A stretch of DNA of 64,000 bases from Candidatus Doudnabacteria bacterium. GTDB lineage: Bacteria > Patescibacteriota > Doudnabacteria > UBA920 > O2-02-FULL-48-8. This document shows, piece after piece, positions 1 to 64,000 of the stretch. Location of the stretch: contig JACPFQ010000004.1 of NCBI GenBank assembly GCA_016182875.1, forward strand, positions 259,515-323,514. Reading direction: 5' to 3'. The notes under the pieces are model-generated. The model saw nothing but the letters and a program-made list of their open reading frames with translations, was not told the DNA's origin and made no database searches. The translations under genes were made by a program, and so were the position numbers. Within the stretch, counting starts at the first letter, position 1. The number at the start of each line of letters is the position of its first letter.

Positions 1-1323
1 ATTAGTCCGCCTTTCAGCACTTTCAATAAATTTTTCAGGGATGACCGTCTTAAGCAATTCCTGCGTTTGGCTTTCAGGCAAATGGACCGTAGTCTCGGTT
101 TGCTGAGCTTGTCGGCGGACTAAATGCGCTTCTAAATCTTGAGTATCAAATATGGGGTCAGGCTTTAAGTTCGGCTGAGTCTCTTGAGCGTCATCAACGG
201 GTTTAAGCTCAACTTTAAATGTTGTCAGATAGGGACTCGTTTCTTGGTCGGCTCGGTGAACTGACTGCATGACCCGAATTGCCTGCCCGCTTTCTACCGG
301 CTCGGTTTTTGGGGTCTCGTCTACTGCGGCGTGAGGTTGTTCTGGCTCAGTTCGAGCTTGCTTAGTTGCTTCAGTGGGCGGTTCGGAAAAATGTTTTTCT
401 GCGCCCAAGGTCATAACCGAGACAGGCTCGGATTTCGCCATATCGGTTAAAGGCCGTGTGACCTGGTGCTGTTGCACTTTTGATTCGGTACGTATAGTTC
501 CCTGCGGCTGAGTAGCCAGGGTCTCTGTAAAATTTAAAACCATGGGTTCAGGCCTGTCGATTTCGATTACCGCGCTTTTTTCCACCACTTGCGGAATTTT
601 GTTTATTTCCTCGTCTACGAAAGGAAGTTCTGTATTGATTTGTTGCCCCTGACTGCTGGTTTTTTCACCTAACCAAGTGTCGTCGTCCATATCGTCGACA
701 GCCAACATCTCAACTTCTTGACTTACTTCTGCTTGAATGGCCTCCGTTAAGTTGAGTGTTATTGGCTGGGGTTCGGTTACGGTAACAGCCGGAATCAAGC
801 GGGATTGCTGAATTTTGCTATCAGTTTCTTCTTCCATGGAAATATCATCGTCCATATCATCGACCGGAGCAGGCTCAGTTTCTTCTATCCTGACGAAAGA
901 TTCATTTAGAATATTGTCGCCCTCCAAGTAATAGACAGTGAAGAATTCTTTGCCGAAAAGCGTTCCTTCCTGTATGGCATAGTTTCTTGTTTTTAGCTCT
1001 GCCAAAAGCCGATCATGTTCAGCCAAAGCCTCTTGATCGGTGCTATTTTTGATTGCTTCGGTTATCGAACGTTCTGTGTTGTTGGAATCAACAACGACCC
1101 AACCCCTTTCGGCATCCAGCCGATATTGGTTAAGGTCCCTGATTTCTTCCCTGGCATAGCCCTGGGCTTCTATAGTCGCCGCCAGCTGCTCCGCCACTGG
1201 TCTTCCGGAAACTGACGCCTGAATATTTATTTCGGCAGAAGCAGAGATTTCAACATGACTCTCCTGGGCCTCGAAGTCGTCGTCCTCAAATGTTTCTATA
1301 TTTATATCTGTTTCATCGTCCAT
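1..1323 (-). CDS. hypothetical acidic protein (start ATG at 1321-1323 on minus strand; C-terminus runs off window edge)
   Basis: Manual translation of the minus strand is open from 1323 to position 1 (over 440 aa, begins MDDETDINIETFEDDDFEAQ...); absent from the ORF track because it is truncated at the edge. Confidence 0.5.
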   Translation of the reverse strand, partial: MDDETDINIETFEDDDFEAQESHVEISASAEINIQASVSGRPVAEQLAATIEAQGYAREEIRDLNQYRLDAERGWVVVDSNNTERSITEAIKNSTDQEALAEHDRLLAELKTRNYAIQEGTLFGKEFFTVYYLEGDNILNESFVRIEETEPAPVDDMDDDISMEEETDSKIQQSRLIPAVTVTEPQPITLNLTEAIQAEVSQEVEMLAVDDMDDDTWLGEKTSSQGQQINTELPFVDEEINKIPQVVEKSAVIEIDRPEPMVLNFTETLATQPQGTIRTESKVQQHQVTRPLTDMAKSEPVSVMTLGAEKHFSEPPTEATKQARTEPEQPHAAVDETPKTEPVESGQAIRVMQSVHRADQETSPYLTTFKVELKPVDDAQETQPNLKPDPIFDTQDLEAHLVRRQAQQTETTVHLPESQTQELLKTVIPEKFIESAERRTN

Positions 1324-1563
1324 AAAAATGAAAAAATCACCTCTCTCAAGGTGAAATGTAAGTTTCCTGCTCGGGAGAGAATGGTTACTTGGCAATCTGA
1401 CTTTGACAGTTGCGGCACAGTGCCGGAATTTCACCGGACTTCCCCTACGACGTCCCGCCTGCGGCGGGAGTCGGAGTCCCGACCTTGCGTCGGGACAAAT
1501 AACCGTTATTCTTTTGTTAACTTTTGCTGAAACGATTCTAGCGCCGGCAAAAAATCTTGTCAA

Positions 1564-1704
1564 CCAGGTACTAGAAATTTGACTTAATCTTTCGGCCATT
1601 TGAGCAATTTCTTAGGACTGGCCGAAAGATTACAGCGCGATATGTTTTTGATTGAGGACTCTTATCTGAAAAACATAATCGCGGGTCAAAATTTCAGTAC
1701 CTGG
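1564..1704. mobile_element. MITE-like element copy 1 (about 141 bp, terminal inverted repeats ccaggtactagaaatttgac / gtcaaaatttcagtacctgg)
   Basis: Near-identical copy at 30139-30280; internal palindromes (ctttcggcca/tggccgaaag; cgcgatatgttttt/aaaaacataatcgcg) fold into a long hairpin. Confidence 0.7.
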
Positions 1705-1709
1705 TCAAA

Positions 1710-2888
1710 CTAAGCGCCGGGCGGCTGCATCATATCCCAGACGTACTTGGCGGCGTTTACGGTTTCTCCGTACAGGGGATTGTAGTGCAGATTTATAAAT
1801 GGGGCGCCATTGCATTCTATAATGCCCGCTTTTTGAATTTTCCATGATTTGGTGATGTCTGAGAGCATGAAATCGAATCCGAGAATCGGATCGCCCACGG
1901 CTTTTGCTGCATCAAGAATCATTTGTTTTGTTTCCGGATGGGTGTCTGGCGTGCAGTCATAGCTCGTTCCGCCGTATGCCACGCCAATTTTTTCGGAAAG
2001 CGTGACGGTTTGGTTTCGGGCTAAAACGGAATTGAGATTGTAGCCCTGCCTCACTAAATAATTCGCAGTTGCTGGATTAACTTTTATGGGCTGCATGCCC
2101 AAGGCAAGATTCGCATTATGTTTTTCTATCAATTGCGCGATAGTCCTTTTGCCGTCGCCCGTAACCTTTGGCGAGGAGCCGCCCAAAATTCCCACCAGCT
2201 GTTTGTTGATAACAGTCCCGCGAAAGACGTCTCCAAATAACTGCTCTTCAACCATGACCCAGAGGCAGAGTTTTTTGGCGATTTTGAAAGCCTCGGCAAA
2301 CTGCGCGTCATTGTAGATGAAAGTCGAAGTATGCCGGCCGCGCGAGCCCTTCCTGGGCTTGACCACGACGGGCTTGAGTAGGGTTTGAAAATACTCAGAG
2401 GCTTCCCGAAAATTTCTAAAGGACTTGCCATTTGCTACCGGAAGTCCTATAACAGCGAGCTTTTGTTTAAGAATCGATTTGTCGTCTATCCAATCAAGCA
2501 CAGCTTCATCAATCGATTCGGGCCTGGGAAGCCCGAAGAAAATTTTTTTCTTTCCCGCGATTTGAGCTTGGTATAAATCTATGGAAAGGTTGAACGGCTT
2601 GATTTCGCAAACCTCAATCCCGCGCCTTTGCGCTTCCTCGAGCAGGACCTTGGCCCGTTTATACGGAATTTTTTCTATGTTGGAATTGAAGCGAACCAGT
2701 CCCAACAGCCGCAAGCCGTAAAAAGTTGTCCACGCCAAAAGTTCGGCCAAATTGTTGATAACCTTTCTTCCGAACCAGCCGAAAAAAAGCTTTTGCCGCA
2801 GAGGGGAGAACGCTATGTCCATGGAGCCATAGAACCAGATGGAGGCGTGGTTTACCGGATTTTCGCCGCAATAGAGGCATTTAGCCAT
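1710..2888 (-). CDS. ATP-grasp domain protein (RimK/cyanophycin-synthetase-like ligase)
   Basis: 392-aa ORF; ATP-grasp-like segments (VVVKPRKGSRGRHTS, EEQLFGDVFRGTVIN) recognised by eye. Confidence 0.6.
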   Translation of the reverse strand: MAKCLYCGENPVNHASIWFYGSMDIAFSPLRQKLFFGWFGRKVINNLAELLAWTTFYGLRLLGLVRFNSNIEKIPYKRAKVLLEEAQRRGIEVCEIKPFNLSIDLYQAQIAGKKKIFFGLPRPESIDEAVLDWIDDKSILKQKLAVIGLPVANGKSFRNFREASEYFQTLLKPVVVKPRKGSRGRHTSTFIYNDAQFAEAFKIAKKLCLWVMVEEQLFGDVFRGTVINKQLVGILGGSSPKVTGDGKRTIAQLIEKHNANLALGMQPIKVNPATANYLVRQGYNLNSVLARNQTVTLSEKIGVAYGGTSYDCTPDTHPETKQMILDAAKAVGDPILGFDFMLSDITKSWKIQKAGIIECNGAPFINLHYNPLYGETVNAAKYVWDMMQPPGA

Positions 2889-2925
2889 GAATTTCTAATT
2901 ATTCTAATTTCTAATTGACCTAAAT
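2888..2925. repeat. AT-rich flank repeat (aatttctaatt / ctaattgacctaa motifs) on the 3' side of the four-helix-bundle gene
   Basis: Inverted relative to 3341-3380; the same aatttctaatt motif recurs at 24220-24245. Confidence 0.5.
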
Positions 2926-2956
2926 AATGTCTAAACCCCAAGCACGAATTTCTAAA

Positions 2957-3340
2957 TTATTTAACCTTTTTGTAAATAGCATTTTTGTAAATAGCATTAA
3001 AGATCAGGTTTAATTCTTTGGCTTCAGTCCAGAGTTTATCAGCCCTTTCTGCCATTTCAGGAACCGCGACCTTGATCATCCGCAGGAAATGCTTGCATTC
3101 TCGGGACTCTTTCTTGCAAATGCCGATTTTGTGCTTAAAGTCTGCTTTGCTTTCAGCATCATCAGCTTCGCAGTAATTAGCTCCGGTTGCGGTACCGCAT
3201 CTAACTAGCTGGTTTATTAAGGGCCTGGTTATATCATTCTTAGCCATTGCGCTGCAAAAGCGTATGACTTCTTCCCCGAACTTTGCAGTTCTTTCTTCAA
3301 GGTCATACTTTCGGCTATTAGGATTTTCGTTATTAGTCAT
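2957..3340 (-). CDS. four helix bundle protein (23S rRNA intervening-sequence protein family, TIGR02436-like)
   Basis: 127 aa; motifs EEVIRF, NQLVRCGTATGANYCEA, DF.HKIGICKKE match the family consensus. Confidence 0.8.
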   Translation of the reverse strand: MTNNENPNSRKYDLEERTAKFGEEVIRFCSAMAKNDITRPLINQLVRCGTATGANYCEADDAESKADFKHKIGICKKESRECKHFLRMIKVAVPEMAERADKLWTEAKELNLIFNAIYKNAIYKKVK

Positions 3341-3380
3341 TGTTTAGAAATTAGGTTAATTAGGTCAATTAGGTTAATTT
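3341..3380. repeat. AT-rich flank repeat (aattaggttaattaggtcaattaggttaatt), inverted partner of 2888-2925
   Basis: Contains the reverse complement of ctaattgacctaatt / aatttctaa seen on the other side of the gene. Confidence 0.5.
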
Positions 3381-3571
3381 TAAAGCCCCTGCCAATTAGC
3401 AGAGGCTCGTTTTTAGTGTCCCATCATAATCTGCTAGCTAGATTAATGATTAACTAAATTATAGGAAGCGAAAACCCATCAGTCAAACCCCCTTGCCCGC
3501 AAGGCAAGCTTCGGGTATAATTGCGGGATGTAGGGCGGCCTTTTACCGGGCCATTTTGAGGAGGAGCAAGC

Positions 3572-3877
3572 ATGTCAATGAAGATTACCGACGCCCACAA
3601 TCACGTGGGTCAGCAAGTCACGGTACTCGGTGCCATCGCGGCACCCCCCAGGCCGACGAGTCCGGAGGTTCAGGAAGCTTTGGTAAGCATGAGGGACCGC
3701 ACTGGGATCATCCGAGTCGTCGCATCGAGGAAGCGCCTGGGAGATGTGGGATTCGCCGGCCTCACGAGCCTCAGGCAGGGTACGCCGCTCGTCGTCATCG
3801 GTTCGCTGAGCTTGGACGCTGAGGGGTACTACGCGCTCCAAGCGGACCGGTTCCAGGTCACCGGACCGGGCAACTGA
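3572..3877 (+). CDS. hypothetical protein in a GC-rich islet
   Basis: 101-aa ORF preceded by a strong RBS (gaggagg); local GC about 62% versus about 47% in the flanks. Confidence 0.5.
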   Translation: MSMKITDAHNHVGQQVTVLGAIAAPPRPTSPEVQEALVSMRDRTGIIRVVASRKRLGDVGFAGLTSLRQGTPLVVIGSLSLDAEGYYALQADRFQVTGPGN

Positions 3878-3932
3878 TCGAAATTTCCGGTCGATTCAAA
3901 GCCGCGAGCGCGGCGACTCTGCAAGTTCCGGC

Positions 3933-3965
3933 GGGACCGCCTGTGGGTCCCGCTTCTTTTTTTTG
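3933..3965 (+). terminator. rho-independent terminator (gcgggaccgcc tgt gggtcccgc followed by a T-run)
   Basis: GC hairpin followed by ttcttttttttg. Confidence 0.6.
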
Positions 3966-4058
3966 CACATGTTGACAGAGGGAACTCTTATTCCCTGCTA
4001 TGTTGATAAGTTTTTCTATATTTAGTAAAAGTTCTCGAAATTTAGTAAAAACGCCTCT

Positions 4059-4088
4059 TTGACAGGTATCTACATATGGGGCTATAGT
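4059..4088 (+). promoter_or_regulatory. sigma70-like promoter candidate for nrdR (TTGACA-18-TATAGT)
   Basis: ttgaca at 4059-4064 and tatagt at 4083-4088. Confidence 0.35.
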
Positions 4089-4231
4089 GCTTATGTTAAT
4101 ACTAGATATTGTGTTTGAAGCCCAAAATAGGCTACCCTTCGACACAAAATCACAACTGGCTCATTCTGCAAACTAAATCGAGAGGCCCAAAGATGTCGGA
4201 ATCACGCCTATTTTTTATGTGCTAAAAAAGC

Positions 4232-4675
4232 ATGAAATGCCCTAATTGTGCCCATGACGACAGCAAGGTTTTGGACTCGCGTCCGATTAATGACGGGCTG
4301 GCCATAAGAAGAAGGCGCGAGTGTATTAAATGCGCCTTTCGGTTTTCGACCCATGAGGAAATGGAAATTCTGGATTTAACGGTAGTCAAGCGCGACGGGC
4401 GCAAGGAGCCTTACATGCGGGAAAAGATTGAGTCCGGCATCAGGAAAGCTTTCGAAAAAAGGCCGCTTAACCGCGACGACTTCCACGCCTTAATGTCGGC
4501 GATTGAGCAAGACATTCAAAAATTGGGCCGAGACGAGATTAGTTCCCGCGAAATCGGAAGCATTGTCATGCGGCGCATCAAATCCCGCGACCAGGTTGCT
4601 TACATCAGGTTTGCCTCGGTTTATCGCCAGTTCGCCGATGTGGACGAGTTTGTGAGAGAAGCAAAAAAGTTATAA
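4232..4675 (+). CDS. nrdR: transcriptional repressor NrdR
   Basis: 147 aa; N-terminal zinc ribbon (MKCPNCAHDDSKVLDSR ... RRRRECIKC) and ATP-cone; directly upstream of an RNR gene. Confidence 0.9.
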   Translation: MKCPNCAHDDSKVLDSRPINDGLAIRRRRECIKCAFRFSTHEEMEILDLTVVKRDGRKEPYMREKIESGIRKAFEKRPLNRDDFHALMSAIEQDIQKLGRDEISSREIGSIVMRRIKSRDQVAYIRFASVYRQFADVDEFVREAKKL

Positions 4676-4765
4676 TAATTCGAAACTACGAACCGGGATC
4701 CGAATAATACGAACCCGTTCGTAGATTCGCATAAACGTTCGTAATTTCGCATTATATTTAAAAAA
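4676..4765. repeat. 88-bp imperfect palindrome in the nrdR-nrdJ spacer (copy 1)
   Basis: taataattcgaaactacgaacc...cgaataatacgaacccgttcgtagattcgcata...gttcgtaatttcgcattatatt; about 85% identical to 21077-21165. Confidence 0.7.
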
Positions 4766-4787
4766 AGAATTAACTAAAGAAACCAAT

Positions 4788-7391
4788 ATGCAGTACTACG
4801 AAGTCATCCAAAAGCATCAGTTATTAACCGCGGAAGAAGAACAACGGGTCAACGACAGCTTTTCCCAGAATGCGCTTAAGATGATGAAGAAGCGGTACCT
4901 GCTCCGCGACGAGAAGGGCACGATTTTGGAAGATCCCGCGCAAATGCTGCATCGCATCGCGCATTCTTTGGCTGACGTCGAGCGGCAGTACGGCAAAAAC
5001 CAGTTTGAAATCGAGCAAATCGAACGCGACTTTTTCTATATTATCGCCAACAAGGAATTTACCCCAGCCGGCCGGACCATCACCAACGCCGGCGCTCCTT
5101 CGGCTGTGGTTGCCAACTGCATCGTGCTACCCATCAAAGATTCGATGGAAAGCATTTTCCAAACCCTCAAGGACGCCGCCCAGCTGCAGAAAGCCGGCTC
5201 AGGCCTTGGCTTTTCGTTTACCCATCTCCGCCCCGCAGGCTCAATCGTCAAAAAATCCCAAGGCATGGCTTCTGGCCCGGTTTCATTTCTGCAGGTTTAC
5301 AATCAGGCGTTCGGAGTGATTAAACAGCAGGGCCGGCATGGGGCCAACATGGCCATTCTCCGGGTGGATCATCCTGATATTTTGGACTTCATTCACAGCA
5401 AGAAAATCGAAGGCCACATCCGCAACTTCAACATTTCAGTAGGGATTACCGATGAATTTATGGAGGCGGTAATCAATAAACCCAACGAGCCCTGGGTCTG
5501 CAAATTTGACGGAGAACCCATGAAGCCGCGCCGGATTGAGCGGGATGAGCATGGCTTAATCAAGAAAATCGAAGAGCTCGACATTTCCGCCGTCCAGTTG
5601 ATGGATGAGATTGTGTATGGCGCCTGGCGGAACGGCGAGCCGGGCGTGGTCTTCCTCGATGTCGTCAACAAAACCAATGTCTTGCCGGAGCTGGGCGAAA
5701 TTGACGCCTGCAACCCCTGCGGCGAGCAGTTCCTGCATCATTATGATGTTTGCAACTTAGGCTCCATTAATTTGGCCGTCTTGGTCAAAAACGGCCAGGT
5801 CGACTTTGAGCGGCTGCGGTTTGTGACCCGGACCGCGACCAGGTTTTTGGACAATGTCGTGGATGTTTCCAACTTCCCGGTCAAAAGCGTGGATGAGATG
5901 GCCAAAAATTCCAGGCGAATCGGCTTGGGCGTCATGGGCTTTGCCGACATGCTTTATCAACTGCGCGTGCGCTACGATTCGGCCGAAGGATACAAGGCGG
6001 CGGAAGACGTCATGCGCTGCATTCAGGAAGAGGCGCACCGGACTTCACAGGCCTTGGCCGAAGAAAAAGGCGTGTTCCCGCTTTACAATCTTTCAATCTA
6101 CAAAAAACTGGGCATTCCCATGCGCAACACAATGTTGACGACAGTAGCACCCACCGGCTCGATTTCCATGTTCTTCGACACTTCCTCCGGATGCGAGCCC
6201 AACTTCGCTTTGGCCTACACTAAGCAGGACAAAGACCGCATGCAGTATCTCTATGTCAACCAATATTTGGAAAAGGAACTCAAGGAGCGAGGCTTGTACA
6301 CTAAGGAGTTGATGGACCAAATAATTCATGAAGGCTCGCTTGCCAATATTGAGCTTCCGGAGGATCTCAAAGAGACTTTCCGCGTCTCCATGGACATTTC
6401 CGCCGAGTCTCACATCCGGGTCCAGGCGGCATTCCAGAAATGGGTGGACAATTCCATTTCCAAGACGATTAATTTTCCTTACAGCGCCACGGAAACAGAT
6501 GTCCGCCAAGGCTACATTCTAGCCTGGCAGCTTGGGTGCAAAGGTTGCACGGTTTACCGCGACGGCTCCAGAGAATTGCAGGTTTTGAATATCAACAAAA
6601 ATTTGACTGCGGACGGCAAAACCAAAATCGCAGAGAGTGCCTCCCGACGCGACTTTCAGTCGGTCGGGACCCCGACTTCCGAAGGAACGTCGGGGCAAAC
6701 TGTTCCCCAGCCAAATCCAAATCCAACCCCTATGCCCCAGCCCCAACCCCAACCCATGCCGCCGCCGGCAACTCCCAAGATGTCTGCCTCGCCGGCAGGC
6801 GGGACAATCTCGCCGCGCAAGCGGCCGGATGTCATGCACGGCGCCACGTATAAAGTCTCCACCGCCTATGGCAATCTCTATGTCACAGTCAACGAAGACG
6901 AGTTTGGCCCGTTTGAAGTGTTTTCCCAGCTCGGCAAGGCCGGCGGATTTTTCGGGGCCCAAACCGAAGCGCTATGCCGGCTGATTTCCCTAAGCCTGCG
7001 AAGCGGCATTTCGATTCAGGAAGTCGTAGACCAGCTGAAAGGGATTAGAGGGCCGGATCCCGTTTTCCATAACGGCGAGCGGATTCTTTCTTTGCCGGAC
7101 GCCATTGCCTCGGTGCTGGAAGGCCACACTAAGCGAGGCCAGCAGGAGCTGACGTTCGAACTGCCTAAAGCGGCGCCAAAAGTTGAACAGAAAGCAGAGC
7201 AGGAACTGGTTTACGAAACCGTCACGAAAGAAGTGCAACCCAGCGGTATCCTTGGAACAACAGTAGTCACGCAAAAATTTTCCATCGCTAACTTAGGCCA
7301 CGCGCCAGCTTGTCCTGATTGTTCCAACATGCTGGTCATGAAAGAAGGTTGCATGTCCTGCGAAGCGTGCGGGTTTTCGAAATGTGGTTAG
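4788..7391 (+). CDS. nrdJ: ribonucleoside-diphosphate reductase, class II (adenosylcobalamin-dependent), with C-terminal Cys-rich zinc ribbon
   Basis: 867 aa; VCNLGSINL, TVYRDGSR, NSISKTINFPY motifs; no small subunit gene nearby; B12 adenosyltransferase gene adjacent; Pro-rich low-complexity insert near the C-terminus. Confidence 0.85.
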   Translation: MQYYEVIQKHQLLTAEEEQRVNDSFSQNALKMMKKRYLLRDEKGTILEDPAQMLHRIAHSLADVERQYGKNQFEIEQIERDFFYIIANKEFTPAGRTITNAGAPSAVVANCIVLPIKDSMESIFQTLKDAAQLQKAGSGLGFSFTHLRPAGSIVKKSQGMASGPVSFLQVYNQAFGVIKQQGRHGANMAILRVDHPDILDFIHSKKIEGHIRNFNISVGITDEFMEAVINKPNEPWVCKFDGEPMKPRRIERDEHGLIKKIEELDISAVQLMDEIVYGAWRNGEPGVVFLDVVNKTNVLPELGEIDACNPCGEQFLHHYDVCNLGSINLAVLVKNGQVDFERLRFVTRTATRFLDNVVDVSNFPVKSVDEMAKNSRRIGLGVMGFADMLYQLRVRYDSAEGYKAAEDVMRCIQEEAHRTSQALAEEKGVFPLYNLSIYKKLGIPMRNTMLTTVAPTGSISMFFDTSSGCEPNFALAYTKQDKDRMQYLYVNQYLEKELKERGLYTKELMDQIIHEGSLANIELPEDLKETFRVSMDISAESHIRVQAAFQKWVDNSISKTINFPYSATETDVRQGYILAWQLGCKGCTVYRDGSRELQVLNINKNLTADGKTKIAESASRRDFQSVGTPTSEGTSGQTVPQPNPNPTPMPQPQPQPMPPPATPKMSASPAGGTISPRKRPDVMHGATYKVSTAYGNLYVTVNEDEFGPFEVFSQLGKAGGFFGAQTEALCRLISLSLRSGISIQEVVDQLKGIRGPDPVFHNGERILSLPDAIASVLEGHTKRGQQELTFELPKAAPKVEQKAEQELVYETVTKEVQPSGILGTTVVTQKFSIANLGHAPACPDCSNMLVMKEGCMSCEACGFSKCG

Positions 7392-7542
7392 ACGCTCGGC
7401 ACCGATTGCAAAACTACCGGCCGTAAAATTCTGCTGAATTTTCGGCCTACGTGCTCGGGCCGTCGCCCTGCGCAAGTTAGTTTTGCAACAGTGCCTCGCA
7501 TCCACATTTCGAAATTGGAATAAAAAATAATGGAAGGCGGTG

Positions 7543-7573
7543 GAGTATCCGCCGCCTTTTAAAAAATGTTAAG
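7543..7573 (+). terminator. rho-independent terminator after nrdJ
   Basis: aaggcggtgg agtat ccgccgcctttt followed by aaaaaa. Confidence 0.6.
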
Positions 7574-7596
7574 CACGGATATAGCATAAATATAGC

Positions 7597-8124
7597 ATGC
7601 AAAAGGGTCTGGTAATCATTTATATAGGCAACGGCAAAGGCAAGACCTCAGCCGCCGCTGGCTTGGCGATTCGGGCGGCGGGAACCGGCATGAAAGTTTT
7701 GTACGCGCAATTTGTGAAGGGCGATTGGCCGAGCGGCGAGCGGAAAATTTTGGAGACCTTGCCCAATGTGACGGTTAAGCTCATGGGCCGGGGATTCGTG
7801 GGCATTTTGGGCGACCGCAAGCCTATTGAGGAACATATCCGTGCCGCAAAGCTTGGACTGAAGCTTGTGTTGAAGGCTTTGAAAAGCAAAAAATATGATC
7901 TGGTCATCGCCGACGAGGCGATTTCCGCGATTGAGTCCAAGCTTTTGACAGTAGAAGATGTTTACAAATTAATTAAACAAAAGCCGCAGAACGTCCATTT
8001 ATGCCTCACCGGCCACAAGCGAATCAAAAAATTGATAGATGCGGCGGATCTGGTGACGGAAATGAAAATGATCAAGCATCCCTATTATCTGGGCATTCTT
8101 GCGCAGAGAGGGATTGATTATTAA
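7597..8124 (+). CDS. cobO: cob(I)yrinic acid a,c-diamide / cob(I)alamin adenosyltransferase (CobO/CobA/BtuR family)
   Basis: 175 aa; P-loop GNGKGKTSAAAGLAIRAAGTG and YAQFVKG motif typical of the family. Confidence 0.8.
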   Translation: MQKGLVIIYIGNGKGKTSAAAGLAIRAAGTGMKVLYAQFVKGDWPSGERKILETLPNVTVKLMGRGFVGILGDRKPIEEHIRAAKLGLKLVLKALKSKKYDLVIADEAISAIESKLLTVEDVYKLIKQKPQNVHLCLTGHKRIKKLIDAADLVTEMKMIKHPYYLGILAQRGIDY

Positions 8125-8179
8125 TTTTTCCAAAGGGCACCTTTGCCCATCGTGAAAACCAATCAGGCAAAGGTGCCCT

Positions 8180-9139
8180 TTGCTCGGTCGACGAGGCAAT
8201 CTAATTATACTAAGAATTATTTCTATGGCCAATAAAAGCAGAGAAGTATTAACTCATACCGGAGAACCTGAAGCGCCTGATAAGATTCAAGCAATTGAAA
8301 ATGAAGTTTTAACGGATGCTGAAAAAAGAAGCCCGGAATTTTTAGCTTATTTGGGGAAGGTTGATTTTGATTTGCTGCGTAAATTATTTTTTGAAATTTT
8401 CAAAAGAATCGGTATGGATGAAACAAGTTTTAATTTTTTAGGACCAGAGAGAATTGTTGAATCTAATCATGGTACCACATACAGCGGAATTGATAATGCC
8501 ATCATTATTGCCTTAAAAAATTTAGAAGCAACAGGAAGACCAACTGAACAGGATTTTGCTCATGTATTGATCCATGAAGAAGTTCATGCAACGGCAAAAA
8601 CTATTTGCAGGGGAGAAATTGATCCAACCTGGTTAGCAGATTATTTCCCAAATAAAGTTAACTCGATTCCTGAAAATCAATTCCGAGAACTTAGGTATGG
8701 CCTTTCCCGTCTTACGCTTCCTAAAAAAAGTATTCATGGAAGGACGAGAGTATTTTATCTCTTGAATGAAGGGGTAACTGAGAAGCTGGCACGAGAAATA
8801 TTTGAAAAATACGCCAATGTTAAAGACATGGATGTAAAGGAGCATGGCAAAAAAGTGAATGATGAGAAAAACCCAGAAAATTATTATTATCCGATCCCGG
8901 TTAGATTTGTTGAAGCATTAGTTGATAGAATTGCCAAAGAAACAGGTTTAGAATCTAAAATGGTTTGGGAAAGCTTTGTGCGAGCTGCTTATACGGGAGA
9001 AGATATGGAGAATCCTGAATTGCGGCAAGCTTTCGCGGAAACCATATCAGACGATTTTCTTTCCAGGCTGTCTCGTCTTGAAATTGGTGATGAAGAACAA
9101 ATGTTGGAGCTTATAGAGGAGTTGAAAAAGAATAATTAA
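8180..9139 (+). CDS. hypothetical protein with HExxH motif (putative zincin-like); likely starts at MANKSREV, about 8225
   Basis: 319-aa ORF; HEEVH motif; no other recognisable domain. Confidence 0.45.
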   Translation: MLGRRGNLIILRIISMANKSREVLTHTGEPEAPDKIQAIENEVLTDAEKRSPEFLAYLGKVDFDLLRKLFFEIFKRIGMDETSFNFLGPERIVESNHGTTYSGIDNAIIIALKNLEATGRPTEQDFAHVLIHEEVHATAKTICRGEIDPTWLADYFPNKVNSIPENQFRELRYGLSRLTLPKKSIHGRTRVFYLLNEGVTEKLAREIFEKYANVKDMDVKEHGKKVNDEKNPENYYYPIPVRFVEALVDRIAKETGLESKMVWESFVRAAYTGEDMENPELRQAFAETISDDFLSRLSRLEIGDEEQMLELIEELKKNN

Positions 9140-9146
9140 CCTGTTA

Positions 9147-9683
9147 TTGATGCATATAATGGACGCTTTATTTGGAGATGCGGATTTTGAAACTAGCAAG
9201 GAAGCCACAGCACTAATTGGCAAAATTATTGCAGCTCATAATTTGCAAAACAGCCTGCTTTACGATTTGGGCAGCTGCTGGGGCGGATTTGTGTTCGGCA
9301 TTCAAACTGCCTGCCCGGGCCTGCAAATAGTCGGTGTAGATAAAAGCAGGATAAAGACCTGGCTCGCCAGGCTGCGCAGCCTTTACCACAGAAATCAAAA
9401 TTTTCCGAGGTTTTTAAAGGCGGATATTTTTGACGTCGATGTTTCAAAAATCGATTTGGCATTCGTTTATTTGCCTCGACCATTGTTGCCGGCCTTGGAA
9501 GCAAAATTACAGAAAGACTTAAAACCTGGGTCGCTCGCAATAACTTATCGCGTTAATTTTCCCACCTGGCGGCCGACCCAAATTTTCGTGACTGATCTTA
9601 AGAGACGAGAGAGGAACAATATTTTTATTTATAAAAAAATTAATAAAATTTTGACCTTTGACAAACTGGAATTTCGCAAATAA
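9147..9683 (+). CDS. small class I SAM-dependent methyltransferase-like protein
   Basis: 178 aa; LYDLGSCWGGFVFGI resembles SAM-binding motif I. Confidence 0.45.
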   Translation: MMHIMDALFGDADFETSKEATALIGKIIAAHNLQNSLLYDLGSCWGGFVFGIQTACPGLQIVGVDKSRIKTWLARLRSLYHRNQNFPRFLKADIFDVDVSKIDLAFVYLPRPLLPALEAKLQKDLKPGSLAITYRVNFPTWRPTQIFVTDLKRRERNNIFIYKKINKILTFDKLEFRK

Positions 9684-9709
9684 GATATTGAGGTCCTTAA
9701 ATTTAATTT

Positions 9710-10111
9710 ATGTTTAAAAATTCAGCCAAAAAGCTAGAAATATTCGTCATTATCTCAATTATTGCCATAATCGGGATTATTTATGCTTTAGCCAAACAGC
9801 CGGTGGTGGCCCCGAGAGTAAGCCAGGACCGCAACCAAACGGAGAGCATCCAGCAAGTTCCCCAAACTGCGATTCAATATCAGGGCGTAGACGGCCAAAA
9901 CGCCTTATCACTGCTTAAGGCTTATCATAATGTCGAGACAAAAGATTACGCGGGAATTGGGGAGTACGTGATCTCTATCGACGGGATTGCTCCGGACAGC
10001 AAACATTTTTGGGCGTTTTATGTGAATGAGAAACAAGCCGAGGTTGGAGCCGGGGCTTACGTCACCAAAAGCTCGGACGTAATTGAATGGAAACTGGAAG
10101 AAATTAAATAG
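9710..10111 (+). CDS. DUF4430-domain protein with N-terminal TM anchor (putative cobalamin-binding module)
   Basis: 133 aa; ALSLLKAYH...GEYVISIDGI...KHFWAFYVNEKQAEVGAGAYVTKSSDVIEWKL matches the DUF4430 pattern. Confidence 0.6.
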   Translation: MFKNSAKKLEIFVIISIIAIIGIIYALAKQPVVAPRVSQDRNQTESIQQVPQTAIQYQGVDGQNALSLLKAYHNVETKDYAGIGEYVISIDGIAPDSKHFWAFYVNEKQAEVGAGAYVTKSSDVIEWKLEEIK

Positions 10112-10131
10112 TTTGTAGTTGGTAGTTTGTA

Positions 10132-10692
10132 GTGAGTAGAAACTACAAACTACTCACTACGCACTACTCACTATCGATGCTCGCGTATTTTCTAATTTTT
10201 CTCGGAGCGTTTTTGCGAATCTTACCGCATCCGGCTAACTTCGCCCCGATTGCGGCCATTGCCTTGTTTGGCAGCGCTTATCTTAATAAAAAATTGGCGC
10301 TGATTCTGCCGCTTGTGGCCATGATTATCTCCGACTACTTCATCGGATTCGATTCGCTCAGCTCGCGTTTGACTGTTTACGGCACTTTTATTTTGGTCGG
10401 GCTTTTGGGATTCTGGCTGAGGGTCAAAAGAAGCCCGGGCCGGATTGTGGCCGCTTCCCTGGCCGGCTCCCTGATTTTTTATTTAATTACCAACTTCGCT
10501 TTTTTGTACCCTGCCGGTATGTACAGCCATGATTTGAACGGCGTGATGTCATCTTACATTAACGCTCTGCCGTTCTTTAGGAATACTTTGTTAGGCGACT
10601 TGTTTTACGTCAGCTTGTTTTTTGGAATTTATGAATTAGCATCGTACTATGTCAAGAATCATTCGAGTTCACGTTCAAACCCACGCGCATGA
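10132..10692 (+). CDS. small polytopic membrane protein (ECF S-component-like size and topology; possible vitamin transporter)
   Basis: 186 aa, about 5 hydrophobic helices; ends with TGA overlapping the next gene. Confidence 0.4.
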   Translation: MSRNYKLLTTHYSLSMLAYFLIFLGAFLRILPHPANFAPIAAIALFGSAYLNKKLALILPLVAMIISDYFIGFDSLSSRLTVYGTFILVGLLGFWLRVKRSPGRIVAASLAGSLIFYLITNFAFLYPAGMYSHDLNGVMSSYINALPFFRNTLLGDLFYVSLFFGIYELASYYVKNHSSSRSNPRA

Positions 10693-10873
10693 AGATCGGA
10701 TGGAAGAAACCGGCCTGGATGAGTACAAAATTTGGACCACAGCGATTTCGGAAAAGGGTGGGGCCAACCAAGCGGTAATCGAAATCATCGCGGATTTTTT
10801 TGACATCGTGCCCAGCAGCATCCGCATTATTTCCGGCAACAAAAGCCGGCATAAGCTCATCGAAATCCTATAA
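10649..10873 (+). CDS. DUF167 (YggU) family protein
   Basis: 74 aa; GGANQAVIEIIADFFDIVPSSIRIISGNKSRHKLIEI matches the GkANkaLikfLak...SGetSR.K family signature. Confidence 0.6.
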   Translation: MSRIIRVHVQTHAHEDRMEETGLDEYKIWTTAISEKGGANQAVIEIIADFFDIVPSSIRIISGNKSRHKLIEIL

Positions 10874-11030
10874 CCGTTCTCCCGTTCGCTCCCGTTTTTT
10901 ATCTAAAACTGAAATGCTGGTACATGAATTGCACGGCCGCGTAATTCATGTACTGGCATCGATGGAACATAAATATTGCGATCGCAAGAATTATGTTCCT
11001 CTAGTTGCGGCAAAAAATTTGGCTATTGTA

Positions 11031-11064
11031 GGTACCTAAAAAAGCCATGGCTAATTTAGGTGCC
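11031..11064. repeat. 34-bp palindrome ggtacctaaaaaagccatggctaatttaggtgcc (copy 1)
   Basis: Near-identical perfect palindrome at 33437-33470 (GGTACC...GCCATGGC...GGTACC). Confidence 0.6.
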
Positions 11065-11155
11065 TCAATGGATAAAAAATCCTGTCAGCGGTGACGTTTA
11101 GACAGTGCAAATGCAACGCTACCAATCGTCAAGCGCTTTGTGTTAAAATTACTTT

Positions 11156-12391
11156 ATGTCCGAAACTCAATTGCTAAAAGGCTTTCGCGATTATCTGCCG
11201 CAGGAGCAGATGGCGCGGAAGAAAATAATTTCCAAAATCTCGGAAGTGTTCGAGCGTTTTGGGTTTGCCCCGGTCGACACTCCGGCCTTGGAATACTACA
11301 AACTTTTGGGCGGCAAATACGGCACTGAGGGTGAAAAGCTCATGTATAAATTCAAAGACCAGGGGGGACGCATGGTGGCGCTTCGTTATGACCTCACCGT
11401 GCCTTTGAGCCGAGTGCTGCTCAATTATCCCAATCTTCCCAAGCCGTTCAAGCGCTACCAAATCGCCCCGGTTTGGCGCGCGGAGAATCCTCAGAAAGGG
11501 CGCTTCCGCGAATTTGTGCAATGCGACGCAGACATCGTCGGCTCTGATTCCTTGATTGCCGACGCGGAAGTGGTCGCGACTTTTGCCGCCGCGTTCAAGA
11601 ATTTGGAAATTGGGGAAGTTGTGGTCAAGTTCAATGACCGCAGACTGATTGATCAAGTTTTGGACAAGCTTAAGGTTTCAACGGCAAAGCGGGTGAATTT
11701 TTTGAGAATCCTCGATAAGCTTGAGAAAATCGGCAAAAAGGAAACTTTGCAGAGCTTGAAGAAGGCAGGCTTTAAGCCAGACCTTTTGACTGAATATGAA
11801 AGCCAGATGAAATCAGCCGGCCTGGACTTTGTGGAACAGTTCGAAAATTTACTGGGAAGCTTTGGAGTGGGCAATATAAAATTTGACCCTTATTTGGCGC
11901 GCGGCTTGGATTATTATACCGGTACGATTTTTGAATTCATTTTGAAAAATAAACCCGAGTTTGGTTCAATCGCGGGAGGAGGGCGCTACGATAATTTGAT
12001 TAAAGACAATAAAGGCCAAGCCCTGCCCGCAGTCGGCTGTTCCATCGGCTTAGATAGGATGCTTTCGGCCTTGGAAGAAATGGGAGTGATTGCTCCGCAG
12101 ACCGCGGCGGAAGTGATTGTGTTTAATCTGGACGCAAGCCTTACTGCCGACTATTTGAATATTGCGACCAATCTGCGCTCAGCCGGCTTGGATTGCGAAT
12201 TTTATTATAAACCGGACAAGCTTGATAAACAATTCAAATATGCGGAAGCAAAAAATATCCAGGTTGCGGTGATTTACGGCCCCAATGAAGCAAAAGCGCG
12301 GAAGGTCAACGTGAAAAATTTAACGGAAAAAAAACAAGTTTCTGTTGACCTAGATGACTTAGTCACGGAAATCAAAAGCATGCTTTGGTAG
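11156..12391 (+). CDS. hisS: histidine--tRNA ligase
   Basis: 411 aa; class II aaRS HisRS motifs (RDYLPQE, ALRYDLTVP, GGGRYDNL). Confidence 0.9.
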   Translation: MSETQLLKGFRDYLPQEQMARKKIISKISEVFERFGFAPVDTPALEYYKLLGGKYGTEGEKLMYKFKDQGGRMVALRYDLTVPLSRVLLNYPNLPKPFKRYQIAPVWRAENPQKGRFREFVQCDADIVGSDSLIADAEVVATFAAAFKNLEIGEVVVKFNDRRLIDQVLDKLKVSTAKRVNFLRILDKLEKIGKKETLQSLKKAGFKPDLLTEYESQMKSAGLDFVEQFENLLGSFGVGNIKFDPYLARGLDYYTGTIFEFILKNKPEFGSIAGGGRYDNLIKDNKGQALPAVGCSIGLDRMLSALEEMGVIAPQTAAEVIVFNLDASLTADYLNIATNLRSAGLDCEFYYKPDKLDKQFKYAEAKNIQVAVIYGPNEAKARKVNVKNLTEKKQVSVDLDDLVTEIKSMLW

Positions 12392-12394
12392 CTT

Positions 12395-13942
12395 ATGCTA
12401 TCTAAATCGAAAATTTTTTTGATTCTTTGCTTGGGCTTCATCGCCGGGGTTTGGCTGGGAAAGTATGCGAATTTGGAAATCATGGCTTTGCTGGCCATGT
12501 TTTTTGTTGTCATCGCCACGTTGGGATGGCAGAGCAAACTTGCCAAGCTAGCCGGCTTCGCGGGAATCGTTTTGGTTTTGGGCATGGGTCGGATTTATTT
12601 TTCTCTGGACGAAAATAAACTTGTACCCTTCTACGGCCAGACGCTAAACGTGCAGGGTCTAATCACCGAAGAGCCGGACGTGAGAAGCGATAAGACCTAT
12701 TTGACTTTGGGCAGATTGAAAATTGAGTCAGAAGAAGTTGATTCGAAAATCCTGCTGACTGTGCCGAAGTTCCCTGAATACAAATACGGTAACGTATTAA
12801 AGCTTACCGCCAAAATCCAGGAGCCGCGAGATGCGGAAACCAAAGGCGAATTTTCATATAAAAACTATCTTTCCAAATCCGGCATTGAAGCAGTAGTTTA
12901 TTACCCGAAAATTGAAGTTTTGGCAGAAAACCAGGGCAATGTAGTCAAGGCAAGCCTGCTTGCTTTGAAGCAGAGATTCATCCGGGCCATTTCTGAAATT
13001 CTGCCCGAACCTCATAATTCCTTCTTAGCCGGGCTTTTGGTGGGGTTAAGGCGTGGCATTCCCCAAGATTTGCTGGAAAATTTCAACATCACCGGCACGA
13101 CTCACATCATCGCGCTTTCCGGCTTCAACATCACCATCATCGCCCGGGCGGTGGACGGGGTGCTTCTCAATTGGTTTCGCCGCCGAATCTCCTTCGCGCT
13201 TTCTTTGATTTGCATAGCAAGCTTTGTGATTATGACCGGCGCTTCGGCCTCGGTAGTGCGGGCGGCGATTATGGGTATTTTGGCCATGCTGGCTTTGAAC
13301 ATCGGGCGGGTCAAGGCGATTAATAATGCCATGGCTTTTACCGGGGCGGTGATGGTTGGCCTGAATCCGAAAATCTTGCATTTCGACCTTGGTTTCCAGC
13401 TTTCGTTTCTGGCTTTAATGGGTTTGGTTTATTTAGCACCCAAATTGGAGCCGTATTTTTTGCGGCTTTGGAAATGGCTCCGCGAAATTTTGGTTGCCAC
13501 TTTATCGGCGCAGATTTTCGTCATCCCGGTTTTGCTTCTTAACTTCGACCGGCTGTCGCTCGTCGCTCCGCTTACGAACGTCTTGATTCTGCTTGTGATT
13601 CCATTTGCCATGCTGTTCGGATTTTTGGGAGGCTTGGCTGGCTTGGTTTGGAAAGCTTTGGCCTTGCCGTTTGTCTGGGTTGCCTGGGCCATGCTGGAAT
13701 ACATCATCTGGATAGTTGAGTGGACCGCAAAAATTCCATTTGCGTCCATAAATTATGAAAGCTTCGCCGTCTGGATGCTGATTTTGTACTATGCTGTTTT
13801 GATTGCGTTCTTGAACAGAAGATTTTTGCAGGAGCTTTGGATTAGATTGCTTCGTCGGCCTTTCGGCCTCCTCGCAAATGCGCCTACCGTTCCCGTATCT
13901 GCGAGGAGTGAAACGACGAAGCAATCTATCCCCGAGGATTAA
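12395..13942 (+). CDS. comEC: ComEC/Rec2 competence protein, membrane channel part (DUF4131 plus competence domain)
   Basis: 515 aa polytopic; GLRRGIPQDL...TGTTHIIALSGFNITII motif. Confidence 0.8.
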   Translation: MLSKSKIFLILCLGFIAGVWLGKYANLEIMALLAMFFVVIATLGWQSKLAKLAGFAGIVLVLGMGRIYFSLDENKLVPFYGQTLNVQGLITEEPDVRSDKTYLTLGRLKIESEEVDSKILLTVPKFPEYKYGNVLKLTAKIQEPRDAETKGEFSYKNYLSKSGIEAVVYYPKIEVLAENQGNVVKASLLALKQRFIRAISEILPEPHNSFLAGLLVGLRRGIPQDLLENFNITGTTHIIALSGFNITIIARAVDGVLLNWFRRRISFALSLICIASFVIMTGASASVVRAAIMGILAMLALNIGRVKAINNAMAFTGAVMVGLNPKILHFDLGFQLSFLALMGLVYLAPKLEPYFLRLWKWLREILVATLSAQIFVIPVLLLNFDRLSLVAPLTNVLILLVIPFAMLFGFLGGLAGLVWKALALPFVWVAWAMLEYIIWIVEWTAKIPFASINYESFAVWMLILYYAVLIAFLNRRFLQELWIRLLRRPFGLLANAPTVPVSARSETTKQSIPED

Positions 13943-13945
13943 GTC

Positions 13946-14842
13946 ATGGAGGCTCAAACTAAAACCCTCATAAAAAGATTTCTTGTTCCTCTTCTCTTCG
14001 CCAATCTGGCCGTCTTTGCCGGGTACATTCAGTTCCAGCCGGATTTTTTGATGCACATCAACTTCTATGATGTCGGACAAGGCGACTCGATTTTGATTCA
14101 AACTTATTTGGGCAACCAAATTCTGATCGACGGCGGGCCGTCAGATGCCGTGCTTGGGCATCTGGGCCAAGACCTGCCGTTCTTTGACCGGACGATCGAT
14201 ATGATAATTTTGACCCATGCCCATAATGACCATGTTGCCGGCTTGATCGATGTGCTAAAGCGTTATCGGGTCAAAAAAGTTATCTTGCCGGAAGTGGCCT
14301 TTGAGTCCGGACCGTACAAAGAGTTTTTGAATTTGATTGAAGAAAAGAATGTCGAAAGAATTTTTGCCCATGCAGGCCAAAGAATTTATCTAGACAGCGG
14401 TACAGTTTTCGATGTTTACTATCCCTATGGCAAAGTTGCCGGGGTAACTTCCAGCGGCAAGTATCAGCTGGAAAGCGACGACCTGAATGACACCTCGATT
14501 GTCGGCAAATTGAGTTTTGGCAAAAATAAAATTTTGCTGACCGGTGATGCCGGCATAAACGTTGAGCAGCAGCTTCTGCTGCAGTACGACTTGGATTCTG
14601 ATTTGCTTAAGGTCGGCCACCATGGCAGCAGGCATTCCACTTCCAAAGAATTTTTGAAGGAAGTGACACCTGAATATTCGGTAATCCAAGTGGGCAAAAA
14701 TAATTATGGTCATCCGACTCAGGAAACCTTGGACAACCTGGCTGCGGCTTCTGTCCAAGTTTTCCGTAATGACCAAAATAAAACCGTCCGATTTGTTTCT
14801 GACGGCGTCAATCTTTACCCCGTTAGAAATCCGATGCGTTAA
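13946..14842 (+). CDS. MBL-fold metallo-hydrolase (ComEC C-terminal beta-lactamase-like domain encoded as a separate gene)
   Basis: 298 aa; ILTHAHNDHVAGL and GHHGS motifs; immediately follows comEC. Confidence 0.75.
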   Translation: MEAQTKTLIKRFLVPLLFANLAVFAGYIQFQPDFLMHINFYDVGQGDSILIQTYLGNQILIDGGPSDAVLGHLGQDLPFFDRTIDMIILTHAHNDHVAGLIDVLKRYRVKKVILPEVAFESGPYKEFLNLIEEKNVERIFAHAGQRIYLDSGTVFDVYYPYGKVAGVTSSGKYQLESDDLNDTSIVGKLSFGKNKILLTGDAGINVEQQLLLQYDLDSDLLKVGHHGSRHSTSKEFLKEVTPEYSVIQVGKNNYGHPTQETLDNLAAASVQVFRNDQNKTVRFVSDGVNLYPVRNPMR

Positions 14843-14923
14843 CGCATCGGCAGATGTCTAAGACATCTTATTTCTAACGGAGTTTACAAAAAGTGAAATT
14901 TTTGCTAAAATGACAAAGCAATC

Positions 14924-15574
14924 ATGAATAGTAAATTTTTAGCAGTTATTGCAGTAATAGTTTTGGGAGTCGTCGCTGGTGTTTTTTATTTTAAGAATCG
15001 AAGTCAAGAGTCAGGAAACAGTAATCAGGAACCAGTCGAACAGGAACAATCAACTCAAGCTGTTACACCTCAGCCGCCACCGCAGCAGTCAAGCGTTCCC
15101 GAACAAGCCACGGCAGTGATTGAAGTCGAGGGCTACGGAACCATTAACTTGAGCCTTGATGGCAAGGCCGCACCCAAGACCGTGGCGAATTTCATCAAAC
15201 TTTCCAAAGACGGCTTTTATAACGGCCTCAAATTCCACCGTGTGGTTCCAAACTTCGTGATTCAAGGCGGCGACCCGGAAGGCACGGGGCTGGGCGGCCC
15301 TGGCTATACGGTTCCTGCCGAAATCAGCCTTAAGCACAAGAAGGGCGCGATTGCCATGGCCCGCACGGACGATTCGGTCAATCCCAGCCGCGCTTCTTCC
15401 GGCAGCCAGTTTTATATCGCTGTGCAGGATTTGACGAGTTTGGACGGGCAATACACGGTCTTCGGATACGTCACGTCCGGCATGGATGTCGTGATTCAGA
15501 TTAGCGAAGTTCCGACCGAACCCGGCGATTACCCGATTAAGGATATTGTTATTAAGAGAATTATGATAGAGTAA
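14924..15574 (+). CDS. peptidyl-prolyl cis-trans isomerase, cyclophilin type, with N-terminal TM and low-complexity linker
   Basis: 216 aa; FHRVVPNFVIQGGDPEGTGLGGPGY...FYI cyclophilin core. Confidence 0.85.
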   Translation: MNSKFLAVIAVIVLGVVAGVFYFKNRSQESGNSNQEPVEQEQSTQAVTPQPPPQQSSVPEQATAVIEVEGYGTINLSLDGKAAPKTVANFIKLSKDGFYNGLKFHRVVPNFVIQGGDPEGTGLGGPGYTVPAEISLKHKKGAIAMARTDDSVNPSRASSGSQFYIAVQDLTSLDGQYTVFGYVTSGMDVVIQISEVPTEPGDYPIKDIVIKRIMIE

Positions 15575-15579
15575 TACAA

Positions 15580-15700
15580 ATTAGAATTTCCCTCCCCTTG
15601 CAGGGGAGGGACCAAGGGTGGGGTGGATAGAGGCAACCTCATCCCACCTCTCCCCCGACCCCTCTCCTGGAAGGAGAGGGGAGATCTAATCTGAAGTAAA
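15580..15700. mobile_element. solo (ORF-less) member of the hairpin/G-rich/C-rich element family
   Basis: ccctcccct tgc aggggaggg ... gggtggggtggat ... atcccacctc ... cccctctcc tgga aggagagggg; about 85% identical to 20664-20770. Confidence 0.6.
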
Positions 15701-15707
15701 CAAAGCT

Positions 15708-16301
15708 ATGACTAAGCACCCAAGAGAAGAGCGAACTTATGTCATGATCAAGCCGGACGGGGTTAAGCGCGGGTTGATTGGAGAAATTATTAAGCGCATT
15801 GAGCAGAGAGGATTGAAAGTTGTCGCGCTGGAAATGGAACATCCGACTCATAAGCAGATGGACGATCACTATCCCAAAGATCCCAAATGGATTACTAGGC
15901 TCGGCGAAAAAACACTCTCGACCTATGCCAAATTCGGTTATGACGCCATGAAAGAGCTAGGAACTGACAAAGCCGAAAAAATTGGGCCAATGGTGCGCGA
16001 ATGGTTGATTAATTATATGAGTTCAGCGCCGTTGGTAAAGATTGTCGTCGAAGGGATCCACGCCATAGACATGGTCAAAAAATTAGCAGGCAAGACTATG
16101 CCGATTGATGCTGAAATGGGCACGATCCGCGGGGATTTTTCTGCCGATTCTGCTGCCGCAGCTAATCGAGACAGACGCGCGGTGCATAATTTGGTTCATA
16201 TTTCCGAAACGCCGGAAGAAGCAGAACACGAAATCGCTCACTGGTTTACGCAGGATCAAATCCATGATTACAAGCGGGTGGAAGAAGACCTGATGATTTA
16301 G
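15708..16301 (+). CDS. ndk: nucleoside diphosphate kinase (with internal insertion)
   Basis: 197 aa; ERTYVMIKPDGVKRGLIGEII and NLVHISE active-site region. Confidence 0.75.
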   Translation: MTKHPREERTYVMIKPDGVKRGLIGEIIKRIEQRGLKVVALEMEHPTHKQMDDHYPKDPKWITRLGEKTLSTYAKFGYDAMKELGTDKAEKIGPMVREWLINYMSSAPLVKIVVEGIHAIDMVKKLAGKTMPIDAEMGTIRGDFSADSAAAANRDRRAVHNLVHISETPEEAEHEIAHWFTQDQIHDYKRVEEDLMI

Positions 16302-16335
16302 GTCACGTAACACGTATCATGTAACACGTAACAGA
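16302..16335. repeat. tandem ACGTAWCA octamer repeats (gtcacgtaacacgtatcatgtaacacgtaacag)
   Basis: The same octamer in tandem also at 58925-58955; related motifs at 42205-42270 and 45983-45992. Confidence 0.5.
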
Positions 16336-16336
16336 G

Positions 16337-16362
16337 ACAGCCTGAGGGCTGTTTTTGTTTTT
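16337..16362 (+). terminator. rho-independent terminator after ndk
   Basis: cagcc tgag ggctg followed by tttttgtttttc. Confidence 0.6.
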
Positions 16363-16385
16363 CTATTTTTGTTAGAATCAGAAGC

Positions 16386-16544
16386 ATGGGAGGCCTCATG
16401 GCTGAAAAAAGCAAGAAAACTGAGGTCTCCAAAAGGCCTCAGAATTACCGAATGCCATCGCCAGAAGAATTCCGGTGTTGGCTGGAAGATCTTCTTAGGG
16501 AAGCTGGCCTTAAGCCAGCTCAGCCGAAATCGGAGAAAGAATAA
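16386..16544 (+). CDS. hypothetical small protein (52 aa)
   Basis: ATG with upstream purine-rich stretch; followed by RBS and next ORF; GC-richer segment. Confidence 0.3.
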   Translation: MGGLMAEKSKKTEVSKRPQNYRMPSPEEFRCWLEDLLREAGLKPAQPKSEKE

Positions 16545-16560
16545 CTGAGAGGAGGACGAC

Positions 16561-16941
16561 ATGTCGTACGCTGTCTGCGTTTCAATGTACGTCGTGAACA
16601 ATTTGCCGTACGGGGGTAGGTCTAGGAAACTAGTCATTGTCAGGGAAACCGAGGAAGAGGCCCAAAAGCTGGCCGAAGCATTCAAGGCGGAATCAAGGGA
16701 TCATCAGCACATAATCGACGTCGAAGTTTGCCCGGTGCGTGAGCTGAAGGGAATTGTTCCTGCTTTCGTCCGCAACTGGAAGCAGACGATAATCACAGAG
16801 GACACTGAGGAACATAGCCGTCACGCGCAGCACGTAACCGCAGCAAGGAAACGGCTAGCGGCTGAGCCAGTGACTGATTCTGCGCGCCGCGACAGCTTCC
16901 AGGACGACATCGATACAGCCTTAGGCCGTCATCAGAAGTAG
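16561..16941 (+). CDS. hypothetical protein
   Basis: 126-aa ORF with strong RBS gagaggagg. Confidence 0.45.
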   Translation: MSYAVCVSMYVVNNLPYGGRSRKLVIVRETEEEAQKLAEAFKAESRDHQHIIDVEVCPVRELKGIVPAFVRNWKQTIITEDTEEHSRHAQHVTAARKRLAAEPVTDSARRDSFQDDIDTALGRHQK

Positions 16942-17156
16942 CAAGGTCTTCGGCTCCGTCGAGCTCCTGCCGTAACGCGACGATTGTGCCTGCCCGCCGA
17001 AGTTTTAACGAAGGCGGGAGGGGAATCGTCTTTTATTTTTGCCCAGAATTGCTGGTATAATGGATAGAGCATTAGCCCGCAGTTCCTCCCCTCTCCTTCC
17101 AGGAGAGGAATTCTCTCCCTCATCGGCCGCCGGGGGCTGGTCGGGGGAGAGGTGGG

Positions 17157-17523
17157 ATGAGAATCAACAGGAATCTTTTGCAAAAGTCCAAGCTACAGCG
17201 CAAATCCCAGAATCCCTGGGAAGCCAAGCTTTGGTATTACCTCAGAGCTAAAAGATTCCAGAATTTTAAATTCAGAAGGCAAGTGGTTATTGGTCCTTTT
17301 ATCGTTGATTTTTATTTGCATAAGCTAAGGCTGATCATAGAACTCGACAGTGGGCAGCATAATGAGAATATAAATATACGTAAGGACCAGGGCAGGCAAA
17401 ATATTTATAGATCAAGGCTATACAGTCCTCAGATTCTGGAACAATGAGCTAGACGATAATATAGACGGCGTACTGGATACAATTTACAAAGCTTTAACCA
17501 CCTCTCTCGACCGGAATAATTAA
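17157..17523 (+). pseudogene. DUF559 endonuclease-domain protein, frameshifted (frame change near 17390-17405)
   Basis: N-terminal part KLWYYLRAKRFQNFKFRRQVVIGPFIVDFY..ELDSGQH in frame 0; C-terminal part GYTVLRFWNNELDDNIDGVLDTIY continues in frame +1. Confidence 0.7.
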
Positions 17524-17593
17524 CCTCAGAAGCGGTCGGTCTCTCCTGGAAGGAGAGACAACTGCTGCCTGACGCTTCAGCCAAACCAAATCC

Positions 17594-18511
17594 ATGCCAG
17601 AATTGCCAGAAGTCGAAACCATTGTTCGAGAGCTTAGACCTAAGCTTCGAAACAAAAAAATCAAAGACATCCGCGTCTTGCTGCCAAAAATGGTGGCGCT
17701 GGGGCCGGCGACTTTACCGAATCTTCGAAACACTTCTGGATTAGTGGCAGTTAAATTTGCCAAGACGTTAAAAGGTTTGAAGGTTACAAATGTTAAAAGG
17801 CGCGCGAAGCTTATCATTATCGACTTGGCGGGTAAATATTCTATTTTGGTTCATCTGAAAATGACTGGTCAACTAATTTTTTTAGATAAAAAGCATCTTA
17901 ACAAGCAGATAAGGCTTTTAAACATTCCAACTTTAAAACCTTCTAACCTCCCGGCCAAATCTACGCACGTCATTTTTGATTTCACGGACGGCTCTAGGCT
18001 TTTTTACAATGACTTTCGGCGGTTTGGGTACTTGAAGCTAGTTACTGATCAAGAACTGCCGCACGTCAGGGAATTGCAGGAATACGGTCCTGAGCCGCTT
18101 GACATAAATTTCACGACCGGTAAATTTATGTCAATTGTGAATAAACGACCGAAAGCAAAAATCAAACAATTTTTAATGGATCCAAAAAATATTGCCGGAA
18201 TCGGAAATATTTATTCCGACGAGATTTTGTATTATGCCAAGCTCAGGCCAAATCGGAGAGTGAACAGCCTGACGACGCAGGAGAAAAAAAAGTTATACTT
18301 AGGTATAGCAAAAATCTTGGGCGATGCCGTAGTGCATTACGGTTCATCGGTCGGAGACTTCGTCCGGCCTAGCGGCGATTGGGGGACCTACGGCTTTTTG
18401 CATAAAGTCTATGGCCGGGCAGGAGAAAAATGCAAAGTTTGTGGTAGTATAATAAAGAGCATTAAGTTCAACGGCAGGACGGGAAGTTTCTGTCCTGTTT
18501 GCCAGAAATAG
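17594..18511 (+). CDS. mutM: formamidopyrimidine-DNA glycosylase (Fpg/Nei family)
   Basis: 305 aa; MPELPEVE N-terminus, H2TH region and C-terminal zinc finger CKVCGS...CPVCQ. Confidence 0.85.
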   Translation: MPELPEVETIVRELRPKLRNKKIKDIRVLLPKMVALGPATLPNLRNTSGLVAVKFAKTLKGLKVTNVKRRAKLIIIDLAGKYSILVHLKMTGQLIFLDKKHLNKQIRLLNIPTLKPSNLPAKSTHVIFDFTDGSRLFYNDFRRFGYLKLVTDQELPHVRELQEYGPEPLDINFTTGKFMSIVNKRPKAKIKQFLMDPKNIAGIGNIYSDEILYYAKLRPNRRVNSLTTQEKKKLYLGIAKILGDAVVHYGSSVGDFVRPSGDWGTYGFLHKVYGRAGEKCKVCGSIIKSIKFNGRTGSFCPVCQK

Positions 18512-18514
18512 ATC

Positions 18515-18600
18515 GCCGCGTCGGCCTACGGCCTCCTCGCGAATGCGCATTTGCGAGGACCCCGGACTCCGATCCGGGGGACAAAGCAATCCAACCTAAA
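18515..18600. repeat. structured repeat (cggcctacggcctcctcgcgaatgcgcatttgcgagg...aaagcaatcc)
   Basis: Related copy at 13850-13940 overlapping the comEC 3' end. Confidence 0.45.
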
Positions 18601-18952
18601 CCCTATGGAAAACGACAAGTGGGAGGGCTTGAAAGAAGAAATCAAGAGGAAGTTTAAGATTCTTGAGGAAAAAACCGAAGACGTCCTTGGCGAGACTTCG
18701 GATGGCTTGGTCAAGCAAGGAGTGGCGGAGGTTTTGATTATAAAAACCCCCATGGGCAAAATCAAGCTCGTCCGCGAAAACCGGCCCGCGGTTTTGGACA
18801 AGAAATTCATTTACTCTCACCGCGCCGGCCAAGCCGGGCGCACGGAATACACTTTTTCGGACACGGAATTCTCGCACAAGCTCCGTGCGTTTAAGTGGGA
18901 TGAAGACGAAGATGACTGGAAGGAAATAGATGCCAAAAATTTCGGAAATTAA
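18551..18952 (+). CDS. hypothetical protein (probable start at MENDKWEG, about 18605)
   Basis: ORF with acidic C-terminus; overlaps the next gene start. Confidence 0.4.
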   Translation: MRGPRTPIRGTKQSNLNPMENDKWEGLKEEIKRKFKILEEKTEDVLGETSDGLVKQGVAEVLIIKTPMGKIKLVRENRPAVLDKKFIYSHRAGQAGRTEYTFSDTEFSHKLRAFKWDEDEDDWKEIDAKNFGN

Positions 18953-19865
18953 GGAGCGGGTTGGGACAGACTTAGCCAACGGTGTTCTGTCCACTTTGGC
19001 TTTTTTCGGCATGTATGGTTTGCCGCTATCTTCAAAAAGGGTTTTTGAACTGCTTTATCAAACCAGAGCCAGTAAGCAGCAGGTTAATGAGGCTTTGGAA
19101 GATTTGGTGTTAAGAAGCAAAGTTGTCAAACACGATAATCTTTACGCTCTGAAATCCTGGGATGACTTGCAGTCGCTGATGCGTGACGACGAAACAAAAA
19201 AACGCTGGAAGCAGGTCGACAAGTATTTCAAACTTTTGTCCAGCATTCCATTTATCGAGCATATTTCCATAATCCATAGTTTGGCCATCGGCAATGTCAA
19301 TTCCGAATCAGATATTGATTTTTTCGTAATCACGAAGCCAAATCGGCTTTATTTCGTGCGAAGCTTGGTTATCGTTTTATTCCGAATGTTCGGGGTTTAT
19401 AGAACCAGAACTCAAATCGCCGGCAGGCTAAGTTTTGGTTACTATGTCAGCAGCAAGGCTTTGGATTTATCCGAGGTTGAGGGCAAAGACCCATTCATGG
19501 CTTTTTGGTTCGCTTCGTTCCTGCCGATTTTCGGCAAGCAAACGTATTTAAAGCTTGCGGAAAGCAACCAATGGATTTATGAGTTCCTGCCGAATTATTC
19601 GCCGCAGGCCAGGATAGAAAACATCCGAAGAGCAGAATCAACTTTGCTCAAAAAGTTTCTGGAAACCCTGCTCCAGTTGCCCGCAGTTTTGATTGAACCG
19701 TTGCTTCGTTCTATTCATATCACTCACACTTTCAACCTTCCGGAGAATCACTGGGCGACCTCGACTACCATTGCCAACCGCGACGTCTTGAAACTGCAGG
19801 CGGTCAGCCAAAGGCGGCTGATAGTTGAAAAATATGAAAATCATCGCCGTAATATTGCTTTGTAA
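18930..19865 (+). CDS. putative nucleotidyltransferase-domain protein
   Basis: 311 aa; G..NSESDIDFFVI resembles the Pol-beta-type NTase signature. Confidence 0.45.
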   Translation: MPKISEIKERVGTDLANGVLSTLAFFGMYGLPLSSKRVFELLYQTRASKQQVNEALEDLVLRSKVVKHDNLYALKSWDDLQSLMRDDETKKRWKQVDKYFKLLSSIPFIEHISIIHSLAIGNVNSESDIDFFVITKPNRLYFVRSLVIVLFRMFGVYRTRTQIAGRLSFGYYVSSKALDLSEVEGKDPFMAFWFASFLPIFGKQTYLKLAESNQWIYEFLPNYSPQARIENIRRAESTLLKKFLETLLQLPAVLIEPLLRSIHITHTFNLPENHWATSTTIANRDVLKLQAVSQRRLIVEKYENHRRNIAL

Positions 19866-20583
19866 AAATTGGTGGCGTATCTTTTTGAGCAAGTTGTTTG
19901 TTCGCCAAAAGCTCAATCAAATAGAATTAAGAAACAAAACACGCTTCAAGGTCAATCAAAAATTGGAAACAGCTGAATTGTCCATGCTCGCCGACATCTG
20001 GCTTCGGCATGTTTATGAACGCGATTTTTTGAAAATTGAACCGACTGACGTGGTTTTGGACATAGGCGCTAACAAAGGATATTTTACAATTTACGCTGCC
20101 AGGCAAGCACAACATGTTTACAGCATCGAGCCTGTGCCGCGGTTGGTTGAATTTATCAAGTACAATACTTCCCTCAACAATCTTTTAAATGTTTCTGTTT
20201 TTGAGCAGGCCTTGTGGGACAGAACGGGAAGAGAAAATTTTTATATCTCGTCGAACAGCGGCGGACACGGCATGCGGCCGAAACCCTCAACGATCGGCGA
20301 AATAACCGTCGAGACAACTACTTTGGAACAGTTCTGCAGGGATAATAAAATTGAGAGAATTGATTTTCTGAAGCTCGACTGTGAGGGCTCGGAATACAAC
20401 ATTATTCTTACCTTAAGCGAAGCGATGCTTGGAAGAATAGGCAAAATCGCCATGGAGTGCCATGACTTTTTGAGTTTTCATCATTCGCAGATCCGGGATT
20501 TCCTGCAGGCCAAGGGCTTCGAAGTATTGGCGAAAAAAGGCTATTTGTATGCTTATCGGAAGGACTTGCAAAGCTTGCAATGA
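19825..20583 (+). CDS. FkbM family methyltransferase
   Basis: 252 aa; VLDIGANKGYFT, IEPVP, FLKLDCEGSEYNIL motifs. Confidence 0.75.
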   Translation: MKNMKIIAVILLCKNWWRIFLSKLFVRQKLNQIELRNKTRFKVNQKLETAELSMLADIWLRHVYERDFLKIEPTDVVLDIGANKGYFTIYAARQAQHVYSIEPVPRLVEFIKYNTSLNNLLNVSVFEQALWDRTGRENFYISSNSGGHGMRPKPSTIGEITVETTTLEQFCRDNKIERIDFLKLDCEGSEYNIILTLSEAMLGRIGKIAMECHDFLSFHHSQIRDFLQAKGFEVLAKKGYLYAYRKDLQSLQ

Positions 20584-20663
20584 CCGATTATAATTACTAG
20601 TACGAAAAAACAAAATGCCTTGTGGCATTTTTTTAACCAAAGCAATTGATATTAAACGGCAGC

Positions 20664-20770
20664 TTAGGATTTCCCTCCCCTCCCAGGGGAGGGACTAAGG
20701 GTGGGGTGGGTAAAGCAACCTTAAAGCCACCTCTCCCCCGACCCCTCTCCTGCGAGGAGAGGGGAGTTCT
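20664..20770. mobile_element. solo hairpin/G-rich/C-rich element, copy 2 (upstream of groES)
   Basis: ccctcccctcccaggggaggg...gggtggggtgggta...gccacctc...cccctctcctgcgaggagagggg; paralog of 15580-15700. Confidence 0.6.
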
Positions 20771-20788
20771 AAGCAGAAGGAGAACCAA

Positions 20789-21076
20789 ATGAATATCAAA
20801 CCATTGGGCGACAGGGTGCTTGTAAAGCCTCTGACCCAAGAAGAAGTTACCAAGTCAGGGATCGTGCTGCCTGACACTGCCGAGAAGGAAAAAAAAGAGC
20901 AGGGTGAGGTCGTGGCCATCGGCGAAGGCGAGAAAATCAAGAAGCTCAATCTCAAAATCGGCGATAAAGTTTTGTTCGGCAAATACTCAGGTGATGACGT
21001 CGAGATGGGAGAAGGTACGAATAAGGTCGAATATAAATTCCTCAAAGATGAGGATATTTTGGGCATTGTTGAGTAA
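20789..21076 (+). CDS. groES: co-chaperonin GroES
   Basis: 95 aa; IKPLGDRVLVK...GIVLPDTAKEK...GEVVAVG. Confidence 0.9.
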   Translation: MNIKPLGDRVLVKPLTQEEVTKSGIVLPDTAEKEKKEQGEVVAIGEGEKIKKLNLKIGDKVLFGKYSGDDVEMGEGTNKVEYKFLKDEDILGIVE

Positions 21077-22822
<1,746 letters not shown>

Positions 22823-22860
22823 TCCACTAATAGACACGAATATAAAACCAATAAACACTA

Positions 22861-23277
22861 ATGGCAGAACTCTTACATAAAGAGTTATCATATATAGTGC
22901 ATGGTGCGGCTATTGAAGTTCGAAAAGATTTTGGGCCAGGACACAAAGAAAAACTATATCAAACAGCATTTGCGCAGGAACTCGACCGCCGAAGTATAAA
23001 TTTCAAACAAGAGCCAGCAGTAAATATCTATTCACCTAAGGATGGACAAAAAGTCGGGTTATATTGACCCGACTTTGTTGTTGACGGTAAAATACTTGTC
23101 GAAATGAAGGCTGAAAAATTCGTTAATCGTGATGAGATCAAAAGAATCTATGATTATTTGCGAAACAGTAAATATGAATTAGCCTATTTTATAAACTTCG
23201 CTTCACCTAAGCTCTACGTCAGACGCATCATCTTTACTAATGATAGAAAGCTTTCAATGCCCAGTAAGTTCGTGTAA
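22861..23277 (+). pseudogene. GxxExxY protein (PD-(D/E)xK-like, TIGR04256-like) with in-frame TGA at 23065-23067
   Basis: ELSYIVHGAAIEVRKDFGPGHKEKLYQTAFAQEL...VGLY[TGA]PDFVVDGKILVEMKA...AYFINFASPKLYVRRII reads through in a single frame. Confidence 0.7.
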
Positions 23278-23345
23278 ATTCGTCTATTATTAGTGTTAAT
23301 TAGTGGTTTATTTGGCTAAGTTAAGCCTTTTTTGAGGCCAAAGTC

Positions 23346-23481
23346 TTGACAGCGCCGGCAAAAAGGTATATACTTTTGAGTTCTTTTTAAAATCGCATAT
23401 TATGCCAATTTCGTAACAGGACCGAAGTTTGGCGTTAAAAATTATACAAAAACAGCTCCTGTATTACGAGCTGTTTTTGTT
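23346..23481 (+). ncRNA. candidate small RNA unit (promoter TTGACA-17-TATACT to intrinsic terminator, about 100 nt transcript)
   Basis: ttgaca at 23346, tatact at 23369; hairpin acagctc ctgtattac gagctgt plus T-run at 23452-23481; no ORF longer than 5 codons. Confidence 0.25.
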
Positions 23482-23614
23482 TCCACTATTCTGGGTACTA
23501 ACTTGATTTAGCCCGCCCGAACGTACCGTTCGGTACGGGCGGGCAGGGAAATCATTTTATTGCCCTCTTAAGCAATCAAGCCTAAGTACCCAGAATTGTG
23601 GAAGTAACAGCAAG
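23479..23614 (+). repeat. array leader repeat copy A (gtttccactattctgggtac ... gtacccagaattgtggaagtaacagcaag) with nested GC hairpin insert
   Basis: Inverted arms flank a conserved core; ends 43 bp before the ORF 23657 start. Confidence 0.7.
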
Positions 23615-23656
23615 TTCTTTTGTTTTAGCGCTTTAAATGCGCAGCGGGAGTGTGAG

Positions 23657-24013
23657 ATGAAGAATATGCGATGTATTGCGTTGTACTTCGCCTTGGTCGC
23701 CTCGCTTGGTTTCAATGTCTACTACATGTTCAAAATGTCGGCGGGCCGCGTCGGCCAGGTCATGACAAGGGTCGGCAACATCCCGAACAACGAAGTGCAG
23801 TTCGAGCTCTTCGAAGTCAGCGCTGTCGGTCAGTCGAAGATGCTCTATGGCTGTTTGGAACTCCGCGCGGTGGAGAAGACCATGGCCTACCTCGGGACCA
23901 CGTATAGCGCGGACTATACGTACTTCACCGAACAGGGGTGGGTCACCATGCTGGTCGATCCGGTTCCGGTGACGTTCGCCGGCCTTCGATACATCAACCA
24001 GCGTATCGAGTAG
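23657..24013 (+). CDS. array ORF1: small secreted/membrane protein (118 aa)
   Basis: Signal-peptide-like N-terminus; GC about 60%. Confidence 0.5.
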   Translation: MKNMRCIALYFALVASLGFNVYYMFKMSAGRVGQVMTRVGNIPNNEVQFELFEVSAVGQSKMLYGCLELRAVEKTMAYLGTTYSADYTYFTEQGWVTMLVDPVPVTFAGLRYINQRIE

Positions 24014-24248
24014 TGCCAACAACCGGCGGCGCCGGAAACTGAGGGTAAGTAGGAGGAAGTTCCCAACCGCTTGGCGGCGGTCACAAATCATTTCGGATTA
24101 CTTCATTCTAAGTAATCCACCCAGAAGTGCGCCAACACTTCTCCTGTCCTGTGAGCTAGTACTCTAATACTGCGCCGTATTAGAGTGAAGCTTAGAGGAT
24201 AGGACATTAACAAACTTCTAATTTCTAATTACTAATTTCTAAAATTTT

Positions 24249-24340
24249 GTTTCCACGATTCTGGGCGTTAGTTAGAACTAAGGATGAATTCAGTAATACT
24301 GCCTTGAAAGTTAAATTGATACCCAGAATCGTGGAAGTGA
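24249..24340 (+). repeat. array leader repeat copy D (gtttccacgattctggg ... cccagaatcgtggaagtg)
   Basis: 13-bp perfect inverted arms; ends 40 bp before ORF 24380. Confidence 0.7.
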
Positions 24341-24379
24341 AAGATTGTCAGCACCTGACAAGGTGCAAAGTGAGGCAAC

Positions 24380-24613
24380 ATGAAGGGATTAAGCGCTCTC
24401 CTCGGAATCGCGATGATACTTCTGGCTCTCCGGGTTAGCTCTGTTGTTGAAGCCAACCCTGATCCATATAGGGAGATTCTCCCCGGGGTGATTGCGGTCG
24501 CCTCGATCGTCTGTCTCGTAATGGCCGCCGCCGGCCTGCTGCTGTACGCGATCTCGCCGCCGAGTAATCGGGACAACCTGCCGCGGCAGACGTCCTGTCG
24601 GTGGCACAAGTAA
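24380..24613 (+). CDS. array ORF2: small membrane protein (77 aa, two predicted TM helices)
   Basis: Hydrophobic; GC-rich. Confidence 0.45.
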   Translation: MKGLSALLGIAMILLALRVSSVVEANPDPYREILPGVIAVASIVCLVMAAAGLLLYAISPPSNRDNLPRQTSCRWHK

Positions 24614-24738
24614 GGCCAACGACGGCACTATGAATGGAGGACACAGAATGCATTAAGTAACTCGCGAACCATCGCGAATTGAATAGTGGGGCCAGAGCAA
24701 GCCAAACCTCTGTCCCCACATCCCGTTTCCAATATTTT

Positions 24739-24833
24739 GTTTCCACTATTCTGGGTACTAACTTGATTTAGCAGGGAAATCATTTTATTGCCCTCTTAAG
24801 CAATCAAGCCTAAGCACCCAGAATTGTGGAATT
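24739..24833 (+). repeat. array leader repeat copy B
   Basis: gtttccactattctgggtactaacttgatttagcagggaaatcattttattgccctcttaagcaatcaagcctaagcacccagaattgtgga; about 95% identical to copy A without its insert. Confidence 0.75.
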
Positions 24834-25101
24834 GAAAGGGAGGATGGACATGACGCGTGCGCAGCGCAAGAGATACGAAAGGAAGATGCAGAAGAAGGCC
24901 GAACGGGGCCTGATTGCGCCGACTCTCGTGATCGTCGGCGGGCTGGCCTTGGCGCAGGTCGGTTACTCGTTGATCTCTGAGCCGTTCAGGATCATCGAGT
25001 TCATCGGCCTCGGCATCGTCGCTCTCGCCGGAGCCGATTGGTTGAGAGTATTCGTGTACATGTATCGCAACCGGCCGACCTACGAGGATCGGCTGCTCTA
25101 G
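24826..25101 (+). CDS. array ORF3: small membrane protein (probable start MDMTRAQ at 24847)
   Basis: RBS gggagg; basic N-terminus followed by two TM helices. Confidence 0.45.
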   Translation: MELKGRMDMTRAQRKRYERKMQKKAERGLIAPTLVIVGGLALAQVGYSLISEPFRIIEFIGLGIVALAGADWLRVFVYMYRNRPTYEDRLL

Positions 25102-25109
25102 GAGGGCAG

Positions 25110-25460
25110 ATGAAGCTCAGAACCATCGGTTGGGTGCTCGCGTTTGTCGCCGCGGCCATTGTCGGCGCGATCGGCGACAACATGTACATGCAGGCGCGGC
25201 TTGAAGCCCAGCTCGGCTCATGCCCCGCCACGGTCCAGGTCCTGCAAGACGCCCTCGACAACTCGGCTGTGCTGAAAGAACAGCTGACCGAGTGGTTCGT
25301 GGCCACCGACGAACAAACCAAGCCGCTTCGGCTGACCTCCTTCACTGTCAGCCAAAAGGGCGAGGAGAAGCGCTGGGTCGGAGCCGCGGTCGAGAAGGAC
25401 CTGCTGCTCTCGCCGATCGGCAGAATCGTCGGCCGTGTCGTCGGCGAAGCCGGTCCCTAG
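25110..25460 (+). CDS. array ORF4: membrane-anchored small protein (116 aa)
   Basis: RBS ggaggg 6 nt upstream of ATG 25110; N-terminal TM helix. Confidence 0.45.
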   Translation: MKLRTIGWVLAFVAAAIVGAIGDNMYMQARLEAQLGSCPATVQVLQDALDNSAVLKEQLTEWFVATDEQTKPLRLTSFTVSQKGEEKRWVGAAVEKDLLLSPIGRIVGRVVGEAGP

Positions 25461-25610
25461 CGTTCCGTGAGGCGCGATGAGTGAGAGGTCTATTCGACTC
25501 TCCTCATCCGCTCTCTTCCTAAATTTTCGAGATTCGAAGATTTTGGAAGGGAGCAATCCCGAAACGGATTTAAATACTTTAATACATTATCGTATTAAAG
25601 TGAATAGGTT

Positions 25611-25739
25611 AATAGTTAACAGCCACGAGCCAAGCTCGTGTCCGCCATTCTGGGTACTAACTTGATTTAGCAGGGAAATCAAATTATGCCCTCAAAGCAA
25701 TCAAGCCATTGCACCCAGAGTCGTGGAAGTAACAGCAAG
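25611..25739 (+). repeat. array leader repeat copy C (with upstream conserved module aatagttaacagccacgagccaagctcgtg)
   Basis: Same core as A/B; the upstream module is shared with copy G (26905-26945). Confidence 0.7.
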
Positions 25740-25776
25740 ATCTTTGATAAAAAAAGTCGCCTTGGTTAGGCGACGG

Positions 25777-26158
25777 CTAGTATAGAATATAGTTAGTAAG
25801 GCAGAACAATTCCGAGTTTGTCGGCCACTTTTTTGGCCCAAGCTTCCAGGACTTCCAGGCGTTTGCGCATGATGATATGCTCTTCCTGGAAAGTTTTGAC
25901 GATTTTAGTAAGCCCGTCAGGTTTGTTAAGAGAATGTCAATCTTTGAATCAGTATGCGCTAAATCCTCTTTAGTGACAAAGACTTCTTTCTCAGCTTCGA
26001 TTAAATTTTTGATGTCCTGGGGAGTAAGCATTTATGCTGTTAATTAATATTAAAATTTGATCTATATGTTTTTGAACCTTAGTAATATCCGCTTCCAGCT
26101 TGTCGAACTTCTCGTCCAAGTATCCCAATAATGGTTTAAAATTAATCTCAGCCATAAT
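25777..26158 (-). pseudogene. AT-rich coiled-coil protein remnant broken into at least three frames
   Basis: MAEINFKPLLGYLDEKFDKLEADITKVQ... / MLTPQDIKNLIEAEKEVFVTKEDL... / KIVKTFQEEHIIMRKRLEVLEAWAKKVADKLGIVLPY lie in different frames on the minus strand. Confidence 0.25.
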
Positions 26159-26204
26159 AGTGCATTTATTCTAGTCCTTTGAAAATTTCCAGTCAATATA
26201 TTTT

Positions 26205-26252
26205 GTTTCTACGGTTCTGGGCGTTAGAATTAGCACCCAGAATTGTGGAGGC
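26205..26252 (+). repeat. array leader repeat copy F (short form: gtttctacggttctgggcgttagaattagcacccagaattgtggaggc)
   Basis: Minimal inverted-arm version; ends 19 bp before ORF 26271. Confidence 0.65.
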
Positions 26253-26270
26253 AAACAAGCTTCTACTAAT

Positions 26271-26669
26271 ATGCAGGAGGACTGCATGACGATAAACCAT
26301 GAGTTTAAGGTCGGCGATCGTGTCAGGTTTTCTCGAGCCGGAATTGGCGACTCGATTGACCTTTCTGAGGAAAGAGTCGCTCAACTGAGACAGAAAATCG
26401 CTCAGTTGAAAGATCAGGCAGTCGAGAAAGAACTGGCTGTAGACCAGCAGATTGAACTGGAAGCGAGCATGGATGAATTGGATTACATCCTCTTGCTCAG
26501 TTCAAACTCAATCTACTGCGTAGTCGAAAAGAGAACGCAGTGTACGATTTTCGAGAACACCAGCGGTGTCTCGAAAGAAGTTTTGGCCCAGGACATCAAG
26601 CTTGAAGATGTTTTTGTGCCAAATCTCTACGACGAGCTTTTCCCGGTTGACTGGTTCGAACTCGCTTAA
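26271..26669 (+). CDS. array ORF6: hypothetical soluble protein (132 aa)
   Basis: RBS gcaggagg; no TM segment. Confidence 0.45.
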   Translation: MQEDCMTINHEFKVGDRVRFSRAGIGDSIDLSEERVAQLRQKIAQLKDQAVEKELAVDQQIELEASMDELDYILLLSSNSIYCVVEKRTQCTIFENTSGVSKEVLAQDIKLEDVFVPNLYDELFPVDWFELA

Positions 26670-26797
26670 GTAGTCCTGTTCGGAAATCTCTCAAGGTTGG
26701 TTGGGTTAGAAGCAAGCCCCGTGTGGTGTAGCCGTCGTGCAATTACCAAGAAGTGCAGTTAGGTCCAAGGTGTAAGTTGATTAATTTCTCTTCCACC

Positions 26798-26853
26798 TTT
26801 CTATTTCCCTTCAATGGGACTGATGAGTCCGTGAAATCCGGACGAAATAGAAA
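26798..26853 (+). ncRNA. candidate minimal type III hammerhead ribozyme
   Basis: Stem III tttctat/atagaaa; U17; stem I tccc-ttcaat-ggga; CUGAUGA at 26820-26826; stem II GUCCG-ugaaauc-CGGAC with G10.1:C11.1; GAAA at 26844-26847. Confidence 0.55.
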
Positions 26854-26855
26854 TT

Positions 26856-27085
26856 GTTTCCACGATTCTGAATACTTAATGTTGTAATACAGGAACTAAA
26901 TAGTTAACAGTCACGAGCTAAGCTCGTGTCCACCATTCTGGGCACTTATCTTGGTTTAGTCCCGACGCTACGGTTCCGACGCAAGGTCGGAACAGGTCGG
27001 GACAGGCAGGGAATCATATATAAATGCCCTCGAGCCTTAAGCAATCAATGCTCTAAGTACCCAGAATTGTGGAAGTAACAGCAAG
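26856..27085 (+). repeat. array leader repeat copy G (composite, 230 bp, extra nested hairpins gtcccgac...gtcgggac)
   Basis: gtttccacgattctg ... aatagttaacagtcacgagctaagctcgtgtccaccattctgggcac ... gtacccagaattgtggaagtaacagcaag; ends 18 bp before ORF 27104. Confidence 0.7.
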
Positions 27086-27103
27086 TTCTTTTGAGCGCGA
27101 AAT

Positions 27104-27439
27104 GTGCGCGTGAGGTGTGACATGCAGATTCAGGATTTTATCTTGATCGCCCTCGGGATTGCGGCGTTCCTCTCCATCACGTTGAGGGTCGCGCGAGCTC
27201 TCTGGACTCTCGGGTCCAGCGCGCGCGGTCTGCTCGGACTACTCGGGCTGGTCGTCGGTGGGTTCGTTCTTATCTGGCTCGTGACTCTCATGCCGGAATC
27301 GGTAATTCCGGTTCAGGGCAAGCGTCTCTTACAGATCGCCGGTATCCTCATGATGCTTGGCGGACTGTATCAAACAATGCAGATGAGGTTCCGGGAAGCG
27401 CATCTGCCGCCAGGTTCCAAGGAGGATGCGGCGCGGTAA
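27104..27439 (+). CDS. array ORF7: small membrane protein (111 aa, 3 TM helices)
   Basis: Hydrophobic; GC-rich. Confidence 0.45.
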   Translation: MRVRCDMQIQDFILIALGIAAFLSITLRVARALWTLGSSARGLLGLLGLVVGGFVLIWLVTLMPESVIPVQGKRLLQIAGILMMLGGLYQTMQMRFREAHLPPGSKEDAAR

Positions 27440-27658
27440 CGCGTCGTAAAAGTGCAAAGGTGGCGAGATGGTTCATACCCACGATGGGTCACTGACCGTT
27501 TTGCCTTCCTTCCCTTGGACTGCACTTATAATACTTTAACGTATTGAAGTGGAGTCCAGAGGATCGGAAGTTAAATCAGTAATAAGAAACTAGTAATAAG
27601 TAATTAGGACAAAAGATTCTAATTACTATATACTTTTTACTAATTACTAATCACTTTT

Positions 27659-27752
27659 GTTTCTAGAATGCGAGTGTAGTTGGCTTAAGTTAAGAGAGAA
27701 CATCATTTTTCAGTCTCAGAACTAACAAGCTAAATACATTCCATTGTGGACG
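27659..27752 (+). repeat. array leader repeat copy I (degenerate)
   Basis: gtttctagaatg...ccattgtggacgcg, preceded by the AT-rich taattactaat motif as in copy D. Confidence 0.4.
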
Positions 27753-27769
27753 CGAATTGAGGTGATGAG

Positions 27770-27976
27770 GTGACTATGAAGAACCCATTGTTCAAACCCG
27801 GAGATCGGTGCACGTTCACCAACCGCAGCGGGAATAGCGCACGCAGCGGTGAAAAATGCACGGTGGTCACTGTGGTTCCGCCGGATGAGCATGATGGCGG
27901 TGTCGCCTACATCGTCGAGTTCGAAAACGGCCACAGGATATCAGTTCATGAAGAAGAGCTCATGCAGACGCATTGA
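27770..27976 (+). CDS. array ORF8: small soluble protein (68 aa)
   Basis: ORF immediately 3' of the degenerate repeat. Confidence 0.4.
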   Translation: MTMKNPLFKPGDRCTFTNRSGNSARSGEKCTVVTVVPPDEHDGGVAYIVEFENGHRISVHEEELMQTH

Positions 27977-28299
27977 GGACTAACATGCATATCGAGATTG
28001 ATTCGTCCTGGAAGTTCCGGTTGCTCCTCGGTGGTTTGCTCCTGGCGATTTACTTCCTCTGGGAGTACGTCGCAAGCCAGCCGCACCACCTCGTCATCAA
28101 GTAGGAGGATTCCTTCCAGCCAGGAAAGCAAGATTTTCCAATCAGCTCACCTTCACCTGGCTTATCCAGCAGGATTGACTCAAGATTAATCCTGCTCCTG
28201 CCCTTGCGCTTAAAACTATATTGAGCTTGAGGGCGGGTCAGTGGTATAATATAGTGTTAAAGCACTTTTATATAATAAAGTCTTTGAGACTTTGGATAC

Positions 28300-28332
28300 T
28301 TAGTTGGTTAAGCGGCCAGAATCGTGGAGGCT
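28300..28332 (+). repeat. array leader repeat copy H (3' arm only: gccagaatcgtggaggc)
   Basis: Partial match to the conserved 3' arm; 18 bp before ORF 28351. Confidence 0.35.
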
Positions 28333-28350
28333 TAACCAAAGGAGGTTGCG

Positions 28351-28614
28351 ATGCCTGAGATCATCGGCTCAGCCGAAGCTGCCAGTTTGACCACCATAGG
28401 CGCGCTGCTTTTCATCCGCTTTGTGTTCGTTGGCCTCTGCCATGTCGAAGACAAAGCCCGCTCCTTCAGCCGACGGGTCTACGGACAGGAAGAAGCGTCC
28501 GAAATCCCGGCAAGCGTCACTGCTCCCGCCGGAAAGATCGTTTCTTTCCCTGCCATCGCCGCGCCCGCACCAATCTCGCGAGAGCGAGAAAAGCAGCCCC
28601 CAATTGCTGCGTAG
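28351..28614 (+). CDS. array ORF9: small membrane protein (87 aa)
   Basis: RBS aaaggagg; N-terminal TM helix. Confidence 0.4.
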   Translation: MPEIIGSAEAASLTTIGALLFIRFVFVGLCHVEDKARSFSRRVYGQEEASEIPASVTAPAGKIVSFPAIAAPAPISREREKQPPIAA

Positions 28615-28743
28615 GCGCTACCAAGAAGGTGGTTCGCTTCTCTAGAGCCACCTTCCCCTCCTTATGTGTTTGACCAAAAGGTCGAATGCATAAGGAGGGA
28701 TATATTTCCGCCCTCGTGTCGTTAACCTCTTAGAGAGGAGAGT

Positions 28744-28938
28744 ATGCAGAAGAAGGCTACCGTCGGCGTGGAATCGTCCGTCGCAAGGCCTGTCGTTCGC
28801 ATCCGTTATTGGTGGGACCCGTGGTCGTTGCTTCCCCCAATGTCTGAAAAGACACACAGGCGGGTATGCAACACCCTCATGGTAATCGCCGCGGCCATTT
28901 TGTTAACATGGGTCGTCGGCGGATTCCTCTTCGAGTAA
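28744..28938 (+). CDS. array ORF10: small membrane protein (64 aa)
   Basis: RBS gagaggagag; C-terminal TM helix. Confidence 0.4.
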   Translation: MQKKATVGVESSVARPVVRIRYWWDPWSLLPPMSEKTHRRVCNTLMVIAAAILLTWVVGGFLFE

Positions 28939-29012
28939 TCCCTTCCCCGGGCGCTTCCCAGCGCGCCCAAGTACTTATACAAAAACCAACTTTATTAGCA
29001 AGGGGGGCTCCA

Positions 29013-29204
29013 ATGGAGCACGAAGCGCCTGACCTCTTGGTCGTCTTGAGGGTCTGCGCACCGATCGGCGTCGCCTTCGGCATTTATGGCATCATCAGCA
29101 ACTTGCCAATGATGCGAGAAGTGGCGACGATCTGTTTGCTCATATCGCTTGCGGTGTGGGCAGGGCCAATCGTGCGACGCATCAAGCGGAGGGGGGTGGG
29201 CTAG
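29013..29204 (+). CDS. array ORF11: small membrane protein (63 aa; internal start of track ORF 28866..29204)
   Basis: RBS gggggg then ATG at 29013; two TM helices. Confidence 0.4.
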   Translation: MEHEAPDLLVVLRVCAPIGVAFGIYGIISNLPMMREVATICLLISLAVWAGPIVRRIKRRGVG

Positions 29205-29393
29205 TACGGCCATTCCTCCTCCGGAAGTTTTCTTTAGATATCTGCCGGCGAATCTGACAAATTTTCTTTGAAGATTTATCAGATCTCCTGTTCGCCGGCA
29301 GATACTTGAAGAAAACCAAGCGCCTTTGACGAGGCGCTCTTTTTATGCTAAAGTTTTCAGGCAACTATCAACTATTAACTATAACCTAATTCG

Positions 29394-29591
29394 ATGGCTG
29401 TACCAAAAAAGCATAAAACTAGATCGGGCCGCAATCAACGGCGGGCTCATGACTTTTTGATTAAGACCAACTTGGCAGTTTGCAGCAACTGCAAATACCC
29501 CGTGATGCCGCATGAGGTTTGCCAGAACTGCGGATACTACAAAGGACGGCAGGTTTTGAGGATCAAGGCAAAAACTAAGGCATCGAAATAA
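29394..29591 (+). CDS. rpmF: 50S ribosomal protein L32
   Basis: 65 aa; MAVPKKHKTRSGRNQRRAHD...CSNC...CQNCGYYKG. Confidence 0.85.
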   Translation: MAVPKKHKTRSGRNQRRAHDFLIKTNLAVCSNCKYPVMPHEVCQNCGYYKGRQVLRIKAKTKASK

Positions 29592-29682
29592 TTTTAAATT
29601 TCGAGTTTTGAATTTCGAGTGAATTTTAGAATTTATAATAATTCGAAATTGAATCAAAATTCAAAATTATGAATTCATAATT

Positions 29683-30138
29683 ATGGCTAATAGGCACCTT
29701 TCCAGAACAATTGCGATGCAGTCGCTGTATGAGTGGGATTTCAACGACCGAGCCAAACCGCTTTCGGACATCACGCAGTACAATGTAAAGCAGTTCGCCC
29801 CGGGCCTCGATGATCCCGCTTTTATTTTTAATTTGATTAAGGGAGTGGAAGAGCATATGGCCGACATCGACAAGATAATCCAAGAGACCGCTCCCGAATG
29901 GCCGCTCGACCAGATCACGGTCGTGGACAGAAATATTCTCCGCCTGGGCATTTATGAATTGCTGTTCGCCCATGAAGTCCCGCCCAAGGTGGCGATCAAT
30001 GAAGCGGTGGAACTCGGCAAGGCGTTTGGCGGCGAGTCATCCGGTAAGTTTATCAACGGAGTACTGGGAACTTTATATAAGAATCTTCCGCAAGCGGAGC
30101 AAGACAAAGAAAAACCGGAAGATAGCGAAAAAGTTTGA
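29683..30138 (+). CDS. nusB: transcription antitermination factor NusB
   Basis: 151 aa; [17 protein letters not shown]... typical NusB helical fold signature. Confidence 0.8.
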
Positions 30139-30280
30139 CCAGGTACTAGAAATTTGACTTAATTTTTCGACCACTTAAGATTTTGGCCTGCTCCTGGTCG
30201 AAAAATTATAGCGCGATATGTTTTTGATTGAGGATTCTTTGCATGAAAAACGTATCGCGGGTCAAAATTTCAGTACCTGG
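30139..30280. mobile_element. MITE-like element copy 2
   Basis: About 90% identical to 1564-1704 with the same terminal inverted repeats. Confidence 0.7.
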
Positions 30281-30362
30281 TTGACTGCTGTTTGCTCCCG
30301 TTATACAATAAAATAAATTAATAAGGCTTAACCGCGAGAGTTATTTCTCGCGGTTTAAATTT

Positions 30363-32525
30363 ATGAAAACAAAAATAGGTTTGATAGGTGCGATAAGTTT
30401 GGTAGGTCTGATAGGTCTGATGGGTCCAGTAAGTCGGGTTGAGGCTTCGTCCATGACTCATCTAGTCATAAATCAAATCCAAGTCGAAGGCGACGGCGGG
30501 AGCAATGACGAATTCATAGAAATTTACAACCCAACCGGTTCATCTGTTTCTCTGAACGGCTGGTCTTTGCAGTATAAATCTTCAAGCGGCAACTTTCCGC
30601 TGACTTCGGGAAAGAAAAATTTGCCGGATGCCATCGTAAACCCGGGCGGATATTTTCTTGTCGCGCACACTTCATATAATGGTTTAGTTGCGGCCGATCA
30701 TACTCACTCAAGTTTCACGTTGTCCGGCTCAAGCAGCGGCGCGACGATTTTTCTAGTCAACAGCACCAGTTTTCTTGTTTCGGGCAGTGATTCTTCGATT
30801 GTCGACAAACTTGGTTACGGCAGTTCTTCCAGCAACTCTCCGGAAGGAACCGCCGCTTCCGTACCGGCGTCAGAACAAGCGCTTATCAGGGGTACAGACA
30901 CCGACAATAACGCTTCAGATTTTACTATTGTGGCTTCCAATCCGCGAAATTCCGCCACTGATTCGCCAACTCCAAGTCCATCTCCAGCTCCAAGTCCGTC
31001 ACCGACACCAAGCCCCACCTCCACTCCCCAAGCTTATTCGGTATCAGTCAAAATTTCGGAATTTATGCCAAACCCGGAGGGCACAGATAGCGGCGAGGAG
31101 TGGGTTGAGCTTTATAACGATTCTGTTTCTTATGTTGAACTCAAAGGCTGGAAGCTGGATGATTCTTCACCGGATGGCAAGATCGGAACCTCTGCTGTTT
31201 TGCTTTCGGAATACACCATACCGCCGAAAGAATATCTAGTAATAAGTTTGGACGAAAGCGCTTTTGCTTTGAACAACAGCACTGATTCCGTGCGTCTGAT
31301 TTGGCCGGATGGGCAAGTGGCCGACGAGGTCAGCTACGAAGAAGCAAAAGAGGAAGAGTCGTACGCCAAACAGCCGGATAACATTTTTGCCTGGACCAGC
31401 AAAGTTACCAGAGGAGCGGTGAATCAATTCAGCCAGGCAACAAGTCCGTTAGGAGCGAGCAATCCCGCTGATTTTGGGATTAAAATCAATGAGATATTTC
31501 CCAATCCCGAAGGCGCTGATTCCGGCAAGGAATGGGTCGAAATAAAAAATCAGGGCGATGCCGCAGTTTCTTTGGATGGCTGGATTATCGATGATGGCAA
31601 GGTCGAGGATAAAATTGGCGCAAGCGCTTATACGATCAGTGGCGTAACGCTTAATCCTGGTCAAGTCGTGCAGATTATTCTTCCTTCTGGCTCGTTTGCC
31701 CTCAATAATAGCGGCAAAGAAACTGTAAGGATTTTCAATTCTTTTAAAACATTGATTAACAGCGTCGACTATGAGAATGCCGAGGAAGATTTGAGTTTTG
31801 GGTATAACAATGATACCTGGTCCTGGATGAAGCCAACGCCAAATCAGGCCAATATCGAAGCTTCTGAGGTTGAGCAGAAAGAAAAAGCCCAAATATTTAT
31901 TAACGAAGTTTTTCCAGAGCCCGAAAAAGGGGTTGAAGAGTTCGTGGAGCTTGTAAATTTGGGTAATGCGGCGGTGAATCTTTCCGGCTGGACTATTGCC
32001 GATAATGTTTCTGAGCATAAGCTTGCAGACCTAATAATTGAATCGGGACAACTGCTCGTCATCAGTAAAAGCCAAAGCAAGCTGTCGTTTAATAATTACG
32101 GGCAGGAAGTAGTCAGAATAAGCGACGAGCAAGGGGAAGTTATTGACGAGGTCGAATATGAAGATGCGCCAAAAAATCAGTCATATAATCTTATTGAGGG
32201 AAGTTTTGTTTGGTCGGAATTGGTGACACCAGGAAAAGCCAATCGCGTCAAGGTTCAAGAACAGCCGGAGGTGGTGCAGGCTGTTGAAGAAACCCCGGAA
32301 GAAGTTTTGGGACCGGAAATTTTGGAGTTGTCTGAAGTTGCAAACGAGGAGTTGCCGATTGCTACTATCTCTGAAGCTTCAGATTCAGGCAAAGTGGCCG
32401 GCGCTTCCGTTTCCGCTCCCAAGACCGATGTTAGCAAAAAATTCGGCGGCGGTTCTTTGTGGTTTTTGGCGGGCTTTGCCGCGGGCATATTTATTTGTTA
32501 TATTTATCTAAGGAAATTCACCTAA
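30363..32525 (+). CDS. surface protein with four lamin-tail-domain (LTD) repeats, signal peptide and C-terminal TM anchor
   Basis: 720 aa; repeated I(N/S)E(I/F)(F/M)PNPEG.DSG.EWVEL.N...V.L.GW motif; PT-rich linker. Confidence 0.65.
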   Translation: MKTKIGLIGAISLVGLIGLMGPVSRVEASSMTHLVINQIQVEGDGGSNDEFIEIYNPTGSSVSLNGWSLQYKSSSGNFPLTSGKKNLPDAIVNPGGYFLVAHTSYNGLVAADHTHSSFTLSGSSSGATIFLVNSTSFLVSGSDSSIVDKLGYGSSSSNSPEGTAASVPASEQALIRGTDTDNNASDFTIVASNPRNSATDSPTPSPSPAPSPSPTPSPTSTPQAYSVSVKISEFMPNPEGTDSGEEWVELYNDSVSYVELKGWKLDDSSPDGKIGTSAVLLSEYTIPPKEYLVISLDESAFALNNSTDSVRLIWPDGQVADEVSYEEAKEEESYAKQPDNIFAWTSKVTRGAVNQFSQATSPLGASNPADFGIKINEIFPNPEGADSGKEWVEIKNQGDAAVSLDGWIIDDGKVEDKIGASAYTISGVTLNPGQVVQIILPSGSFALNNSGKETVRIFNSFKTLINSVDYENAEEDLSFGYNNDTWSWMKPTPNQANIEASEVEQKEKAQIFINEVFPEPEKGVEEFVELVNLGNAAVNLSGWTIADNVSEHKLADLIIESGQLLVISKSQSKLSFNNYGQEVVRISDEQGEVIDEVEYEDAPKNQSYNLIEGSFVWSELVTPGKANRVKVQEQPEVVQAVEETPEEVLGPEILELSEVANEELPIATISEASDSGKVAGASVSAPKTDVSKKFGGGSLWFLAGFAAGIFICYIYLRKFT

Positions 32526-32531
32526 ACAATT

Positions 32532-32807
32532 ATGAACAAACAAGATCTTGTCGATACTTTGGCAAATAAAATCGGCGTGGCGAAATCCGACGCGGAAAAA
32601 ATGTTGGAGGGTTTAGTGGAAGTAATCACCCAAACTCTCAAAAGCGGCCAAGAAGTCAGCATTTCCGGGTTCGGCTCATTCGTGGTCAAAGAACGCTCGG
32701 CCAGAATGGGAGTCAATCCGCAGAATCCTGAGCAGAAAATTCAAATTGCGGCTACCAGGGTCCCCAAGTTCCGCGCCGGCAAAAACCTCAAGGATGCCGT
32801 GAGATAG
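32532..32807 (+). CDS. hup: DNA-binding protein HU
   Basis: 91 aa; MNKQDLVDTLA...GFGSF.V.ER.AR.GVNPQNPEQKIQI typical HU/IHF sequence. Confidence 0.85.
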   Translation: MNKQDLVDTLANKIGVAKSDAEKMLEGLVEVITQTLKSGQEVSISGFGSFVVKERSARMGVNPQNPEQKIQIAATRVPKFRAGKNLKDAVR

Positions 32808-32809
32808 CC

Positions 32810-32838
32810 CCGCGAAAGCGGGGATTTATTTTATCGCC
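32810..32838 (+). terminator. rho-independent terminator after the HU gene
   Basis: ccccgcgaaagcgggg followed by atttatttt. Confidence 0.6.
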
Positions 32839-32898
32839 TTGACCAATAGACGGGAGCTTTGCTAATATCTAGAGTTCCTTATTATTAAAGGAAAGTCT

Positions 32899-33354
32899 AT
32901 GAGCAAAGCCAAATTTGTAGTGTTTAGCCTGGCTTTCATGCTGGTGTTCGGCATGTGGGGGCATGCCTCTGCGGCCGTCGTGATTATGCCGGGGGACCTT
33001 GTCAAAACACAAAACAGTTCAGTGGTCTTCTACATGGACGATGCCAAACAAAATCTACCGCTGGATGCTTCTGGGTTTGCCATCAGATATGGAAGCGACT
33101 TCAGTAAAATAAAAATTGTGGCTGAGTCTGACATTAAACCTTACACCGGGCACAATTTTTTGAACCGGATGCTGTCGGTGCCGGAAGGAAGCCTGATAAT
33201 GTATTATCCGGACCCAACTGTGTATCTGGTCAAGAATGGCATGAAGCAGCCGTTCACCTCCTGGCAGGCGTTTACCAGCAGGGGATATAAGTCGTCTGAC
33301 ATCAAGCTTGTCGGCACGTATCACGTTTACGCCACCGGCCCAAATTTGAACTAA
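32899..33354 (+). CDS. secreted protein carrying two copies of the roughly 45-aa module shared with the giant surface proteins
   Basis: Signal peptide; TVYLVKNGMKQPFTSWQAFTSRGYKSSDIKLV matches the repeat found in ORFs 35045, 44307 and 46882. Confidence 0.5.
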   Translation: MSKAKFVVFSLAFMLVFGMWGHASAAVVIMPGDLVKTQNSSVVFYMDDAKQNLPLDASGFAIRYGSDFSKIKIVAESDIKPYTGHNFLNRMLSVPEGSLIMYYPDPTVYLVKNGMKQPFTSWQAFTSRGYKSSDIKLVGTYHVYATGPNLN

Positions 33355-33359
33355 GTAAA

Positions 33360-33390
33360 AAACCGCCGGCAACCCGGCGGTTTAAGTTTG
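33360..33390 (+). terminator. rho-independent terminator
   Basis: accgccgg caac ccggcggt followed by a T-rich tract. Confidence 0.5.
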
Positions 33391-33436
33391 TCTAATTTTT
33401 GGTGTAATTACGCTATTTGTTAGACACAAGGCATTC

Positions 33437-33470
33437 GGTACCTAAAATAGCCATGGCTAATATAGGTACC
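33437..33470. repeat. 34-bp perfect palindrome ggtacctaaaatagccatggctaatataggtacc (copy 2)
   Basis: Paralog of 11031-11064. Confidence 0.6.
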
Positions 33471-33523
33471 AGTCGTGTTGTTTTGCCTTCTAATCATATT
33501 ATTAATTCTCTAGCAAATTTTAC

Positions 33524-33659
33524 TGGTCGGGGTGCTGGGAATTGCCGCCTCACTTCGTGAGGCGAGCCACGCCCATCTTCGATGGGCGGGAACCCGTCTA
33601 TCCCGCACCAAAAGCTTCGCTTTGGTATGGGGCATGCCTGCTCTTCAGCCTGAAATTTT
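33524..33659. other. partial duplicate of the tRNA-Pro 3' end (22 bp) followed by three UUCG-capped hairpins
   Basis: tggtcggggtgctgggaattg versus tRNA 3' end tggtcggggagccgggaatcg; hairpins gcctcac-ttcg-tgaggc, cgcccatc-ttcg-atgggcg, ccaaaagc-ttcg-ctttgg. Confidence 0.4.
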
Positions 33660-33733
33660 TGGTCGGGGAGCCGGGAATCGAACCCGGTCTATCTGCTCCC
33701 AAAGCAGACGTACTACCGGTATACTACTCCCCG
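33660..33733 (-). tRNA. tRNA-Pro (anticodon TGG)
   Basis: 74 nt with encoded CCA; acceptor CGGGGAG/CTCCCCG; anticodon loop TTTGGGA; T-arm CCGGG-TTCGATT-CCCGG; flanked by inverted repeat agcctgaaattttt / aaaaatttcaggct. Confidence 0.85.
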
Positions 33734-33897
33734 GAAAAATTTCAGGCTGCCTACCAGGCGTATTTACCCCGTAGTGAACCGAAGGTTCTACTACGGGGCT
33801 ACCGGTATACGACACCCCGCCTTCGCTAAAGCTTCGGCGGGCAAGCCCGTTAGATGTCACAAAAGCCTACGCAATATTATATGTTATACTGGCACTT

Positions 33898-34500
33898 ATG
33901 AAAAGAGTTTGGGAATTTTATAGAGACCTGCTTTGGCAGAATAGGGGAGTGCTGCGGAAGGTGATAATTTTATTTCTCGTATCAATTGCCGCGGGAGCGG
34001 TGCTTTTTTTCTATGACCAAACACTGCTTGATAAAATTGTTGCTATGTTCGAAGAAAAATTCGGAGCGGATAGAGCGCTTGACCTAAGTTTGGCCATAGA
34101 TATTTTCAGGCAAAATCTTATAGCCTCGCTTATAGCGCTAATCGGCGGAGTCATTTTGGGTATTACTCCGGTACTGCTGGTGGGCCTCAACGGACTCCTT
34201 TTGGGCTATGTAGTGACTTCGATATTTGTTTTGATGCCGGGAAGTATAATGGATAGCCTTACTTTTGCATCTAAAGGACTTCTGCCCCATGCGATATTTG
34301 AGGTTCCAGAATTTCTGATTGTTTCCGCGTTCGGTTTAGTACTCGGTACGCGCTGGCTTAAGAGAGAATCAGCTGGGAAGCGAAAACAGGTTTTGAAAGA
34401 AGATTTTATAAAGGCGTTAAAAATTGTGCCGTTAGCTATTATTTTGCTTATAGCGGCAGCCTTGGCAGAAGTTTTTGTTTCGGGAAATTTAATAAAATAA
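33898..34500 (+). CDS. SpoIIM / DUF95 family membrane protein
   Basis: 200 aa polytopic; LPHAIFEVPEFLIVSAFG motif. Confidence 0.6.
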   Translation: MKRVWEFYRDLLWQNRGVLRKVIILFLVSIAAGAVLFFYDQTLLDKIVAMFEEKFGADRALDLSLAIDIFRQNLIASLIALIGGVILGITPVLLVGLNGLLLGYVVTSIFVLMPGSIMDSLTFASKGLLPHAIFEVPEFLIVSAFGLVLGTRWLKRESAGKRKQVLKEDFIKALKIVPLAIILLIAAALAEVFVSGNLIK

Positions 34501-34562
34501 AGGTTTTGTTGATAAAATGTGAATAAGTTAATTTTATCTATCTTTGCCTATCAATAACCTTG

Positions 34563-34679
34563 TGGAGCGGGATGCGGGAATCGCCCGGTCATTCGATCCG
34601 GTCATGCGACCGGACTGCTTGACCCCGTCGAATGACGGGGCCGGGCGTCAGGTCGGATGACCTGACGAACAGCACTTCT
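34563..34679. other. partial duplicate of the tRNA-Gly 3' end followed by a hairpin-rich insert
   Basis: tggagcgggatgcgggaatcg versus tggagcgagcagggggaatcg; small palindromes ccggtcattcga... Confidence 0.4.
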
Positions 34680-34753
34680 TGGAGCGAGCAGGGGGAATCG
34701 AACCCCCGGCATCAGGTTGGAAACCTGAGGTATTGCCACTATACGATACTCGC
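34680..34753 (-). tRNA. tRNA-Gly (anticodon TCC)
   Basis: 74 nt; acceptor GCGAGTA/TGCTCGC; anticodon stem TCAGG/CCTGA with loop TTTCCAA; T-arm CGGGGG-TTCGATT-CCCCC; CCA encoded. Confidence 0.85.
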
Positions 34754-34834
34754 ATTAAAAGCCTAAAGCACAAGATATACTAGCAAAATACCTAGCCTTT
34801 TTCAATCCCGCACCAGATACTGGTGCGGGATTGC

Positions 34835-34864
34835 TTGACATTTTGGGGTTGTTTTCTTTATAAT
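34835..34864 (+). promoter_or_regulatory. sigma70-like promoter (TTGACA-18-TATAAT) upstream of giant gene 35045
   Basis: ttgaca at 34835-34840, tataat at 34859-34864; preceded by hairpin atcccgcaccag...ggtgcgggat. Confidence 0.45.
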
Positions 34865-35044
34865 GTAGAAACGTTTGTTTGTAACTATTACAGGCAAACG
34901 TGCGTCTTAGCTTATGGAATATGGAATCTTAAAGCGGACACTGTGTCCGGTCATTCGACCGGATTGGTCGGTCTTTGTCTTAACAACTGATTTCAATTCC
35001 ATACAAATTAAAGAATGTTTATAGGTCGTCTTTCCAATATTTGA

Positions 35045-38000
35045 TTGATTGTCTCATATGAACAATTAATCCTAATTCAGGAAAGCACTTATAAACAGGA
35101 GATAATAATGCACACTAGCGAATTAACTCTCACTGCGCGAAAAGGCATTGCACTGGGTTTGGCTGTTTCCACTTTGCTGTGGGCCGCCACTCTTTGGGCA
35201 CTGCCTGCTTTTGTTTCCGCAGCACCCCACTCTGATGGTTGCTTGATCAACTCATCCGGCACCATTTATCTGGTCACTGGCGGTCAAAAGAGAGGTTTCC
35301 CGACCGCTGAAGTTTTTGCCTCACACGGCTACAGCTTCAGCCAAGTCGTGGCTGCCTCATCCGAAGACACTCAAGCCATGGGTCCGGTAATGGTTTACGC
35401 CGATGGGACATTGGTCAAGGGCCCGTCTGACCCTCTGGTCTACTTGGTAGCCAACGGTCAAAAGAGAGGCTTTGTGTCTGGCTCGGTCTTTACCGGTCTT
35501 GGCTTTAGCTTTGCCAGTATCGTGACTGCCGCCACCAACACTTTTGCCGATCTGCCAATGGGCGCCAACCTCGAGTCCGCTACCGAGCGCCACACAGCTG
35601 GCGTCTTGGCCAAGGATTCAACCGGCACTGTTTGGCAAATGACTGCCACCGGCCGAAAAGGCGTTCCTTCCATGGAAGTCTTTAACTCCTATGGCTGGTC
35701 ATGGTCCAATGTGGTTGCTGCCAACGCTGCTGACACTGCCGCTGCGAATGAAGGCGTAGTTGCCGCCCGAGCATCCTGCTCAACCGGCGCCACACCTCCT
35801 CCTCCGCCAGCAGGCACTATGTCAGTCAGCCTTGCTTCCAACAACCCTGTTGCCGGCACAGTAATTGCCGGCCAAGGTGTGGCAGATCTTGCTCACTTTA
35901 GCTTCTCAGGCTCTGGTAAAGTAACCAGCGTTGTCTTGAAGCGATTGGGTGTATCATCCGACACCACCTTGTCTGCAGTTTATCTGTATGACGGTTATGT
36001 CCGATTGACTGATTCTGCCACCGTTTCTTCTGGCACCATCACTTTCAACAACACCGCGGGACTCTTCACCGTGGCAGGTTCCAGAACAGTCACAGTGCGC
36101 TCCAACATCGCGGCCAGTACATCCGGCCAGACTGTGGGCGTGCAATTGTTCTCAGCCGCGGCTGACGTCGGCACCGTGTCAGGCTCTCCGCTTTCCGGAA
36201 ACATGCACACTGTGGCTGCCGCTCCAAGCAACTTCGCGACTGTTGACTTTAATGCCACTACCACTCCGTCCAATGCCACAATCTCACCGCAAGATGATTA
36301 CACCATGTGGCAGAACGTGGTCACGGTGGGCAATACCAAAGTCAGATTGTATGCGTTCAAACTGCGACAAGTTGGTTCAGTCGTAGCTTCAGATCTTCAG
36401 AACTTTGATCTGTTTGTTGACGGCACCAAGGTCGCCTCAGTTGCGGCTTTGGATTCCGAAGGCTATGCCAACTTCGATCTTTCAGCCGCTCCGGTCACAC
36501 TAGAAACCGGCTCTAGAACGATCAAGATGTTGGGCGACATAATTGGCGGTTCCAACCGCAACTTCGCCTTCAGCTTGCGCCAAGCGGTTGATGGCTTCTT
36601 CGTGGATAACGACTTCAACCAGGGAGTCCTTCCGACCGCTGCCAGCGCCACTTTCTCGGCGCGCGGCAACACCGATGATAACTTGCAGACGATTAGCACT
36701 GGCACCATCACCTTCACCAAGCGGGCTGATTCCCCGTCCGGCAACGTCGTGAATGCCGCCTCCAATGTTTTGCTGGCGAAATTCGACGTCAAGGCTGCGG
36801 GTGAATCCATGAAGGTGGAAACCCTTCGCGTGCGAATTGATGATGACGACGGCGACGAGATGACCCTGCGCAACGGCGCTTTGTATCTCGACGGCGCTCA
36901 GATCGGCTCCACAGCCGCCATTTCCGGCGACACCGGCACCGACCCTGACTACACCGAATACACCTTCGGCTCATCGTTCATCGTGGTCCCCGGCACCCCG
37001 CGCGTGCTCGAAGTCAAAGCAGATATCTTTGACAATGACGGCACCAACAGCGTGGCTGCCAGCGACACTTACCAGGTGGAAATCATTGGTTCGGCCAACG
37101 TCCAAAGATTGACTTCATTGGGCTACGTTTCCGCTCCTTCGACCGCAGCCGAGGCCAACACCTTGACTGTGGCCACGGGTTCGCTGACCGCTGCTCTTGA
37201 TACTTCACTCGCTAATCACACGATTGTGGCTCCTAAGTATGGCTACATGATTGGCAAGTACACGATCCAGCAAACGACCACCGAAGGCGCCAACATCACC
37301 AGCGTTGTCGTTGACTTCGACGAAAAAGCTGATGCCTTTGATGGCTCAGACGACTTAACCAACCTCTACATTAAGATGGGCTCTTACACCTCGCCCATCA
37401 AGGCGACAGTCACGGATACGGGCAATACGTTCTCAACCAATGTCGCGATTGCTGCCGGCCAGGTCATGGCTCTGGAGGTTTACGCCGATGTTGCTGCTTC
37501 CGCCACCAATGGTGACGGCACAGCCGACACGATTGAAAGCTCGGTAACCGTGGCTTCCACCACTACACAATCCAGCACCTCTGCCACTGCCGACGAAGTT
37601 GATGGCCAGACCATCACAGCCGGCGCCGGCACGTTTGCCACTGCCGTGGCTCCTGACACACCAGTCAATAGGATCACTTATGGCAACCAGGAAGTGGAAG
37701 CGGCCCGATTCAAGATCACTGCCACCAATGAGACCTACACTCTGCGCCAGTGGAACATGAAGGTTGGCGCATCGCCAATCTCATCCGCTATCGTGGAAGC
37801 CAGGCTCTACTATGGCTCGACCTTGCTCGGCTCCGCTCCATTCTCTGTCACCAGCAACACAATTGCTCAAATTACTGGGCTTGAGTCTAAGGCTGAAGCC
37901 GTGGTTGCGGCCAATACCAGCAGGACCTTCTCGGTCAAGCTGCTGCTCAACCAAATCGGCGGAAACTATGGCACTTCCCAGCAAAACGTGGCTGTCACTT

Positions 38001-38773
38001 CGGATGCTTTGATCATCCAGGACAGCCAGGGAGTCCAAGATTCCACCTCATCCGCAGTCACCACTGACCGCGTGGGCAATGAATTGTACGTCTATAAGGG
38101 CACGCCAAAAGTTGAGGTTGTCGATCTGACAAATTCGACCTTGGTCAACGGTTCGGCCCAGGACGTCTACAAATTCAAAGTCACTGGCCAGGGCGGCACG
38201 GTAGCTGTCAAACAGGTTAAGCTTTCTGTGGCTTGGTCTGATGGCGGCACTGCCGACACCCTGGAAGTGGAATCATTGAAGTTCTACAAGAACGACGTTG
38301 ATATCACGGCGAGCGTGACTATGGTTGACGAAGACGGCAATGATGTGGAAACCACCTCCGGATTGACTGAAGATGACGACACACTGGTTGTCACCTTCAC
38401 CACCGAAGATGCCGTGGCTGCCGGCGAATCCGTGACCTACCGGGTCCGCGGCACGCCGCAAGCCTTCCGCGCCACCGGCACTGACACCGTCGGCGACAGT
38501 GTGTCCTTCAATGTCCCGTCTGATGCCAGCCACAACGGCACCTCAGTCTTCTTAAATGACCAGACTGATATTAACGCCGGCCAGTCCGAAATCATGGAGT
38601 TGTTCACTTCCGCCGCCGCTTCATCTAGCGATGGCACTGCTGCCAACTTCATCTGGTCCGACAACTCGGCAACCGCACACGTTTCAACCGCCAATGCCAC
38701 CAGCACTGGCGACTGGGCGAACGGCTACAATGTCCTCAACTTGCCGCTCGACGGCGAGACTTGGACAAAATAA
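35045..38773 (+). CDS. giant secreted surface protein (about 1220 aa; probable start MHTSELTL at 35108) with four N-terminal 45-aa modules and Ig-like beta-rich repeats
   Basis: Signal peptide; repeated G(T)xYLVxxGxKRGF...VFxSxGYSFS module four times; T/S/A/V/G-rich beta-strand repeats. Confidence 0.75.
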   Translation: MIVSYEQLILIQESTYKQEIIMHTSELTLTARKGIALGLAVSTLLWAATLWALPAFVSAAPHSDGCLINSSGTIYLVTGGQKRGFPTAEVFASHGYSFSQVVAASSEDTQAMGPVMVYADGTLVKGPSDPLVYLVANGQKRGFVSGSVFTGLGFSFASIVTAATNTFADLPMGANLESATERHTAGVLAKDSTGTVWQMTATGRKGVPSMEVFNSYGWSWSNVVAANAADTAAANEGVVAARASCSTGATPPPPPAGTMSVSLASNNPVAGTVIAGQGVADLAHFSFSGSGKVTSVVLKRLGVSSDTTLSAVYLYDGYVRLTDSATVSSGTITFNNTAGLFTVAGSRTVTVRSNIAASTSGQTVGVQLFSAAADVGTVSGSPLSGNMHTVAAAPSNFATVDFNATTTPSNATISPQDDYTMWQNVVTVGNTKVRLYAFKLRQVGSVVASDLQNFDLFVDGTKVASVAALDSEGYANFDLSAAPVTLETGSRTIKMLGDIIGGSNRNFAFSLRQAVDGFFVDNDFNQGVLPTAASATFSARGNTDDNLQTISTGTITFTKRADSPSGNVVNAASNVLLAKFDVKAAGESMKVETLRVRIDDDDGDEMTLRNGALYLDGAQIGSTAAISGDTGTDPDYTEYTFGSSFIVVPGTPRVLEVKADIFDNDGTNSVAASDTYQVEIIGSANVQRLTSLGYVSAPSTAAEANTLTVATGSLTAALDTSLANHTIVAPKYGYMIGKYTIQQTTTEGANITSVVVDFDEKADAFDGSDDLTNLYIKMGSYTSPIKATVTDTGNTFSTNVAIAAGQVMALEVYADVAASATNGDGTADTIESSVTVASTTTQSSTSATADEVDGQTITAGAGTFATAVAPDTPVNRITYGNQEVEAARFKITATNETYTLRQWNMKVGASPISSAIVEARLYYGSTLLGSAPFSVTSNTIAQITGLESKAEAVVAANTSRTFSVKLLLNQIGGNYGTSQQNVAVTSDALIIQDSQGVQDSTSSAVTTDRVGNELYVYKGTPKVEVVDLTNSTLVNGSAQDVYKFKVTGQGGTVAVKQVKLSVAWSDGGTADTLEVESLKFYKNDVDITASVTMVDEDGNDVETTSGLTEDDDTLVVTFTTEDAVAAGESVTYRVRGTPQAFRATGTDTVGDSVSFNVPSDASHNGTSVFLNDQTDINAGQSEIMELFTSAAASSSDGTAANFIWSDNSATAHVSTANATSTGDWANGYNVLNLPLDGETWTK

Positions 38774-38841
38774 TCTGAATCTAGCTTGAAGAGCTAATCG
38801 GGTTATTATCCGCCTTCGCTGAAAAGCTTCGGCGGACAGGC

Positions 38842-38875
38842 AAAGCCCCCGCAATTTGCGGGGGCTTTGGTTTGG
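38842..38875 (+). terminator. rho-independent terminator
   Basis: aaagcccccgc aattt gcgggggcttt followed by ggtttgg. Confidence 0.6.
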
Positions 38876-39100
38876 TATAATTTTAGGGCAGTTGGGAGTT
38901 AAAACCCCCTCTTAGAATAAGAGTGGGTAGGGTGAGTTAGACGTAAAGAACCCCTGCCTCTAACCCCTCTGCTCAGCCTAATTCTTAGCATCTCCCCTTG
39001 TTCCAAGGGGAGATGGAACTGCGGCCTTACGCTTTGCCTTAAAGAATTAACTTGCAGTTAAACCCCTCTTAGAATAAGAGGGGGTAGGGGGAGTTAGAAC

Positions 39101-39419
39101 ATGAGCTATTTGTATAATAATTTAAAGCTTAAAAACTTCAGGCGTAAACTAAGAAGCAACCAGACAGACTGTGAAGCCTTGCTCTGGTCTGTGTTGCGAA
39201 ACAAGCAATATAGGCAATTATATCTTAGATTTCTTTTGTCCTAAATTAAGATTGGGAATTGAGCTTGACGGTGGTCAGCACGCCAAGCAAAAACTCTACG
39301 ACAACCAGAGAACCAAATATCTTGAATCACAGAATATTAAAGTCCTTAGATTCTGGGATAACGAGGTGCTTGAGAATCTTGAGGGAGTTTATCAAAAGAT
39401 CTTAGATCATTGCCTCTAA
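39101..39419 (+). pseudogene. DUF559 endonuclease-domain protein disrupted by an internal deletion or frameshift (two frames)
   Basis: MSYLYNNLKLKNFRRKLRSNQTDCEALLWSVLRNKQ (frame 2) then IGNYILDFFCPKLRLGIELDGGQH...KVLRFWDNEVLENLEGVY (frame 0). Confidence 0.7.
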
Positions 39420-39717
39420 CCCCCTCTAACTCCCCCTTGTTCCAAGGGGGAGGATCCCAATTCTTTTCGGGCATTAGTAAATCCCCTCCAATTGCTTGAT
39501 TTCGCTGGAAGTTTTACTATATCCTTACTTAACTTATACTTAGCATTGATATAGCATTTATTTTAGTGTCATCCTGAAACAAGTTTTTGGGATCTCGCTT
39601 AGTTACTGAAAAACCCCCGCCGAAAGGCGGGGGTTTTGTTTGTTGACAGGCTGAATCATTTAATTTATCATAAGTACGAAAGTTATACTTTCTAACTAAA
39701 TTGATTTAGGGAAACTC

Positions 39718-39981
39718 ATGTCCATAGTTAAAGTCAAAAATAAATACCAGGTGACTTTGCCCGCTTATGTCCGCAAGCAAGCCGGAATCGAAATTGGGGA
39801 TATTTTGGAAGCAAAAATTGAAAACGGTAAAATTATGCTTTCACCTCAAAGCACGATTGATAAGAGATTAGCCAAGGCGCTCGAAGAGATAGAGAAGGGC
39901 CAGACTTATGGACCCTTTGATACTGCAGAAGAAATGATCACAGCTCTTCATCGCGAGGTAAAAAAACTTAAGCGAAAGTAG
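39718..39981 (+). CDS. AbrB/MazE/SpoVT-type antitoxin
   Basis: 87 aa; KYQVTLPAYVRKQAGIEIGDIL swapped-hairpin motif. Confidence 0.65.
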   Translation: MSIVKVKNKYQVTLPAYVRKQAGIEIGDILEAKIENGKIMLSPQSTIDKRLAKALEEIEKGQTYGPFDTAEEMITALHREVKKLKRK

Positions 39982-39988
39982 AGTTATA

Positions 39989-40234
39989 ATGAGGCTTGAC
40001 TTTTCGCCTAGTTTTGTGAAAGCCTACAATAAGGCTCCCACAAAAATCCAGCGAGCATTTGACAAACAATCAAAATTGCTTCTTCAAAATTTAAACTACC
40101 CTTCATTGCGCGCCAAGAAATACAGCGAGACAGAAAATATCTGGCAAGCGAGAGTTGATAAATCTTGGCGGTTTTATTTTCGCATCAAAGGCGATGTATA
40201 TTATCTACTTGATATTATTTCTCATCCTAAATAA
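39989..40234 (+). CDS. RelE/ParE-family toxin
   Basis: 81 aa; WQARVDKSWRFYFRIKGDVYYLLDIISHPK C-terminal RelE-like motif; 8-bp gap from the antitoxin gene. Confidence 0.6.
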   Translation: MRLDFSPSFVKAYNKAPTKIQRAFDKQSKLLLQNLNYPSLRAKKYSETENIWQARVDKSWRFYFRIKGDVYYLLDIISHPK

Positions 40235-40239
40235 CTTCC

Positions 40240-40929
40240 ATGAACAAAAAAGCATTATTTATAGGAATCGGAGCCGCCTTGGTTATTTTTTTTGGGTACT
40301 TAGCCTACCAGCAATGGGGGGATAAGCCGCAGTTGGTTACTTACAAGGAGCCAAGCTTAACGGCGGAAGCCAGAGCGATTTATGAGCAGCGTTTGAGCGA
40401 AGCCCAAAAAGCCGTTGCTGAGATCAATGACCAAACTCCGGCCGAAGAAAAATTCAACCGCTATATGGCTTTGGGCAGCGCCAAGTTCAGTTTAGGCTTC
40501 TATCTCGACGCCAAAAACGCTTATCAGCAGGCTTTGGAAGTCATGCCCAACAACGCCTTTGCCTGGCAGGCCCAATCCACCACCCTAACCGCCATGGGCG
40601 ACTACAAAGGAGCTTTGAACGCCATCAAGAAAGCAATTTCCTTGGACCCCAAACAAGCCGATTTCTGGAAGTGGCAAATTGATTTGGAAAAAGACCACTT
40701 CCAGGCAAACAGCGACAGGGTTGACGAGCTTTATGGAGAGGCTTTGAGCAAAACCGATAACAACATCAATATAATCACGGCTTACGCGACCTTTTTGGAG
40801 CAGACAGGCGATTTGGAAGGCGCTTTGGAGCAGTGGCAGAAAGCCTATGAAGTCAATACTGCCCAGCGAGAAGTTTATCAGGCGGAGATAGACAGGCTTC
40901 AGAGGAGGCTGGAGAAACTGCTCAAATAA
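40240..40929 (+). CDS. tetratricopeptide-repeat protein with N-terminal TM anchor
   Basis: 229 aa; several 34-aa A..Y..AL...P.N repeats. Confidence 0.65.
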   Translation: MNKKALFIGIGAALVIFFGYLAYQQWGDKPQLVTYKEPSLTAEARAIYEQRLSEAQKAVAEINDQTPAEEKFNRYMALGSAKFSLGFYLDAKNAYQQALEVMPNNAFAWQAQSTTLTAMGDYKGALNAIKKAISLDPKQADFWKWQIDLEKDHFQANSDRVDELYGEALSKTDNNINIITAYATFLEQTGDLEGALEQWQKAYEVNTAQREVYQAEIDRLQRRLEKLLK

Positions 40930-40989
40930 TTTAAGGATCAGGCAGCAGTTTACCCCTCCTCTTTAGAGGAGGGGTAGGGGAGGAGTTCT

Positions 40990-41388
40990 ATGGTTTTGCC
41001 CAAAACAAAGCTACGCAGAGAATTAAGGCATAATTCAACTCCAGCGGAAAAAGTTTTCTGGGCTATGATTTGCGACAGAAAAGTATTAGATCTAAAATTC
41101 CGCCGTCAGCACAGCATCGGGCCTTACATAGTTGATTTCTACTGCGCGGCACTTAGGTTAATTATAGAGATTGACGGCGATACTCATGGAACTGTTGAGG
41201 GAATTAAAGCTGATAAAAAGCGAACCGCTTATTTAGAATCACTGGGCTATACTGTCCTAAGATACGCAAATTCAGATATACTAAATAACCTTGAAGGAGT
41301 ATTCCAGGATTTAACCAGCAAGCTTCAGAAACTACTGCCTAATTCCACCTCCTCACCCATCCTCTCCTCCTTGCAGGAGGAGAGGTGA
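40990..41388 (+). CDS. DUF559 endonuclease-domain protein (intact)
   Basis: 132 aa; EKVFWAMICDRKVLDLKFRRQHSIGPYIVDFYC..LRLIIEIDGDTH...GYTVLRYANSDI family pattern. Confidence 0.8.
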   Translation: MVLPKTKLRRELRHNSTPAEKVFWAMICDRKVLDLKFRRQHSIGPYIVDFYCAALRLIIEIDGDTHGTVEGIKADKKRTAYLESLGYTVLRYANSDILNNLEGVFQDLTSKLQKLLPNSTSSPILSSLQEER

Positions 41389-41438
41389 AACTGCGAGAAA
41401 CTAGGTCAATTAGAAATTGATTCTATATAACAATAACA

Positions 41439-42173
41439 ATGTATCCAAGAAACAAAAATTTAATCCTTTGGGCGGGAGTTATTTTATTGGCGGGAGTTGC
41501 TGTGGGATTAAATATCCTTAGAAATCCAGCCTTAGTCAGCAAGGAAAGCGAAACAGACCTAAGAAGCGAGACGGAAGCGGTTGGGGGCGAAGCGGTCGAG
41601 CCTGCCAAAGATAACGGTTTAGCATCGCCAGCTCCGCAGCAGCCGCAAACTCCGCTGCCTGCTCAAAATTCATCTTCCCCAGCGGACGTTAAGAGCTACA
41701 AAAACACCGAGTACGAATTCGAGTTCACTTATCCGGCCAGCTTCGGCGAAGTGGCTGAAAAAATTTATCAATGCCCGCGGGGTTTCATGACGATCGGGAC
41801 ATTTATCGGCAACCCCAACATTGATTTTGGGTTTGTCTCGTCTGATTATGAGAAATGCGCGGCAGCCGACGCACCCCTGTTTGAAATTCTGAAGTATGAC
41901 TTGTTGGACAAGAAGTTAAAGCTTTACAGCTCAAACCCGGTTTCACCGACTGTTGAGGTGACGATCGAACAAGTTATACCTACCCGAACCGCCAACATTC
42001 TGGCTTATATTATTAAAAATACTATTGAAGCAGATGGCAACGGTAGCCCCGCGGCTGTTCTCAAAAGCCCAAACCCGGCCATTGGCCCGCTTATTTTTCG
42101 AACCCATGGAATGTCCCATGGAATGTCCTATGAGGATGGAATAAAATTGCTGGAGGCGATTATACAGAATTGA
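41439..42173 (+). CDS. hypothetical membrane-anchored / secreted protein
   Basis: 244 aa; N-terminal TM then PQ-rich linker. Confidence 0.45.
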   Translation: MYPRNKNLILWAGVILLAGVAVGLNILRNPALVSKESETDLRSETEAVGGEAVEPAKDNGLASPAPQQPQTPLPAQNSSSPADVKSYKNTEYEFEFTYPASFGEVAEKIYQCPRGFMTIGTFIGNPNIDFGFVSSDYEKCAAADAPLFEILKYDLLDKKLKLYSSNPVSPTVEVTIEQVIPTRTANILAYIIKNTIEADGNGSPAAVLKSPNPAIGPLIFRTHGMSHGMSYEDGIKLLEAIIQN

Positions 42174-42204
42174 CCCAATTAGTAATACGGTTTACGTTGT
42201 CGAA

Positions 42205-42270
42205 GCCCGTGACGTAAAACGTAGGACGTAATACGATACTGGCATCGATACCGTCAAACGTAATCCCGCA
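42205..42270. repeat. cluster of ACGTAA-containing motifs (gacgtaaaacgtaggacgtaatacg ... aaacgtaatccc)
   Basis: Hexamer shared with the octamer arrays at 16302 and 58925. Confidence 0.35.
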
Positions 42271-42438
42271 AGGTTGTGGATAATTAGGGTATTGTAAAAG
42301 TTGACAATTACCTAACGTTCCCGCTATTATTCACCTGTAAAAACTCACAATTAAATCCCGGATTTGAGACAAAACCTTTGGCTAAAGACGAGTAAATAGG
42401 CGCAAACCCCAAGATTTAGGGTCGATTTTTAATCTTGA

Positions 42439-44151
42439 GTGTTTGTTGATAAGTCTCAAAACCACAAATTATTAAGGACAATCAATCAAAATATGAAATA
42501 TTTCAAAAATTTTAGCCGGCAAAAAGCCTTGATGGTCTCAGTGCTTGCGCTGGCTTTCTTGGTGGTTGCCGGCGGAGCCTTTGCCGCTCTGACGTTTACC
42601 GCCACTACCACCTCCAGCGACGGCGCTTTAACGATTAGTTCCGCCACCACCAATGCCATAAGTTTGGATTCCGGCACCACTGGCGCTGTCAATCTTGGCA
42701 CTGGCAATAATGCCAAGACCATCAGCATCGGAACCGGCACTGCAGGCAACACCATTAACGTTGGCACGGACAACACTACTCTTGATGCTATTAACGTAGG
42801 TTCAGCCCTGGATACTGTGATCATAACCGGCACAAGCGCAGGATTATCTAAAATTGAGTTGGCGGCAACTCGCCCAACCGGCGCTACGAGCTCTTATCAA
42901 ACACTTGCTGGCGATCTTAACTACGTAGGAGCCGCGGGCGGTACTGGCACATATCACGCTGGCGTCATGGGCAACTTTTTGGGCGATACTCTGACCAACG
43001 CTAATGCCACTATCCACGCCGGCACAATCGGCAAGTACTCTGTGACCACGAGCGACGCTTTGGTTGGACCAAAAGCAGGCTTGGTTGGTGAAGCGGAAAC
43101 TAGCGTTGCCAATGCCGCAGTGATGGCAGTGCTTGGCGGTGATACTGCGACAGTTGCTCCTGGAGCGGCTTATGCTGTCCGTTATCTCAACTCTACGGCA
43201 GCTTCTAAGTTCACTTACGGTCTTGATCTCTTCTCCGCGGCTGTCGGCGGTTACAAGGCCGTTGATTACGGCACAGCCGATATCCGACTTCAAAACGGCG
43301 AGACGATTAGCAACGCCACTGACGGCGCAATCACCATCAGCGGCGCGCTTACTGGCACACCGGCAGTGCTTTCTACTACCACAGCCGGCGGAGGGAGCAA
43401 CCTTAAACTGCAATACAAGCAGATAACCAATGCCTTAACTGGCGACTATGAAGGTTTGCATGTCAGAGTTTCCACTGATGTCGGCTCAGCCGATAATGCC
43501 GTTAACGGCGCCCAAATCAAAGCCGTGGCTAATGACGTGGCTTCCCAGATTGACGTTGAAATTCTCCGCGGCGTTTACACCAGCGTGGATGCCAAAGACA
43601 ATTTGGTCACCACTGCTCGCGCGTTTGAAGCATCACTCGATGGTTTGCCCGGATCAACAATCACCGAAGCCGTAGGCATTGAATTGATGAACAACTCTTC
43701 TGGTGCCCAAACGAACTCCTATGGGCTATCCATCAACGGTGGTACAGCTTCCGGTCATAAAGCATACACAAGAGATATTCGATTGCAAAATGGCGAACTC
43801 ATTGACAACGCCACGGATGGCACGATAGCTTTCTCTGGAATAATTGCGGCAAACGGCGGTTTGGTTCAAAGGTACACGACTAATGCTAATGTTCCAAATG
43901 CGTCTGGCCAAAATGTGATTAGGCTTAACGCATTAGCAGCTGACTTTGCCACGATCGCTGGCGGTACCGCAGGCCAAATTATTACCATCATTTTCAGCGA
44001 TGCAGTGGTGGTGACTGACGACAACGCCAACGGCGCCAATGCGATAAATCTGGTAGGTAGCGCTAACCTTACATCTGCTGCTGATGATGTACTTGAGTTA
44101 GTATTTGACGGAACCAGCTGGTTTGAAGTTTCGCGCTCAGTGAACAACTAA
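42439..44151 (+). CDS. secreted Thr/Gly/Ala/Asn-rich repeat protein (probable start MKYFKNF at 42493)
   Basis: Signal peptide; low-complexity TGTGAVNLGTGNNAKTISIGTG-type repeats. Confidence 0.6.
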   Translation: MFVDKSQNHKLLRTINQNMKYFKNFSRQKALMVSVLALAFLVVAGGAFAALTFTATTTSSDGALTISSATTNAISLDSGTTGAVNLGTGNNAKTISIGTGTAGNTINVGTDNTTLDAINVGSALDTVIITGTSAGLSKIELAATRPTGATSSYQTLAGDLNYVGAAGGTGTYHAGVMGNFLGDTLTNANATIHAGTIGKYSVTTSDALVGPKAGLVGEAETSVANAAVMAVLGGDTATVAPGAAYAVRYLNSTAASKFTYGLDLFSAAVGGYKAVDYGTADIRLQNGETISNATDGAITISGALTGTPAVLSTTTAGGGSNLKLQYKQITNALTGDYEGLHVRVSTDVGSADNAVNGAQIKAVANDVASQIDVEILRGVYTSVDAKDNLVTTARAFEASLDGLPGSTITEAVGIELMNNSSGAQTNSYGLSINGGTASGHKAYTRDIRLQNGELIDNATDGTIAFSGIIAANGGLVQRYTTNANVPNASGQNVIRLNALAADFATIAGGTAGQIITIIFSDAVVVTDDNANGANAINLVGSANLTSAADDVLELVFDGTSWFEVSRSVNN

Positions 44152-44306
44152 GCTTAACCCCGCCTCGCCTTGGCTCGCTAAAGGGGTAGAGCACAAGCGT
44201 AAAGCTTTGGCTCTACCTCCCCTAACCCCTCCTATTCTAGGAGGGGAAAAAACCAAGAGGCGAGTCTAGGCAGGCAATCCTAATCATTAATCATTATGCC
44301 TAAAAT

Positions 44307-45980
44307 ATGAAACACTTATATAAGGCACTCGTGAAAGCATCGGCTTTGGGATTGGGCATAAGCTTAGCTCTGTCTAGCGTGGCGTTTGGTGCGGCTGATT
44401 TGAACTGGTCCGTAGATACGACCGTGACCATCAATTCGGTAAACTTCATCATCAGCGGCAATTCCGAAGCGACTTCCATGATTGTGGGGGCAACGACGCT
44501 TACCGTGACAGTCCCTTCCGGAAGTGAGTTTAGGCTCAGGTCCGTTGACCGCCGTCCCTTGAACAACAACCAAAGTCTGGCTCAGCAATGTTCTGTTTCG
44601 GACAACGTCCTGCCAGTGGTCGGCCCCAAAACCAGCGTAGTTATAACACCTGACACCTCAACCACCTGTACCACCAACTATCCGCCGTCAGGCGGAGGCG
44701 GTGGCGGCGGCGGTGGATCACCCAGCCCAAGCCCAACTCCTACACCGACACCGACCCCCACGCCTACCCCGACTCCTACACCAACCCCTACTCCTACTAG
44801 CACCACTGGCACTGTGAATGCCACGCCAGAAGCCGGCGGGTCCACCAGCTTCACGCCAACCGATACTGCCACTCCACAAGCCAGCGTTTCACTGCCGGCC
44901 AATTCTGTCTCTTCCACCACTACAGTGACGGTGACTAACACCACTTTGGCCAGCGAAGGCATTACCCCAGCGCCTTCAAGCGGCGGGGCCACTGCCACAG
45001 TCGGCGCTCCTTACGAAGTCACGGCCACTGCCGCTAGCGGTAGTGCGGCCAGCTTTAGCCAGCCGGTCACGCTGACTTTTACCTATACTGACGCGCAACT
45101 GCCGTCGGGTGTTTCTGAATCCGATTTGGTGGTCATGTATTTTGACTCTACTTCCAATTCTTGGGTGACCCTGCCAACCTCGGTCAATGCCAGCACCAAT
45201 ACGCTGACGACCACAGTCACGCACTTTACCGTGTTTGTGATCGCGGCCAAGCCGGGCGGCTCGGGCACAGTTGGCGCGCATGCCAATGGCACCCTGATTT
45301 TGGACGGGCAAACCGTGTACCTCATCAAGAACGGTCAAAGAATTGGCTTCCGCAATGAACAAGAATACCTCTCCCACGGCTACAAATTCAGCCAAACCGT
45401 GACAGCCTCTGCTGCAGACAAAGCTCTGCCCGCAGGCGTGATCCAAAAAGCCATGGAAGGCACACTGGTGCTGGATTCTTCTGACAACCGTACGGTATAT
45501 ATGGTTGGCACAGGTGCGACCAAGCGCGGGTTTACCACAGCTGCGGTGTTTACCGGCCTGGGCTATAATTTTGCTAATCTGCCCAAGATCAATCTTTCGG
45601 ATTATCCAGCCGGCAGTCCGATCGGGACTACCACCGAAGTCCATCCGGACGGCGCCCTGGTTTTGGAAGGCAAGACAGTCTGGTGGATTCGCGGCAATGC
45701 CCGGCAGGGATTTGAGAGCGAAGCCGTGTTCAACACCTACGGCTTCTCATTCGGCAAAGTGGTCGCGTCCAATTCCTCGGATCTGGCGCTGGCCCAAGGC
45801 GCGCTGGTCAAATTCCGCGACGGGACATTGGTCAAGGACGGAGCAGACTACTACCTGGTCTCGGACGGCAAGAAGCTGAAATTTGCTTCTTCAGCTGATC
45901 TAACTGCCAAGGGATATAAGACTTCCAACGCAATCAGCGCGTCTCTGTCCGCCTACGAATCCGGCGGCAATGTGCAATAA
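44307..45980 (+). CDS. secreted surface protein: N-terminal beta domain, PT linker, four C-terminal 45-aa modules
   Basis: 557 aa; [22 protein letters not shown] linker; C-terminal 250 aa about 75% identical to the C-terminus of ORF 46882. Confidence 0.7.
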   Translation: MKHLYKALVKASALGLGISLALSSVAFGAADLNWSVDTTVTINSVNFIISGNSEATSMIVGATTLTVTVPSGSEFRLRSVDRRPLNNNQSLAQQCSVSDNVLPVVGPKTSVVITPDTSTTCTTNYPPSGGGGGGGGGSPSPSPTPTPTPTPTPTPTPTPTPTPTSTTGTVNATPEAGGSTSFTPTDTATPQASVSLPANSVSSTTTVTVTNTTLASEGITPAPSSGGATATVGAPYEVTATAASGSAASFSQPVTLTFTYTDAQLPSGVSESDLVVMYFDSTSNSWVTLPTSVNASTNTLTTTVTHFTVFVIAAKPGGSGTVGAHANGTLILDGQTVYLIKNGQRIGFRNEQEYLSHGYKFSQTVTASAADKALPAGVIQKAMEGTLVLDSSDNRTVYMVGTGATKRGFTTAAVFTGLGYNFANLPKINLSDYPAGSPIGTTTEVHPDGALVLEGKTVWWIRGNARQGFESEAVFNTYGFSFGKVVASNSSDLALAQGALVKFRDGTLVKDGADYYLVSDGKKLKFASSADLTAKGYKTSNAISASLSAYESGGNVQ

Positions 45981-46002
45981 GCCAGATAACACGTAACAAA
46001 AT

Positions 46003-46036
46003 AAAGCGGCTCTATTTGGGAGCCGCTTTATTTTGA
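46003..46036 (+). terminator. rho-independent terminator
   Basis: aaagcggctc tatttgg gagccgcttt followed by attttg. Confidence 0.6.
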
Positions 46037-46102
46037 GGTCTTGTGGATTGACATATAACTTTAAGTTATATATTATATATACTATCAATTAACCATTGAA
46101 GT

Positions 46103-46378
46103 ATGACTACGCAAGTTATCTTTAAAGTCGATAAAAACCTTAAAGCCAAAGCCATGAAAAAAGCTCAAAACGAAGGCATTGCTTTTTCCTCTATTCTTAA
46201 GCTGGCCACGCAGGCTTACGTCAAGGGGAATTTGAATGTCGAGTTGGTAACGCACCCCAGGCTTAATGCTAAAACTCGCCAAGAGCTTATCAAAGCTTCT
46301 AAAGATATCAAGGAAGGGAAGAATTTAGTTGGACCTTTTAAAACAGTTGAAGAAATGAAAAAGTATCTGATGAAGTAA
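46103..46378 (+). CDS. RelB/DinJ-like antitoxin
   Basis: 91 aa; immediately upstream of a RelE-family toxin with a 2-bp gap. Confidence 0.55.
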   Translation: MTTQVIFKVDKNLKAKAMKKAQNEGIAFSSILKLATQAYVKGNLNVELVTHPRLNAKTRQELIKASKDIKEGKNLVGPFKTVEEMKKYLMK

Positions 46379-46380
46379 GT

Positions 46381-46641
46381 ATGGAGCCATTTTTACACAA
46401 GAGCTTCAGAAAACAGTTTGACAAACTTCCTCCGAAAGTTCAGCAACAATTTTTCAAAAGACTTGATTTGTTTTTGAAAGATCCATTCCACCCGATATTA
46501 AATAACCATTCAGTGGACGCAGTTTATCCTAATTGGCGCAGCATAAATATTACCGGAGATTACCGTGCGCTTTATGAACTAAAAAGTGAAGATATTTTTG
46601 TGTTTATGAAGATTGGCACCCATTCAGAGCTGTATGAGTGA
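46381..46641 (+). CDS. RelE/StbE (YafQ-like) family toxin
   Basis: 86 aa; ...ITGDYRALYELKSEDIFVFMKIGTHSELY C-terminal signature. Confidence 0.7.
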   Translation: MEPFLHKSFRKQFDKLPPKVQQQFFKRLDLFLKDPFHPILNNHSVDAVYPNWRSINITGDYRALYELKSEDIFVFMKIGTHSELYE

Positions 46642-46881
46642 TCCACAGTTTTGACATAAATTTTATAATATACTACAGTTTAGGCACAAAAGCCTTGGGC
46701 TTTTAAGAAAGCAAAAACAATTAAATCAAAGGTGAAAAACAAAACTTTGCAGGGATTGTTAGGGTTTTTCCAAACTGGAAGTCCAACTGCCAATGTTTTA
46801 TTTGTCACCAAAAAACTGCAAGCAATGACGCGTTTGATTGGGTCGAACACAGACGCGTCTTTGTTTTAGAAAGGAACAAAC

Positions 46882-49800
46882 ATGAATACAAATATGCTTT
46901 ACGTGCGGTTTGAAAAAGTCGTTTACTGGTTTTTAATAGTGGCCATCGCCATCTGGGCATTTGGCCCGGCGGCACTCCTGCCGTTCGCGCAAGCGATCGT
47001 CACCACCACCATCACGGATCTGACCCCGCAATTCGGCGGGCAGCGGCTAAAAGCTTCCAGCAACCCGACCGCGGTGCTCAAAGTCCAGTTCGGCTCGGAC
47101 TCCAACGGCGAAACTTTGACTTCTATCAAGGTCACATTTGCCTCGGTTACCGGTTGTACCGGTTGCTGGACTTCCGGCGCGGCCACTTCTTCCGAACTTG
47201 CCGATCTGGCAGCCGCGGCTGATGGCGCAGGCGGCATCCAGCTTTGGAAAGACGCGGGTGCCGCGGGATTCCAGGGAACAGGCGTTGATACGCAAGTCGC
47301 TTTGACCGCCACCCCGCAGTACGCTTCGGCCACGACTTTTATCCTCAATCCGGCTGTTGATCCGACATTGACGACTGATGATATTTATTTCGTTGTTTTG
47401 AAAACCAAGTCTGCACCCACTAACAATAATGCTTTTACTATTGGCGTGGCCGCTGACGGCGACATTGTCACCTCGGCCAACAACCCAATCATCACGCCGG
47501 TGACCAGCCGGACGATCACAGTTGATACTGCGGCTCCGACTTTGACTGCGGCCATGAGTAATCCTTTGACTGCCGCGACCGGAGTGCCGATCAGCACCAC
47601 CCCGCACATGACTTTCTCGGAAGGCGTGGACCAAACGACTCTAATCCCTGCCAACATCACCCTAACTGCTGGCAGTGCCGTAAATGGTGCCATCCGCGCA
47701 TTTCCTGATGGATTTGATTTTATCGTTTCCAGCGCCCCTACTTATACGGCCAGCACCAGTTTTACCAAACTTAGCATTGTCTCTACCGCTTTCTTCCAAA
47801 TCGCAGGAACTAACCCCATAAGTCCGCAGGGAACTTATACCGCACCGGTGGTTGGCGACATTGTCATGACCCAGAGAGAAACTTTTCCAGCAGAGCTGGG
47901 ACTGGTCACGGATGCCACTTTGACTTCCGGCACTTTTGCCGTCAATGGGTTTGCAGGGTTTGCGCCGATGCAGATCACCAAAATAGCCACTCCTGCTGCC
48001 ACCGGCGCGGTGAGCGCTTCGACAACAGTTAATGTGGGTGACATCATAGTGGTTAATACTACTGCCAATCCTACTGATAGCCGCTACAATTGGCACATGG
48101 TCACCACAGGCGTGTCCGCAGCGGCCTTAAACGGCGGCGCATTAAGACTGGACGGCAATGGATCCGCCCCAACTTTTGCTGCCAGTTCCAGCTTCTCAAC
48201 CATCGCCCCGGCCGGCACAGCAACTGACAATGGCGCCACCAATGGCGGAAAGCTGGCAGTCGTGGTTGGCGACTTGGTATTTGTAAAAATCGGGGCAGGT
48301 TCTTATAGCTGGCATCAAGTGACTACTGCTGGCGATCTTTCCTCTGACGCCACGGAAAACACGGCGTTTATAGACGATGGCGCGGCTGATCCCGGAATTG
48401 CCGCTAGCAGTCAAATGAGCAAGATTGCAACTGCTGCCAACGGGGCGGTAACTGACACTGCAACTGTCTTTGCTTATGGAGACTTGGTGTTTGCCCAGAC
48501 CACAGCCAATGCCGCCAATAACAATGCTTATAACTTTCACATTGTGACTAATGGCGCTACCGGAGCAAACTCTACCAGCCTGCGATTCGACAACGCTCCA
48601 GGCAGCTTGGCGACTTCCACTGCCCACACCTTGACTATGACCACTGGGATTAAAGATTTAGCCGGAAACGCTTTGGCTACAAACCAAGTCATTACCTTTA
48701 CTACGGGCGGCACCGGCGGGACCAACACCACGCCGCCATTTGTCCAATCCTCCCAGCCGCAGTCCGGCAGCCAAACCCATGCCATTGGCGCGCCCATCAG
48801 GCTGACGTTTAGCGTGGACATGGCTGCAAGCGGCGGCGGGTCAATTCTTGCTGATGCCAACATAGGTTTGTTTACCGATGTCAACGGCGCTCCTGGAGTC
48901 GCTGTGACTACTACCAAAGCTTATGACTCGGCTTCCAGAACAGTCACCCTGACTCCTGCAACGCTGACTGCTGCAACCGGGTATGTGGCCAGGGTCAATA
49001 CCACTGCCACTTCCACTACGGGAACTGCTTTAAACAGTCCGAGTACGCAGCCTTATTTCTTATTCTTCAAGACCGCTTCCGGGGCCGCTGATACCGCGGC
49101 ACCAACCGTGCAAGGGGTCTCTCCGGCCACTGGCTCAACCGGGGTTAGCATGAGCACGGTCATTAGCGCGGGATTCAGCGAAGACATTGATCCTTCGACT
49201 GTCTCCACAACTACCGTGACGCTTGCCAAAACTACGCCCCTGACTGCGATTACCGGCAATGTCAGCTACAATTCGGCCAGCAGATCCGTTAACTTTACCC
49301 CTTCAACAGTGCTTGAAGCCACCACCGGCTATACCTTTACCATTGTCGGCGGAGCAAGCGGGATTAATGATTTGTCGGGCAATGATTTGGCCGCAAACTT
49401 TACTTCAACTTTCACGACCACTGGCACAGCCGACAATGTCCTGCCGAAAGTCTCATTTGCCGCGGCTGACGACTTTGGCGTAGCCATAACCTTTAACGAA
49501 ACCATGAAAACCGGCGGCGGGCCTAATGCTGCGGACAACATTGTCAACTACAGCTTGCAAAGCCCGACTGGCTCTTCCATTTCTTTAGGCGGCAAAACCG
49601 TGACTTATGATTCCGCCACCAAAACCGCGCGCATCTCAGGACTTAGTTTGCAAAACGGCAATACCTTTAAAGTTACGGTCAATGCTCCCACCCAGGATTT
49701 GGCTGGCAATGGCATGGATACTACTGGCACGCCGGCTAACAACACGGCTTTTGGCACGGTCCAAAATTCCACCACCACGGGAGGAAACTTGGGCCCTGGC

Positions 49801-52800
49801 TCAGGCACGATTAACTTTAGCCAGCAGGGCATGAACCCAACCAGGGTGACTCCCATGAACCGGGCGGCGGGAGCGACCAGCAATTACAAAGCGGAGTTTT
49901 TGGCCGCGACCTCTGTGCCTTCGGGCGGCAAGATTGTCCTGACTTTCCCAGCCGGCTTTACCGTAACCAATGCCGCGGCAGTGGCCGCAGCGAGTAGCTT
50001 CTGCAACGCTGATTTAAACGGGCCAGGCATTGGCGCTGTCACCATCGCCGGTTCTCTTGCCAACGATAACGCGGCCGGAACCATCACCATCACCACCGGC
50101 GGAGATGCCACAGGCGCCAATGCTTTCTTGTGCCTGGAGCTTTCCGGGATTGTCAACTCCACGGTTCCCAACACTGCCGGCTACACCGTTGACATCAAAA
50201 CCCGCGATACCGCGGCCAACAACCTCGCAATCTTGGAAACCAAAACTGCCTCGCCGTTCTTTTTGGGACAAACCGGTTCCCGCACACTCACTGTTAACGT
50301 CTTCAACGACAACGGCGCGGGAGTCGGCGGGGTAGCCAATGACAACATCAAAAATGGATCAGAAGCCGCGATTGCCAATGCCAAAGTCTTCTTGTTCTCG
50401 CCGTCCGTGGGAGGACAAGCAGGCACCACTGACGTCAATGGCCAAACGACATTCACCAGTTTGGCAGACGGCGAATATATGATCGGCCTTGAGCCGGCCT
50501 CGGTGGGCGGCGGCGGGTTTGCGCTTAATTCCGCGCCCCAGCCGTTTACTCTCTCAGCTTCCAGCTTAACCAAAAACTTCGGCTTGCGCGCAGCCCCCTA
50601 TACAATTTCCGGCACTGTGGCGGGACCTAACGGCACAATTGTAGATGTGTTTGCTTCCTCACCTAATGGTTTTACCAAGACCACCATAACTCTCTTGGGC
50701 TTAGGCACGCCTGTTGCCTATTCTTTGCCGGCGCAGGACTTGACCACTTACAACGTGGGCGTAGGCCCAACCATGCCGGAAGCGTCTCTGCGGCCCGGAG
50801 CCCCGCCGCCGCCGCCGCCGACAGCCACTGATAAGACCATTGCCGGCACCGTGGTTGATTCATCCGGCGGCGGAATTTCCAATGCCGGCGTGTTCTGCCG
50901 GCCTTCGGAAAGCTCTACCGGCACTTCTTCCGGCTTTGGCACGGGTGGCATGACCAACACTTCCGGCGCCTTTACGCTTAATGTTACTACCGGAGTTTAC
51001 CTTTGCGGAGTGTTCAAACCCGGCATGCCGCCGGCTCCGGAAAAGCAAATCACGGTGGGCGCTGCCGCTAATACCCCAACTAGCCTGGCCTTTATCATTG
51101 ACGTGGCGACCACGCTGACAATTTCCGGAACTATCAAAGATGACAGCGGCAACGCCATCCCGTATGCCGGAGTCAGCGGCCGCAAAGTTGTTTCCACCAC
51201 CAATACCACGCCAGTCGGCGGCGATTCCAGCAACTTTGCCGGCGGCCCGACAGACGCCAATGGCGCTTACACCCTCTATGTGACAACCGGCACCTGGGTG
51301 GTGGAAGCCTTCGCTCCCGGCTTTGGCAGATTGGGAACCAAGACAATCACGGTCGCTGCGTCAAGCTTAAGCGGCCAGGACTTTTCTGCTCAAACCTTAA
51401 GTATCGGCACGATTACCGGTTCTGCTACCAGGGATAGCAGTCCGGTGCAGGGAGTCATGGTGCGGGCAGAAAGTAGTAGCGGCGGCAATATGGGAGTGAC
51501 AGATGCTGCTGGGGCTTATACAGTTAAAGTTCCGGCCGGCACTTACACCATCACTTGTTTCTTCCCGGGAGTCGGCGAAAGCACTCCCATCACGGGAGTT
51601 GTCGTGACATCAGGAAATACCACCGCCGCGGGAGCTTGCGCGCTGGCTGCCCCGATTACTATTACCGTCAACGTCACTGACGGCACCAATCCGATTACCA
51701 ATGCCGGCGTCGAGGTGCGCGATCCTGTCACAGGACGCGGCAACTTTAGTTCGACTTCTACCACTTCAGGCGTGAACGCTGTTTATACCGTGGTCGTGCC
51801 TCCTGGCACCTACAATGTGCGCGCCGGGCATCCAGCCTACGGCAGCGTGGGCCAAACCGCCAATGTCAGCACAACGCAAACTATTACTTACAATGTCGGC
51901 AGCTCCAAACAATTATACGCGGTGACCGGCACAGTCACGGGAGACGCAGTGGCCCTAAGCGGCGCCTGGGTGTCATTAAACGGCACTCCCACCGGGGCCA
52001 CGAACACTGTTTTCTTGGGCGCCCAGACCATTGCCAATGGCACATTCACCATCAATGTCCCGCCAGGAGCTTACAGGATTAGGGCGGACAAGCCGGGTTA
52101 TAAATCGCCGGCAGAAACCGCAGTCACCGTCACTGGTGCCGCAGTGACTGCCGGAACCATTGCCTTAACCACAGCCGCTCGGACCATTGCCGGAACAGTG
52201 ACTTTGGACAGCGCTGGCATTTCCAACGCATTTGTGGATGCTACAGATGGCAATGGCGGTTATGCGGTGGCTCAAACCAATGCCTCAGGCGCTTATACCT
52301 TGAACGTTGACAACGGTACTTGGACGATTAGAGCGCACAGCCAAGGCTATGAAGGTGGTCCCTTGCCAGTGACGGTCAGCGGGGCCAATGTCACTGGCCA
52401 AACTATTACGCTTTCAGCTATTTCAGGCTTTACCATTACAGCTGAACGGCCCGAGACCGTGACCCCGACTGCCGGAGGATTTATCGGCAACACCGACATT
52501 GGCACGCACTTCCAATTGGAAATTCCGGCAAACGCGCTAGGCACTGGTTCCAATGCAGCAACCGTGACGACCAAAGTCAACACAGCCATGCCCAACCCGC
52601 CAACCGGAACGATCCTAAACAAGAATGCAGTGACGATTGATGCCGTGGATGCTTCGGGCCAGCCCATCTCAAGCTTGAATGATGAGATCACGATTACGAT
52701 TCCTTATACGCAAGCTGATTTGCCAGCCGGCACTTCCGAAGAATCATTGGTTATCGGTGTTTGGAATGACGCCACGCAAACTTATGATACGCTTTCAACG

Positions 52801-54015
52801 ACGGTTGACACGACCCTAGATACTCTAACCGCCACAGTTTCTCACTTGTCAGACTTCGCGCCGTTAGTTTCATCCGGCGGCTCTCCGCCAGCTACTCCGA
52901 CCAATCTGGCGGCCAGCAATACCGGCGATGGCGCCTCGGTCAGGCTGACTTGGACTGAAGTCTCGGGAGCTACCAGCTACAACATCTACCGCTCCACTGA
53001 CAATTCGACTTTCCCACTGCTGGCCAATACCGCCCAGACCACCGGAGCTTATAATGCCACCAGCTTAACCAACGGGACGACCTACTACTTCAAGATTAGC
53101 GCGCAGAACTCAACGGGAGATGAATCAGCCGCCACTTCTGCGGTAACAATCACTGTCGCTGCAAGCGGCGGAGGCGGTGGTGGAGGCGGCGGCGGAAGTG
53201 CTGCTCCGGTAAGCCCAACCCCGACTCCCACGCCAACACCTACTCCGATCCCAACGCCCACTCCAACACCGAGTCCGAGTCCGACTCCGACTCCCGCTCC
53301 CAGCGGAGCGCACTCAAATGGAACATTAGTCAACGACAATGGAACAATCTATCTGATTAAGAGCGGCAAACGAATCGGGTTTAGGAACGAAGCTGAGTAT
53401 AAATCTCACGGATATAATTTCGGCCAGGCAGTAGCCGCGAATGCTCAGGATAAAACCCTTCCACAAGCGGAATTTGTCCAAAAAGCTTTGGAAGGAACCT
53501 TGGTGCTTGATGCTGCTGACAACAAGACCATCTACATGATTGGCTCAAATGGCACCAAGCGCGGGTTTACGTCTGAATCGGTGTTCAAAGGCTTGGGATA
53601 TAACTTCAAAGACATTCCCAAGATCAATCTGTCGGATTATCCGCCAGGGCCCCCTGTTGCTGATTCAGCGCTTACTCACCCTGATGGCGCCTTGGTCCTG
53701 GACGGCAAAACTGTCTGGTGGATTCGAGGCAATACCCGCCAGGGCTTCGAGTCCGAAGCGGTGTTCAACACTTATGGCTTCAAGTTTTCCAACGTCACTA
53801 AAGTCAACCCAGCCGACAAGGCTTTAGTCGAAGGCCCGCTCGTCAAGTTCCGTGACGGGACCCTGGTCAAAGACGGAGCCGATTACTACCTGATTTCCGA
53901 CGGCAAGAAGCTCAAGTTTGCTTCCACTGCCGACTTGACTGCCAAGGGCTATAAATCATCTAACGCGATTAGCGGCTCATTGGGCAGTTACGAGTCAGGC
54001 GGCGGTGTGCAGTAA
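46882..54015 (+). CDS. giant S-layer-like surface protein (2377 aa): signal peptide, Big_5/SbsA-Ig-like, CarboxypepD_reg-like and fibronectin type III domains, PT linker, four C-terminal 45-aa modules
   Basis: DTAAPT... Ig-like repeats; repeated GTY.I.A..PG(Y/F) modules; [34 protein letters not shown] Fn3 motif; C-terminus paralogous to ORF 44307. Confidence 0.75.
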
Positions 54016-54035
54016 ATAAAACAAAAAGTTCCCCC

Positions 54036-54067
54036 AAAAAACCCGTTTTTCAAAAAGCGGGTTTTTT
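54036..54067 (+). terminator. rho-independent terminator
   Basis: aaaaaacccg tttttcaaaaa gcgggtttttt. Confidence 0.55.
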
Positions 54068-54087
54068 GATAATCTGTTCCATATACA

Positions 54088-54120
54088 TTGACATAAAAAC
54101 ATCGGTCGCTATAATTATGT
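54088..54120 (+). promoter_or_regulatory. promoter/operator module copy 1 (TTGACA-16-TATAAT inside acataaaaacatcggtcgctataattatgt)
   Basis: Identical 30-bp module repeated at 54672-54701; ends in the inverted repeat ACATAA...TTATGT. Confidence 0.55.
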
Positions 54121-54121
54121 C

Positions 54122-54667
54122 ATGAGAATTAAAGGCTCTGAGATTTTAAAATATGTTTTGCTGGGCATTGGATTAACCGGATTGGTGCTCGTTGCCATTA
54201 CTGCGCCTAATCTTTTTTCGGCATTAGGGCAATTTACCGGCCGCAAAGGTTACAGAAAACAGCAGATCCGGCGCGCGTTTGACTACGCCAGAAAAAGCCA
54301 GATGATAGAAATCAAAAAAACTCCAAGCGGCTACGCGGTCATGCTTACGGAAAAGGGCAAGGAAAGAATGGCTAAATTTCGTTTGGGCGAGCTTGAGCTT
54401 GCTAAACCCAAAAAGTGGGACGGCAAATGGCGCGTTGTTATTTTCGACATTCCGGAAAGGTATAAATTGAGTCGCCTGGTTTTCGCCAAGAAACTTAAAG
54501 AGCTTGGATTGGCCCAAATGCAGAAAAGCGTCTGGGTTTGGCCTTATGATCTGCAAGACGAAATAGATCTGATGAAGGAAGCTTATGAAATCAGGCCATT
54601 TGTCCGCCTGATTTTGGCTCAAAACATCGACCGGCAGACAGACTTGCTTAAATTTTTTAATTTATAG
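54122..54667 (+). CDS. membrane-anchored PaaX-like transcriptional regulator (wHTH plus PaaX_C-like domain)
   Basis: 181 aa; N-terminal TM; KWDGKWRVVIFDIPERYKLSRLVFAKKLKELGLAQMQKSVWVWP matches the PaaX C-terminal signature. Confidence 0.5.
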   Translation: MRIKGSEILKYVLLGIGLTGLVLVAITAPNLFSALGQFTGRKGYRKQQIRRAFDYARKSQMIEIKKTPSGYAVMLTEKGKERMAKFRLGELELAKPKKWDGKWRVVIFDIPERYKLSRLVFAKKLKELGLAQMQKSVWVWPYDLQDEIDLMKEAYEIRPFVRLILAQNIDRQTDLLKFFNL

Positions 54668-54668
54668 C

Positions 54669-54701
54669 TTAACATAAAAACATCGGTCGCTATAATTATG
54701 T
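54669..54701 (+). promoter_or_regulatory. promoter/operator module copy 2 (TTAACA-16-TATAAT) upstream of pilB
   Basis: aacataaaaacatcggtcgctataattatgtt, 30/30 identical to the copy-1 core. Confidence 0.55.
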
Positions 54702-54818
54702 TAAATTGTCAGAGGAGCCTGCTTCTCTTATAAAGTAGGCTTTATGGTATAATAAGGACGACCTTTTGATTATTTCAGAAACAAACCTAGTGCAATTTAT
54801 TAAATTTCTACTACCCTG

Positions 54819-56567
54819 ATGGCTTTAAACGAGCAGGATTTAAAACGTGCTTTGGTTTCAAAAAAAATCCTCAGTGCAAAAAGCTGGGACGAGCAGTTAG
54901 CTGAGGCTAAAACCAAAAGACAGGATATCGGCCAGCTTCTGATCGACAAGAAGCTGGTGGAAGAAGAACAACTGGCGCAAATCACCGCTCAGTTTTTTGA
55001 TGTTGAATACGTCGACCTCAAACAGCTTGAACAGATTCCTAAAGAAGTCCTGCTTTTGGTTCCGGAGCCGATTGCCCGGCGGCATCAGGTGGTAGCGTTT
55101 GGAAAGGAAAAGGACAAGCTAAACCTGGCCATGATTGACCCCAATGACCTGGAGACCAGGGATGCCATTAAGAAAAAGACGGACTTGGTAGTTTTGCCTT
55201 TTTTGATTTCCAAAAGCTCTTTGGACTGGGGGCTCAAGCAGTACCACACCTCGCTTGAAGCTGAATTTGCCAAAATAGTTTCGCAGCCTTCGAAGGAAGG
55301 CGAACATGAACCGGAGGCGGTCACGGCCAAACTCAAGGAAATGGCTCAAGAGATCCCGGTGGTCCGCGTCGTCGATACGCTCTTGGAGTATGCGATTTTG
55401 GAGAAAGCCTCGGACATCCATATCGAGCCTCATGAGAAAGACTTAATCGTGCGATACAGAATCGACGGCGTGCTCCATGAAGTCATGACCTTGCCCAAGG
55501 TCATCCAGCCGGCGCTTGTGGCGCGGATTAAAGTTATCGCCGACTTGAAAATCGACGAACATCGACTGCCGCAGGACGGCCGCTTCAAAGTGGAAAAGGA
55601 AGATTATAAAATTTCGATTCGGGTCTCGACCATTCCCGTGTTCGACGGCGAAAAGGTCGTCATGCGCCTGCTTGATGAATCAGCCCGCGCCATGACCCTT
55701 GAAGAGCTCGGGTTTATCCATCGCAATTACGATACGATACTGCGAAACGTCAAAAAACCGCACGGCGCCCTGTTTGTCACCGGCCCTACCGGAAGCGGCA
55801 AATCGACCACGCTTTATACCATTATTTCCATGCTCAACACCAAAGGCGTCAATATTTCCACGATTGAAGAGCCGATCGAGTATCACATCCCGGGTGTCAA
55901 TCAAATGCAGGTTAATCCCAAGATCGGGTTGACTTTCGCCACTGGTTTAAGGGCGCTTTTGAGGCAGGACCCGAACATCATTATGATTGGCGAGGTCAGA
56001 GACCGAGAAACCGCGGAGGAAGCCGTGCACGCGGCTTTGACCGGACACATAGTTTTGGCCACGCTTCACACCAATAATGCTTCCGGAGCATTGCCCAGGC
56101 TTCTCGACATCGGCGTAGAACCATACTTGATTGCCTCCACCATCAACGCCGTGGTCGGGCAAAGGCTGACCAGGCAAATATGCCAGGATTGCAAAGTCGA
56201 GGTCCATATCGATGAAAAATTCGAGGAAAGTTTGCGAAAGGAATACAATCTCGAGCATTTATTGGGGGTCATGAAGCGCGAGGGTTTTATCGAAAAAAAT
56301 ATAAAAAATCTGAGGGAGGTTACTTTTTACAAAGGCCAGGGGTGCGACAAGTGCGGCCATACGGGCTACAGGACCCGCAAGGGTATTTATGAAGTTTTGG
56401 AAGTAACCGCGGAAATCCAGGACTTGATTTTGAAACACGCTCCGACTTCCCAGATCCAGGAAAAAGCCGTGGAACAGGGGATGATTTTGATGTGGGAGGA
56501 CGGATTTATCAAATGCGCGCAGGGCCAAACCACCATTGAGGAGATTTTGAGGGTGAGTAAAGAATAA
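54819..56567 (+). CDS. pilB: type IV pilus assembly ATPase PilB (GspE family)
   Basis: 582 aa; N-terminal GSPII_E domain; Walker A GPTGSGKST; Asp box; His box; C-terminal CDKCGHTGY zinc motif. Confidence 0.9.
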   Translation: MALNEQDLKRALVSKKILSAKSWDEQLAEAKTKRQDIGQLLIDKKLVEEEQLAQITAQFFDVEYVDLKQLEQIPKEVLLLVPEPIARRHQVVAFGKEKDKLNLAMIDPNDLETRDAIKKKTDLVVLPFLISKSSLDWGLKQYHTSLEAEFAKIVSQPSKEGEHEPEAVTAKLKEMAQEIPVVRVVDTLLEYAILEKASDIHIEPHEKDLIVRYRIDGVLHEVMTLPKVIQPALVARIKVIADLKIDEHRLPQDGRFKVEKEDYKISIRVSTIPVFDGEKVVMRLLDESARAMTLEELGFIHRNYDTILRNVKKPHGALFVTGPTGSGKSTTLYTIISMLNTKGVNISTIEEPIEYHIPGVNQMQVNPKIGLTFATGLRALLRQDPNIIMIGEVRDRETAEEAVHAALTGHIVLATLHTNNASGALPRLLDIGVEPYLIASTINAVVGQRLTRQICQDCKVEVHIDEKFEESLRKEYNLEHLLGVMKREGFIEKNIKNLREVTFYKGQGCDKCGHTGYRTRKGIYEVLEVTAEIQDLILKHAPTSQIQEKAVEQGMILMWEDGFIKCAQGQTTIEEILRVSKE

Positions 56568-56657
56568 TGCAAAAATCAAAGCTCAAAAATCAAAATGTAA
56601 TTAAAAATGCAAAGAGAATAATTTTTAATTTTGCTTTGTCATTTTGCATTTTGACTT

Positions 56658-57893
56658 TTGCATTTTGAATTTTTAAATATGCCTGAATTTTCATATATCG
56701 CAAGATCCAAAACCGGGAGCCTGGAACAGGATGTCATGACGGCCGTTTCCGAACGGGCTGTGGCCGACGCCTTGAGAGCCAAAGGATTGATGCCGACGTC
56801 CATCAAAGCTCTAAGAAAAAGCTTTGATTTGGAAATTTTAAAAGGATTTCTGACCCCGATCAGGCTGATCGAAAAAATAACCTTCATCAAAAATTTGTCC
56901 GTGATGCTTAAAGCCGGCTTGCCCGCGGCCAAAAGCCTCAAGATTTTATCAACGCAGACTACCAACCAAAAATTTGTCAAAGTCATTTCCGATTTGGCCA
57001 AAGCCGTGGAAGCCGGCACATCTTTGGCGGACGCCATGGGCAAGCACCCCGGAGTGTTTTCTCCAATTTTTGTCAGCATGGTCCGCGCTGGTGAAATCTC
57101 GGGCAATCTGGAAAAGAATCTCCTTTATTTGTCCGAACAAATGCAGCGGGACTACGACTTAATTTCCAAGGCCCGCGGCGCCTTGACTTACCCAATCGTG
57201 GTTTTAATCGCTTTGGGCATCGTCGGCTTCCTTATGTTCACCTTTGTCCTGCCCAAGCTGACCGATACTTTTAAAGACTTGAACGTTCCACTGCCGCTCA
57301 TGACCAGAGTCGTGATGGCGGTTGTGGACTTATTCGCGAAATATGGAATCTTCATCATTTTCCTCCTGATTTTATGCTTTTTTGGATTTATGTATTGGCG
57401 CAAGAGCGAAGGCGGGAAGAAAGTCATTCACATGGCGGTGTTTTATGTTCCCATTGGCAGCGGGATAGTCAAAAAAATCAACCTGGCCAGGTTTGTGCGC
57501 ACTTTTTCTTCGCTTATGAAAAGCGGCATGCCGATTGTGGAAGCGCTGGAAGTATCCTCCCATGTCGTCGGCAATATTTATTACCAAAAAGTGATTGCCG
57601 AGGCCGCGGCCAAAGTAAAAGTCGGCTCGCCGCTGGCCGCAAGCTTCAAAAAGCAGCCTAAATTGTTTCCGAATCTGGTGGTGGAAATGATGGAGGTCGG
57701 CGAGGAATCGGGCACGACGGATGAAGTCCTTTCTGAGGTTGCCGCGTTTTATGAATCCGAAGTCGACCAGACCATGAAAAATTTATCCTCGATTTTGGAA
57801 CCGGTTATTATGATGGTCATTGGAGCCGTGGTCGGGTTGCTGGCGGTGGCTCTGGTAACGCCGATTTATAACATTACGCAAAGCATAGGATGA
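56658..57893 (+). CDS. pilC: type IV pilus inner-membrane platform protein PilC (GspF family); probable start MPEFSY at 56679
   Basis: 411 aa; two GspF repeats (AGLPAAKSLKIL..., SGMPIVEALEV...). Confidence 0.85.
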   Translation: MHFEFLNMPEFSYIARSKTGSLEQDVMTAVSERAVADALRAKGLMPTSIKALRKSFDLEILKGFLTPIRLIEKITFIKNLSVMLKAGLPAAKSLKILSTQTTNQKFVKVISDLAKAVEAGTSLADAMGKHPGVFSPIFVSMVRAGEISGNLEKNLLYLSEQMQRDYDLISKARGALTYPIVVLIALGIVGFLMFTFVLPKLTDTFKDLNVPLPLMTRVVMAVVDLFAKYGIFIIFLLILCFFGFMYWRKSEGGKKVIHMAVFYVPIGSGIVKKINLARFVRTFSSLMKSGMPIVEALEVSSHVVGNIYYQKVIAEAAAKVKVGSPLAASFKKQPKLFPNLVVEMMEVGEESGTTDEVLSEVAAFYESEVDQTMKNLSSILEPVIMMVIGAVVGLLAVALVTPIYNITQSIG

Positions 57894-58276
57894 AAAATAA
57901 CAGGCAAGCCGGTTTATCTTTGATGGAAGTGGTTATAAGCATGGCCATGATACTGGTTCTTTTTATTTTGTATATCGCGGCGCAAAACACGACGATTCAC
58001 ACAAGGAAACTACGCTATGAAAATTTGGCTTACCATGCGGCCAACAAAAAAATGGAAGAACTTCGGGCGACGGCTTTTAATTCACTTCCCGTCTCGGGCG
58101 CCATTTCCGACTCAATGCTTGGCCAAATTCCATCCGGGGCCGGCAGTTTTACGGTCAATGACTACGCCGGCTTCAGCGGTTTGAAGGAAGTTATCGTGAC
58201 TGTAACTTGGAATGACGGCATTAGCAAGCAGGTCGTTTTGAAAACTTTAGCTGGGAGCGGAGGAATTAATCCATGA
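57890..58276 (+). CDS. prepilin-type N-terminal cleavage/methylation domain protein (pseudopilin)
   Basis: 128 aa; QAGLSLMEVVISMAMILVLFI class III signal; overlaps the pilC stop. Confidence 0.7.
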   Translation: MKNNRQAGLSLMEVVISMAMILVLFILYIAAQNTTIHTRKLRYENLAYHAANKKMEELRATAFNSLPVSGAISDSMLGQIPSGAGSFTVNDYAGFSGLKEVIVTVTWNDGISKQVVLKTLAGSGGINP

Positions 58277-58917
58277 CGAGAATGCGGTATATGTTTAACG
58301 GCAGCGCAACGCGTATCGGTAAGCGTTTGACGTTTAGCGATCAGATTTCCCCCCTTGGAACAAGGGGGGATCAAGGGGGGTTAGACGCTGGCTTCACCCT
58401 CATCGAGGTCATAATCGTGGTCTTCATGCTCGGGATGGCCATGCTCGTGCTGACCAGCCTTTTCCTCAACCAAAACCAAGTTTACCAAAGCCAGACCGCG
58501 GAGCTTAACGTCACGGCCGATGCCCGGTTCGCCTTGGACGATATTGATTCCTCGGTTCGAGCCGCGGACGTGGTGGCGGCAAGCTATAGTTCATATACTA
58601 CAGGAACGCAAGTTTTGGTTCTGCAGATTCCTTCCATCAATGCTTCCAACCAAATCATCGCGGCGGCTTATGATTATTTCGTTTACTATCTAACCGGCAG
58701 TGATTTCTTTCGGCAAATCTTCCCCAATGCATCAAGCAGCCGGCAGGCCACAACGAAAAAAATAGCTTCCAATGTCACAGGCTTGCTTTTCAGTTACGAC
58801 AATGGCGACTCGGCTTTGGTTAAGCAAGTGACCACGGACTTAACCATCCAGCAGTCAGGCGGAAGGTACAATCGGTCAATCACAATTTCTTCCAAGTCGA
58901 GATTAAGAAATAACTAA
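58273..58917 (+). CDS. prepilin-type protein with unusually long leader (pilin motif GFTLIEVIIVVFML at residue about 40)
   Basis: 214 aa; the leader region contains a poly-C/poly-G hairpin (ccccccttggaacaagggggg) at 58350-58385. Confidence 0.55.
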   Translation: MTRMRYMFNGSATRIGKRLTFSDQISPLGTRGDQGGLDAGFTLIEVIIVVFMLGMAMLVLTSLFLNQNQVYQSQTAELNVTADARFALDDIDSSVRAADVVAASYSSYTTGTQVLVLQIPSINASNQIIAAAYDYFVYYLTGSDFFRQIFPNASSSRQATTKKIASNVTGLLFSYDNGDSALVKQVTTDLTIQQSGGRYNRSITISSKSRLRNN

Positions 58918-58921
58918 GGTC

Positions 58922-60316
58922 ATGAATCACGTATCACGTAACACGTATCAAACAGGTCAAATCATAATCATTGCCGGCGTGTTCATGCTGATTTTGATTA
59001 TCCTCATAACCGGTTTAGTTTCTTATGCCGGCGTGCAAATCAAAGGACATAGGCAAGCGCTTTCGCGCGTGCAGGGTCTAAATATCGCCGAAGCCGCAAT
59101 TGAATTGGCTGTCTGGAAGCTTAATAATCAGCAAGGTTATACCGGCGAGACAGGCACGGCCTATGGGAATGGCACGTTTAACGTCACGATTACAAATTTA
59201 AGCGGCAATCAGAAATTGGTTAAGGTCGATTCATTCGTGCCCAACGCCGCCAACCCTCAGGCAAAACGAACAGTGCAGGTTACGGTAACGCTAGGGGCAA
59301 CCAACATTTCGTTCAACTATGGAGTACAGGTCGACTCGGGTGGAATAGAAATGGAAAACAATTCGCAGGTCACGGGCAACGTTTATTCCAACGGCAATAT
59401 TATCGGCGACAATTCCGGCGTCAGGATCGCCGGCACGGCAATCGCCGCAGGCGCCACTGGCAAAATCGATGAAATCAACGACATTGACGGCGATGCTGCC
59501 GCCCATTTTTTGGAAGATGTCTCGGTTGACGGGAGCACAAATTCAGCAAGCCTGCTTCAAGCCACGGTTGGGGGGAACGCCGTTTCCGACAGCATTTCCG
59601 ACTGCACCATTGGAGGGAATGCCACCTACGATACAAAAACAAGCTGTACCATCGGCGGCACGCAGACGACGCCCAACCCCGCCAATTTCGACGACCCGGA
59701 TGTATTGTCTCTGCCTATTTCTGATGAGCAAATCCAAGATTGGAAGGATGAGGCGGAAGCCGGCGGTGTGGTAACCAGCCAGACCATCGACGGCACGGCT
59801 TCCCTCGGGCCCAAGAAAATTAACGGCAATTTGACAATCACTAACGGGGCGACGCTGACCATGACCGGAACGATTTGGGTTACCGGCAATATCAGCATCG
59901 ATAATAACGCGACAGTCGTGCTTGATCCGAGCTACGGCAGTCTAAGCGGTGTAATTGTCAATGATGGCTGGATACACTTTGACAACAACGGCCTTATCGG
60001 CGGTTCGGGAACGGCCGGGAGCTATCTCATGTTTCTCAATACCTTGGCCTGCACCGGTTCATCGGGCTCAGGGTGTACGCACCACAGCGCGGCCGTGGAC
60101 CTGCATAACAATGTTGGAGCGGCAATTGTTTATGTCAAAAGCGGTCTCGTTCATCTTCACAACGGGGTCAACGTCAAGGAACTGACGGCGTATAAGATTC
60201 ACTTGAGCAATACCGCCAGTGTAACTTATGAGTCTGGTTTGGCCAACGCCCAATTTTCTTCGGGCCCGGGCGGGGGCTGGGAAGTCTTAGATGGAACGTG
60301 GCAGCTACTTCAATAA
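58922..60316 (+). CDS. PilX-like minor pilin / pilus-associated protein with beta-helix-like repeats
   Basis: 464 aa; N-terminal hydrophobic TGQIIIIAGVFMLILIILITGLVSYA; G/N/T-rich repeats; first 12 codons overlap the ACGTAWCA octamer array. Confidence 0.5.
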   Translation: MNHVSRNTYQTGQIIIIAGVFMLILIILITGLVSYAGVQIKGHRQALSRVQGLNIAEAAIELAVWKLNNQQGYTGETGTAYGNGTFNVTITNLSGNQKLVKVDSFVPNAANPQAKRTVQVTVTLGATNISFNYGVQVDSGGIEMENNSQVTGNVYSNGNIIGDNSGVRIAGTAIAAGATGKIDEINDIDGDAAAHFLEDVSVDGSTNSASLLQATVGGNAVSDSISDCTIGGNATYDTKTSCTIGGTQTTPNPANFDDPDVLSLPISDEQIQDWKDEAEAGGVVTSQTIDGTASLGPKKINGNLTITNGATLTMTGTIWVTGNISIDNNATVVLDPSYGSLSGVIVNDGWIHFDNNGLIGGSGTAGSYLMFLNTLACTGSSGSGCTHHSAAVDLHNNVGAAIVYVKSGLVHLHNGVNVKELTAYKIHLSNTASVTYESGLANAQFSSGPGGGWEVLDGTWQLLQ

Positions 60317-60321
60317 TCCAC

Positions 60322-60397
60322 GAAAGCACACGAATATTAAACTAATAGCCACTAACTGTTCGTGTAAATTCGTCTGATATTAGTGTTAATTAGTGGT
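60322..60397. repeat. palindromic element (cacgaatattaaactaatagccactaa...ttcgtgtaaattcgtctgatattagtgttaattagtgg) = empty version of the inverted repeats flanking the GxxExxY gene
   Basis: 60343-60392 is about 90% identical to 23262-23310; left part resembles 22823-22868. Confidence 0.55.
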
Positions 60398-60410
60398 ATA
60401 ATTAAAGCGT

Positions 60411-61070
60411 ATGTTATCGCTATTTGGAAACAAAAAAATCAAAGCATTCGGGCTGGATATTTCTGACGCTTCGATTAAGCTCATGAGCCTAAAGCCCCAT
60501 GAGCAAAGCCTCATTCCTGAGGCTTTTACCAATGTTCCCCTGCCGCCGAAAATCATCAATAATCACCTGATTGCCAGTGAACAGAGGCTGGCCGAGAGCA
60601 TCAACTACGCTTTGAGCAAAGCCGGCAAGCTCGATACCAAATACGTGGTGGCTTCTTTGCCGGAGGCAAGATCATTTGTCCGCTTGTTGAACATGGCCAA
60701 AATGTCTGACTCTGAAATTGAAGGCGCCATTCCCTGGGAGTTGGAGCAGGATATTCCAATGCCGGTCGATCAGGTTTACTTGGATTGGGAAGTGGTTTCG
60801 AAGTCGGATGACAAGCTCGCGGTTTTGGTCGCGGCCACCCAGAAAGATTACGTCGATTCATTGATTGATACTTTGAAGCTCGCCCGCCTCAAACCCGTGG
60901 CGCTTGAATTGGAATCTCAGGCAGTGGCGCGCTGTCTGATAAGAAGGCAAGATGCCGCTGAGACGGTCTTGATCCTCGACATAGCCAGCGTGCAGACGAG
61001 CTTCATTAAAGCATTGCGCGAAACCTCTCAATATCGGCCGCGGAAGCGGAAAAGCTCAAAAAAGACATAG
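60411..61070 (+). CDS. pilM: type IV pilus assembly protein PilM, N-terminal fragment
   Basis: FGLDISDASIKLMSL actin-like ATPase N-terminus; the reading frame breaks after ...ILDIASVQTSFIKA (about 61010). Confidence 0.65.
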   Translation: MLSLFGNKKIKAFGLDISDASIKLMSLKPHEQSLIPEAFTNVPLPPKIINNHLIASEQRLAESINYALSKAGKLDTKYVVASLPEARSFVRLLNMAKMSDSEIEGAIPWELEQDIPMPVDQVYLDWEVVSKSDDKLAVLVAATQKDYVDSLIDTLKLARLKPVALELESQAVARCLIRRQDAAETVLILDIASVQTSFIKALRETSQYRPRKRKSSKKT

Positions 61071-61111
61071 GCCTGATTTCGGAAAACAAGCGCAACGTCA
61101 GAGAGGCGATT

Positions 61112-61429
61112 TTGCCGATTTTAGACAGTATAGTCGACGAAATCAAAAATGTTGTCCGGTTTCACGAAGATCACAATGTCAATCACAAGCCGATCAATAA
61201 GATTATGCTTTGCGGCGGCTCGGCGAGGCTGTTGGGCATCGCTGATTATATTTCCGCCCGCATCAACTTGGGCAGCAGCAAGCCTTTAGGAAAGGTTCAA
61301 TTGGGGGACCCGTGGACTAATTTATCAATAACGAAAATGGATAAATCCGTTCCCTTAACGCCCGAATCCGCTTTAGGCTTTGCCACGGCAATCGGGTTGG
61401 CGCTGCGAGGACTGTCAGATGCCGGTTAA
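61112..61429 (+). CDS. pilM: PilM C-terminal fragment (in a different frame)
   Basis: ENKRNVREAILPILDSIVDEI...IMLCGGSARLLGIADYI matches the PilM C-terminal half; an intermediate piece IARNLSISAAEAEKLKKDIGLIS lies in a third frame (61012-61080). Confidence 0.65.
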   Translation: MPILDSIVDEIKNVVRFHEDHNVNHKPINKIMLCGGSARLLGIADYISARINLGSSKPLGKVQLGDPWTNLSITKMDKSVPLTPESALGFATAIGLALRGLSDAG

Positions 61430-61970
61430 CCTTTTACCAAAATCGGAACAAAAAGAAATCCGCTTTGAGCTGATAAGCCGCCAGCTTGTAAATTTTTGGC
61501 TGTGGCTGGTTTTAAGCCTCGTGGTCCTGCTGATATTAAGCCTGCTGGCAGTTTTTCAGCTTAAACTTATGGCGAGGCAGGTCGATGGGGAAATCGACAA
61601 GAACCGGCAGGCCTTAAGCAGTGCGAGCAATCAGGAGCTGCAAAAACAGGTCTTGCTTTTGAACAATGAAATCGGGAAAATCAATCAACTGCGTGAGAGT
61701 CATTATCAATGGTCAGAGGCGCTAATTGAACTCGGCAGCATTATTCCGGGCGACTTAGTCGTGGACATTCTGACCCTTGACCGAATCAGCGGCAAAGTCG
61801 AGATCACGGGATTTGCCGGCGACCGGGAAAGCATCATCAAGTTTTGGTCAGCCATGCATAAGTCCCAATATTTCAAAAATATCAACTTCCCGCTGTCAAA
61901 TTTGGAGCAGGCGCGCAATGCGCATTATCAATTCACGTTTTACATTAACGAAGACAAAATTACGCCATGA
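61419..61970 (+). CDS. pilN: PilN-like pilus assembly protein
   Basis: Starts MPVNLLPK (PilN INLLP motif); single TM; overlaps the pilM stop (ATGccggTTAA). Confidence 0.6.
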   Translation: MPVNLLPKSEQKEIRFELISRQLVNFWLWLVLSLVVLLILSLLAVFQLKLMARQVDGEIDKNRQALSSASNQELQKQVLLLNNEIGKINQLRESHYQWSEALIELGSIIPGDLVVDILTLDRISGKVEITGFAGDRESIIKFWSAMHKSQYFKNINFPLSNLEQARNAHYQFTFYINEDKITP

Positions 61971-62560
61971 CCGCATCGTCAGTCAAACTTTCATTGATTT
62001 TGGCCTCCGGACTCCTGGGCTGTCTGCTCATCTTTATTTTCCTTTTGAACCCAAGCTTAAACCAGCTTACGGCATTAAGCGGGAATCTTACGCAGAAAAA
62101 ATTGGAATTGGCAACTGTGGAGCATCAGGTTGTCGCGTATCAAAATGCCCAAGCCGATCTTTCGAAAGCGGCGCAAAAAGAGCGAATCTTCAACGCTTTC
62201 CTGGTCCGTGAGGACTTGGTTGCCGCGGTAAAGCATTTAGAAGCAGCAGCCGCAGCTACTAAAACCCAGGAATCATTGAAGATTGATGAACCGGACCAGG
62301 ACCCTAAAAATAAGCCCCAGCCTGTGGTTGACGTTAAGGGTTTGGAAGAAATCCCTTATCGGGTTTTGACCTTAAACGATTATATCGGAACCATCCAGTT
62401 TTTAAGATACCTTGAGCATCTGCCCGAGTTTACCGAGGTTTCCAAAATTACTCTTTCGGCCGAGACTGTGGATTCGGAAGTTTCCAAAACCAAGATCTAT
62501 ACCGGCAAAGTTTTTGGCTCCATAGACGGCGTATTTTTTGTTAAACAGCCAAGTCCATGA
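61967..62560 (+). CDS. pilO: PilO-like pilus assembly protein
   Basis: 197 aa; N-terminal TM followed by coiled-coil; position after pilN. Confidence 0.45.
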   Translation: MTASSVKLSLILASGLLGCLLIFIFLLNPSLNQLTALSGNLTQKKLELATVEHQVVAYQNAQADLSKAAQKERIFNAFLVREDLVAAVKHLEAAAAATKTQESLKIDEPDQDPKNKPQPVVDVKGLEEIPYRVLTLNDYIGTIQFLRYLEHLPEFTEVSKITLSAETVDSEVSKTKIYTGKVFGSIDGVFFVKQPSP

Positions 62561-62817
62561 ATAACATCAGAATCCCCAAAGTTAAAATTAATTTCATCTT
62601 GACTCTGGTCCTCGCCCTGGTTTTGCTTTGGGAGCTGTATTTGGCTTACATTCATATTTTTAAGAATTTCAATCAAGAACTTCCCGAAGTGGCGTCAAGC
62701 AATATTGTCCGCGTCAATTTGGAGAATTACCGCAAGACCATCGACTTGCTGGAAGAGCAGGAAAATTTCGCCCCGGCCCCTGTTAATTTTCTTAGGTCAA
62801 ACCCCTTCCGCCCATGA
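62557..62817 (+). CDS. small membrane protein of the pilus cluster (PilP-position)
   Basis: 86 aa with a single TM; translationally coupled on both sides. Confidence 0.35.
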   Translation: MNNIRIPKVKINFILTLVLALVLLWELYLAYIHIFKNFNQELPEVASSNIVRVNLENYRKTIDLLEEQENFAPAPVNFLRSNPFRP

Positions 62818-64000
62818 ATGATTCCAAAAGGCTCGCTTCCTTGCTGCAGGCTTATCAGAATTGGGCGATTGTCGGCGGTCAGTGGGGGGATGAAGCCAAA
62901 GGCAAAATCACCGACCTTCTGGCTCCTTTTTTTGACTATGTCGACCGCTATTCCGGCGGCTCGAACGCCGGCCACACGACTTATGTTCCGGCCGGCAAAA
63001 TCGTGGGCCACCTTATCCCAAGCGGGTTGGCTCAGGGCAAGACCTGTATAATCTCGCGCGGGGTATTTTTTGATTTATCGGCTTTTCTCACTGAGCTTTC
63101 GGAGGCAGGGAAAGTTTTAGGCAAGCTGCCGCCGATCTTTATTGATGAGGGCTGTACAGTAAGAACCCCCTGGCATAATTATCTGGAGCTTTGGTCTGAG
63201 AGGGCCAGAGGAAGCAAGTGGGCCAACACCACCAATCGGGGGATAGGCCCCATGGCCAGCATCAGAGCCGCACGCCTGGACATCAAGCTGGCCGACTTGT
63301 ATGGCGGCAAGGAAGCGCTTCTGGAAAAACTTGAACTTCTGCGCCGCATCTACTTGCCCATTTTTGAGAACATGAAGACTGCCGGCATCATTTCACGCAT
63401 AGAAACTGCTGAGGAGGTGGGCTTAGGTCTTGCTTCCGAAGCGGCACAGATAAAAGATTACGTCCTGGATACGCGCCGACTGTTGCTTGATGGCATGCGC
63501 AAGGGCCAGCGAATTCTTTTTGAAGGAGCGCAGGCCGCCCTGCTTGACGCCACTTGGGGGACTTGGCCATACACTTCCTCCGGGGATGCCATTGCCGGAG
63601 GAGTATTTACCGAAACCGGCCTGCCGCCTTCTCCGTTAGGGGTCGCGATGGTTGTGAAGATCTTGCCCACGCGCGTGGGCGAAGGGCCCATGCCTTCGGA
63701 AATTTGGAATCGCGCCGAGGCTGAGCAGTATGCCAAAGATCACGAAGAGCTGTTCAAAGCGGGCTGGGAACGTTCGGAGTTTTTATCAGCCCTGCTTTCC
63801 AAAATTAATTCAAAGCAAACCAGCCCGGCGGAAATCTCCCAATACTTTCAAGTCTTAGGCGATGAGCGGGGTTCGACCACGGGGCGCGGCAGAAGTGTGG
63901 GCTTCATCGATGTTCCAATCATTCAGTATGCGGCTGAAATAAACGGCCCGCAATTTCTAGCTCTTACCAAGCTTGATACCCTCTCCGGCCTTCGCTCGAT
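62814..64000 (+). CDS. purA: adenylosuccinate synthetase (N-terminal 395 aa; continues beyond the window)
   Basis: VGGQWGDEAKGKITDLL, GGSNAGHT and GSTTGRGRSVGFID motifs; the frame is open to the window end. Confidence 0.85.
   Translation, partial: MNDSKRLASLLQAYQNWAIVGGQWGDEAKGKITDLLAPFFDYVDRYSGGSNAGHTTYVPAGKIVGHLIPSGLAQGKTCIISRGVFFDLSAFLTELSEAGKVLGKLPPIFIDEGCTVRTPWHNYLELWSERARGSKWANTTNRGIGPMASIRAARLDIKLADLYGGKEALLEKLELLRRIYLPIFENMKTAGIISRIETAEEVGLGLASEAAQIKDYVLDTRRLLLDGMRKGQRILFEGAQAALLDATWGTWPYTSSGDAIAGGVFTETGLPPSPLGVAMVVKILPTRVGEGPMPSEIWNRAEAEQYAKDHEELFKAGWERSEFLSALLSKINSKQTSPAEISQYFQVLGDERGSTTGRGRSVGFIDVPIIQYAAEINGPQFLALTKLDTLSGLRS

Follow-up and report, generated by a model that had tools for sequence, protein, structure and literature searches.

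A gene cluster around a B12-dependent ribonucleotide reductase in a Doudnabacteria genome probably constitutes a corrinoid salvage set and points to DUF6580 as a vitamin B12 transporter family

The ECF-CbrT vitamin B12 transporter was predicted by Rodionov in 2009 and described by Santos et al. (2018, PMC5997447; PDB 6FNP); CbrT is its B12-specific S-component and, in L. delbrueckii, is encoded within the cluster nrdJ-cbrS-cbrT-pduO (PMC5997447). In Proteobacteria, B12 is transported and decyanated by BtuM, a solitary protein resembling S-components (Rempel et al. 2018, PMC6072759; PDB 6FFV), which also co-localises with btuR (PMC6072759). With regard to capture of the vitamin, the isolated beta domain of transcobalamin (TC) binds CNCbl and Cbi by itself (PMC5599065), and bacterial transcobalamin-type SLBB proteins, reported to be linked to CbiO/CbiQ (ECF module) genes, have been predicted to be B12 scavengers in auxotrophs (Burroughs et al. 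2007, PMC1796856). The literature that we searched contained no experiment on any bacterial DUF4430 or DUF6580 protein, and the term "DUF6580" did not occur in it.

We have analysed a stretch of 64 kb (the window) from a tiny-genome CPR bacterium of the Doudnabacteria, in which genes for B12 capture, import, activation and use appear to lie in one cluster (Table 1). A sequence-only reading of this DNA had proposed a compact salvage module with these four functions. Its genes were all found where it had placed them, on the plus strand, and its family assignments hold; those of its proposed checks that were run all favoured it, and the same four roles are found in the experimentally studied Lactobacillus nrdJ-cbrS-cbrT-pduO cluster. 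We estimate at roughly 80% the probability that the cluster is a vitamin B12 (corrinoid) salvage set around a B12-dependent ribonucleotide reductase (RNR). Relative to the Lactobacillus cluster, DUF6580 stands in place of CbrT and CobA in place of PduO, and the evidence points to DUF6580, an uncharacterised membrane-protein family, as a B12 transporter.

Table 1. Coordinates of genes and predicted regulatory elements in and near the cluster
Feature	Position	Strand	Evidence
AdoCbl-II riboswitch aptamer	1391..1445	-	42.8 bits (gathering score 36.5)
Terminator-like hairpin with T-run	3930..3954	+	9-bp stem, 7 GC pairs, T8 tail
Near-consensus sigma-70-type promoter upstream of nrdR	4059..4088	+	TTGACA, 18-nt spacer, TATAGT; 11/12 matches
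Candidate NrdR box ATACTAGATATTGTGT	4099..4114	+	14/16 match to NrdR-box consensus
nrdR	4232..4675	+	TIGR00244, 180.8 bits (cut-off 124.65); Zn-ribbon and ATP-cone
nrdJ	4788..7391	+	TIGR02504, 658.9 bits (cut-off 399.95); PF02867; PF12637
cobO/cobA/btuR-type ATP:cob(I)alamin adenosyltransferase	7597..8124	+	PF02572, 198.9 bits, full-length profile
HExxH protein	8180..9139	+	no family match in Pfam, NCBIfam, PHROG or PDB
Small class I SAM methyltransferase	9147..9683	+	5FA8 match, E 1.1e-7
Promoter-like site before DUF4430 gene	9658..9686	+	TTGACA, 17-nt spacer, TAAGAT
DUF4430 protein gene	9710..10111	+	PF14478, 55.8 bits (cut-off 23.8)
Strong RNA hairpin in DUF4430/DUF6580 spacer	10110..10181	+	-30.2 kcal/mol, z -5.1
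DUF6580 membrane protein gene	10177..10692 (alternative GTG 10132)	+	PF20221, 163 bits (cut-off 27)
DUF167/YggU gene	10649..10873	+	overlaps 3' end of DUF6580 gene by 44 nt

The nrdR product is assigned by profile as the transcriptional repressor of RNR genes, and the nrdJ product, with a TSCPD domain at its C-terminus, as an adenosylcobalamin-dependent class II RNR, predicted to be the cofactor consumer of the cluster. The cobO product carries the P-loop GNGKGKTS and scores marginally below the TIGR00708 cut-off (167.5 against 167.75); judged from its family, it would make AdoCbl from imported corrinoid. A cob(II)alamin reductase, needed by a CobA-type enzyme, was not identified in this analysis, which counts against the salvage reading. 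Besides cobO, no cob, cbi, btu or ECF-module genes were present among the scanned ORFs of the window, nor did we find BtuC, BtuD or BtuF homologs there. The claim that B12 biosynthesis genes are absent therefore stands for these 64 kb, the extent searched.

Two genes that had been listed as unexplained members of the module, those for the HExxH protein and the methyltransferase, are instead strain-specific inserts outside it, as relatives carry a CYTH-domain gene at the position that the two occupy in this strain. The HExxH gene (GC 0.40, against ~0.49 in the flanks) was seen in no contig of another strain, and the methyltransferase gene, whose product weakly matches archaeal protein-lysine methyltransferases, is absent from all other loci compared. 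The DUF167 gene follows DUF6580 in most loci of the Doudnabacteria (nrdJ-cobO) type and in none outside that synteny group; it probably does not belong to the B12 module, its synteny being limited to Doudnabacteria.

The terminator-like hairpin upstream of nrdR is predicted to end the preceding unit and so to mark the 5' boundary of the cluster. The candidate NrdR box is the top consensus match in the whole window, and most related loci have similar boxes before nrdR, some of them paired at a distance of 33 bp; the consensus used is reportedly that of Rodionov and Gelfand in 2005. Both promoter-like sites are predicted from consensus match only, and the second could drive the uptake pair from within the cluster. 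No strong internal terminator was found within the cluster, and the whole set appears to be a single transcription unit in this genome, presumably under NrdR control. The RNA hairpin fills the DUF4430/DUF6580 spacer and covers the ATG at 10177, and none of 200 shuffles folded as well. Possibly, it sets the expression ratio of the two genes or stabilises the mRNA. A comparable spacer is absent from most other loci because the DUF4430 and DUF6580 genes abut or overlap there.

We examined 50 other distinct loci, and observed that DUF4430 lies directly upstream of DUF6580 in 47 of them (DUF4430 domain end at most 300 nt upstream, same strand). Upstream nrdJ is present in 28 loci, and 26 have cobO close by on that strand. 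This arrangement is far beyond chance. The loci are not independent counts, because many share ancestry; representatives at 37-40% identity have this neighbourhood pattern too. Two distant DUF6580 genes (L045 and L051) are without DUF4430 and without any B12 context, so that B12 specificity may not extend to the whole family. At two other loci (L033 and L034), a secreted alpha/alpha-toroid protein adjoins DUF4430.

An Rfam search of 514 kb of these loci gave 7 cobalamin-clan riboswitches. Six of them precede a DUF4430-DUF6580 pair, at 20-170 nt from its DUF4430 gene, and the seventh lies just downstream of a DUF6580 gene. The proposed search for cobalamin riboswitches was thus borne out in six independent loci, directly upstream of the pair. 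None precedes the pair in this window, and 13 sister loci with the nrdR-nrdJ-cobO arrangement likewise gave none, which counts against the salvage reading. The AdoCbl-II aptamer of the window lies outside the cluster, on the minus strand and at a distance of 2.8 kb from nrdR; it precedes, and presumably controls, a long acidic ORF (ATG at 1323) that runs past the window edge, and it shows that this genome senses AdoCbl.

These observations bear on the possibility that the adjacency is an inherited Doudnabacteria gene order without functional link, and that DUF4430 and DUF6580 have some unrelated role in the cell envelope. A single lineage does contribute about half of the loci, with synteny reaching DUF167 and hisS, genes that are surely unrelated to B12. 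Yet more than 20 loci, including some from MAGs labelled Saccharibacteria, Woesebacteria, Nomurabacteria, Gammaproteobacteria and Nanoarchaeia, have the pair amid wholly different flanking genes; it recurs together with riboswitches, and the same logic evolved in Lactobacillales with a different S-component family. The riboswitch linkage, the CbrT locus and the 47/50 adjacency largely refute mere inheritance of gene order, which we regard as very improbable.

The DUF4430 protein has a hydrophobic N-terminus that serves as signal or anchor, followed by a linker that is disordered and by a beta-grasp (SLBB) domain of the transcobalamin-beta type, the last with pLDDT >90 in an AF2 model. A relation of this fold to eukaryotic cobalamin-binding proteins, which the sequence-only reading had suggested, was confirmed both by structure and by sequence. 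[quoted passage not shown] The family profile matches 4KKI and 5NO0; its match to transcobalamin-1 has E 0.004, with the invariant Trp aligned. We propose that the protein is an extracytoplasmic corrinoid-capture protein, the counterpart of CbrS, and that it binds B12.

The DUF6580 protein likely starts at ATG 10177, as do nearly all homologs, and would then have 171 aa; its AF2 model (pLDDT 89.5) has an ECF S-component-like fold of six membrane helices, and one short helix besides. The earlier description of a 186-aa protein of S-component size with about five helices is thereby corrected in length and helix number. By Foldseek, the best matches of the model are the ECF S-components TmRibU (TM 0.60), FolT and PanT (TM 0.55-0.60 for the three); that the nearest structures are RibU and FolT, not CbrT or BtuM, counts against the salvage reading. 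The profile of the family, built from 41 diverse members, had a single match in the PDB, CbrT of ECF-CbrT (6FNP_A, E 0.0013), and hhalign against CbrT homologs gave E 1.2e-4 and a probability of 55.6% over helices 1-3 (N-terminal half only), with R..P.PN..P and S[DN]..[IL]GF as common motifs. The sequence link to CbrT is accordingly a weak one. With respect to the suggested CbrT and BtuM families, the protein is neither a member of the Pfam CbrT family (PF12822) nor a BtuM, and CbrT is the one PDB entry that its profile recognised. The invariant residues of DUF6580 (R14, P17, H18, N21, D53, N106, Y116 and P132) are grouped in three outward-facing loops that correspond to the ligand pocket of ECF S-components, and positive-inside charges place these loops outside the cell. 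We propose that DUF6580 is a corrinoid-binding translocator.

An S-component fold does not tell the substrate, and the pair might import another ligand (heme, another tetrapyrrole or cobalt), its association with nrdJ and cobO then being only indirect. Heme uptake has been proposed for an ECF system of L. sakei that includes transcobalamin-alpha-like and beta-like proteins (bioRxiv 10.1101/864751), and SLBB domains bind diverse soluble ligands (PMC1796856). We consider another ligand improbable, given the AdoCbl/cobalamin riboswitch before the pair in six loci, the genes for an AdoCbl-dependent enzyme and for a corrinoid adenosyltransferase that enclose it in 26-28 loci, and the exclusive PDB match to B12-specific CbrT. 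We give similarly little weight to a DUF6580 that is not a translocator but an anchor or receptor for DUF4430 or a processor of corrinoids (by decyanation or reduction, for example), with import left to another system. BtuM, which shares the fold, carries out decyanation at its binding site (PMC6072759); column 126 of DUF6580, its only Cys-rich column, is Cys in 23 of 41 representatives; and no ECF module or other energising component lies near any DUF6580 locus examined. However, the window protein has Ser at column 126, no other transporter recurs in DUF6580 neighbourhoods, and the S-component-fold proteins characterised so far, CbrT, BtuM and solitary BioY among them, are transporters.

In the salvage reading, the DUF4430 protein would leave the cytoplasm and either stay attached through its hydrophobic N-terminus or be set free once a signal has been cleaved off. 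Outside the cell it would capture cobalamin or cobinamide with its transcobalamin-beta-like domain and hand it to DUF6580, which would move it across the membrane, most plausibly via the toppling motion of S-components. Once reduced to Co(I), the corrinoid would be adenosylated by CobO and thereby also trapped in the cytoplasm, and NrdJ would use AdoCbl to make deoxyribonucleotides. DUF6580 may, like CbrT, rely on a shared ECF ATPase module whose genes lie elsewhere, or act alone with metabolic trapping, like BtuM; we judge the two to be about equally likely.

The Lactobacillales cluster resembles that of the window in its class II B12-dependent RNR, DUF4430, six-helix S-component-type protein and corrinoid adenosyltransferase, and neither cluster has a riboswitch. 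The CbrT locus that we retrieved has the order RNR, DUF4430, DUF4430, CbrT, PduO, and the window DUF4430 protein matches both DUF4430 proteins by BLASTP (E 8e-7 and 3e-5); cbrS is thereby shown to be a DUF4430 gene. The two clusters differ in that CbrT belongs to PF12822 and the window protein to PF20221, with marginal homology; the RNR is of the RTPR type there and of the NrdJ type with TSCPD, accompanied by nrdR, here; the adenosyltransferase is of the PduO type there and the CobA/BtuR type here; and two DUF4430 genes are present there against one in the window. CbrT uses an ECF module; the host here is a CPR bacterium, in whose 64-kb window no gene for such a module was found. Helix 1 of DUF6580 lacks a conserved AxxxA motif.

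BtuM and DUF6580 share a small six-helix S-component fold, a co-localised CobA/BtuR-type adenosyltransferase that would trap the vitamin metabolically, and the absence of a nearby ECF module. In contrast to BtuM, with its invariant cobalt-ligating Cys, DUF6580 has no invariant Cys, and its profile gave no match to BtuM at E up to 10; BtuM also lacks a DUF4430 partner and operates behind the outer-membrane receptor BtuB. Transcobalamin, intrinsic factor and haptocorrin share with the window DUF4430 the beta-domain beta-grasp fold and a conserved aromatic residue, but the window protein has the beta domain only, with no alpha/alpha-toroid gene nearby; L033 and L034 resemble a split version of these two-domain animal carriers. 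The bacterial SLBB proteins (PMC1796856) are likewise extracytoplasmic, although CbiO/CbiQ are absent from DUF6580 neighbourhoods, where the partner is DUF6580. Finally, the BtuFCD ABC importer also pairs a protein that binds B12 outside the cytoplasm with a translocator in the membrane, but its folds are unrelated to those of DUF4430 and DUF6580, and the window cluster contains no ATPase gene.

ORF listing and HMM scans located, on the + strand of the window, all the genes that the sequence-only reading had named, and their coordinates and family matches are collected in the table below together with the other features that we discuss. By the names that its homologs carry, the source organism belongs to Candidatus Doudnabacteria, within the CPR/Patescibacteria. 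The product of the adenosyltransferase gene scored marginally under the cut-off of the NCBIfam equivalog TIGR00708 (167.5 against 167.75). No B12 biosynthesis genes were found in the window, and the earlier statement to this effect holds within its 64 kb. In the aggregate, our observations argue for capture of corrinoids by the DUF4430 protein and their import by the DUF6580 protein, a reading to which we assign a probability of about 0.8. The interpretation of the cluster as a B12 salvage module, in which CobO and NrdJ would act after the 2 uptake proteins, is thus supported, the support coming from the predicted folds of the 2 proteins, the adjacency of their genes, the riboswitches found at related loci and the parallel with cbrS-cbrT.

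Coordinates of the cluster genes and of other features in the window
Feature	Position	Strand	Evidence or remarks
Acidic ORF	1323 to 1, past window edge	-	very acidic; at least 441 aa
AdoCbl-II riboswitch	1391-1445	-	42.8 bits against gathering score 36.5; stem and T-run after it
Terminator-like hairpin	3930-3954		strong
Promoter-like site	4059-4088		near-consensus
Candidate NrdR box	4099-4114		14/16
nrdR	4232-4675	+	TIGR00244, 180.8 bits
nrdJ, class II AdoCbl-dependent RNR	4788-7391	+	TIGR02504, 658.9 bits against cut-off 399.95; C-terminal TSCPD domain
CobA/CobO/BtuR adenosyltransferase	7597-8124	+	PF02572, 198.9 bits, positions 1-172 of 172; P-loop GNGKGKTS
HExxH protein	8180-9139	+	no family match
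Small SAM methyltransferase	9147-9683	+	closest solved: archaeal protein-lysine methyltransferases (5FA8, E 1.1e-7)
Second promoter-like site	9658-9686		weaker
DUF4430 protein	9710-10111	+	PF14478, 55.8 bits against 23.8
Spacer hairpin	10110-10181	+	-30.2 kcal/mol, z -5.1
DUF6580 protein	10132 or 10177 to 10692	+	PF20221, 163 bits against 27, profile positions 8-157 of 162
DUF167 gene	10649-10873	+	overlaps DUF6580 gene by 44 nt; hisS next
Small ORFs only	22900-29600	both	70-152 aa
Surface protein	46882-54015	+	2377 aa; CarboxypepD_reg, Big_5, fn3 repeats
Type IV pilus gene set	54819-62560	+	PilB-type ATPase, PilC, pilins, PilM, PilN
Split PilM	60411-61070 and 61112-61429

The DUF4430 protein begins with a short, basic N-terminus and a hydrophobic segment at about residues 12-28 (about 18 residues, ending ALA|K), which may serve as a signal that is cleaved off or as a signal-anchor; several homologs have lipoboxes instead. 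This segment is followed by a disordered linker and then by the C-terminal domain, for which the AlphaFold model has a pLDDT above 90. Apart from 3U7Z, a bacterial DUF4430 structure, the best 19 PDB matches of the model were all transcobalamin, haptocorrin or intrinsic factor, and the isolated beta domain of human transcobalamin (TC; 5NO0) agreed with the model to 1.3 A over 75 columns. Also, a profile of 34 DUF4430 homologs matched transcobalamin-1 by sequence (E 0.004), and W101, a family-invariant Trp, was aligned to a Trp of haptocorrin. The kinship of the DUF4430 fold to eukaryotic cobalamin-binding proteins, which had been put forward in the sequence-only reading, was thus borne out by both the structural and the sequence comparisons. 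In its HMM match, predicted beta-grasp fold, conserved aromatic residue and secretion signal or anchor, the protein has the features of a transcobalamin-type SLBB domain, the class in which Burroughs et al. 2007 placed the bacterial homologs and whose members were predicted to be B12 scavengers in organisms without B12 biosynthesis (PMC1796856). The isolated TC beta domain alone binds cyanocobalamin and cobinamide (PMC5599065), and from this activity, the fold and the riboswitch context described later we infer that DUF4430 binds cobalamin.

Most homologs of the DUF6580 protein begin at a Met that matches ATG 10177, and we therefore took this protein as 171 aa. Structure prediction, which the sequence-only reading had proposed for it, yielded an AlphaFold (AF2) model (pLDDT 89.5, pTM 0.82) with six long helices and one short helix, and ECF S-components ranked first among its Foldseek matches (TmRibU, TM 0.60, probability 1.00, then FolT and PanT). 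From the earlier description of a 186-aa protein of roughly five transmembrane segments and ECF S-component size, the S-component character was retained in the form of the fold, and the size and helix count had to be revised. The family-invariant residues R14, P17, H18, N21, D53, N106, Y116 and P132 sit in the loops following helices 1, 3 and 5 (loops L1, L3 and L5). By the positive-inside rule, the basic C-terminus and the basic loops that follow helices 2 and 4 face the cytoplasm, which places the conserved loops outside, where S-components build their ligand pocket. The model is, in these respects, that of an S-component, with a predicted six-helix fold and putatively pocket-forming outward loops L1, L3 and L5.

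We compared the DUF6580 protein with the 2 B12 transporters named among the checks of the sequence-only reading, CbrT, the B12-specific S-component of ECF-CbrT, and BtuM, a solitary S-component-like transporter. The HMM searches proposed earlier recovered the DUF4430 domain and failed to place the membrane protein in the CbrT family: its Pfam match was to PF20221 alone, and the PF12822 and PF07155 HMMs, both of which match the CbrT fragment itself, gave no match to it (E up to 0.01 in each case). The protein was accordingly not assigned to PF12822, the Pfam family of CbrT, and, as CbrT belongs to PF12822 and not to PF20221, any relationship between DUF6580 and CbrT would be a remote one. A single DUF6580 sequence as query had no match in the PDB; a profile of 41 diverse members matched a single PDB sequence, 6FNP chain A (E 0.0013), and the matched stretch of this chain, used as a query, retrieved ECF S-component proteins of 100% identity along with the CbrT-type locus. 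6FNP_A corresponds to CbrT, the S-component of L. delbrueckii ECF-CbrT (PMC5997447). With hhalign, DUF6580 and the CbrT homologs were aligned at a probability of 55.6% and an E-value of 1.2e-4 over 65 columns only, in helices 1-3, with just three clean sequences on the CbrT side, the fragment search having returned mostly truncated or frameshifted variants. The motifs R..P.PN..P and S[DN]..[IL]GF are common to the 2 families. S-components dock on EcfT by means of a small-xxx-small (AxxxA) motif in helix 1. This motif is not conserved in helix 1 of the 41 DUF6580 representatives, in which columns 1-13 are variable; only column 10 is consistently small (A/G in 33 of 41), and no conserved partner lies four residues off.

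With respect to BtuM, that protein has an invariant cobalt-ligating Cys (C80 in T. denitrificans BtuM; PMC6072759). No invariant Cys was observed among the 41 DUF6580 representatives, which argues that the family is not BtuM-like in chemistry, and PDB searches with the single sequence and with the profile gave no BtuM chain (E up to 10). On these 2 grounds, BtuM membership was ruled out. The most Cys-rich column, 126 in the 171-aa numbering, has Cys in 23 of 41 members and Ser in 16, including S126 of the window protein. Possibly, as the cobalt ligand of BtuM is a Cys, the part of the DUF6580 family with Cys at this position carries out similar chemistry.

The DUF6580 family comprises 4,481 clusters at 50% identity (E up to 0.001). 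Loci from other contigs and genomes were assembled for comparison with the window cluster, 48 of them from a pattern scan with one genome per species and four from distant representatives; the pattern was taken from an alignment of close relatives, and the loci are therefore biased to relatives with the 2 shared motifs. Neighbours were counted with HMMs from our own alignments against translated ORFs in the 50 distinct loci with sufficient upstream sequence. We observed that in 47 of the 50 the DUF4430 domain ends upstream of DUF6580, at a distance of up to 300 nt and on the same strand, the 2 genes often abutting or overlapping; in a 48th locus, L033, DUF4430 is 1.2 kb upstream, and a gene for a secreted alpha/alpha-toroid protein separates the two. 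Upstream nrdJ was present in 28 loci and same-strand cobO in 26, about half of the loci being shared Doudnabacteria synteny and thus not independent. We also encountered the pair in unrelated contexts, more than 20 of them, on MAGs that bear the labels Saccharibacteria, Woesebacteria, Nomurabacteria, Gammaproteobacteria and Nanoarchaeia, and one locus (L064, 40% identity) has the clean five-gene form nrdR-nrdJ-cobO-DUF4430-DUF6580. Synteny of the DUF167 gene is confined to Doudnabacteria, and this gene was dropped as a member of the module. Two distant DUF6580 genes (30-42% identity), L045 from Pseudolabrys and L051 from Angelobacter, are without a DUF4430 neighbour and without a B12 context, their neighbours including a phosphate transporter, YdjM, DAG kinase and DNA ligase; the function of DUF6580 may therefore not span the whole family.

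In 514 kb of sequence from these loci, Rfam scans revealed seven cobalamin-clan riboswitches. Six are located on the coding strand, 20-170 nt to the 5' side of DUF4430 in the pair (L032, L033, L036, L039, L040 and L062), and the one in L032 lies between nrdJ and DUF4430. The seventh, a Cobalamin riboswitch of 91.6 bits, was found at L061:1142-1367 (+), 68 nt past a DUF6580 gene without a DUF4430 partner, and the gene regulated by it is beyond the contig end. None was found among the 13 nrdR-nrdJ-cobO-type loci scanned, nor, in the window, ahead of nrdR or DUF4430 (Rfam scan, E up to 1), so that the riboswitch search suggested in the sequence-only reading was negative for the cluster genes of the window and positive in six relatives. 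The riboswitch position is the strongest single argument for corrinoid handling by the pair.

A further arrangement was observed at L033:2094-3917 and L034:2433-4412, where a gene for a secreted alpha/alpha-toroid protein (squalene-cyclase/prenyltransferase-like) adjoins DUF4430; in L033 the alpha/alpha-toroid gene sits behind the riboswitch. Together, the alpha/alpha-toroid and DUF4430 proteins of these loci form the bacterial counterpart, in split form, of animal transcobalamin with its two domains.

The HExxH and methyltransferase genes, previously listed as unexplained members, occur only in L001 and L054, which are contigs of the same strain, and are absent from all other loci. Their stretch (8180-9683) is lower in GC (0.40), and the HExxH protein had no match in PHROGs or in PDB sequence searches. 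In eight sister loci a CYTH-domain gene occupies the gap between cobO and DUF4430 instead, and in L006 and L064 cobO directly abuts DUF4430. From the strain-only occurrence, the low GC and the presence of CYTH or nothing at that position elsewhere, we conclude that the 2 genes are strain-specific inserts and not parts of the module, and they were dropped as members. The CYTH (triphosphate-tunnel) gene was seen in L008, L010 (4974-5573), L015, L018, L021, L025, L026 and L027, and the window is without it. CobA-type adenosyltransferases release triphosphate, and the CYTH protein may therefore be a dedicated triphosphatase partner.

It should be noted that our promoter, terminator and NrdR-box calls are consensus matches and not proof. 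By these calls, a terminator-like hairpin and then a promoter precede nrdR, and a candidate NrdR box, the top consensus match in the window, begins 11 nt past the -10 hexamer; comparable NrdR-like boxes are present to the 5' side of nrdR in most related loci, some of them paired, 33 bp apart. No convincing + strand terminator was found between nrdR and hisS, and the second promoter-like site is immediately 5' of the DUF4430 gene. Between the DUF4430 and DUF6580 genes, a spacer of 65 nt is filled by a strong hairpin that covers ATG 10177, the probable DUF6580 start codon. As the 2 genes abut or overlap in most other loci, such a hairpin spacer is absent there.

Elsewhere in the window, the very acidic ORF lies downstream of the AdoCbl-II riboswitch on the - strand, which would put it under AdoCbl control, and it had no match in Pfam, PHROGs or PDB sequences and no relative in a metagenome scan. 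The nine largest of the small ORFs between 22900 and 29600 were without a Pfam match. The type IV pilus gene set is downstream of the 2377-aa surface protein, and its PilM is split, which points to either a frameshift or a gene in two parts.

No EcfT or ABC ATPase genes were found among the window ORFs scanned, and, across 26 diverse loci, CbiQ was not one of the families matched by two or more of the 147 ORFs in the neighbourhood. Shared (Group II) ECF modules are usually encoded away from S-component genes, so the DUF6580 protein may work with such a module or alone. A tentative proposal, to which we give roughly one chance in three, is that DUF4430 and DUF6580 constitute a self-sufficient, ATPase-free B12 uptake system that operates without any ECF module. 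A tethered transcobalamin-like binding protein would then feed a solitary S-component-like permease, and net uptake would be driven by CobO adenosylation and NrdJ binding. If true, the system would contain the first transporter of S-component type that needs an extracytoplasmic binding protein and no ECF module, and many CPR/Patescibacteria could obtain B12 from hosts or the community mainly by this route. Our findings also sharpen the question whether S-component-type proteins can function when an external binding protein is present and an ECF ATPase module is absent. By our main reading, corrinoid import with a DUF4430 capture protein, DUF6580, a large uncharacterised family whose name was not found in the literature searched, gains a specific and testable function. 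CPR bacteria have minimal genomes and are reliant on other cells. Here, genes for B12 acquisition and activation appear wired into the operon of a B12-dependent RNR, an arrangement from which scavenged B12 would seem to be needed for DNA-precursor synthesis in these organisms.

The gene for CbrT was located by Santos et al. 2018 in an nrdJ-cbrS-cbrT-pduO cluster (PMC5997447). At our CbrT-type reference locus, L055, the order is class II RNR, DUF4430, DUF4430, CbrT (PF12822) and PduO-type adenosyltransferase, and a comparison of the 2 orders indicates that cbrS is DUF4430; this locus is without a riboswitch. The window DUF4430 protein is similar to both DUF4430 proteins of L055 (E 8e-7 and 3e-5), and the clustering of a B12-dependent RNR, DUF4430 and an adenosyltransferase seen there recurs in the window and in 26-28 related loci. 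From this likeness, the window cluster would contain the same four roles, yet three of them are taken by different or remote families, with NrdJ for RTPR, CobA for PduO and DUF6580 for CbrT. BtuM, too, co-localises with a BtuR/CobA adenosyltransferase, and it functions without an ECF module (PMC6072759). The window cluster is thus a variant of the B12 salvage clusters of the cbrS-cbrT type that accompany a class II RNR.

Follow-up and report, generated by a model that had tools for sequence, protein, structure and literature searches.

The genomes of CPR/Patescibacteria, at about 1 Mb, are usually described as streamlined, and our literature search found no paper on MITE-like repeats in them. 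In mycobacteria, MIRUs are short repeats placed precisely between one gene's stop codon and the start codon of the next gene in the transcript, with the junction kept intact; the element described here also lies at stop/start junctions, but is a palindrome, whereas MIRUs are tandem direct repeats with small open reading frames (ORFs). The ends of IR/DR-type Tc1/mariner elements and of IS630-family MITEs are bordered by TA and carry two transposase-binding direct repeats per inverted end (2+2). Our element resembles them in its TA borders and its 2+2 arrangement. IR/DR ends, described from eukaryotic elements, span about 200 bp; for our element, no related transposase or full-length form was found.

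Published prokaryotic MITEs are small, AT-rich and intergenic and give stem-loop transcripts, a description that our element fits (PMC10969869). The Correia elements (CREE) of Neisseria are roughly 100-150 bp long, can serve as RNase III substrates and IHF-binding sites, and can give rise to promoters (PMC2649163, PMC10969869). They share with our element non-coding inverted repeats, TA borders, dispersed intergenic copies near gene starts and co-transcription as hairpins, the last of these being probable for our element (PMC2649163, PMC10969869). Unlike CREE, to which it has no sequence similarity, our element is only about 75 nt long and almost all arm, resides in a CPR bacterium, has no evident IHF site or strong outward promoter, and builds each arm from two direct 16-nt units instead of one 26-bp terminal repeat. 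Chunjie, a MITE of Geobacter uraniireducens, has likewise inserted inside an operon with the structure kept, its other copies being intergenic, according to the account cited in PMC10969869; by that account it spans 178-235 bp with defined terminal and direct repeats, whereas our element is much smaller and its duplication only putative. REP, BIME and REPIN sequences are also intergenic, abundant, palindromic, hairpin-forming and non-autonomous, and often lie in operons (PMC2817692, PMC3116915). Their units differ from ours: in a REP, a GT(A/G)G head precedes a GC-rich palindrome, whereas ours lack palindromic symmetry and are rich in AT. We saw no RAYT among the scanned ORFs of the window. 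Our element is probably a further instance of the well-known MITE kind, and is best compared with Correia elements and Chunjie.

The DNA analysed here, hereafter the window, is a stretch of 64,000 nt from a Candidatus Doudnabacteria genome (contig JACPFQ010000004.1, positions 259,515 to 323,514). Two copies of the palindrome lie in it: copy A fills the nrdR-nrdJ spacer and copy B the groES-groEL spacer (Table 1). Pfam places NrdR at 4232-4675, class II ribonucleotide reductase (RNR) at 4788-7391, Cpn10 at 20789-21076 and Cpn60 at 21176-22822, so that both copies lie between co-directional genes and just 5′ of the larger one, as an initial annotation of this DNA had it. That annotation also reported palindromes at both places, with arm sequences that proved correct, and predicted a long RNA hairpin from each; the predicted folds of copies A and B reach -25 and -29 kcal/mol (z = -3.7 and -3.8), and 0-1 of 200 shuffles fold as well. 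Its length of 88-90 nt has to be revised, as the conserved element stops at 4754 and 21155 and thus measures 79 nt counting the flanking TA at both borders, or about 75 nt without them. The identity of about 85% that it gave applies to this core (84-85%, 67/80 columns), and falls to 80% (73/91 columns) over the longer coordinates that it used. Each copy is about 75% self-complementary, contains no ORF and hence no coding capacity in its 75-79 nt, lies far below the 500 bp that bounds a MITE, and is AT-richer than the genome, with a GC content of 40% against 49%. With a profile built on the pair, each copy scores E ~1e-30; pattern and profile searches of the 64-kb window identify copies A and B as the only members of the family there.

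Table 1. Parts of the two palindromes and of the sequences that adjoin them, in window coordinates.
Feature	Coordinates	Strand	Remarks
nrdR stop codon	4673..4675	+	TAA; abuts left TA of copy A
Copy A, whole	4676..4754	.	TA at 4676-4677 and 4753-4754
Copy A, outer-left unit	4678..4693	+	ATTCGAAACTACGAAC; Y-end
Copy A, inner-left unit	4698..4714	+	ATCCGAATAATACGAAC; 17 nt; preceded by spacer CGGG
Copy A, inner-right unit	4717..4732	-	GTTCGTAGATTCGCAT; reverse orientation; preceded by 2-nt loop CC
Copy A, outer-right unit	4737..4752	-	GTTCGTAATTTCGCAT; G-end; reverse complement ATGCGAAATTACGAAC; preceded by spacer AAAC
Ancestral nrdJ leader	4755..4787	+	TATTTAAAAAAAGAATTAACTAAAGAAACCAAT; outside the repeat; homologous to leader of element-less relatives
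groES stop codon	21074..21076	+	TAA; abuts left TA of copy B
Copy B, whole	21077..21155	.	TA at 21077-21078 and 21154-21155
Copy B, outer-left unit	21079..21095	+	ATGCGAAAATTACGAAC; G-end
Copy B, inner-left unit	21100..21116	+	ATCCGAATAATGCGAAC
Copy B, inner-right unit	21118..21133	-	GTTCGTAGATTCGCAT; same as copy A inner-right unit
Copy B, outer-right unit	21138..21153	-	GTTCGTAGTTTCGAAT; Y-end
Short groEL leader	21156..21175	+	20 nt; Shine-Dalgarno-like GGAAAGGAA; outside the repeat

The element is laid out as TA, U1, 4 nt, U2, a loop of 1-2 nt, U3, 4 nt, U4, TA. Units U1 and U2 follow AT-N-CGAA-N2-3-(T/G)(A/G)CGAAC over 16-17 nt and U3 and U4 are the reversed unit, so each side carries two units that form inverted terminal repeats; because the two pairs face each other, the whole is an imperfect palindrome. 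Its two ends are distinct, a G-end (ATGCGAAA) and a Y-end (AT(T/C)CGAAA) being present in 9/9 Doudnabacteria copies. When the two copies are compared, their inner units match directly, while the outer pair of copy B corresponds to the reverse-complemented outer pair of copy A. With a slash marking the boundary, the borders TA/AT-N-CGAA...TTCG-N-AT/TA are exact in all 12 copies that we tabulated, and the symmetry of the flanks halts at the TA.

We scanned one genome per species with a degenerate two-unit pattern, a search biased towards that pattern which returned many chance matches alongside full elements. The resulting family table and profile comprise 12 copies, nine of them from Doudnabacteria. 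The same architecture and boundaries recur in at least four other Doudnabacteria/Yanofskybacteria MAGs, in unrelated operons: full elements are present in the Doudnabacteria assemblies JACQJI01, JACQHB01 (at least four copies) and MFEL01 (at least two full copies and, upstream of smpB, a half-element), in the Yanofskybacteria assemblies MGKI01 and JACPAB01, and in one Parcubacteria MAG. All copies are intergenic. They lie at the junctions atpA>atpG, infC>rpmI, rpmI>rplT, nusG>rplK, rplQ>rplM, secD>secF, peptidase>nfo and membrane protein>VirD4-like, and upstream of dnaJ, prfA and hpf, so the element is dispersed in multiple copies both within and between genomes. With respect to the direction of transcription, five of the nine Doudnabacteria copies have the G-end upstream and four have the Y-end there. 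The initial annotation had named a multitude of copies at unrelated sites as the outcome that would refute it, and this is the outcome that we obtained.

Identity between copies is high across genomes and loci alike. Copy A is 96% identical to the JACQHB01 copy at rpmI>rplT (L106a), which lies in another genome at another locus, and 91% identical to the JACQJI01 copy at atpA>atpG (L015); the JACQHB01 copy at infC>rpmI (L106b) and the MFEL01 copy at nusG>rplK (L113) share 99%. At third codon positions, identity between the window and the relatives closest to it is just 54-58%, with synonymous sites near saturation, and no other L20 protein in the protein collection exceeds 89% identity to the JACQHB01 one. 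Identities of 91-99% that include the spacers require that the copies descend recently from conserved masters or that every position is under very strong constraint. Judged from the sequences, independent evolution of binding sites cannot give such near-identity.

A metagenome scan with the same pattern bias returned at least several palindromic arrays of TACGAA units, on CPR-like and Bacteroidota-like contigs, together with unrelated coding matches. On the Bacteroidota-like contigs (L009, L012, L044, L054, L055, L099, L108, L131, L193 and others), palindromes of tandem TACGAAC heptamers are framed by CCACCGAAG...CTTCGGTGG. Distinct variants of the palindrome, some of them half-elements that follow terminators, occur in Saccharibacteria, Falkowbacteria and Nomurabacteria.

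Comparison of orthologous junctions revealed presence/absence polymorphism at groES-groEL, nrdR-nrdJ, infC>rpmI and rpmI>rplT. Two relatives, L118 (GroEL 82% identical to that of the window) and L119 (81%), read 'TAAtATG' at groES-groEL with no spacer at all, and two others carry different inserts there, namely a 77-nt hairpin of ACACGTAAC-type units in L117 (GroEL 89%) and a 73-nt hairpin with AATTCGTA units in L242 (GroEL 75%). The palindrome is absent between nrdR and nrdJ in L240-L243: in L240 two additional genes separate nrdR from nrdJ, and the spacers of L241-L243 (79-267 nt) are palindrome-free and share a common nrdJ leader with a promoter-like GTCGTA(G/A)AAT that does not occur in the window. 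The 33 nt that follow copy A align with the nrdJ leader of these element-less relatives. Across infC-rpmI-rplT, where JACQHB01 has two copies, rpmI>rplT measures 1-4 nt in L244, L246 and L247, a fourth relative having a different AT-rich hairpin, and infC>rpmI measures 3-5 nt in L244 and L247, with other hairpins in L245 and L246. This pattern of absence indicates that the element was gained in particular lineages and that the junctions themselves are variable.

Measured from the upstream stop codon, five copies have their insertion point at 0, three at -3, one at -4 and one at -10; at offset 0 the stop codon consists of TA and the first A of the element. A TA stands on both sides in 12/12 copies. 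Because TA is itself palindromic, it may be the element's own terminus, and its status as a target-site duplication is ambiguous: when empty sites were reconstructed, L035 and L113 favoured one TA kept, and L015, L026 and L106a fitted better with none, a regular stop codon being regained in each case. An empty groES-groEL allele with the TA duplicated would read ...TAA-TA-TATTCTGG... Our search for an empty allele of either window site in any strain yielded only contigs that end inside copy B. These two Logan contigs (L250 and L251, with identical groES), from independent short-read assemblies, stop at the same base, ...GTTCGTAGATTC, as expected at a repeat, and illustrate how short-read assemblies break within this element.

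Of the roles that the initial annotation had listed, that of another MITE is the one favoured by the dispersed copies, the two orientations and the absence at relatives' junctions. Copies A and B probably represent a non-autonomous, MITE-like element whose insertion sites are TA dinucleotides at a stop codon or shortly past it and which is tolerated as a hairpin between cistrons. Neither copy is a regulatory site dedicated to nrdR/nrdJ or groES/groEL. In the most likely mechanism, a transposase encoded elsewhere would bind the two sites at each end and move the element in trans, with insertion at a TA dinucleotide located inside the upstream gene's stop codon or 3-10 nt past it. Since the element begins with A, a TAA stop would be restored at TA/A. 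The insert would then be transcribed within the operon and fold as a long imperfect hairpin between the cistrons, and it is probably this folding that makes insertion tolerable at tightly packed stop/start junctions. A related autonomous IS with the same ends was found neither in the window, where none of 47 ORFs has a transposase domain (Pfam or NCBIfam), nor in any locus examined, where element ends were never paired 0.3-3 kb apart, nor in viral contigs, which gave two chance coding matches only and no autonomous partner.

Such an element bears on how tightly coupled genes tolerate insertion. The consequence for nrdJ and groEL themselves is probably small, and we see no evidence of a new regulatory mechanism; in genome annotation, spacers of this kind should not be taken for gene-specific operators.

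Alternatively, the palindrome could be an RNA hairpin selected in the operon mRNA — an RNase III site, a 3′-exonuclease barrier, or a device that sets the nrdR:nrdJ and groES:groEL ratios. Copies A and B do lie between co-directional genes and fold stably, and Correia elements in Neisseria transcripts are cut by RNase III (PMC2649163, PMC10969869). Different hairpin inserts also occur at the same junctions elsewhere (groES-groEL in L117 and L242, infC>rpmI in L245 and L246; z = -2.7 to -5.7), and a hairpin is present in 3/5 genomes at each of groES-groEL and infC-rpmI, against about 14% of junctions overall. The comparative evidence, however, makes selection for RNA structure quite unlikely. 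RNAalifold placed 25 pairs with 0 compensatory changes and a positive covariation term (+0.48), no covariation being measurable since the paired columns are invariant; the covariation check proposed with the initial annotation thus came back empty (0/25). A stem mismatch at columns 5/106, which results from the differing ends, is kept in 9/9 Doudnabacteria copies and never repaired. In 9/12 copies the more stable fold is that of the antisense strand, there is no sense-strand G·U bias, and the family profile scores equally on both strands. Copies occur in both orientations, L118 and L119 dispense with any groES-groEL spacer, and spacers and mismatches are 96-99% conserved between copies, beyond what structure needs. 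The RNase III, stabiliser and differential-expression roles suggested earlier accordingly gain no comparative support, given the lack of covariation and of a sense advantage, the two orientations and the absence in relatives; a secondary RNA-level effect on these operons may nevertheless exist.

A REPIN/BIME-type element, moved as single-stranded DNA by a RAYT (IS200/IS605-like) instead of a DDE-derived MITE, is very unlikely. The palindrome is an intergenic doublet of about the right size, many of its units contain GTAG (GTTCGTAG...), and REPINs are likewise non-autonomous hairpin-forming repeats (PMC3116915). Against this, the GT(A/G)G head of published REPs leads into an imperfect palindrome rich in GC (PMC2817692), a unit structure that our non-palindromic, AT-rich units do not have. 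The scanned window ORFs include no Y1 transposase domain and no RAYT flanked by repeats, and RAYTs were reported only from Gammaproteobacteria in the study of PMC2817692.

Highly improbable is a reading in which the four units form an operator array, or a promoter plus operator, through which a DNA-binding regulator (response-regulator-like or LexA) controls the downstream gene. The CGAA/TTCG cores do recur every 8-12 nt, with the two units of each side 19-20 nt apart, as regulator phasing of about 10 bp would have it; TATAAT-like AT-rich bases follow the last unit, start codons lie 6-13 nt after that unit in many copies, which is what prompted the promoter idea, and the half-element in the divergent smpB/argS region points toward smpB. 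Yet the downstream genes form no coherent regulon, the element is missing at orthologous junctions, and copies that are 96-99% identical, spacers included, imply copy-and-paste. RNR genes are reportedly SOS targets in Patescibacteria, a lead for a LexA operator. The Gram-positive-type LexA box has the consensus CGAAC-N4-GTTCG, which neither copy contains, as their centres read CGAAC-CC-GTTCG (copy A) and CGAAC-G-GTTCG (copy B); with box spacing unfit and downstream genes that are not an SOS set, we rejected a LexA/SOS operator. A promoter of the form TTCGTA-N18-TAnnnT, or with a 'TCGNAT' -10, was rejected as well: the best sigma-70 match inside the element is weak (9/12), canonical TTGACA-N17-TATAAT promoters exist elsewhere in the window, and the palindrome would fire antisense too, its left half into the upstream gene.

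Established regulatory motifs gave no match in the element either. The NrdR box, a 16-bp palindrome of consensus acaCwAtATaTwGtgt, matches the window at up to three mismatches only at 4099-4114 and 26191-26206, outside both copies, and CIRCE, the HrcA operator (TTAGCACTC-N9-GAGTGCTAA), has no window match at that threshold, which agrees with the earlier statement that the palindrome is neither. The first of these NrdR-box-like sequences (ATACTAGATATTGTGT) begins 11 nt past a near-consensus promoter, TTGACA-18-TATAGT (4059-4088), upstream of nrdR; we found no link between the palindrome and control by NrdR or by heat shock. A consensus scan called neither copy, with its long, AT-rich stem, as an intrinsic terminator, and TIGR arrays were set aside because the element is a single palindrome and not a tandem array. 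Rfam models at gathering score matched nothing in the element and, in the window, only two tRNAs and an AdoCbl-II riboswitch. This cobalamin riboswitch aptamer lies at 1391-1445 on the minus strand (42.8 bits against a gathering score of 36.5), and genes for a B12-dependent RNR and a corrinoid adenosyltransferase (7597-8124) are likewise present in the window.

Hairpins at gene junctions of the lineage are not confined to this MITE-like element. With a crude gene call over the window and six related loci, 23/164 co-directional junctions, about 1 in 7, contain a hairpin of at least 20 pairs. Palindromes of 65-115 nt with different internal repeated units lie at 10100-10175, 27575-27655, 29588-29684 and 56564-56680 in the window, of which at least the first, third and fourth fill a stop-to-start spacer; the DUF4430>DUF6580 junction, occupied by 10100-10175 in the window, measures 0-2 nt in L241-L243. 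These palindromes and the hairpin frequency of about 14% point to several coexisting hairpin-insert families in these small genomes, sitting exactly at stop/start junctions of essential operons. The recurrence in 3/5 genomes at groES-groEL and infC-rpmI exceeds this background, and could be explained equally well by selection or by permissive or hot sites. That Doudnabacteria have repeatedly acquired unrelated hairpin inserts at core-operon stop/start junctions and retained them because they are useful is unlikely in our estimate. If true, it would mean that in regulator-poor genomes a hairpin could decouple neighbouring cistrons, or adjust them relative to each other, in translation and mRNA decay, and mobile palindromes would repeatedly supply ultra-small bacteria with post-transcriptional control.

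The window contains several further repeats. A repeat at 22823-23313 and 60317-60410, whose ends are adjacent at the latter site and about 400 nt apart after groEL (with a 68-aa ORF inside), contains a degenerate unit, GTTCGTGTAAATTCGTCT, related to the nrdR-nrdJ/groES-groEL element. Units of the ACACGTAAC type, which also build the groES-groEL hairpin of L117, lie at 16305-16365 and 45990-46035 in the window and at 6700-6765 and 9924-10000 in L117; their occurrence followed by a terminator hairpin after ndk is conserved between the two. A GC-rich repeat with two hairpins (CCCTCCCCT...AGGGGAGGG and CCCCTCTCC...GGAGAGGGG) precedes both ndk (15581-15696) and groES (20664-20779), its copies being 84-86% identical. 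A composite repeat of about 150 nt belonging to a different family has two copies, about 85% identical, at 1559-1711 and 30132-30285, and the intergenic spacers around them (~190 and ~237 nt) give very long hairpins when folded, at -73 and -85 kcal/mol.

Downstream of groEL, a series of imperfect palindromic repeats separates small unannotated ORFs (23472-27091; also L118 12670-12695), with its clearest copy at 23472-23612 (about 140 nt arm to arm, GTTTCCACTATTCTGGGTACT... / ...AGTACCCAGAATTGTGGAAG). Relatives have similar strings of small ORFs, and the series looks like a cassette array. An ORF at 2957-3340 on the minus strand has a 23S rRNA intervening-sequence protein domain (PF05635). A 34-nt palindrome, GGTACCTAAAA.AGCCATGGCTAAT.TAGGTACC, occurs twice (11031-11064 and 33437-33470). 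Finally, a 35-nt palindrome (TTGACATAAA...TTTATGTCA) occurs at 10919-10953, 18099-18133, 54088-54122 and 54669-54703. Its copy at 54088 reads TTGACA-N16-TATAAT, and its last base (54122) lies 6 nt upstream of the ATG with which a PaaX_M-domain gene starts, an arrangement that suggests a leaderless transcript with an autoregulatory operator.

What the first reader, a model, noticed from the sequence alone, without database searches (positions are those of the whole stretch)
17081..17560. DUF559 (Vsr-like endonuclease) gene inside an element with G-rich/C-rich inverted termini and flanking hairpins; gene frameshifted
The left end has hairpin cctctcc-ttcc-aggagagg followed by the G-rich terminus gggggagaggtggg directly abutting the ATG at 17157. 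The right end has the complementary C-rich terminus ccacctctctc embedded in the last codons (..TTSLD), followed by hairpin gtctctcc-tggaagg-agagac. The ORF has a +1 frameshift near 17395. The same architecture recurs at 38990-39460 and 40950-41400, and ORF-less solo versions occur at 15580-15700 and 20664-20770. This supports a family of small mobile or homing cassettes encoding a DUF559 nuclease. Two of the three gene copies are decayed, as expected for selfish elements.
Basis: partly seen in the sequence, partly recalled or inferred. Interest (0 to 1): 0.7.

Follow-up and report, generated by a model that had tools for sequence, protein, structure and literature searches.

The report
Nuclease gene flanked by triplex-motif repeats
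A broken copy of a small Vsr-like (DUF559) endonuclease gene sits between two inverted "hairpin plus mirror-repeat" DNA motifs of the type known in E. coli as BoxC/TMECO intrastrand-triplex repeats, and related genomes gain and lose such cassettes, which suggests this long-orphan repeat family has a nuclease partner.

Summary
Window 17079-17565 is a 487-bp cassette: a frameshifted DUF559 (PF04480) gene bracketed by inverted terminal repeats. Two more gene-bearing copies (B decayed, C intact), three ORF-less pairs and two single ends lie in the same 64 kb.

Each terminus is more specific than "hairpin plus G-rich run". It reads 5'-pyrimidine arm, loop, purine arm, 2-4 nt linker, mirror copy of the purine arm (A may become T). 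That is an intrastrand purine-motif triplex motif (TM), the class of E. coli BoxC/PIT/TMECO.

Related Doudnabacteria genomes have empty sites where the window has ORF-less pairs or cassette A, and occupied sites where the window is empty.

In 80 DUF559 loci from many phyla, 68 carry pyrimidine-purine hairpins within 200 nt (3.9/kb versus 0.14/kb further away). The E. coli DUF559 gene ycjD has an exact TMECO 167 nt away.

Best reading: a selfish, homing-like nuclease cassette whose gene-less TM pairs are derivatives or landing pads. Mobility is inferred from presence/absence. The nuclease's action on TMs is untested. I found no paper linking DUF559 to these repeats, and Holder et al. 2015 reported no associated mobility gene.

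The parts
17079..17565 (+). Cassette A, whole element: inverted triplex-motif ends plus a DUF559 pseudogene, inserted between the fpg promoter and the fpg start codon
   Evidence: Relatives have TATAAT 6-9 nt from the fpg ATG.
17079..17084 (+). Outer terminal inverted repeat GCAGTT; its partner AACTGC is at 17560-17565
   Evidence: found 0-11 nt outside 7 of 14 ends, against 0.01 expected per end.
17090..17108 (+). Left hairpin: pyrimidine arm CCTCTCCT, loop TCC, purine arm AGGAGAGG
17109..17142 (+). 34-nt insert, itself able to form a hairpin, in the linker between the purine arm and the third strand. The solo copies have 3 nt here.
   Evidence: Comparable linker hairpins occur in L090 and L007.
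17143..17156 (+). G-rich third strand GGGGGAGAGGTGGG. It contains GGAGAGGT, the mirror of AGGAGAGG with A changed to T. It also serves as a Shine-Dalgarno-like sequence for the ORF.
   Evidence: the rule was tested.
17157..17523 (+). DUF559 (Vsr-like PD-(D/E)xK) pseudogene with a +1 frameshift at about 17390-17394 and substitutions C52L and G63S
17498..17508 (-). Right third strand. It is C-rich on the + strand; on the - strand it reads GAGAGAGGTGG.
17509..17538 (-). Linker hairpin of the right end (cgaccg...cggtcg)
   Evidence: A sub-threshold Whalefall-1 match covers 17499-17561.
17539..17559 (-). Right hairpin gtctctcc-tggaa-ggagagac
17056..17061 (+). TATAAT box of the fpg promoter, now 532 nt from the fpg ATG at 17594
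   Evidence: by comparison with L003, L005, L007 and L008.
15581..15696 (.). ORF-less pair solo1: triplex motifs at 15589-15624 (+) and 15646-15681 (-), with a 21-nt spacer
   Evidence: The site is empty in L008.
20658..20776 (.). ORF-less pair solo2: triplex motifs at 20672-20707 (+) and 20729-20764 (-)
   Evidence: The site is empty in L003, L005, L007 and L008.
38888..39022 (.). ORF-less pair solo3, in tandem just upstream of copy B, bounded by GCAGTT...AACTGC
   Evidence: (family D20).
39054..39452 (+). Cassette B: triplex motifs at 39063-39095 (+) and 39418-39452 (-). The DUF559 gene at 39101-39419 is disrupted by an internal deletion (K36-R38 and about 10 further residues) and a frame change.
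40945..41394 (+). Cassette C: triplex motifs at 40953-40985 (+) and 41347-41385 (-). The DUF559 ORF at 40990-41388 is intact (132 aa) and all invariant residues are present.
   Evidence: The same locus appears in L001.
44215..44246 (-). Single triplex motif in an intergenic region
58348..58382 (+). Single triplex motif inside the leader-peptide part of a pilin-like ORF

Best explanation
Cassette A is a dead copy of a small selfish element found in many bacterial phyla.

**Composition of the element**
- One gene for a 110-135-aa DUF559 endonuclease. This is a Vsr-like PD-(D/E)xK nuclease with the E-x-D-x3-H-x8-D catalytic residues.
- The gene is packed tightly between two inverted intrastrand triplex motifs. 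Each motif is a pyrimidine arm, a loop, a purine arm, a linker of about 3 nt, and a mirror G/A/T strand.

**Shown**
- The anatomy.
- Its recurrence across phyla.
- Presence/absence at orthologous sites.
- Decay of copies.
- ORF-less pairs whose ends match those of gene-bearing copies.

**Inferred**
- The gene is transcribed by read-through from host promoters and uses the GGAGG-like third strand as its ribosome-binding site.
- The nuclease recognises its own termini and cuts there. It may read the palindromic duplex, or the folded hairpin/triplex that the G-rich strand can adopt when single-stranded.
- A hydrolytic nuclease cannot join DNA, so spread would depend on host break repair and recombination, that is, homing-like copying.
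- Dispersed ORF-less TM pairs would be deletion derivatives that also offer homologous landing pads.
- The absence of target-site duplications fits this route.

**Consequence here.** In this genome the insertion separated fpg from its formerly leaderless promoter.
For: **Protein**
- All three ORFs match DUF559 (E 6e-33, 9e-33 and 2e-26).
- A DUF559 profile hits PDB 3HRL (E 4e-35). It also hits 3R3P, the catalytic domain of the homing endonuclease I-Bth0305I (E 5e-5).
- I-Bth0305I is a Vsr-like enzyme that cuts a pseudopalindromic site (PMC3239194).

**Termini in the window**
- There are 10 exact triplex motifs, with 2-4 nt linkers. The four complete pairs have their third strands facing inward.

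**Termini across fetched loci**
- 144 distinct motifs were found.
- The linker is exactly 3 nt in 112 of 144.
- Opposite an A of the purine arm, the third strand has A 177 times, T 165 times and C 9 times.
- The exact mirror-order pattern occurs in 85 of 274 flank tests, against 25 of 274 for direct order.
- Linker expansions are themselves hairpins. They differ between L007 and L090 by compensated changes.

**Association with DUF559**
- 68 of 80 DUF559 loci from many phyla have a pyrimidine-purine hairpin within 200 nt.
- The density is about 3.9/kb near the gene and 0.14/kb further away.
- The third strand ends a median of 14 nt before the start codon. The stop codon lies at or inside the right motif.

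**Mobility**
- Empty and occupied orthologous sites exist in six related Doudnabacteria loci.
- A copy 72% identical to C has the same ends in a different gene context (L002).
- An intact cassette in a 69% GC soil contig has nearly the same motif sequence as the window's ORF-less pairs (L124).

**ORF-less excess**
- Of 80 metagenome loci holding this terminal sequence, 2 carry DUF559.

**E. coli**
- ycjD has an exact TMECO 167 nt downstream, with a partial second DUF559 3' end in between.
- TMECO counts are 19-30 in strains of phylogroups A, B1 and C, which carry ycjD.
- Counts are 1-2 in B2 strains, where eefRABCD occupies the locus instead of ycjD.
Against: - No enzymology exists for any small DUF559 protein.
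- A PD-(D/E)xK hydrolase has no strand-transfer chemistry.
- No target-site duplication or other insertion signature identifies a mechanism.
- Most TM copies have no DUF559 gene nearby.
- E. coli strains of phylogroups D, E and F keep 6-15 TMECOs, although the cited survey places eefRABCD rather than ycjD at that locus in those groups. TMs therefore persist without the gene.
- The E. coli correlation rests on one or two phylogenetic events.
- Motif polarity relative to the gene is not fixed.
  - The third strands face outward in the Deinococcus proteolyticus copy.
  - The repeats are direct in the PCC 7002 pAQ6 copy.
  - Mirror matches split 50 inner to 35 outer.
- No near-identical copies occur in the window (solos are 84% identical), so there is no sign of recent activity here.
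- Holder et al. detected the triplex only in single-stranded oligonucleotides. They did not detect it in duplex DNA or by in vivo DMS footprinting.
Confidence: 0.55

Rival explanations
1. The TM repeats are an independent entity, spread or generated by some other process. DUF559 is a host or domesticated structure-specific nuclease that processes hairpin or triplex DNA at these repeats as a genome-maintenance function. Alternatively it is a homing gene that merely parasitises pre-existing TM palindromes without moving them.
For: - Most TM copies lack a nearby DUF559 gene.
- TMs persist in E. coli phylogroups reported to carry eefRABCD instead of ycjD.
- ycjD is conserved at one locus across phylogroups A, B1 and C.
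- The gene always sits at the centre of the palindrome, as expected for insertion into a symmetric target.
- The Vsr relatives are repair enzymes.
Against: - Two of three copies in the window are decayed, and L007 holds a truncated remnant. That is not expected of a maintained host function.
- Copies occur at different, non-orthologous sites in close relatives.
- The ends travel with the gene into new contexts and across very different GC contents.
Confidence: 0.2
2. DUF559 is only a passenger gene inside a miniature inverted-repeat element that an unrelated transposase, encoded elsewhere, mobilises in trans.
For: - The elements have terminal inverted repeats.
- ORF-less copies are more numerous than gene-bearing ones.
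- The DUF559 fold has no known transposase chemistry.
Against: - The same small gene family is paired with the same structural type of end in many phyla, including candidate phyla radiation bacteria, Cyanobacteria, Nitrospirae, Bacteroidota, Proteobacteria, Deinococcus and Chloroflexi. That is not expected of a random passenger.
- No target-site duplication is seen.
- No transposase is seen next to any copy.
Confidence: 0.1
3. The flanking motifs act at the RNA level, as terminators, mRNA stabilisers or translational control of a potentially toxic nuclease. The cassettes are ordinary genes, not mobile DNA.
For: - The third strand contains GGAGG at Shine-Dalgarno distance from the ATG.
- The pyrimidine arm could sequester it.
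- The right end of A gives a sub-threshold match to the Rfam family Whalefall-1 RNA.
Against: - ORF-less pairs and single motifs exist with no gene to regulate.
- Presence/absence polymorphism is observed.
- The triplex rule, with T allowed opposite A, is kept on the G-rich strand at both ends. Those are opposite DNA strands, and the two ends differ in sequence.
- Earlier work found no promoter or terminator activity for the E. coli motifs, as cited in PMC4666352.
Confidence: 0.05
4. The similarity of the termini is a chance property of GC-rich intergenic sequence.
For: The arms are short (7-11 nt) and of low complexity.
Against: - No such hairpins appear in 10 shuffles of the window, against 10 loci observed.
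- Enrichment next to DUF559 genes is 28-fold.
- Linker length peaks sharply at 3 nt.
- DNA folds of the ORF-less pairs give z scores of -3.8 to -4.6.
Confidence: 0.01

Closest known systems
BoxC / PIT / TMECO intrastrand triplex repeats of E. coli and other bacteria (Hoyne and Maher 2000; Holder et al. 2015, PMC4666352)
   Same: - The architecture matches: C-rich arm, 3-6 nt loop, G-rich arm, 3-nt loop, second G-rich mirror arm.
- The repeats occur singly or as inverted pairs that combine two sequence types.
- They are intergenic and are associated with local genome variability.
- The core GGGAGAGGG-N3-GGGTGAGGG is shared with the end sequence of the window's ORF-less pairs, with L124 and with TMECO.
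   Different: - The exact TMECO pattern has no match in the window, so the window holds other sequence families of the same class.
- The published work reports no associated gene or mobility function. Here the motifs bracket a nuclease gene.
REPIN-RAYT systems (REP palindromes and their associated tyrosine transposase)
   Same: - A gene in one or a few copies is flanked by inverted copies of a short structured repeat.
- That repeat also exists in many gene-less single or paired copies in the same chromosome.
- The systems are mostly chromosomal and rare on plasmids and phages.
   Different: - The protein is a PD-(D/E)xK hydrolase, not an HUH/Y1 transposase.
- The repeat is a hairpin plus mirror strand, not a simple REP hairpin.
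- The gene copies here are multiple and often decayed.
I-Bth0305I and the EDxHD family of homing endonucleases (PMC3239194)
   Same: - The catalytic domain is homologous and Vsr-like (profile E 5e-5 to 3R3P).
- The same acidic and histidine catalytic residues are present.
- The characterised enzyme cuts a pseudopalindromic target.
   Different: - I-Bth0305I lives in a group I intron and has an N-terminal NUMOD/HTH DNA-binding region.
- The proteins here are free-standing, are 110-135 aa long and have no extra DNA-binding domain.
- They lie in intergenic palindromes.
Vsr very-short-patch repair endonuclease
   Same: - The fold and catalytic core are the same. YcjD-type profiles detect Vsr (PMC1189080).
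- Some sources name these proteins 'very-short-patch-repair endonuclease'.
   Different: - There is no Pfam Vsr match at E 0.01 or better.
- No dcm-type methyltransferase lies next to any copy.
- The copies are multiple, decaying and polymorphic in position.
IS200/IS605-type elements and other hairpin-ended single-strand transposons
   Same: - The ends are structured and subterminal.
- There is no target-site duplication.
- The elements are small.
   Different: - No HUH TnpA or TnpB is present.
- The ends here are inverted repeats with an added mirror strand.
Whalefall-1 RNA motif (Rfam RF01762; Weinberg et al. 2010)
   Same: - The consensus reads UCUCUCCUU..GGAGAGA, then a second hairpin, then G-rich GGGUGAGGA. 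This layout matches the right end of A, with its linker hairpin.
- The match covers the full model.
   Different: - The score is 23.1 bits against a gathering score of 37, so A's end is not a member.
- The family was described as a non-coding RNA from whale-fall metagenomes only.

Membership tests
DUF559 (Pfam PF04480) endonuclease-like proteins | Significant match to the family HMM above the curated cut-off | tested here: met
   copy C scores 113.4 bits, frame-corrected A 112.8 bits and frame-corrected B 92.7 bits, against a cut-off of 20.6; the profile hits PDB 3HRL at E 4e-35.
DUF559 (Pfam PF04480) endonuclease-like proteins | Conserved catalytic residues (E60, D62, H66, D75 in copy C numbering) and the other invariant positions | tested here: met
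   All are present in C. A keeps the four catalytic residues but has C52L and G63S plus a frameshift. B lacks K36-R38 and about 10 further residues.
EDxHD homing endonucleases (I-Bth0305I type) | Vsr-like catalytic domain with the E/D/H/D motif | tested here: met
   3R3P, E 5e-5; invariant residues.
EDxHD homing endonucleases (I-Bth0305I type) | Gene embedded in a self-splicing intron or intein | tested here: not met
   all three copies are free-standing in intergenic DNA, and Rfam finds no intron.
EDxHD homing endonucleases (I-Bth0305I type) | N-terminal NUMOD/HTH DNA-binding region | tested here: not met
   the DUF559 domain covers residues 7-112 of the 132-aa copy C, and no other domain is found.
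EDxHD homing endonucleases (I-Bth0305I type) | Double-strand cleavage of an empty target site followed by copying of the gene | not testable with these tools
   This needs biochemistry or genetics.
Vsr mismatch endonuclease | Match to the Vsr family model and pairing with a dcm-type cytosine methyltransferase | tested here: not met
   One search lists no Vsr family at E 0.01 or better. Neighbouring genes are PPIase, NDK, Fpg, a TPR protein and an FkbM-type methyltransferase, with no Dcm.
Intrastrand triplex motif, class II purine motif (BoxC/PIT/TMECO class) | C-rich arm, 3-6 nt loop, complementary G-rich arm, loop of about 3 nt, and a second G-rich arm that mirrors the first (G opposite G; A or T opposite A) | tested here: met
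   10 exact motifs in the window; 144 motifs, with a 3-nt linker in 112; mirror order beats direct order, 85 to 25.
Intrastrand triplex motif, class II purine motif (BoxC/PIT/TMECO class) | Match to the E. coli TMECO sequence pattern CCCTCNCCC-N3-6-GGGNGAGGG-N3-GGGNGAGGG | tested here: not met
   0 matches in the window. The pattern does match next to E. coli ycjD.
Intrastrand triplex motif, class II purine motif (BoxC/PIT/TMECO class) | Physical formation of a triplex by the single strand | not testable with these tools
   This was shown by CD and NMR for TMECO oligonucleotides only (PMC4666352). ViennaRNA predicts only the Watson-Crick hairpins.
Miniature inverted-repeat transposable elements (MITEs) | Short (under 200 bp), gene-less, with terminal inverted repeats, in multiple copies related to a gene-bearing element | tested here: met
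   three ORF-less pairs of 116-135 bp whose ends match A or B; a family of about 150 nt with at least 25 copies in metagenomes.
Miniature inverted-repeat transposable elements (MITEs) | Target-site duplication and a cognate transposase | tested here: not met
   no duplicated flanks at A, C, solo2 or solo3. No transposase gene lies nearby.
REPIN-RAYT | HUH/Y1 (IS200-like) tyrosine transposase flanked by REP hairpins | tested here: not met
   the protein is DUF559, with no Y1 transposase match.
Whalefall-1 RNA (RF01762) | Covariance-model score at or above the gathering threshold | tested here: not met
   23.1 bits against 37.

The most novel reading that the evidence does not exclude
Small DUF559 nucleases, including E. 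coli YcjD, may be the cognate enzymes of the intrastrand-triplex repeats (BoxC/PIT/TMECO and their relatives) across bacteria. They would recognise the folded hairpin-plus-third-strand DNA and cut there. This would parallel REPIN-RAYT, but with a Vsr-like hydrolase and a DNA triplex as the recognition element. It would be the first natural protein partner, and the first biological role, for intramolecular triplex DNA in bacteria. It would also explain the genome instability reported around these repeats.
Probability: 0.3. Interest if true: 0.85.

Novelty: new variant of a known kind. Interest (0 to 1): 0.72.

Why it matters
BoxC/PIT/TMECO repeats have been catalogued since the 1990s. They form very stable triplexes in vitro and mark variable regions of E. 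coli genomes. Yet the most detailed study states that no mobility gene or function could be attached to them (PMC4666352).

DUF559 is a very large family of unknown function. A search of the 50%-identity cluster library found 25,340 clusters at E 1e-3 or better. The family includes E. coli YcjD.

If the two belong together, both orphans get a testable function. The experiment is simple: purify YcjD or copy C and offer it TM-containing single- and double-stranded DNA. The result would either add a new class of nuclease-plus-structured-repeat element to bacterial mobile DNA or give intramolecular triplex DNA a natural protein ligand.

Locally, the element matters because it has cut the fpg gene off from its promoter, and another copy sits inside a pilin leader sequence.

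Tried and rejected
**Searches that gave nothing**
- The look-up of the 99%-identical Doudnabacteria protein P0001 found no record.
- A metagenome scan with the TPR protein upstream of copy C, meant to find empty sites for C, returned nothing.
- Rfam at gathering threshold found nothing at any element. At the E-value threshold it gave only the sub-threshold Whalefall-1 match and spurious miRNA hairpin matches.

**A flawed control**
- My first permutation control for the mirror rule re-drew the permutation for every sub-stem, so it matched almost as often as the real order.
- I replaced it with an exact G/non-G pattern test on maximal stems, comparing mirror order with direct order.

**A hypothesis I had to drop**
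- I first assumed the third strand always faces the gene.
- The Deinococcus proteolyticus copy (outward-facing), the PCC 7002 copy (direct repeats) and the 50:35 inner-to-outer split reject this.

**Readings considered and not pursued**
- G-quadruplex formation by the purine arm plus third strand. Some ends contain four G-tracts, but this does not explain the mirror order or the fixed 3-nt linker.
- Integron attC-like sites. No integrase is present.
- CRISPR. The spacing is not regular.
- Vsr/Dcm repair pairing. No Dcm is present.

**Analyses not run or uninformative**
- A protein-versus-end covariation (Mantel-type) test was not run. Co-inheritance of gene and ends would produce the same signal with or without functional coupling.
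- PADLOC gave only weak hits (homing endonuclease 1e-5), so there is no support for a defence-system reading.
Full report
**What is at 17081-17560**

- The ORF from 17157 reads as a DUF559 protein for 96 codons. It then continues in the +1 frame to a stop at 17521-17523.
- After frame correction it matches Pfam DUF559 at E 9e-33.
- The corrected protein keeps the four catalytic residues. It has lost two otherwise invariant residues (C52L, G63S) and two nearly invariant ones. I therefore read it as a decaying pseudogene, not an assembly error.
- The element is bounded by GCAGTT (17079-17084) and AACTGC (17560-17565). This outer 6-bp inverted repeat lies 0-11 nt outside 7 of 14 ends in the window, where 0.01 per end is expected.
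- The window comes from a Candidatus Doudnabacteria genome (candidate phyla radiation). The neighbouring Fpg protein is 100% identical to an NCBI metagenome-assembled-genome protein on a 327-kb contig. Copy C is 99% identical to a protein annotated from that phylum on a contig of the same length.

**Other copies in the window**
- Copy C (40945-41394) has an intact 132-aa ORF.
- Copy B (39054-39452) has lost about a dozen codons, including the KFR of the KFRRQ motif, and changes frame.
- ORF-less pairs lie at 15581-15696 and 20658-20776 and are 84% identical to each other. A third lies at 38888-39022, in tandem with B.
- Single ends lie at 44215-44246 and 58348-58382.
- Pyrimidine-loop-purine hairpins of this kind occur at 10 loci in the window and never in 10 shuffles.
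- The ORF-less families match particular gene copies.
  - Both ends of A are the same sequence type as the right ends of solo1 and solo2, apart from a 27-34-nt insert.
  - The left end of solo3 is 92% identical to the left end of B.

**What the termini really are**

The ends, read inward, follow one rule: 5'-pyrimidine arm, loop, purine arm, 2-4 nt, mirror image of the purine arm. Examples:
- left end of C: GAGGAGGGG-TA-GGGGAGGAG
- right end of B: GGGGGAG-TTA-GAGGGGG
- left end of solo1: AGGGGAGGGA-CCA-AGGGTGGGGT

An inverted repeat followed by a mirror repeat, with G opposite G and A or T opposite A, is the signature of an intramolecular purine-motif triplex (G.G-C, A.A-T, T.A-T triads; established nucleic-acid chemistry).

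Tests of the rule:
- A strict search finds 10 such motifs in the window, all with zero mismatches.
The linker is exactly 3 nt in 112 of them. Opposite an A of the purine arm the third strand carries A 177 times, T 165 times and C 9 times.
- For arms whose pattern is not self-symmetric, the exact mirror pattern is found in 85 of 274 flank tests, against 25 of 274 for the same arm in direct order.
- Where the linker is longer (both ends of A; the L090 and L007 cassettes), the extra sequence is itself a small hairpin. That would keep the purine arm and third strand adjacent. The L007 and L090 linker hairpins differ by compensated changes.
- T is as common as A in the third strand, so the complementary C-rich strand would not obey pyrimidine-motif rules. 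The constraint therefore sits on the G-rich strand, which is the top strand at one end and the bottom strand at the other. The two ends also differ in sequence. I infer selection at the DNA level rather than on the mRNA. This is inference, not a measurement.

**This motif class is known**
- Holder et al. 2015 (PMC4666352) describe the E. coli "TMECO" motif, 5'-CCCTCNCCC-N3-6-GGGNGAGGG-N3-GGGNGAGGG. It was earlier called BoxC or PIT.
- There are 23 copies in K-12, including five inverted pairs that each combine two sequence types. Copy numbers differ widely between strains, and local genome variability is raised.
- Triplex formation was shown by CD and NMR for the single strand. It was not seen for the duplex or by in vivo DMS footprinting.
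- The authors state that they never found remnants of transposases or integrases near the motifs.
- The exact TMECO pattern is absent from the window. The core GGGAGAGGG-N3-GGGTGAGGG is shared by TMECO, by the end type of the window's ORF-less pairs, and by an intact cassette in a 69% GC soil contig.

**Is the link between DUF559 and the motif general?**
- I scanned one genome per GTDB species with a DUF559 alignment and kept the 80 best loci. They cover candidate phyla radiation groups, Cyanobacteria and Melainabacteria, Nitrospirae and Nitrospinae, Bacteroidota, Proteobacteria, Chloroflexi, Planctomycetes, Verrucomicrobia, Acidobacteria and others.
- 54 have a pyrimidine-purine hairpin within 200 nt upstream, 52 downstream, 38 on both sides, and therefore 68 of 80 on at least one side. 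The density is about 3.9/kb near the gene and 0.14/kb more than 400 nt away.
- 39 of 80 have an exact, inward-facing motif under strict criteria.
- The third strand ends a median of 14 nt before the start codon. The stop codon lies at or inside the right motif. This explains the proline/serine/glycine-rich tails seen on many database homologues.
- Polarity is not universal.
  - In Deinococcus proteolyticus the third strands face outward.
  - In the PCC 7002 plasmid copy the flanking repeats are direct.
  - Neisseria gonorrhoeae has a decayed motif upstream.
- In E. coli K-12 the only DUF559 gene, ycjD, has an exact TMECO 167 nt downstream. A partial duplicate of a DUF559 3' end lies in between. 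Holder's own Table S2 lists that motif between fabI and ycjD.
- ycjD is present in phylogroups A, B1 and C and is replaced by eefRABCD in B2 and most D/E/F lineages (PMC12817139).
- Holder's per-strain counts are 19-30 in typical A/B1/C strains, 1-2 in B2 strains and 6-15 in strains of D, E and F. I assigned strains to phylogroups from my own knowledge.
- The direction of this correlation fits the link. It is phylogenetically confounded, and it shows that motifs persist without the gene.

**Mobility**

Gene order around fpg is conserved in related Doudnabacteria, which allows site-by-site comparison.

| Site | Window | L003 | L005 | L007 | L008 | L090 |
|---|---|---|---|---|---|---|
| Upstream of groES | solo2 | empty | empty | empty | empty | no TM; other small palindromes |
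| PPIase-NDK spacer | solo1 | not compared | not compared | too diverged | 5-bp spacer | not examined |
| fpg TATAAT box to ATG | cassette A (532 nt apart) | 6-9 nt | 6-9 nt | 6-9 nt | 6-9 nt | single right-end motif, same sequence type |
| Downstream of fpg | no cassette (other small palindromes) | empty | empty | 5'-truncated remnant | empty | intact 137-aa DUF559 cassette |

- For solo2, the insertion boundaries can be placed between ttaaac and aaggag.
- In all four relatives with a short promoter-to-ATG distance, the fpg mRNA looks leaderless.
- A copy 72% identical to C, with the same arm sequences, lies in an unrelated gene context in another genome (L002).
- No flanking duplication is visible at any insertion.
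- An exact-pattern scan of metagenomes with the terminal sequence of the solo and A type hit more than 120 contigs with GC from 0.53 to 0.73. Of the 80 fetched, 2 carry DUF559 and 1 has it adjacent. One organism carries at least 25 copies of an ORF-less pair of about 150 nt.
- DUF559 relatives are rare on plasmids (44 of 72,556 records) and phages (7 of 50,697).

**The protein**
- A DUF559 profile hits PDB 3HRL ("endonuclease-like protein") at E 4e-35. It hits 3R3P at E 5e-5.
- 3R3P is the catalytic domain of I-Bth0305I, a Vsr-like homing endonuclease that dimerises and cuts a pseudopalindromic site with 2-base 5' overhangs.
- The residues E60, D62, H66 and D75 are invariant in my alignment.
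- The proteins here have no DNA-binding domain beyond the 110-residue core.
- NCBIfam's YcjD model matches at E 2e-24, below its equivalog cut-off.
- The family is very large: 25,340 clusters at 50% identity with E 1e-3 or better.

**Mechanism: what I commit to**

I read the element as a selfish nuclease cassette. Three points follow, all inferred.
- The enzyme can only hydrolyse DNA, and its nearest characterised relative is a homing endonuclease. The most economical mechanism is therefore cutting at or within the terminal-motif palindrome, followed by host recombinational repair that copies the cassette.
- Dispersed ORF-less pairs would be both deletion derivatives and homologous landing pads.
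- Whether the enzyme reads the duplex palindrome or the folded single strand is open. I give the triplex-recognition version about 0.3.

Arguments against are listed in the Best explanation section. The main ones are the lack of any enzymology, the many gene-less motifs, the variable polarity and the absence of recent copies here.

**Literature check and its limits**
- Full-text searches were run for DUF559, ycjD, intrastrand triplex, potential intrastrand triplex, BoxC/REP/RAYT, EDxHD and Whalefall-1.
- None found a paper that links DUF559 to these repeats.
- The library lacks most subscription journals, so prior description cannot be excluded.

**Verdict**
It connects a known orphan repeat class with a known orphan nuclease family across bacteria.

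Noticed in passing
window 23474-27091: Five or six copies of a palindromic unit of about 130 nt occur at irregular spacings of 490-1350 nt. The unit reads GTTTCCACTATTCTGGGTACT...AGTACCCAGAATTGTGGAAG, with an internal GC hairpin in the copy read. The copies lie between small ORFs, some of which look like membrane proteins. This is a different repeat family from the triplex-motif elements.
   Followed up: partly
window 58348-58382 within ORF 58273-58917: A single triplex motif lies in frame inside the N-terminal leader of a pilin-like protein (N_methyl motif GFTLIEV just downstream). It encodes ..ISPLGTRGDQGGL... The insertion may be tolerated because prepilin leaders are cleaved off.
   Followed up: partly
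window 17056-17061 and 17594; L003, L005, L007, L008: In relatives, fpg has a TGnTATAAT box only 6-9 nt before the ATG, so its mRNA looks leaderless. In the window the box is 532 nt away, and no Shine-Dalgarno sequence or obvious new promoter precedes the fpg ATG.
   Followed up: partly
window 18512-18604: The spacer after fpg holds two other GC-rich palindromes (cctcgcgaatgcgcatttgcgagg and ccccggactccgatccgggg). They are absent from relatives, where the next gene follows within 0-10 nt. L090 has yet other small palindromes upstream of groES. Intergenic regions of these genomes seem to collect several kinds of small palindromic inserts.
   Followed up: no
window 19825-20583: An FkbM-type methyltransferase gene lies between the 311-aa ORF and groES. 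In four related genomes that position is empty, and the 310-aa gene is followed directly by groES.
   Followed up: no
L089 (E. coli K-12 NC_000913) 5241-5407, minus strand: Between ycjD and its TMECO lies a partial duplicate of the 3' end of a DUF559 gene (ggagacggtgctggagaatattc...). A decayed hairpin also overlaps the ycjD stop codon. This suggests a former tandem or converted cassette.
   Followed up: partly
window 17499-17561 (-) and Rfam RF01762: The consensus of the Rfam family Whalefall-1 RNA reads like a triplex-motif end with a hairpin in its linker. That family, known only from whale-fall metagenomes, may be the terminal repeat of a DUF559-type element rather than a non-coding RNA.
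   Followed up: partly
window 4717-4774 and 21118-21175; also 23268-23313 and 60358-60403: Two pairs of AT-rich repeats with GTTCGT-type direct half-sites are 79-91% identical. One example is GTTCGTAGATTCGCATA..GTTCGTAATTTCGCATTATA. One copy lies immediately upstream of groEL, so they may be promoter or operator elements.
   Followed up: no
window 45442-45980 versus 53477-54015; 1563-1705 versus 30138-30281: A 540-bp segment is duplicated 8 kb apart at 75-82% identity, inside large Thr/Pro-rich surface-protein genes. A separate repeat pair of about 140 nt is 85-90% identical, and one copy lies near an AdoCbl-II riboswitch (1391-1445, minus strand).
   Followed up: no
Protein hits P0242, P0246, P0250, P0260: Some database proteins contain two or three DUF559 stretches in one ORF. 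This may reflect tandem cassettes read through their termini, like the tandem solo3-B arrangement in the window.
   Followed up: no

Follow-up and report, generated by a model that had tools for sequence, protein, structure and literature searches.

The nature and spread of 23S intervening sequences (IVSs) have been an open question since about 1990. In Coxiella, Leptospira and Salmonella, these elements consist of terminal inverted repeats around an ORF of ~120 aa, with direct heptamers in an arm and an ORF that tends to decay while the arms persist; they are regarded as selfish, and the mechanism of their mobility is unknown (PMC4990558). In the Coxiella IVS, the terminal inverted repeats are cut by RNase III, the S23p ORF lies in the loop, and tandem GACAGAT heptamers of variable copy number are found upstream of the ORF (PMC4990558). 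A survey of rRNA insertions in CPR bacteria lists LAGLIDADG, GIY-YIG and 23S_rRNA_IVP; GxxExxY or PDDEXK is not mentioned in its main text (PMC11270868). The repeats, the heptamers and the pattern of decay all recur in the elements described here. However, these lie outside rRNA, either between genes or in frame within protein genes, their cargo is a PD-(D/E)XK nuclease rather than a four-helix-bundle protein, and their arms are poorly complementary.

Palindromic repeats of the MITE type, including Correia/NEMIS, REP/REPIN-RAYT and Rickettsia palindromic elements (RPEs), offer a second parallel. They too are short inverted repeats that lie between genes and beside stop codons and occur as solo, non-autonomous copies, and RPEs insert in frame in protein genes and are reported to remain in the protein (PMC10969869). 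RAYT genes, which are vertically inherited, likewise lie between inverted copies of their own repeats. Where those systems have one terminal inverted repeat, the arms considered here are phased 7-bp arrays; we saw no target-site duplication; a PD-(D/E)XK nuclease takes the place of a DDE or Y1 transposase; and the in-frame copies bear a whole folded nuclease domain. Finally, the homing endonuclease genes of inteins and group I introns resemble the present case as small nuclease genes inside conserved gene regions, with the reading frame preserved and with copies from different host genes interleaved in similarity. They differ from it in their Hint domain and splice-junction residues or intron RNA, none of which is found here, where the insert appears to be kept in the protein; moreover, neither inteins nor introns are characterised by repeat arrays at their flanks.

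The nuclease in question belongs to the GxxExxY family, which comprises 14,536 clusters at 50% identity (matches at E ≤ 0.001). Its name is absent from titles and abstracts in the literature searched, and the one mention examined is incidental; the family is thus large, yet essentially uncharacterised. Here, we describe a member of this family in a 64 kb stretch of DNA (hereafter the window, meaning the whole stretch analysed), its repeat arms, and the corresponding arrangement in relatives.

The nuclease gene and its arms after groES-groEL

The original prediction described a GxxExxY gene with an in-frame TGA and an otherwise intact frame, and this is borne out by translation of the frame and by two profile searches (Table 1). 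The TGA (VGLY*PDFVV) is the sole defect of the 138 codons. With the stop replaced, the translation matches Pfam PF13366 PDDEXK_3 (E 4e-25; 88.8 bits against a cut-off of 22 bits; profile positions 2-117 of 117 covered) and NCBIfam TIGR04256 GxxExxY over the full profile length (E 2e-26; 92.7 bits against a curated cut-off of 35 bits). Four residues (E51, D71, E81 and K83) do not vary among the 32-35 relatives aligned, and the catalytic D71, E81 and K83 are all encoded 3′ of the TGA. Functional members are marked by an unbroken reading frame; that of the window copy is broken at codon 69.

Table 1. Positions of the main features in the window, counted from its first nucleotide.
Feature	Position	Strand	Details
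groES	20789-21076		
groEL	21176-22822		stop TAA 22820-22; 548 aa
Left arm	22823-22862		four 7-bp units CAC[G/T]AAT, spacing 10/11/10 bp: CACTAAT 22825-31; CACGAAT 22835-41; AACCAAT (degenerate) 22846-52; CACTAAT 22856-62
GxxExxY / PF13366 PD-(D/E)XK nuclease frame	22861-23277	+	138 codons, one interruption; ATG 22861-63 to TAA 23275-77; begins 38 nt past groEL
Perfect 10-bp palindrome AAAGTCGGGT / ACCCGACTTT	23050-23076		around the TGA; codons KVG and PDF
In-frame TGA	23065-23067	+	replaces Arg69 (CGG in orthologues); next base C
Right arm	23268-23306		four units ATT[C/A]GTG (reverse complement of left units), spacing 10/11/10 bp: TTCGTG 23269-74; ATTCGTC 23278-84; ATTAGTG 23289-95; ATTAGTG 23299-305
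Second cargo element, like design	2892-3379	-	PF05635 23S_rRNA_IVP gene with inverted arrays
PF05635 23S_rRNA_IVP (four-helix-bundle) gene	3340-2957	-	E 6e-10
Arrays around PF05635 gene	3348-3379; 2892-2926		CCTAATT; AATTAGA
Solo inverted array pair	10109-10174		unit TAGTTnG / ACTACnC, period 7; between two genes; long stem, z = -5.6
Solo element upstream of pilM	60318-60396		79 nt; left arm 60319-60356, right arm 60359-60396, 2 nt apart; no cargo

The AlphaFold model of the orthologue P0001 (90% identical; pLDDT 91) gives superfamily-level matches only when compared with the PDB by Foldseek (TM ≤ 0.52), and these are generic PD-(D/E)XK folds: lambda exonuclease, RecE, Cas4 and splicing endonuclease. 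Among solved structures, the best sequence relative is the four-way-junction resolvase T7 endonuclease I (PDB 3CAE, 1M0D). With E about 0.01 the match is weak; the motif Y-x-PDF...VE-x-K aligns across the catalytic D, E and K (YtPDF...VEtK with YrPDF...VElK). Neither P0001 nor the PF05635 protein matched any of the PADLOC defence-system models.

Inverted repeats had also been predicted to bracket the gene. They are real (22820-22861 and 23269-23310; 42 nt each, 74% complementary), but each proves to be an array of phased heptamers; a simple hairpin does not describe them, since their spacers and unit centres are non-complementary. The left arm begins 1 nt past the groEL stop codon, its last unit supplies the AT of the cargo ATG, and in the right arm the cargo TAA separates unit 1 from unit 2. 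Compared with the closest orthologous locus (L001), the arms are 80-87% identical (left arm 87%) against 53% at third codon positions, and selection therefore acts on them as nucleotide sequence. Differences from L001 and from a second orthologous locus (L002) fall preferentially on the central base of a unit (Fisher p about 0.003). When joined, the groEL-site arms fold with z = -3.4; in the simple hairpin register, 14/16 unit centres are mismatched in the groEL-linked clade. No direct repeat flanks either the groEL-site element or the solo upstream of pilM, and at Rfam gathering thresholds nothing was matched at either site, with sub-threshold noise only, downstream.

The nuclease is a long-standing resident of this site. 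It follows groES-groEL in three relatives (L001, L002/L003), lying in the same place in L001 and L002, with flanks that can be aligned to both, including a promoter-like TTGACA-17-TATACT at 23346-74. Between the window and L001, the nuclease has a dN of 0.087 and a pS of 0.78, meaning that synonymous sites are saturated, and groEL has a dN of 0.093. Saturated synonymous sites and the shared position point to long vertical inheritance, and a reading of the gene as a recent insertion is not sustained. The low dN despite this saturation in turn shows long and strong purifying selection followed by a recent nonsense change; the mutation had been predicted to be recent, which holds when set against the gene's own age, the frame being otherwise intact. 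Within the groES-groEL operon the element occupies the 3′ region, and because no terminator intervenes, the nuclease is probably co-transcribed with groES-groEL.

Among 80 metagenomic GroEL relatives, GxxExxY follows groEL in 0/80. In some of them, the groEL stop is directly followed, with no gene, by a left array, then a terminator hairpin and then a right array in inverted orientation (L084-87, L096-99). Their units are AGTAAT in L084 (89% GroEL identity) and L085, TTAGTG/CACTAA in reversed order in L086/87, TACGAA in L096-98 and GGTATCG in L099, and the long stems that they form are interrupted at regular intervals by internal loops and capped by terminators (z = -6 to -9). Others (L090, L089, L091, L093) have a plain terminator after groEL and no arrays. 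These are true empty sites, which the original prediction had suggested seeking at this locus, so that filled, solo and empty states are all present at the groEL site among relatives. The 80 relatives contain no filled and empty pair close enough to give exact ends or a target duplication.

The stop codon at position 69

The TGA sits two codons ahead of the catalytic Asp. Codon 69 is CGG (Arg) in L001 (90% amino acid identity) and in L002/L003 (78%), and the residue is R, K or Q across 32 aligned relatives. The same TGA allele is present in a Logan contig (L164; SRR12113424, 3 samples) that is 100% identical over window positions 21916-23504, and the 68-aa fragment preceding the stop was found in public assemblies by exact look-up; the exact GroEL of the window gave no record there.

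The genome uses the standard code, and codes 4 and 25 are excluded. TGA terminates 9/44 long ORFs in the window, including ORFs with complete DUF6580, FkbM, NusB and PilC domains and with ATGA gene overlaps, and the only tRNA-Gly found has the anticodon tcc. In-frame TGA within conserved genes, which the original prediction had named as the sign of an alternative code, is absent from the long conserved ORFs of the window (GroEL with 548 aa, and ORFs of 2377 and 1242 aa). Its view of the codon as a nonsense mutation, with recoding unlikely, agrees with this and with the Arg, Lys and Gln residues of the relatives. That TGA should nevertheless encode an amino acid here, or be a sequencing error, is scarcely credible: beyond the single codon itself, nothing speaks for either, other than a further broken gene in the window, pilM. 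The lesion in pilM is a deletion of about 65 nt and not a homopolymer slip, the change from CGG to TGA takes two substitutions, and the independent contig L164 is identical.

Selenocysteine can be set aside, as the column holds Arg, Lys or Gln in relatives and not Cys or Sec. The palindrome around the TGA does not have the placement of a SECIS-like structure, for it straddles the codon rather than lying 3′ of it. Nor does it serve as a recoding signal of another kind: it is kept only within the groEL-linked clade, where orthologues have it together with CGG. Because it occurs in those orthologues and is absent outside the clade, it is most simply a coincidence at the level of the codons for KVG and PDF.

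Stops have arisen independently at the same codon in two relatives (L040, L057) and one codon earlier in a third (L041), each followed by C, and two further stops in relatives coincide at codon 114. The L057 copy contains a second stop, and therefore at least this copy is decaying; deletions and fragments are found at other GxxExxY loci. The truncated cargo of the window would be dead, or at best made by rare read-through. The latter would allow the TGA to be tolerated or even selected, with low read-through of UGA-C giving some full-length nuclease and the stop acting as a throttle, a matter separate from the nature of the element. Conserved in-frame stops with read-through are reported to be frequent in bacteria (PMC7918605), and the base after the stop, the recurrence of stops at codons 68 and 69, and an intact downstream frame in which dN falls to 0.049, from 0.123 ahead of the stop, would all suit such a role. 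We nonetheless hold it to be improbable. The closest orthologues have a plain Arg codon at this position, the second stop in L057 and the deletions and fragments elsewhere speak of decay, and four events make a small sample (rough p about 0.01). To our knowledge, no read-through signal is described for the GxxExxY family.

Arrays in the window, across the family and inside host genes

Upstream of pilM lies a second copy of the arms. This solo occupies the space between the stop of the ORF at 58922-60316 and the pilM start (60411), with a TATAAT at 60397-60402 directly 3′ of it. Like the groEL-site element it opens with TAATCCAC, the TAA of which terminates the preceding gene, and these are the only two sites in 64 kb with the CAC[G/T]AAT-type unit. 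Its right arm matches that of the groEL site at 37/39 positions (BLAST 38/40, E 2e-13) and its left arm at 35/45 in register. The two right arms are closer to each other than are orthologous arms between genomes, which indicates homogenisation by copying or gene conversion within the genome, as judged from the alignments. In its terminal inverted repeats, its lack of coding sequence and its kinship to a cargo-bearing element, the solo resembles a MITE; it folds weakly (z = -1.5 and -2.5). The site had been predicted to be empty or solo. Arms without cargo make it a solo, and it is not empty, as another Doudnabacteria locus (L016) has a full GxxExxY element at the same place, directly upstream of an intact 360-aa pilM.

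The window further contains a PF05635 gene within a cargo element of like design and a solo pair with a different unit (Table 1). In all, it holds 33 short-unit arrays against 2-8 in shuffles, and palindromic arrays are therefore general in this genome; solos directly follow stop codons. The GACAGAT heptamer of Coxiella fits the unit class of the GxxExxY arms. There is no rRNA in the window and none beside GxxExxY in 20 loci. The two elements that bear GxxExxY-type arms do not sit in a 23S helix: one lies between groEL and a promoter, the other between a pilus-locus ORF and pilM.

The same inverted-array architecture surrounds GxxExxY genes in 81 loci, these being the window and 80 loci from the genomes of relatives in CPR, Planctomycetota, WOR-3 and Omnitrophota. 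Counted as the degenerate unit [CG][AG]C-N-[AG]A[CT], hits number 3.16 per 100 nt on the forward strand of the left flank (background 0.38) and 2.09 on the opposite strand of the right flank (background 0.34), and are at background in the wrong orientation; the enrichment is thus about 8-fold and orientation-specific. Unit spacing peaks at 10 and 12 bp, and the unit varies with lineage (CAC[G/T]AAT, CACGGAT, CAC[T/G]GAC, CGC[A/G]GAC). At about ten loci, an additional left-type array separates the gene from the right array. In one of them (L005), the order is left arm, gene, left arm, right arm, and the two left arrays are direct repeats with 41/46 identical positions.

With the arms in co-register, non-central unit positions are 92% complementary, partly by construction, whereas unit centres (37%) and spacers (44%) pair poorly, and among mismatches G-U is no commoner than A-C. 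Joined arms do fold better than shuffles (median z = -4.8), as any inverted arrays of a motif would. The periodic repeats within an arm, the conserved 3+3 positions and the unpaired centres point to recognition as a motif in duplex DNA and not to a selected RNA stem, so far as patterns of conservation can tell. A simple conserved hairpin as the selected feature was thus rejected, even though the potential to fold exists. An interleaved, pseudoknot-like pairing of the arms (u1:r2, u2:r1, u3:r4, u4:r3) was also dropped: it fits the solo, L002 and L001 but fails in L010, L013 and L016, and is sterically implausible for the solo.

In many relatives, the left array, the nuclease domain and the right array are translated in frame inside a host gene. 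PF13366 there splits the Pfam domains of RecG, LepA, SecA, GatB, Asn synthase, GT4 glycosyltransferases, a Wzy-type ligase and a P-type ATPase. The insertion lies between motifs II and III in RecG (between DEQHRFGV and (M/S)ATPIPRTL), in the G domain of LepA (between GITIK and LNLIDTPGH) and in the motor domain of SecA, and the junction peptides are low-complexity translations of the arrays, for example TQTDTQTNAD ... SASVQRLSA. One LepA (L083) additionally holds an in-frame solo array pair. The nested domains of recG, lepA and secA are 55-70% identical to one another and do not group by host. Elsewhere, in-frame fusions place a copy at the N-terminus of LeuD or of membrane-anchored proteins; in the latter, the hydrophobic segment is encoded by the right array.

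These copies are not inteins, as only PF13366 lies between the host-domain halves, with neither a Hint domain nor splice-junction residues, and a search with Rfam found no intron RNA. As the frame is also open on both sides, the nuclease insert seems to stay in the mature protein. The literature searched holds nothing relevant on in-frame nuclease insertions in CPR genes.

The nature of the element and its significance

We consider it somewhat more probable than not (about 0.55) that the locus is a compact selfish element whose arms are recognised by the nuclease at the DNA level, an old resident at groEL whose cargo was recently inactivated and whose solo form lies upstream of pilM. Such an element would consist of two inverted arms of ~40 bp, each with four phased 7-bp units, enclosing a GxxExxY nuclease gene of ~130 codons whose start and stop codons are placed at the innermost units. 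The nuclease, or a complex containing it, may recognise the element ends through the arms and possibly cut there, and the element may be kept or copied by homing, gene conversion or transposition. Arms without cargo would persist as MITE-like solos such as that at 60318-60396, and at groEL a change from CGR to TGA at Arg69 has truncated the protein just before the catalytic Asp. Recombination between direct left arrays of the kind seen in L005 would delete the gene and leave a solo; in reverse, a circle of gene plus arm would insert into a solo. That the gene is cargo of a small mobile element, as originally predicted, is upheld as regards a module of gene and arms, differences in occupancy and many insertion contexts; mobility itself is a plausible deduction from the latter two.

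Some observations sit less easily with a selfish element. Movement was not observed directly. At groEL, the copy is old, has been passed down vertically and shows a dN/dS far below 1, a pattern unusual in a nuclease that is purely selfish and explained just as well by a domesticated gene. As for recognition of the arms, the units differ widely between loci, even within the window; no single protein can read them all. The folding of joined arms and the stems of the gene-less arrays are also compatible with a role as RNA or cruciform.

The main rival is an RNA-level role akin to that of the IVSs, in which the arms pair in the transcript and are cut by RNase III, or serve as a 3′ stabiliser or terminator of the groESL mRNA, with the nuclease as passenger; an imperfect stem might also sequester the start codon of the cargo. 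The Coxiella IVS offers a model with its RNase III-cut inverted repeats, loop ORF and GACAGAT heptamers (PMC4990558), an IVS-protein gene with analogous arms is present in the window itself, and in relatives the terminator hairpins after groEL are lengthened by gene-less arrays. Better folding than shuffles would also be expected of such arms, but their unit centres and spacers are non-complementary without an excess of G-U over A-C, the solo of the window folds weakly, and a hairpin has no need of periodic repetition within an arm. Arms are kept, moreover, within the SecA, GatB and RecG frames, and there a cut in the mRNA would do harm. We therefore regard an RNA-level role as rather unlikely. 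A domesticated partnership of the REPIN-RAYT type, in which a vertically inherited nuclease that benefits the host disperses and maintains the arrays, so that the arrays replicate and the gene is their single-copy caretaker, would account for the conserved synteny, the strong purifying selection with low dN/dS, the gene flanked by its own inverted repeats, the solos directly after stop codons and the abundance of short-unit arrays in the window. It is less likely still, given that the nuclease is unrelated to Y1 transposases, that the arrays of the window have many different units with the GxxExxY type at two sites only, and that GxxExxY genes, unlike RAYTs, are often multi-copy and nested in other genes.

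Returning to the selfish element, its component parts resemble known IVSs, MITE/REP elements, RPEs and homing endonucleases. In the literature searched, we found no description of GxxExxY as the cargo of array-flanked elements, of phased-heptamer arms as a trait of the family, or of in-frame nesting of a nuclease domain within essential genes where neither intein nor intron is involved. We tentatively suggest, at somewhat less than even odds, that GxxExxY with paired phased-heptamer arrays forms an undescribed class of compact mobile element. It would have neither intron nor intein, its stop-free arms would allow it to live in frame in SecA, GatB, RecG and LepA, it would leave MITE-like solo relics, and it would be the counterpart of the 23S IVS in protein genes and intergenic regions; stops at codons 68 and 69 could throttle its nuclease.

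For the family, the locus shows the GxxExxY gene and conserved, phased repeat arms to form one module. The in-frame copies in SecA, GatB, RecG and LepA would represent a new route by which essential genes are parasitised by a nuclease gene without RNA or protein splicing, and they raise an issue of annotation, as the nested genes are now labelled "GxxExxY protein, partial". For CPR bacteria, with their tiny genomes, an unexpected load of palindromic selfish DNA is implied. Finally, the tie between this module and elements that encode the four-helix-bundle "IVS protein" offers a handle on what 23S IVSs are and how they spread.

Stop codons, duplicated arrays and in-frame insertions among GxxExxY genes

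In-frame stops are clustered across independent GxxExxY lineages (relatives' loci L040, L041, L057, L042, L053 and L029). In L040 (TAA) and L057 the stop falls at the position that corresponds to the window TGA codon, and in L041 a TAA lies one codon before this position. The stops of L042 (TGA) and L053 (TAA) are both situated at the codon directly past ..NF. Only two stops fall outside these clusters: that of L029, at codon 40, and an additional one in L057.

The elements of L005, L012, L014, L019, L029, L039 and L051 carry, besides the left array ahead of the gene, an additional left array between the gene and the right array. The left arrays of L005 are direct repeats with 41/46 identical positions, and the second of them opens with TAATCCAC, which is the source of the cargo's stop codon.

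At other loci of the relatives (L063-L083; proteins P0277-P0328), the GxxExxY domain and array-encoded linkers lie in frame within host proteins. These hosts comprise RecG, LepA, SecA, GatB, asparagine synthase, GT4 glycosyltransferases, a Wzy-type O-antigen ligase and a P-type ATPase; the L083 LepA additionally has a solo array pair in its reading frame (ADARTNADKTQTNAEGSRHSSVKSASQ). P0121, a product of this nested type, is labelled 'GxxExxY protein, partial' in one source.

Conserved and palindromic sequences downstream of the element

The promoter downstream of the GxxExxY element (see table) is followed by the conserved non-coding stretch TTTAAAA..CGCATA.TATGCC..ATTCGTAACAGGACCGAA. Counterparts of promoter and stretch are present in the groEL-linked orthologues L001 and L002, in the GroEL relatives L085-87 and L090, which lack GxxExxY, and in L094, and conservation of the region among relatives is independent of the presence of the element. 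The non-coding stretch could represent a small RNA missing from the annotation, or a leader; an Rfam search of the region returned sub-threshold noise only. The palindromic element, with the sequence GTTTCCAC[T/G]ATTCTGGGTACTAAC ... TACCCAGAATTGTGGAAG, is scattered among small ORFs of unknown function, and a strong GC hairpin (GCCCGCCCGAACGTACCGTTCGGTACGGGCGGGC) lies within its first copy. Rfam gave no match above threshold for this five-copy element.

Features of the window
Feature	Position	Strand	Details
AdoCbl-II (cobalamin) riboswitch aptamer	1391-1445	minus	Rfam match 42.8 bits; gathering threshold 36.5
PF05635 23S rRNA-intervening-sequence protein gene (four-helix bundle) flanked by inverted arrays	2892-3379	minus	units CCTAATT / AATTAGA
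Further short-unit arrays	10109-10174, 16303-16333, 24216-24243, 56627-56674, 58926-58951		at gene boundaries
Promoter, then conserved non-coding stretch	23346-23460		near-consensus TTGACA-17-TATACT
Palindromic element, five copies	23474-23612, 24244-24343, 24734-24838, 25633-25735, 26200-26257		~100-140 nt; downstream of GxxExxY gene
9-nt repeat (GATAGGTNN), six copies	30375-30425		encodes N-terminus of 720-aa lamin-tail-domain protein

Other repeat arrays and a disrupted pilM

The PF05635 and GxxExxY elements are alike in design but differ in cargo and repeat unit. Each gene-boundary array has its own unit (TAGTTnG/ACTACnC; CACGTA, in two places; TTCTAAT; CATTTTG), and the pair at 10109-10174 forms a long stem on folding (z = -5.6). 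In total, the window holds 33 short-unit arrays, compared with 2-8 in shuffled sequence. Within the lamin-tail-domain gene, the six 9-nt repeats encode the peptide IGLIGAISLVGLIGLMG, and here the DNA repeat builds a hydrophobic segment of the protein.

The window pilM (60411-61400) is also disrupted. Relative to the intact 360-aa PilM of L016, a Doudnabacteria locus with a full element before pilM, it lacks about 22 codons (IIDGGVLEYTSSIPVAGNAFTE) near 61005 and undergoes a frameshift, with the C-terminal two fifths running on in a different frame to about 61400. A homopolymer slip was rejected as the cause. The lesion is a deletion, and this genome therefore contains at least two disrupted genes within 64 kb.
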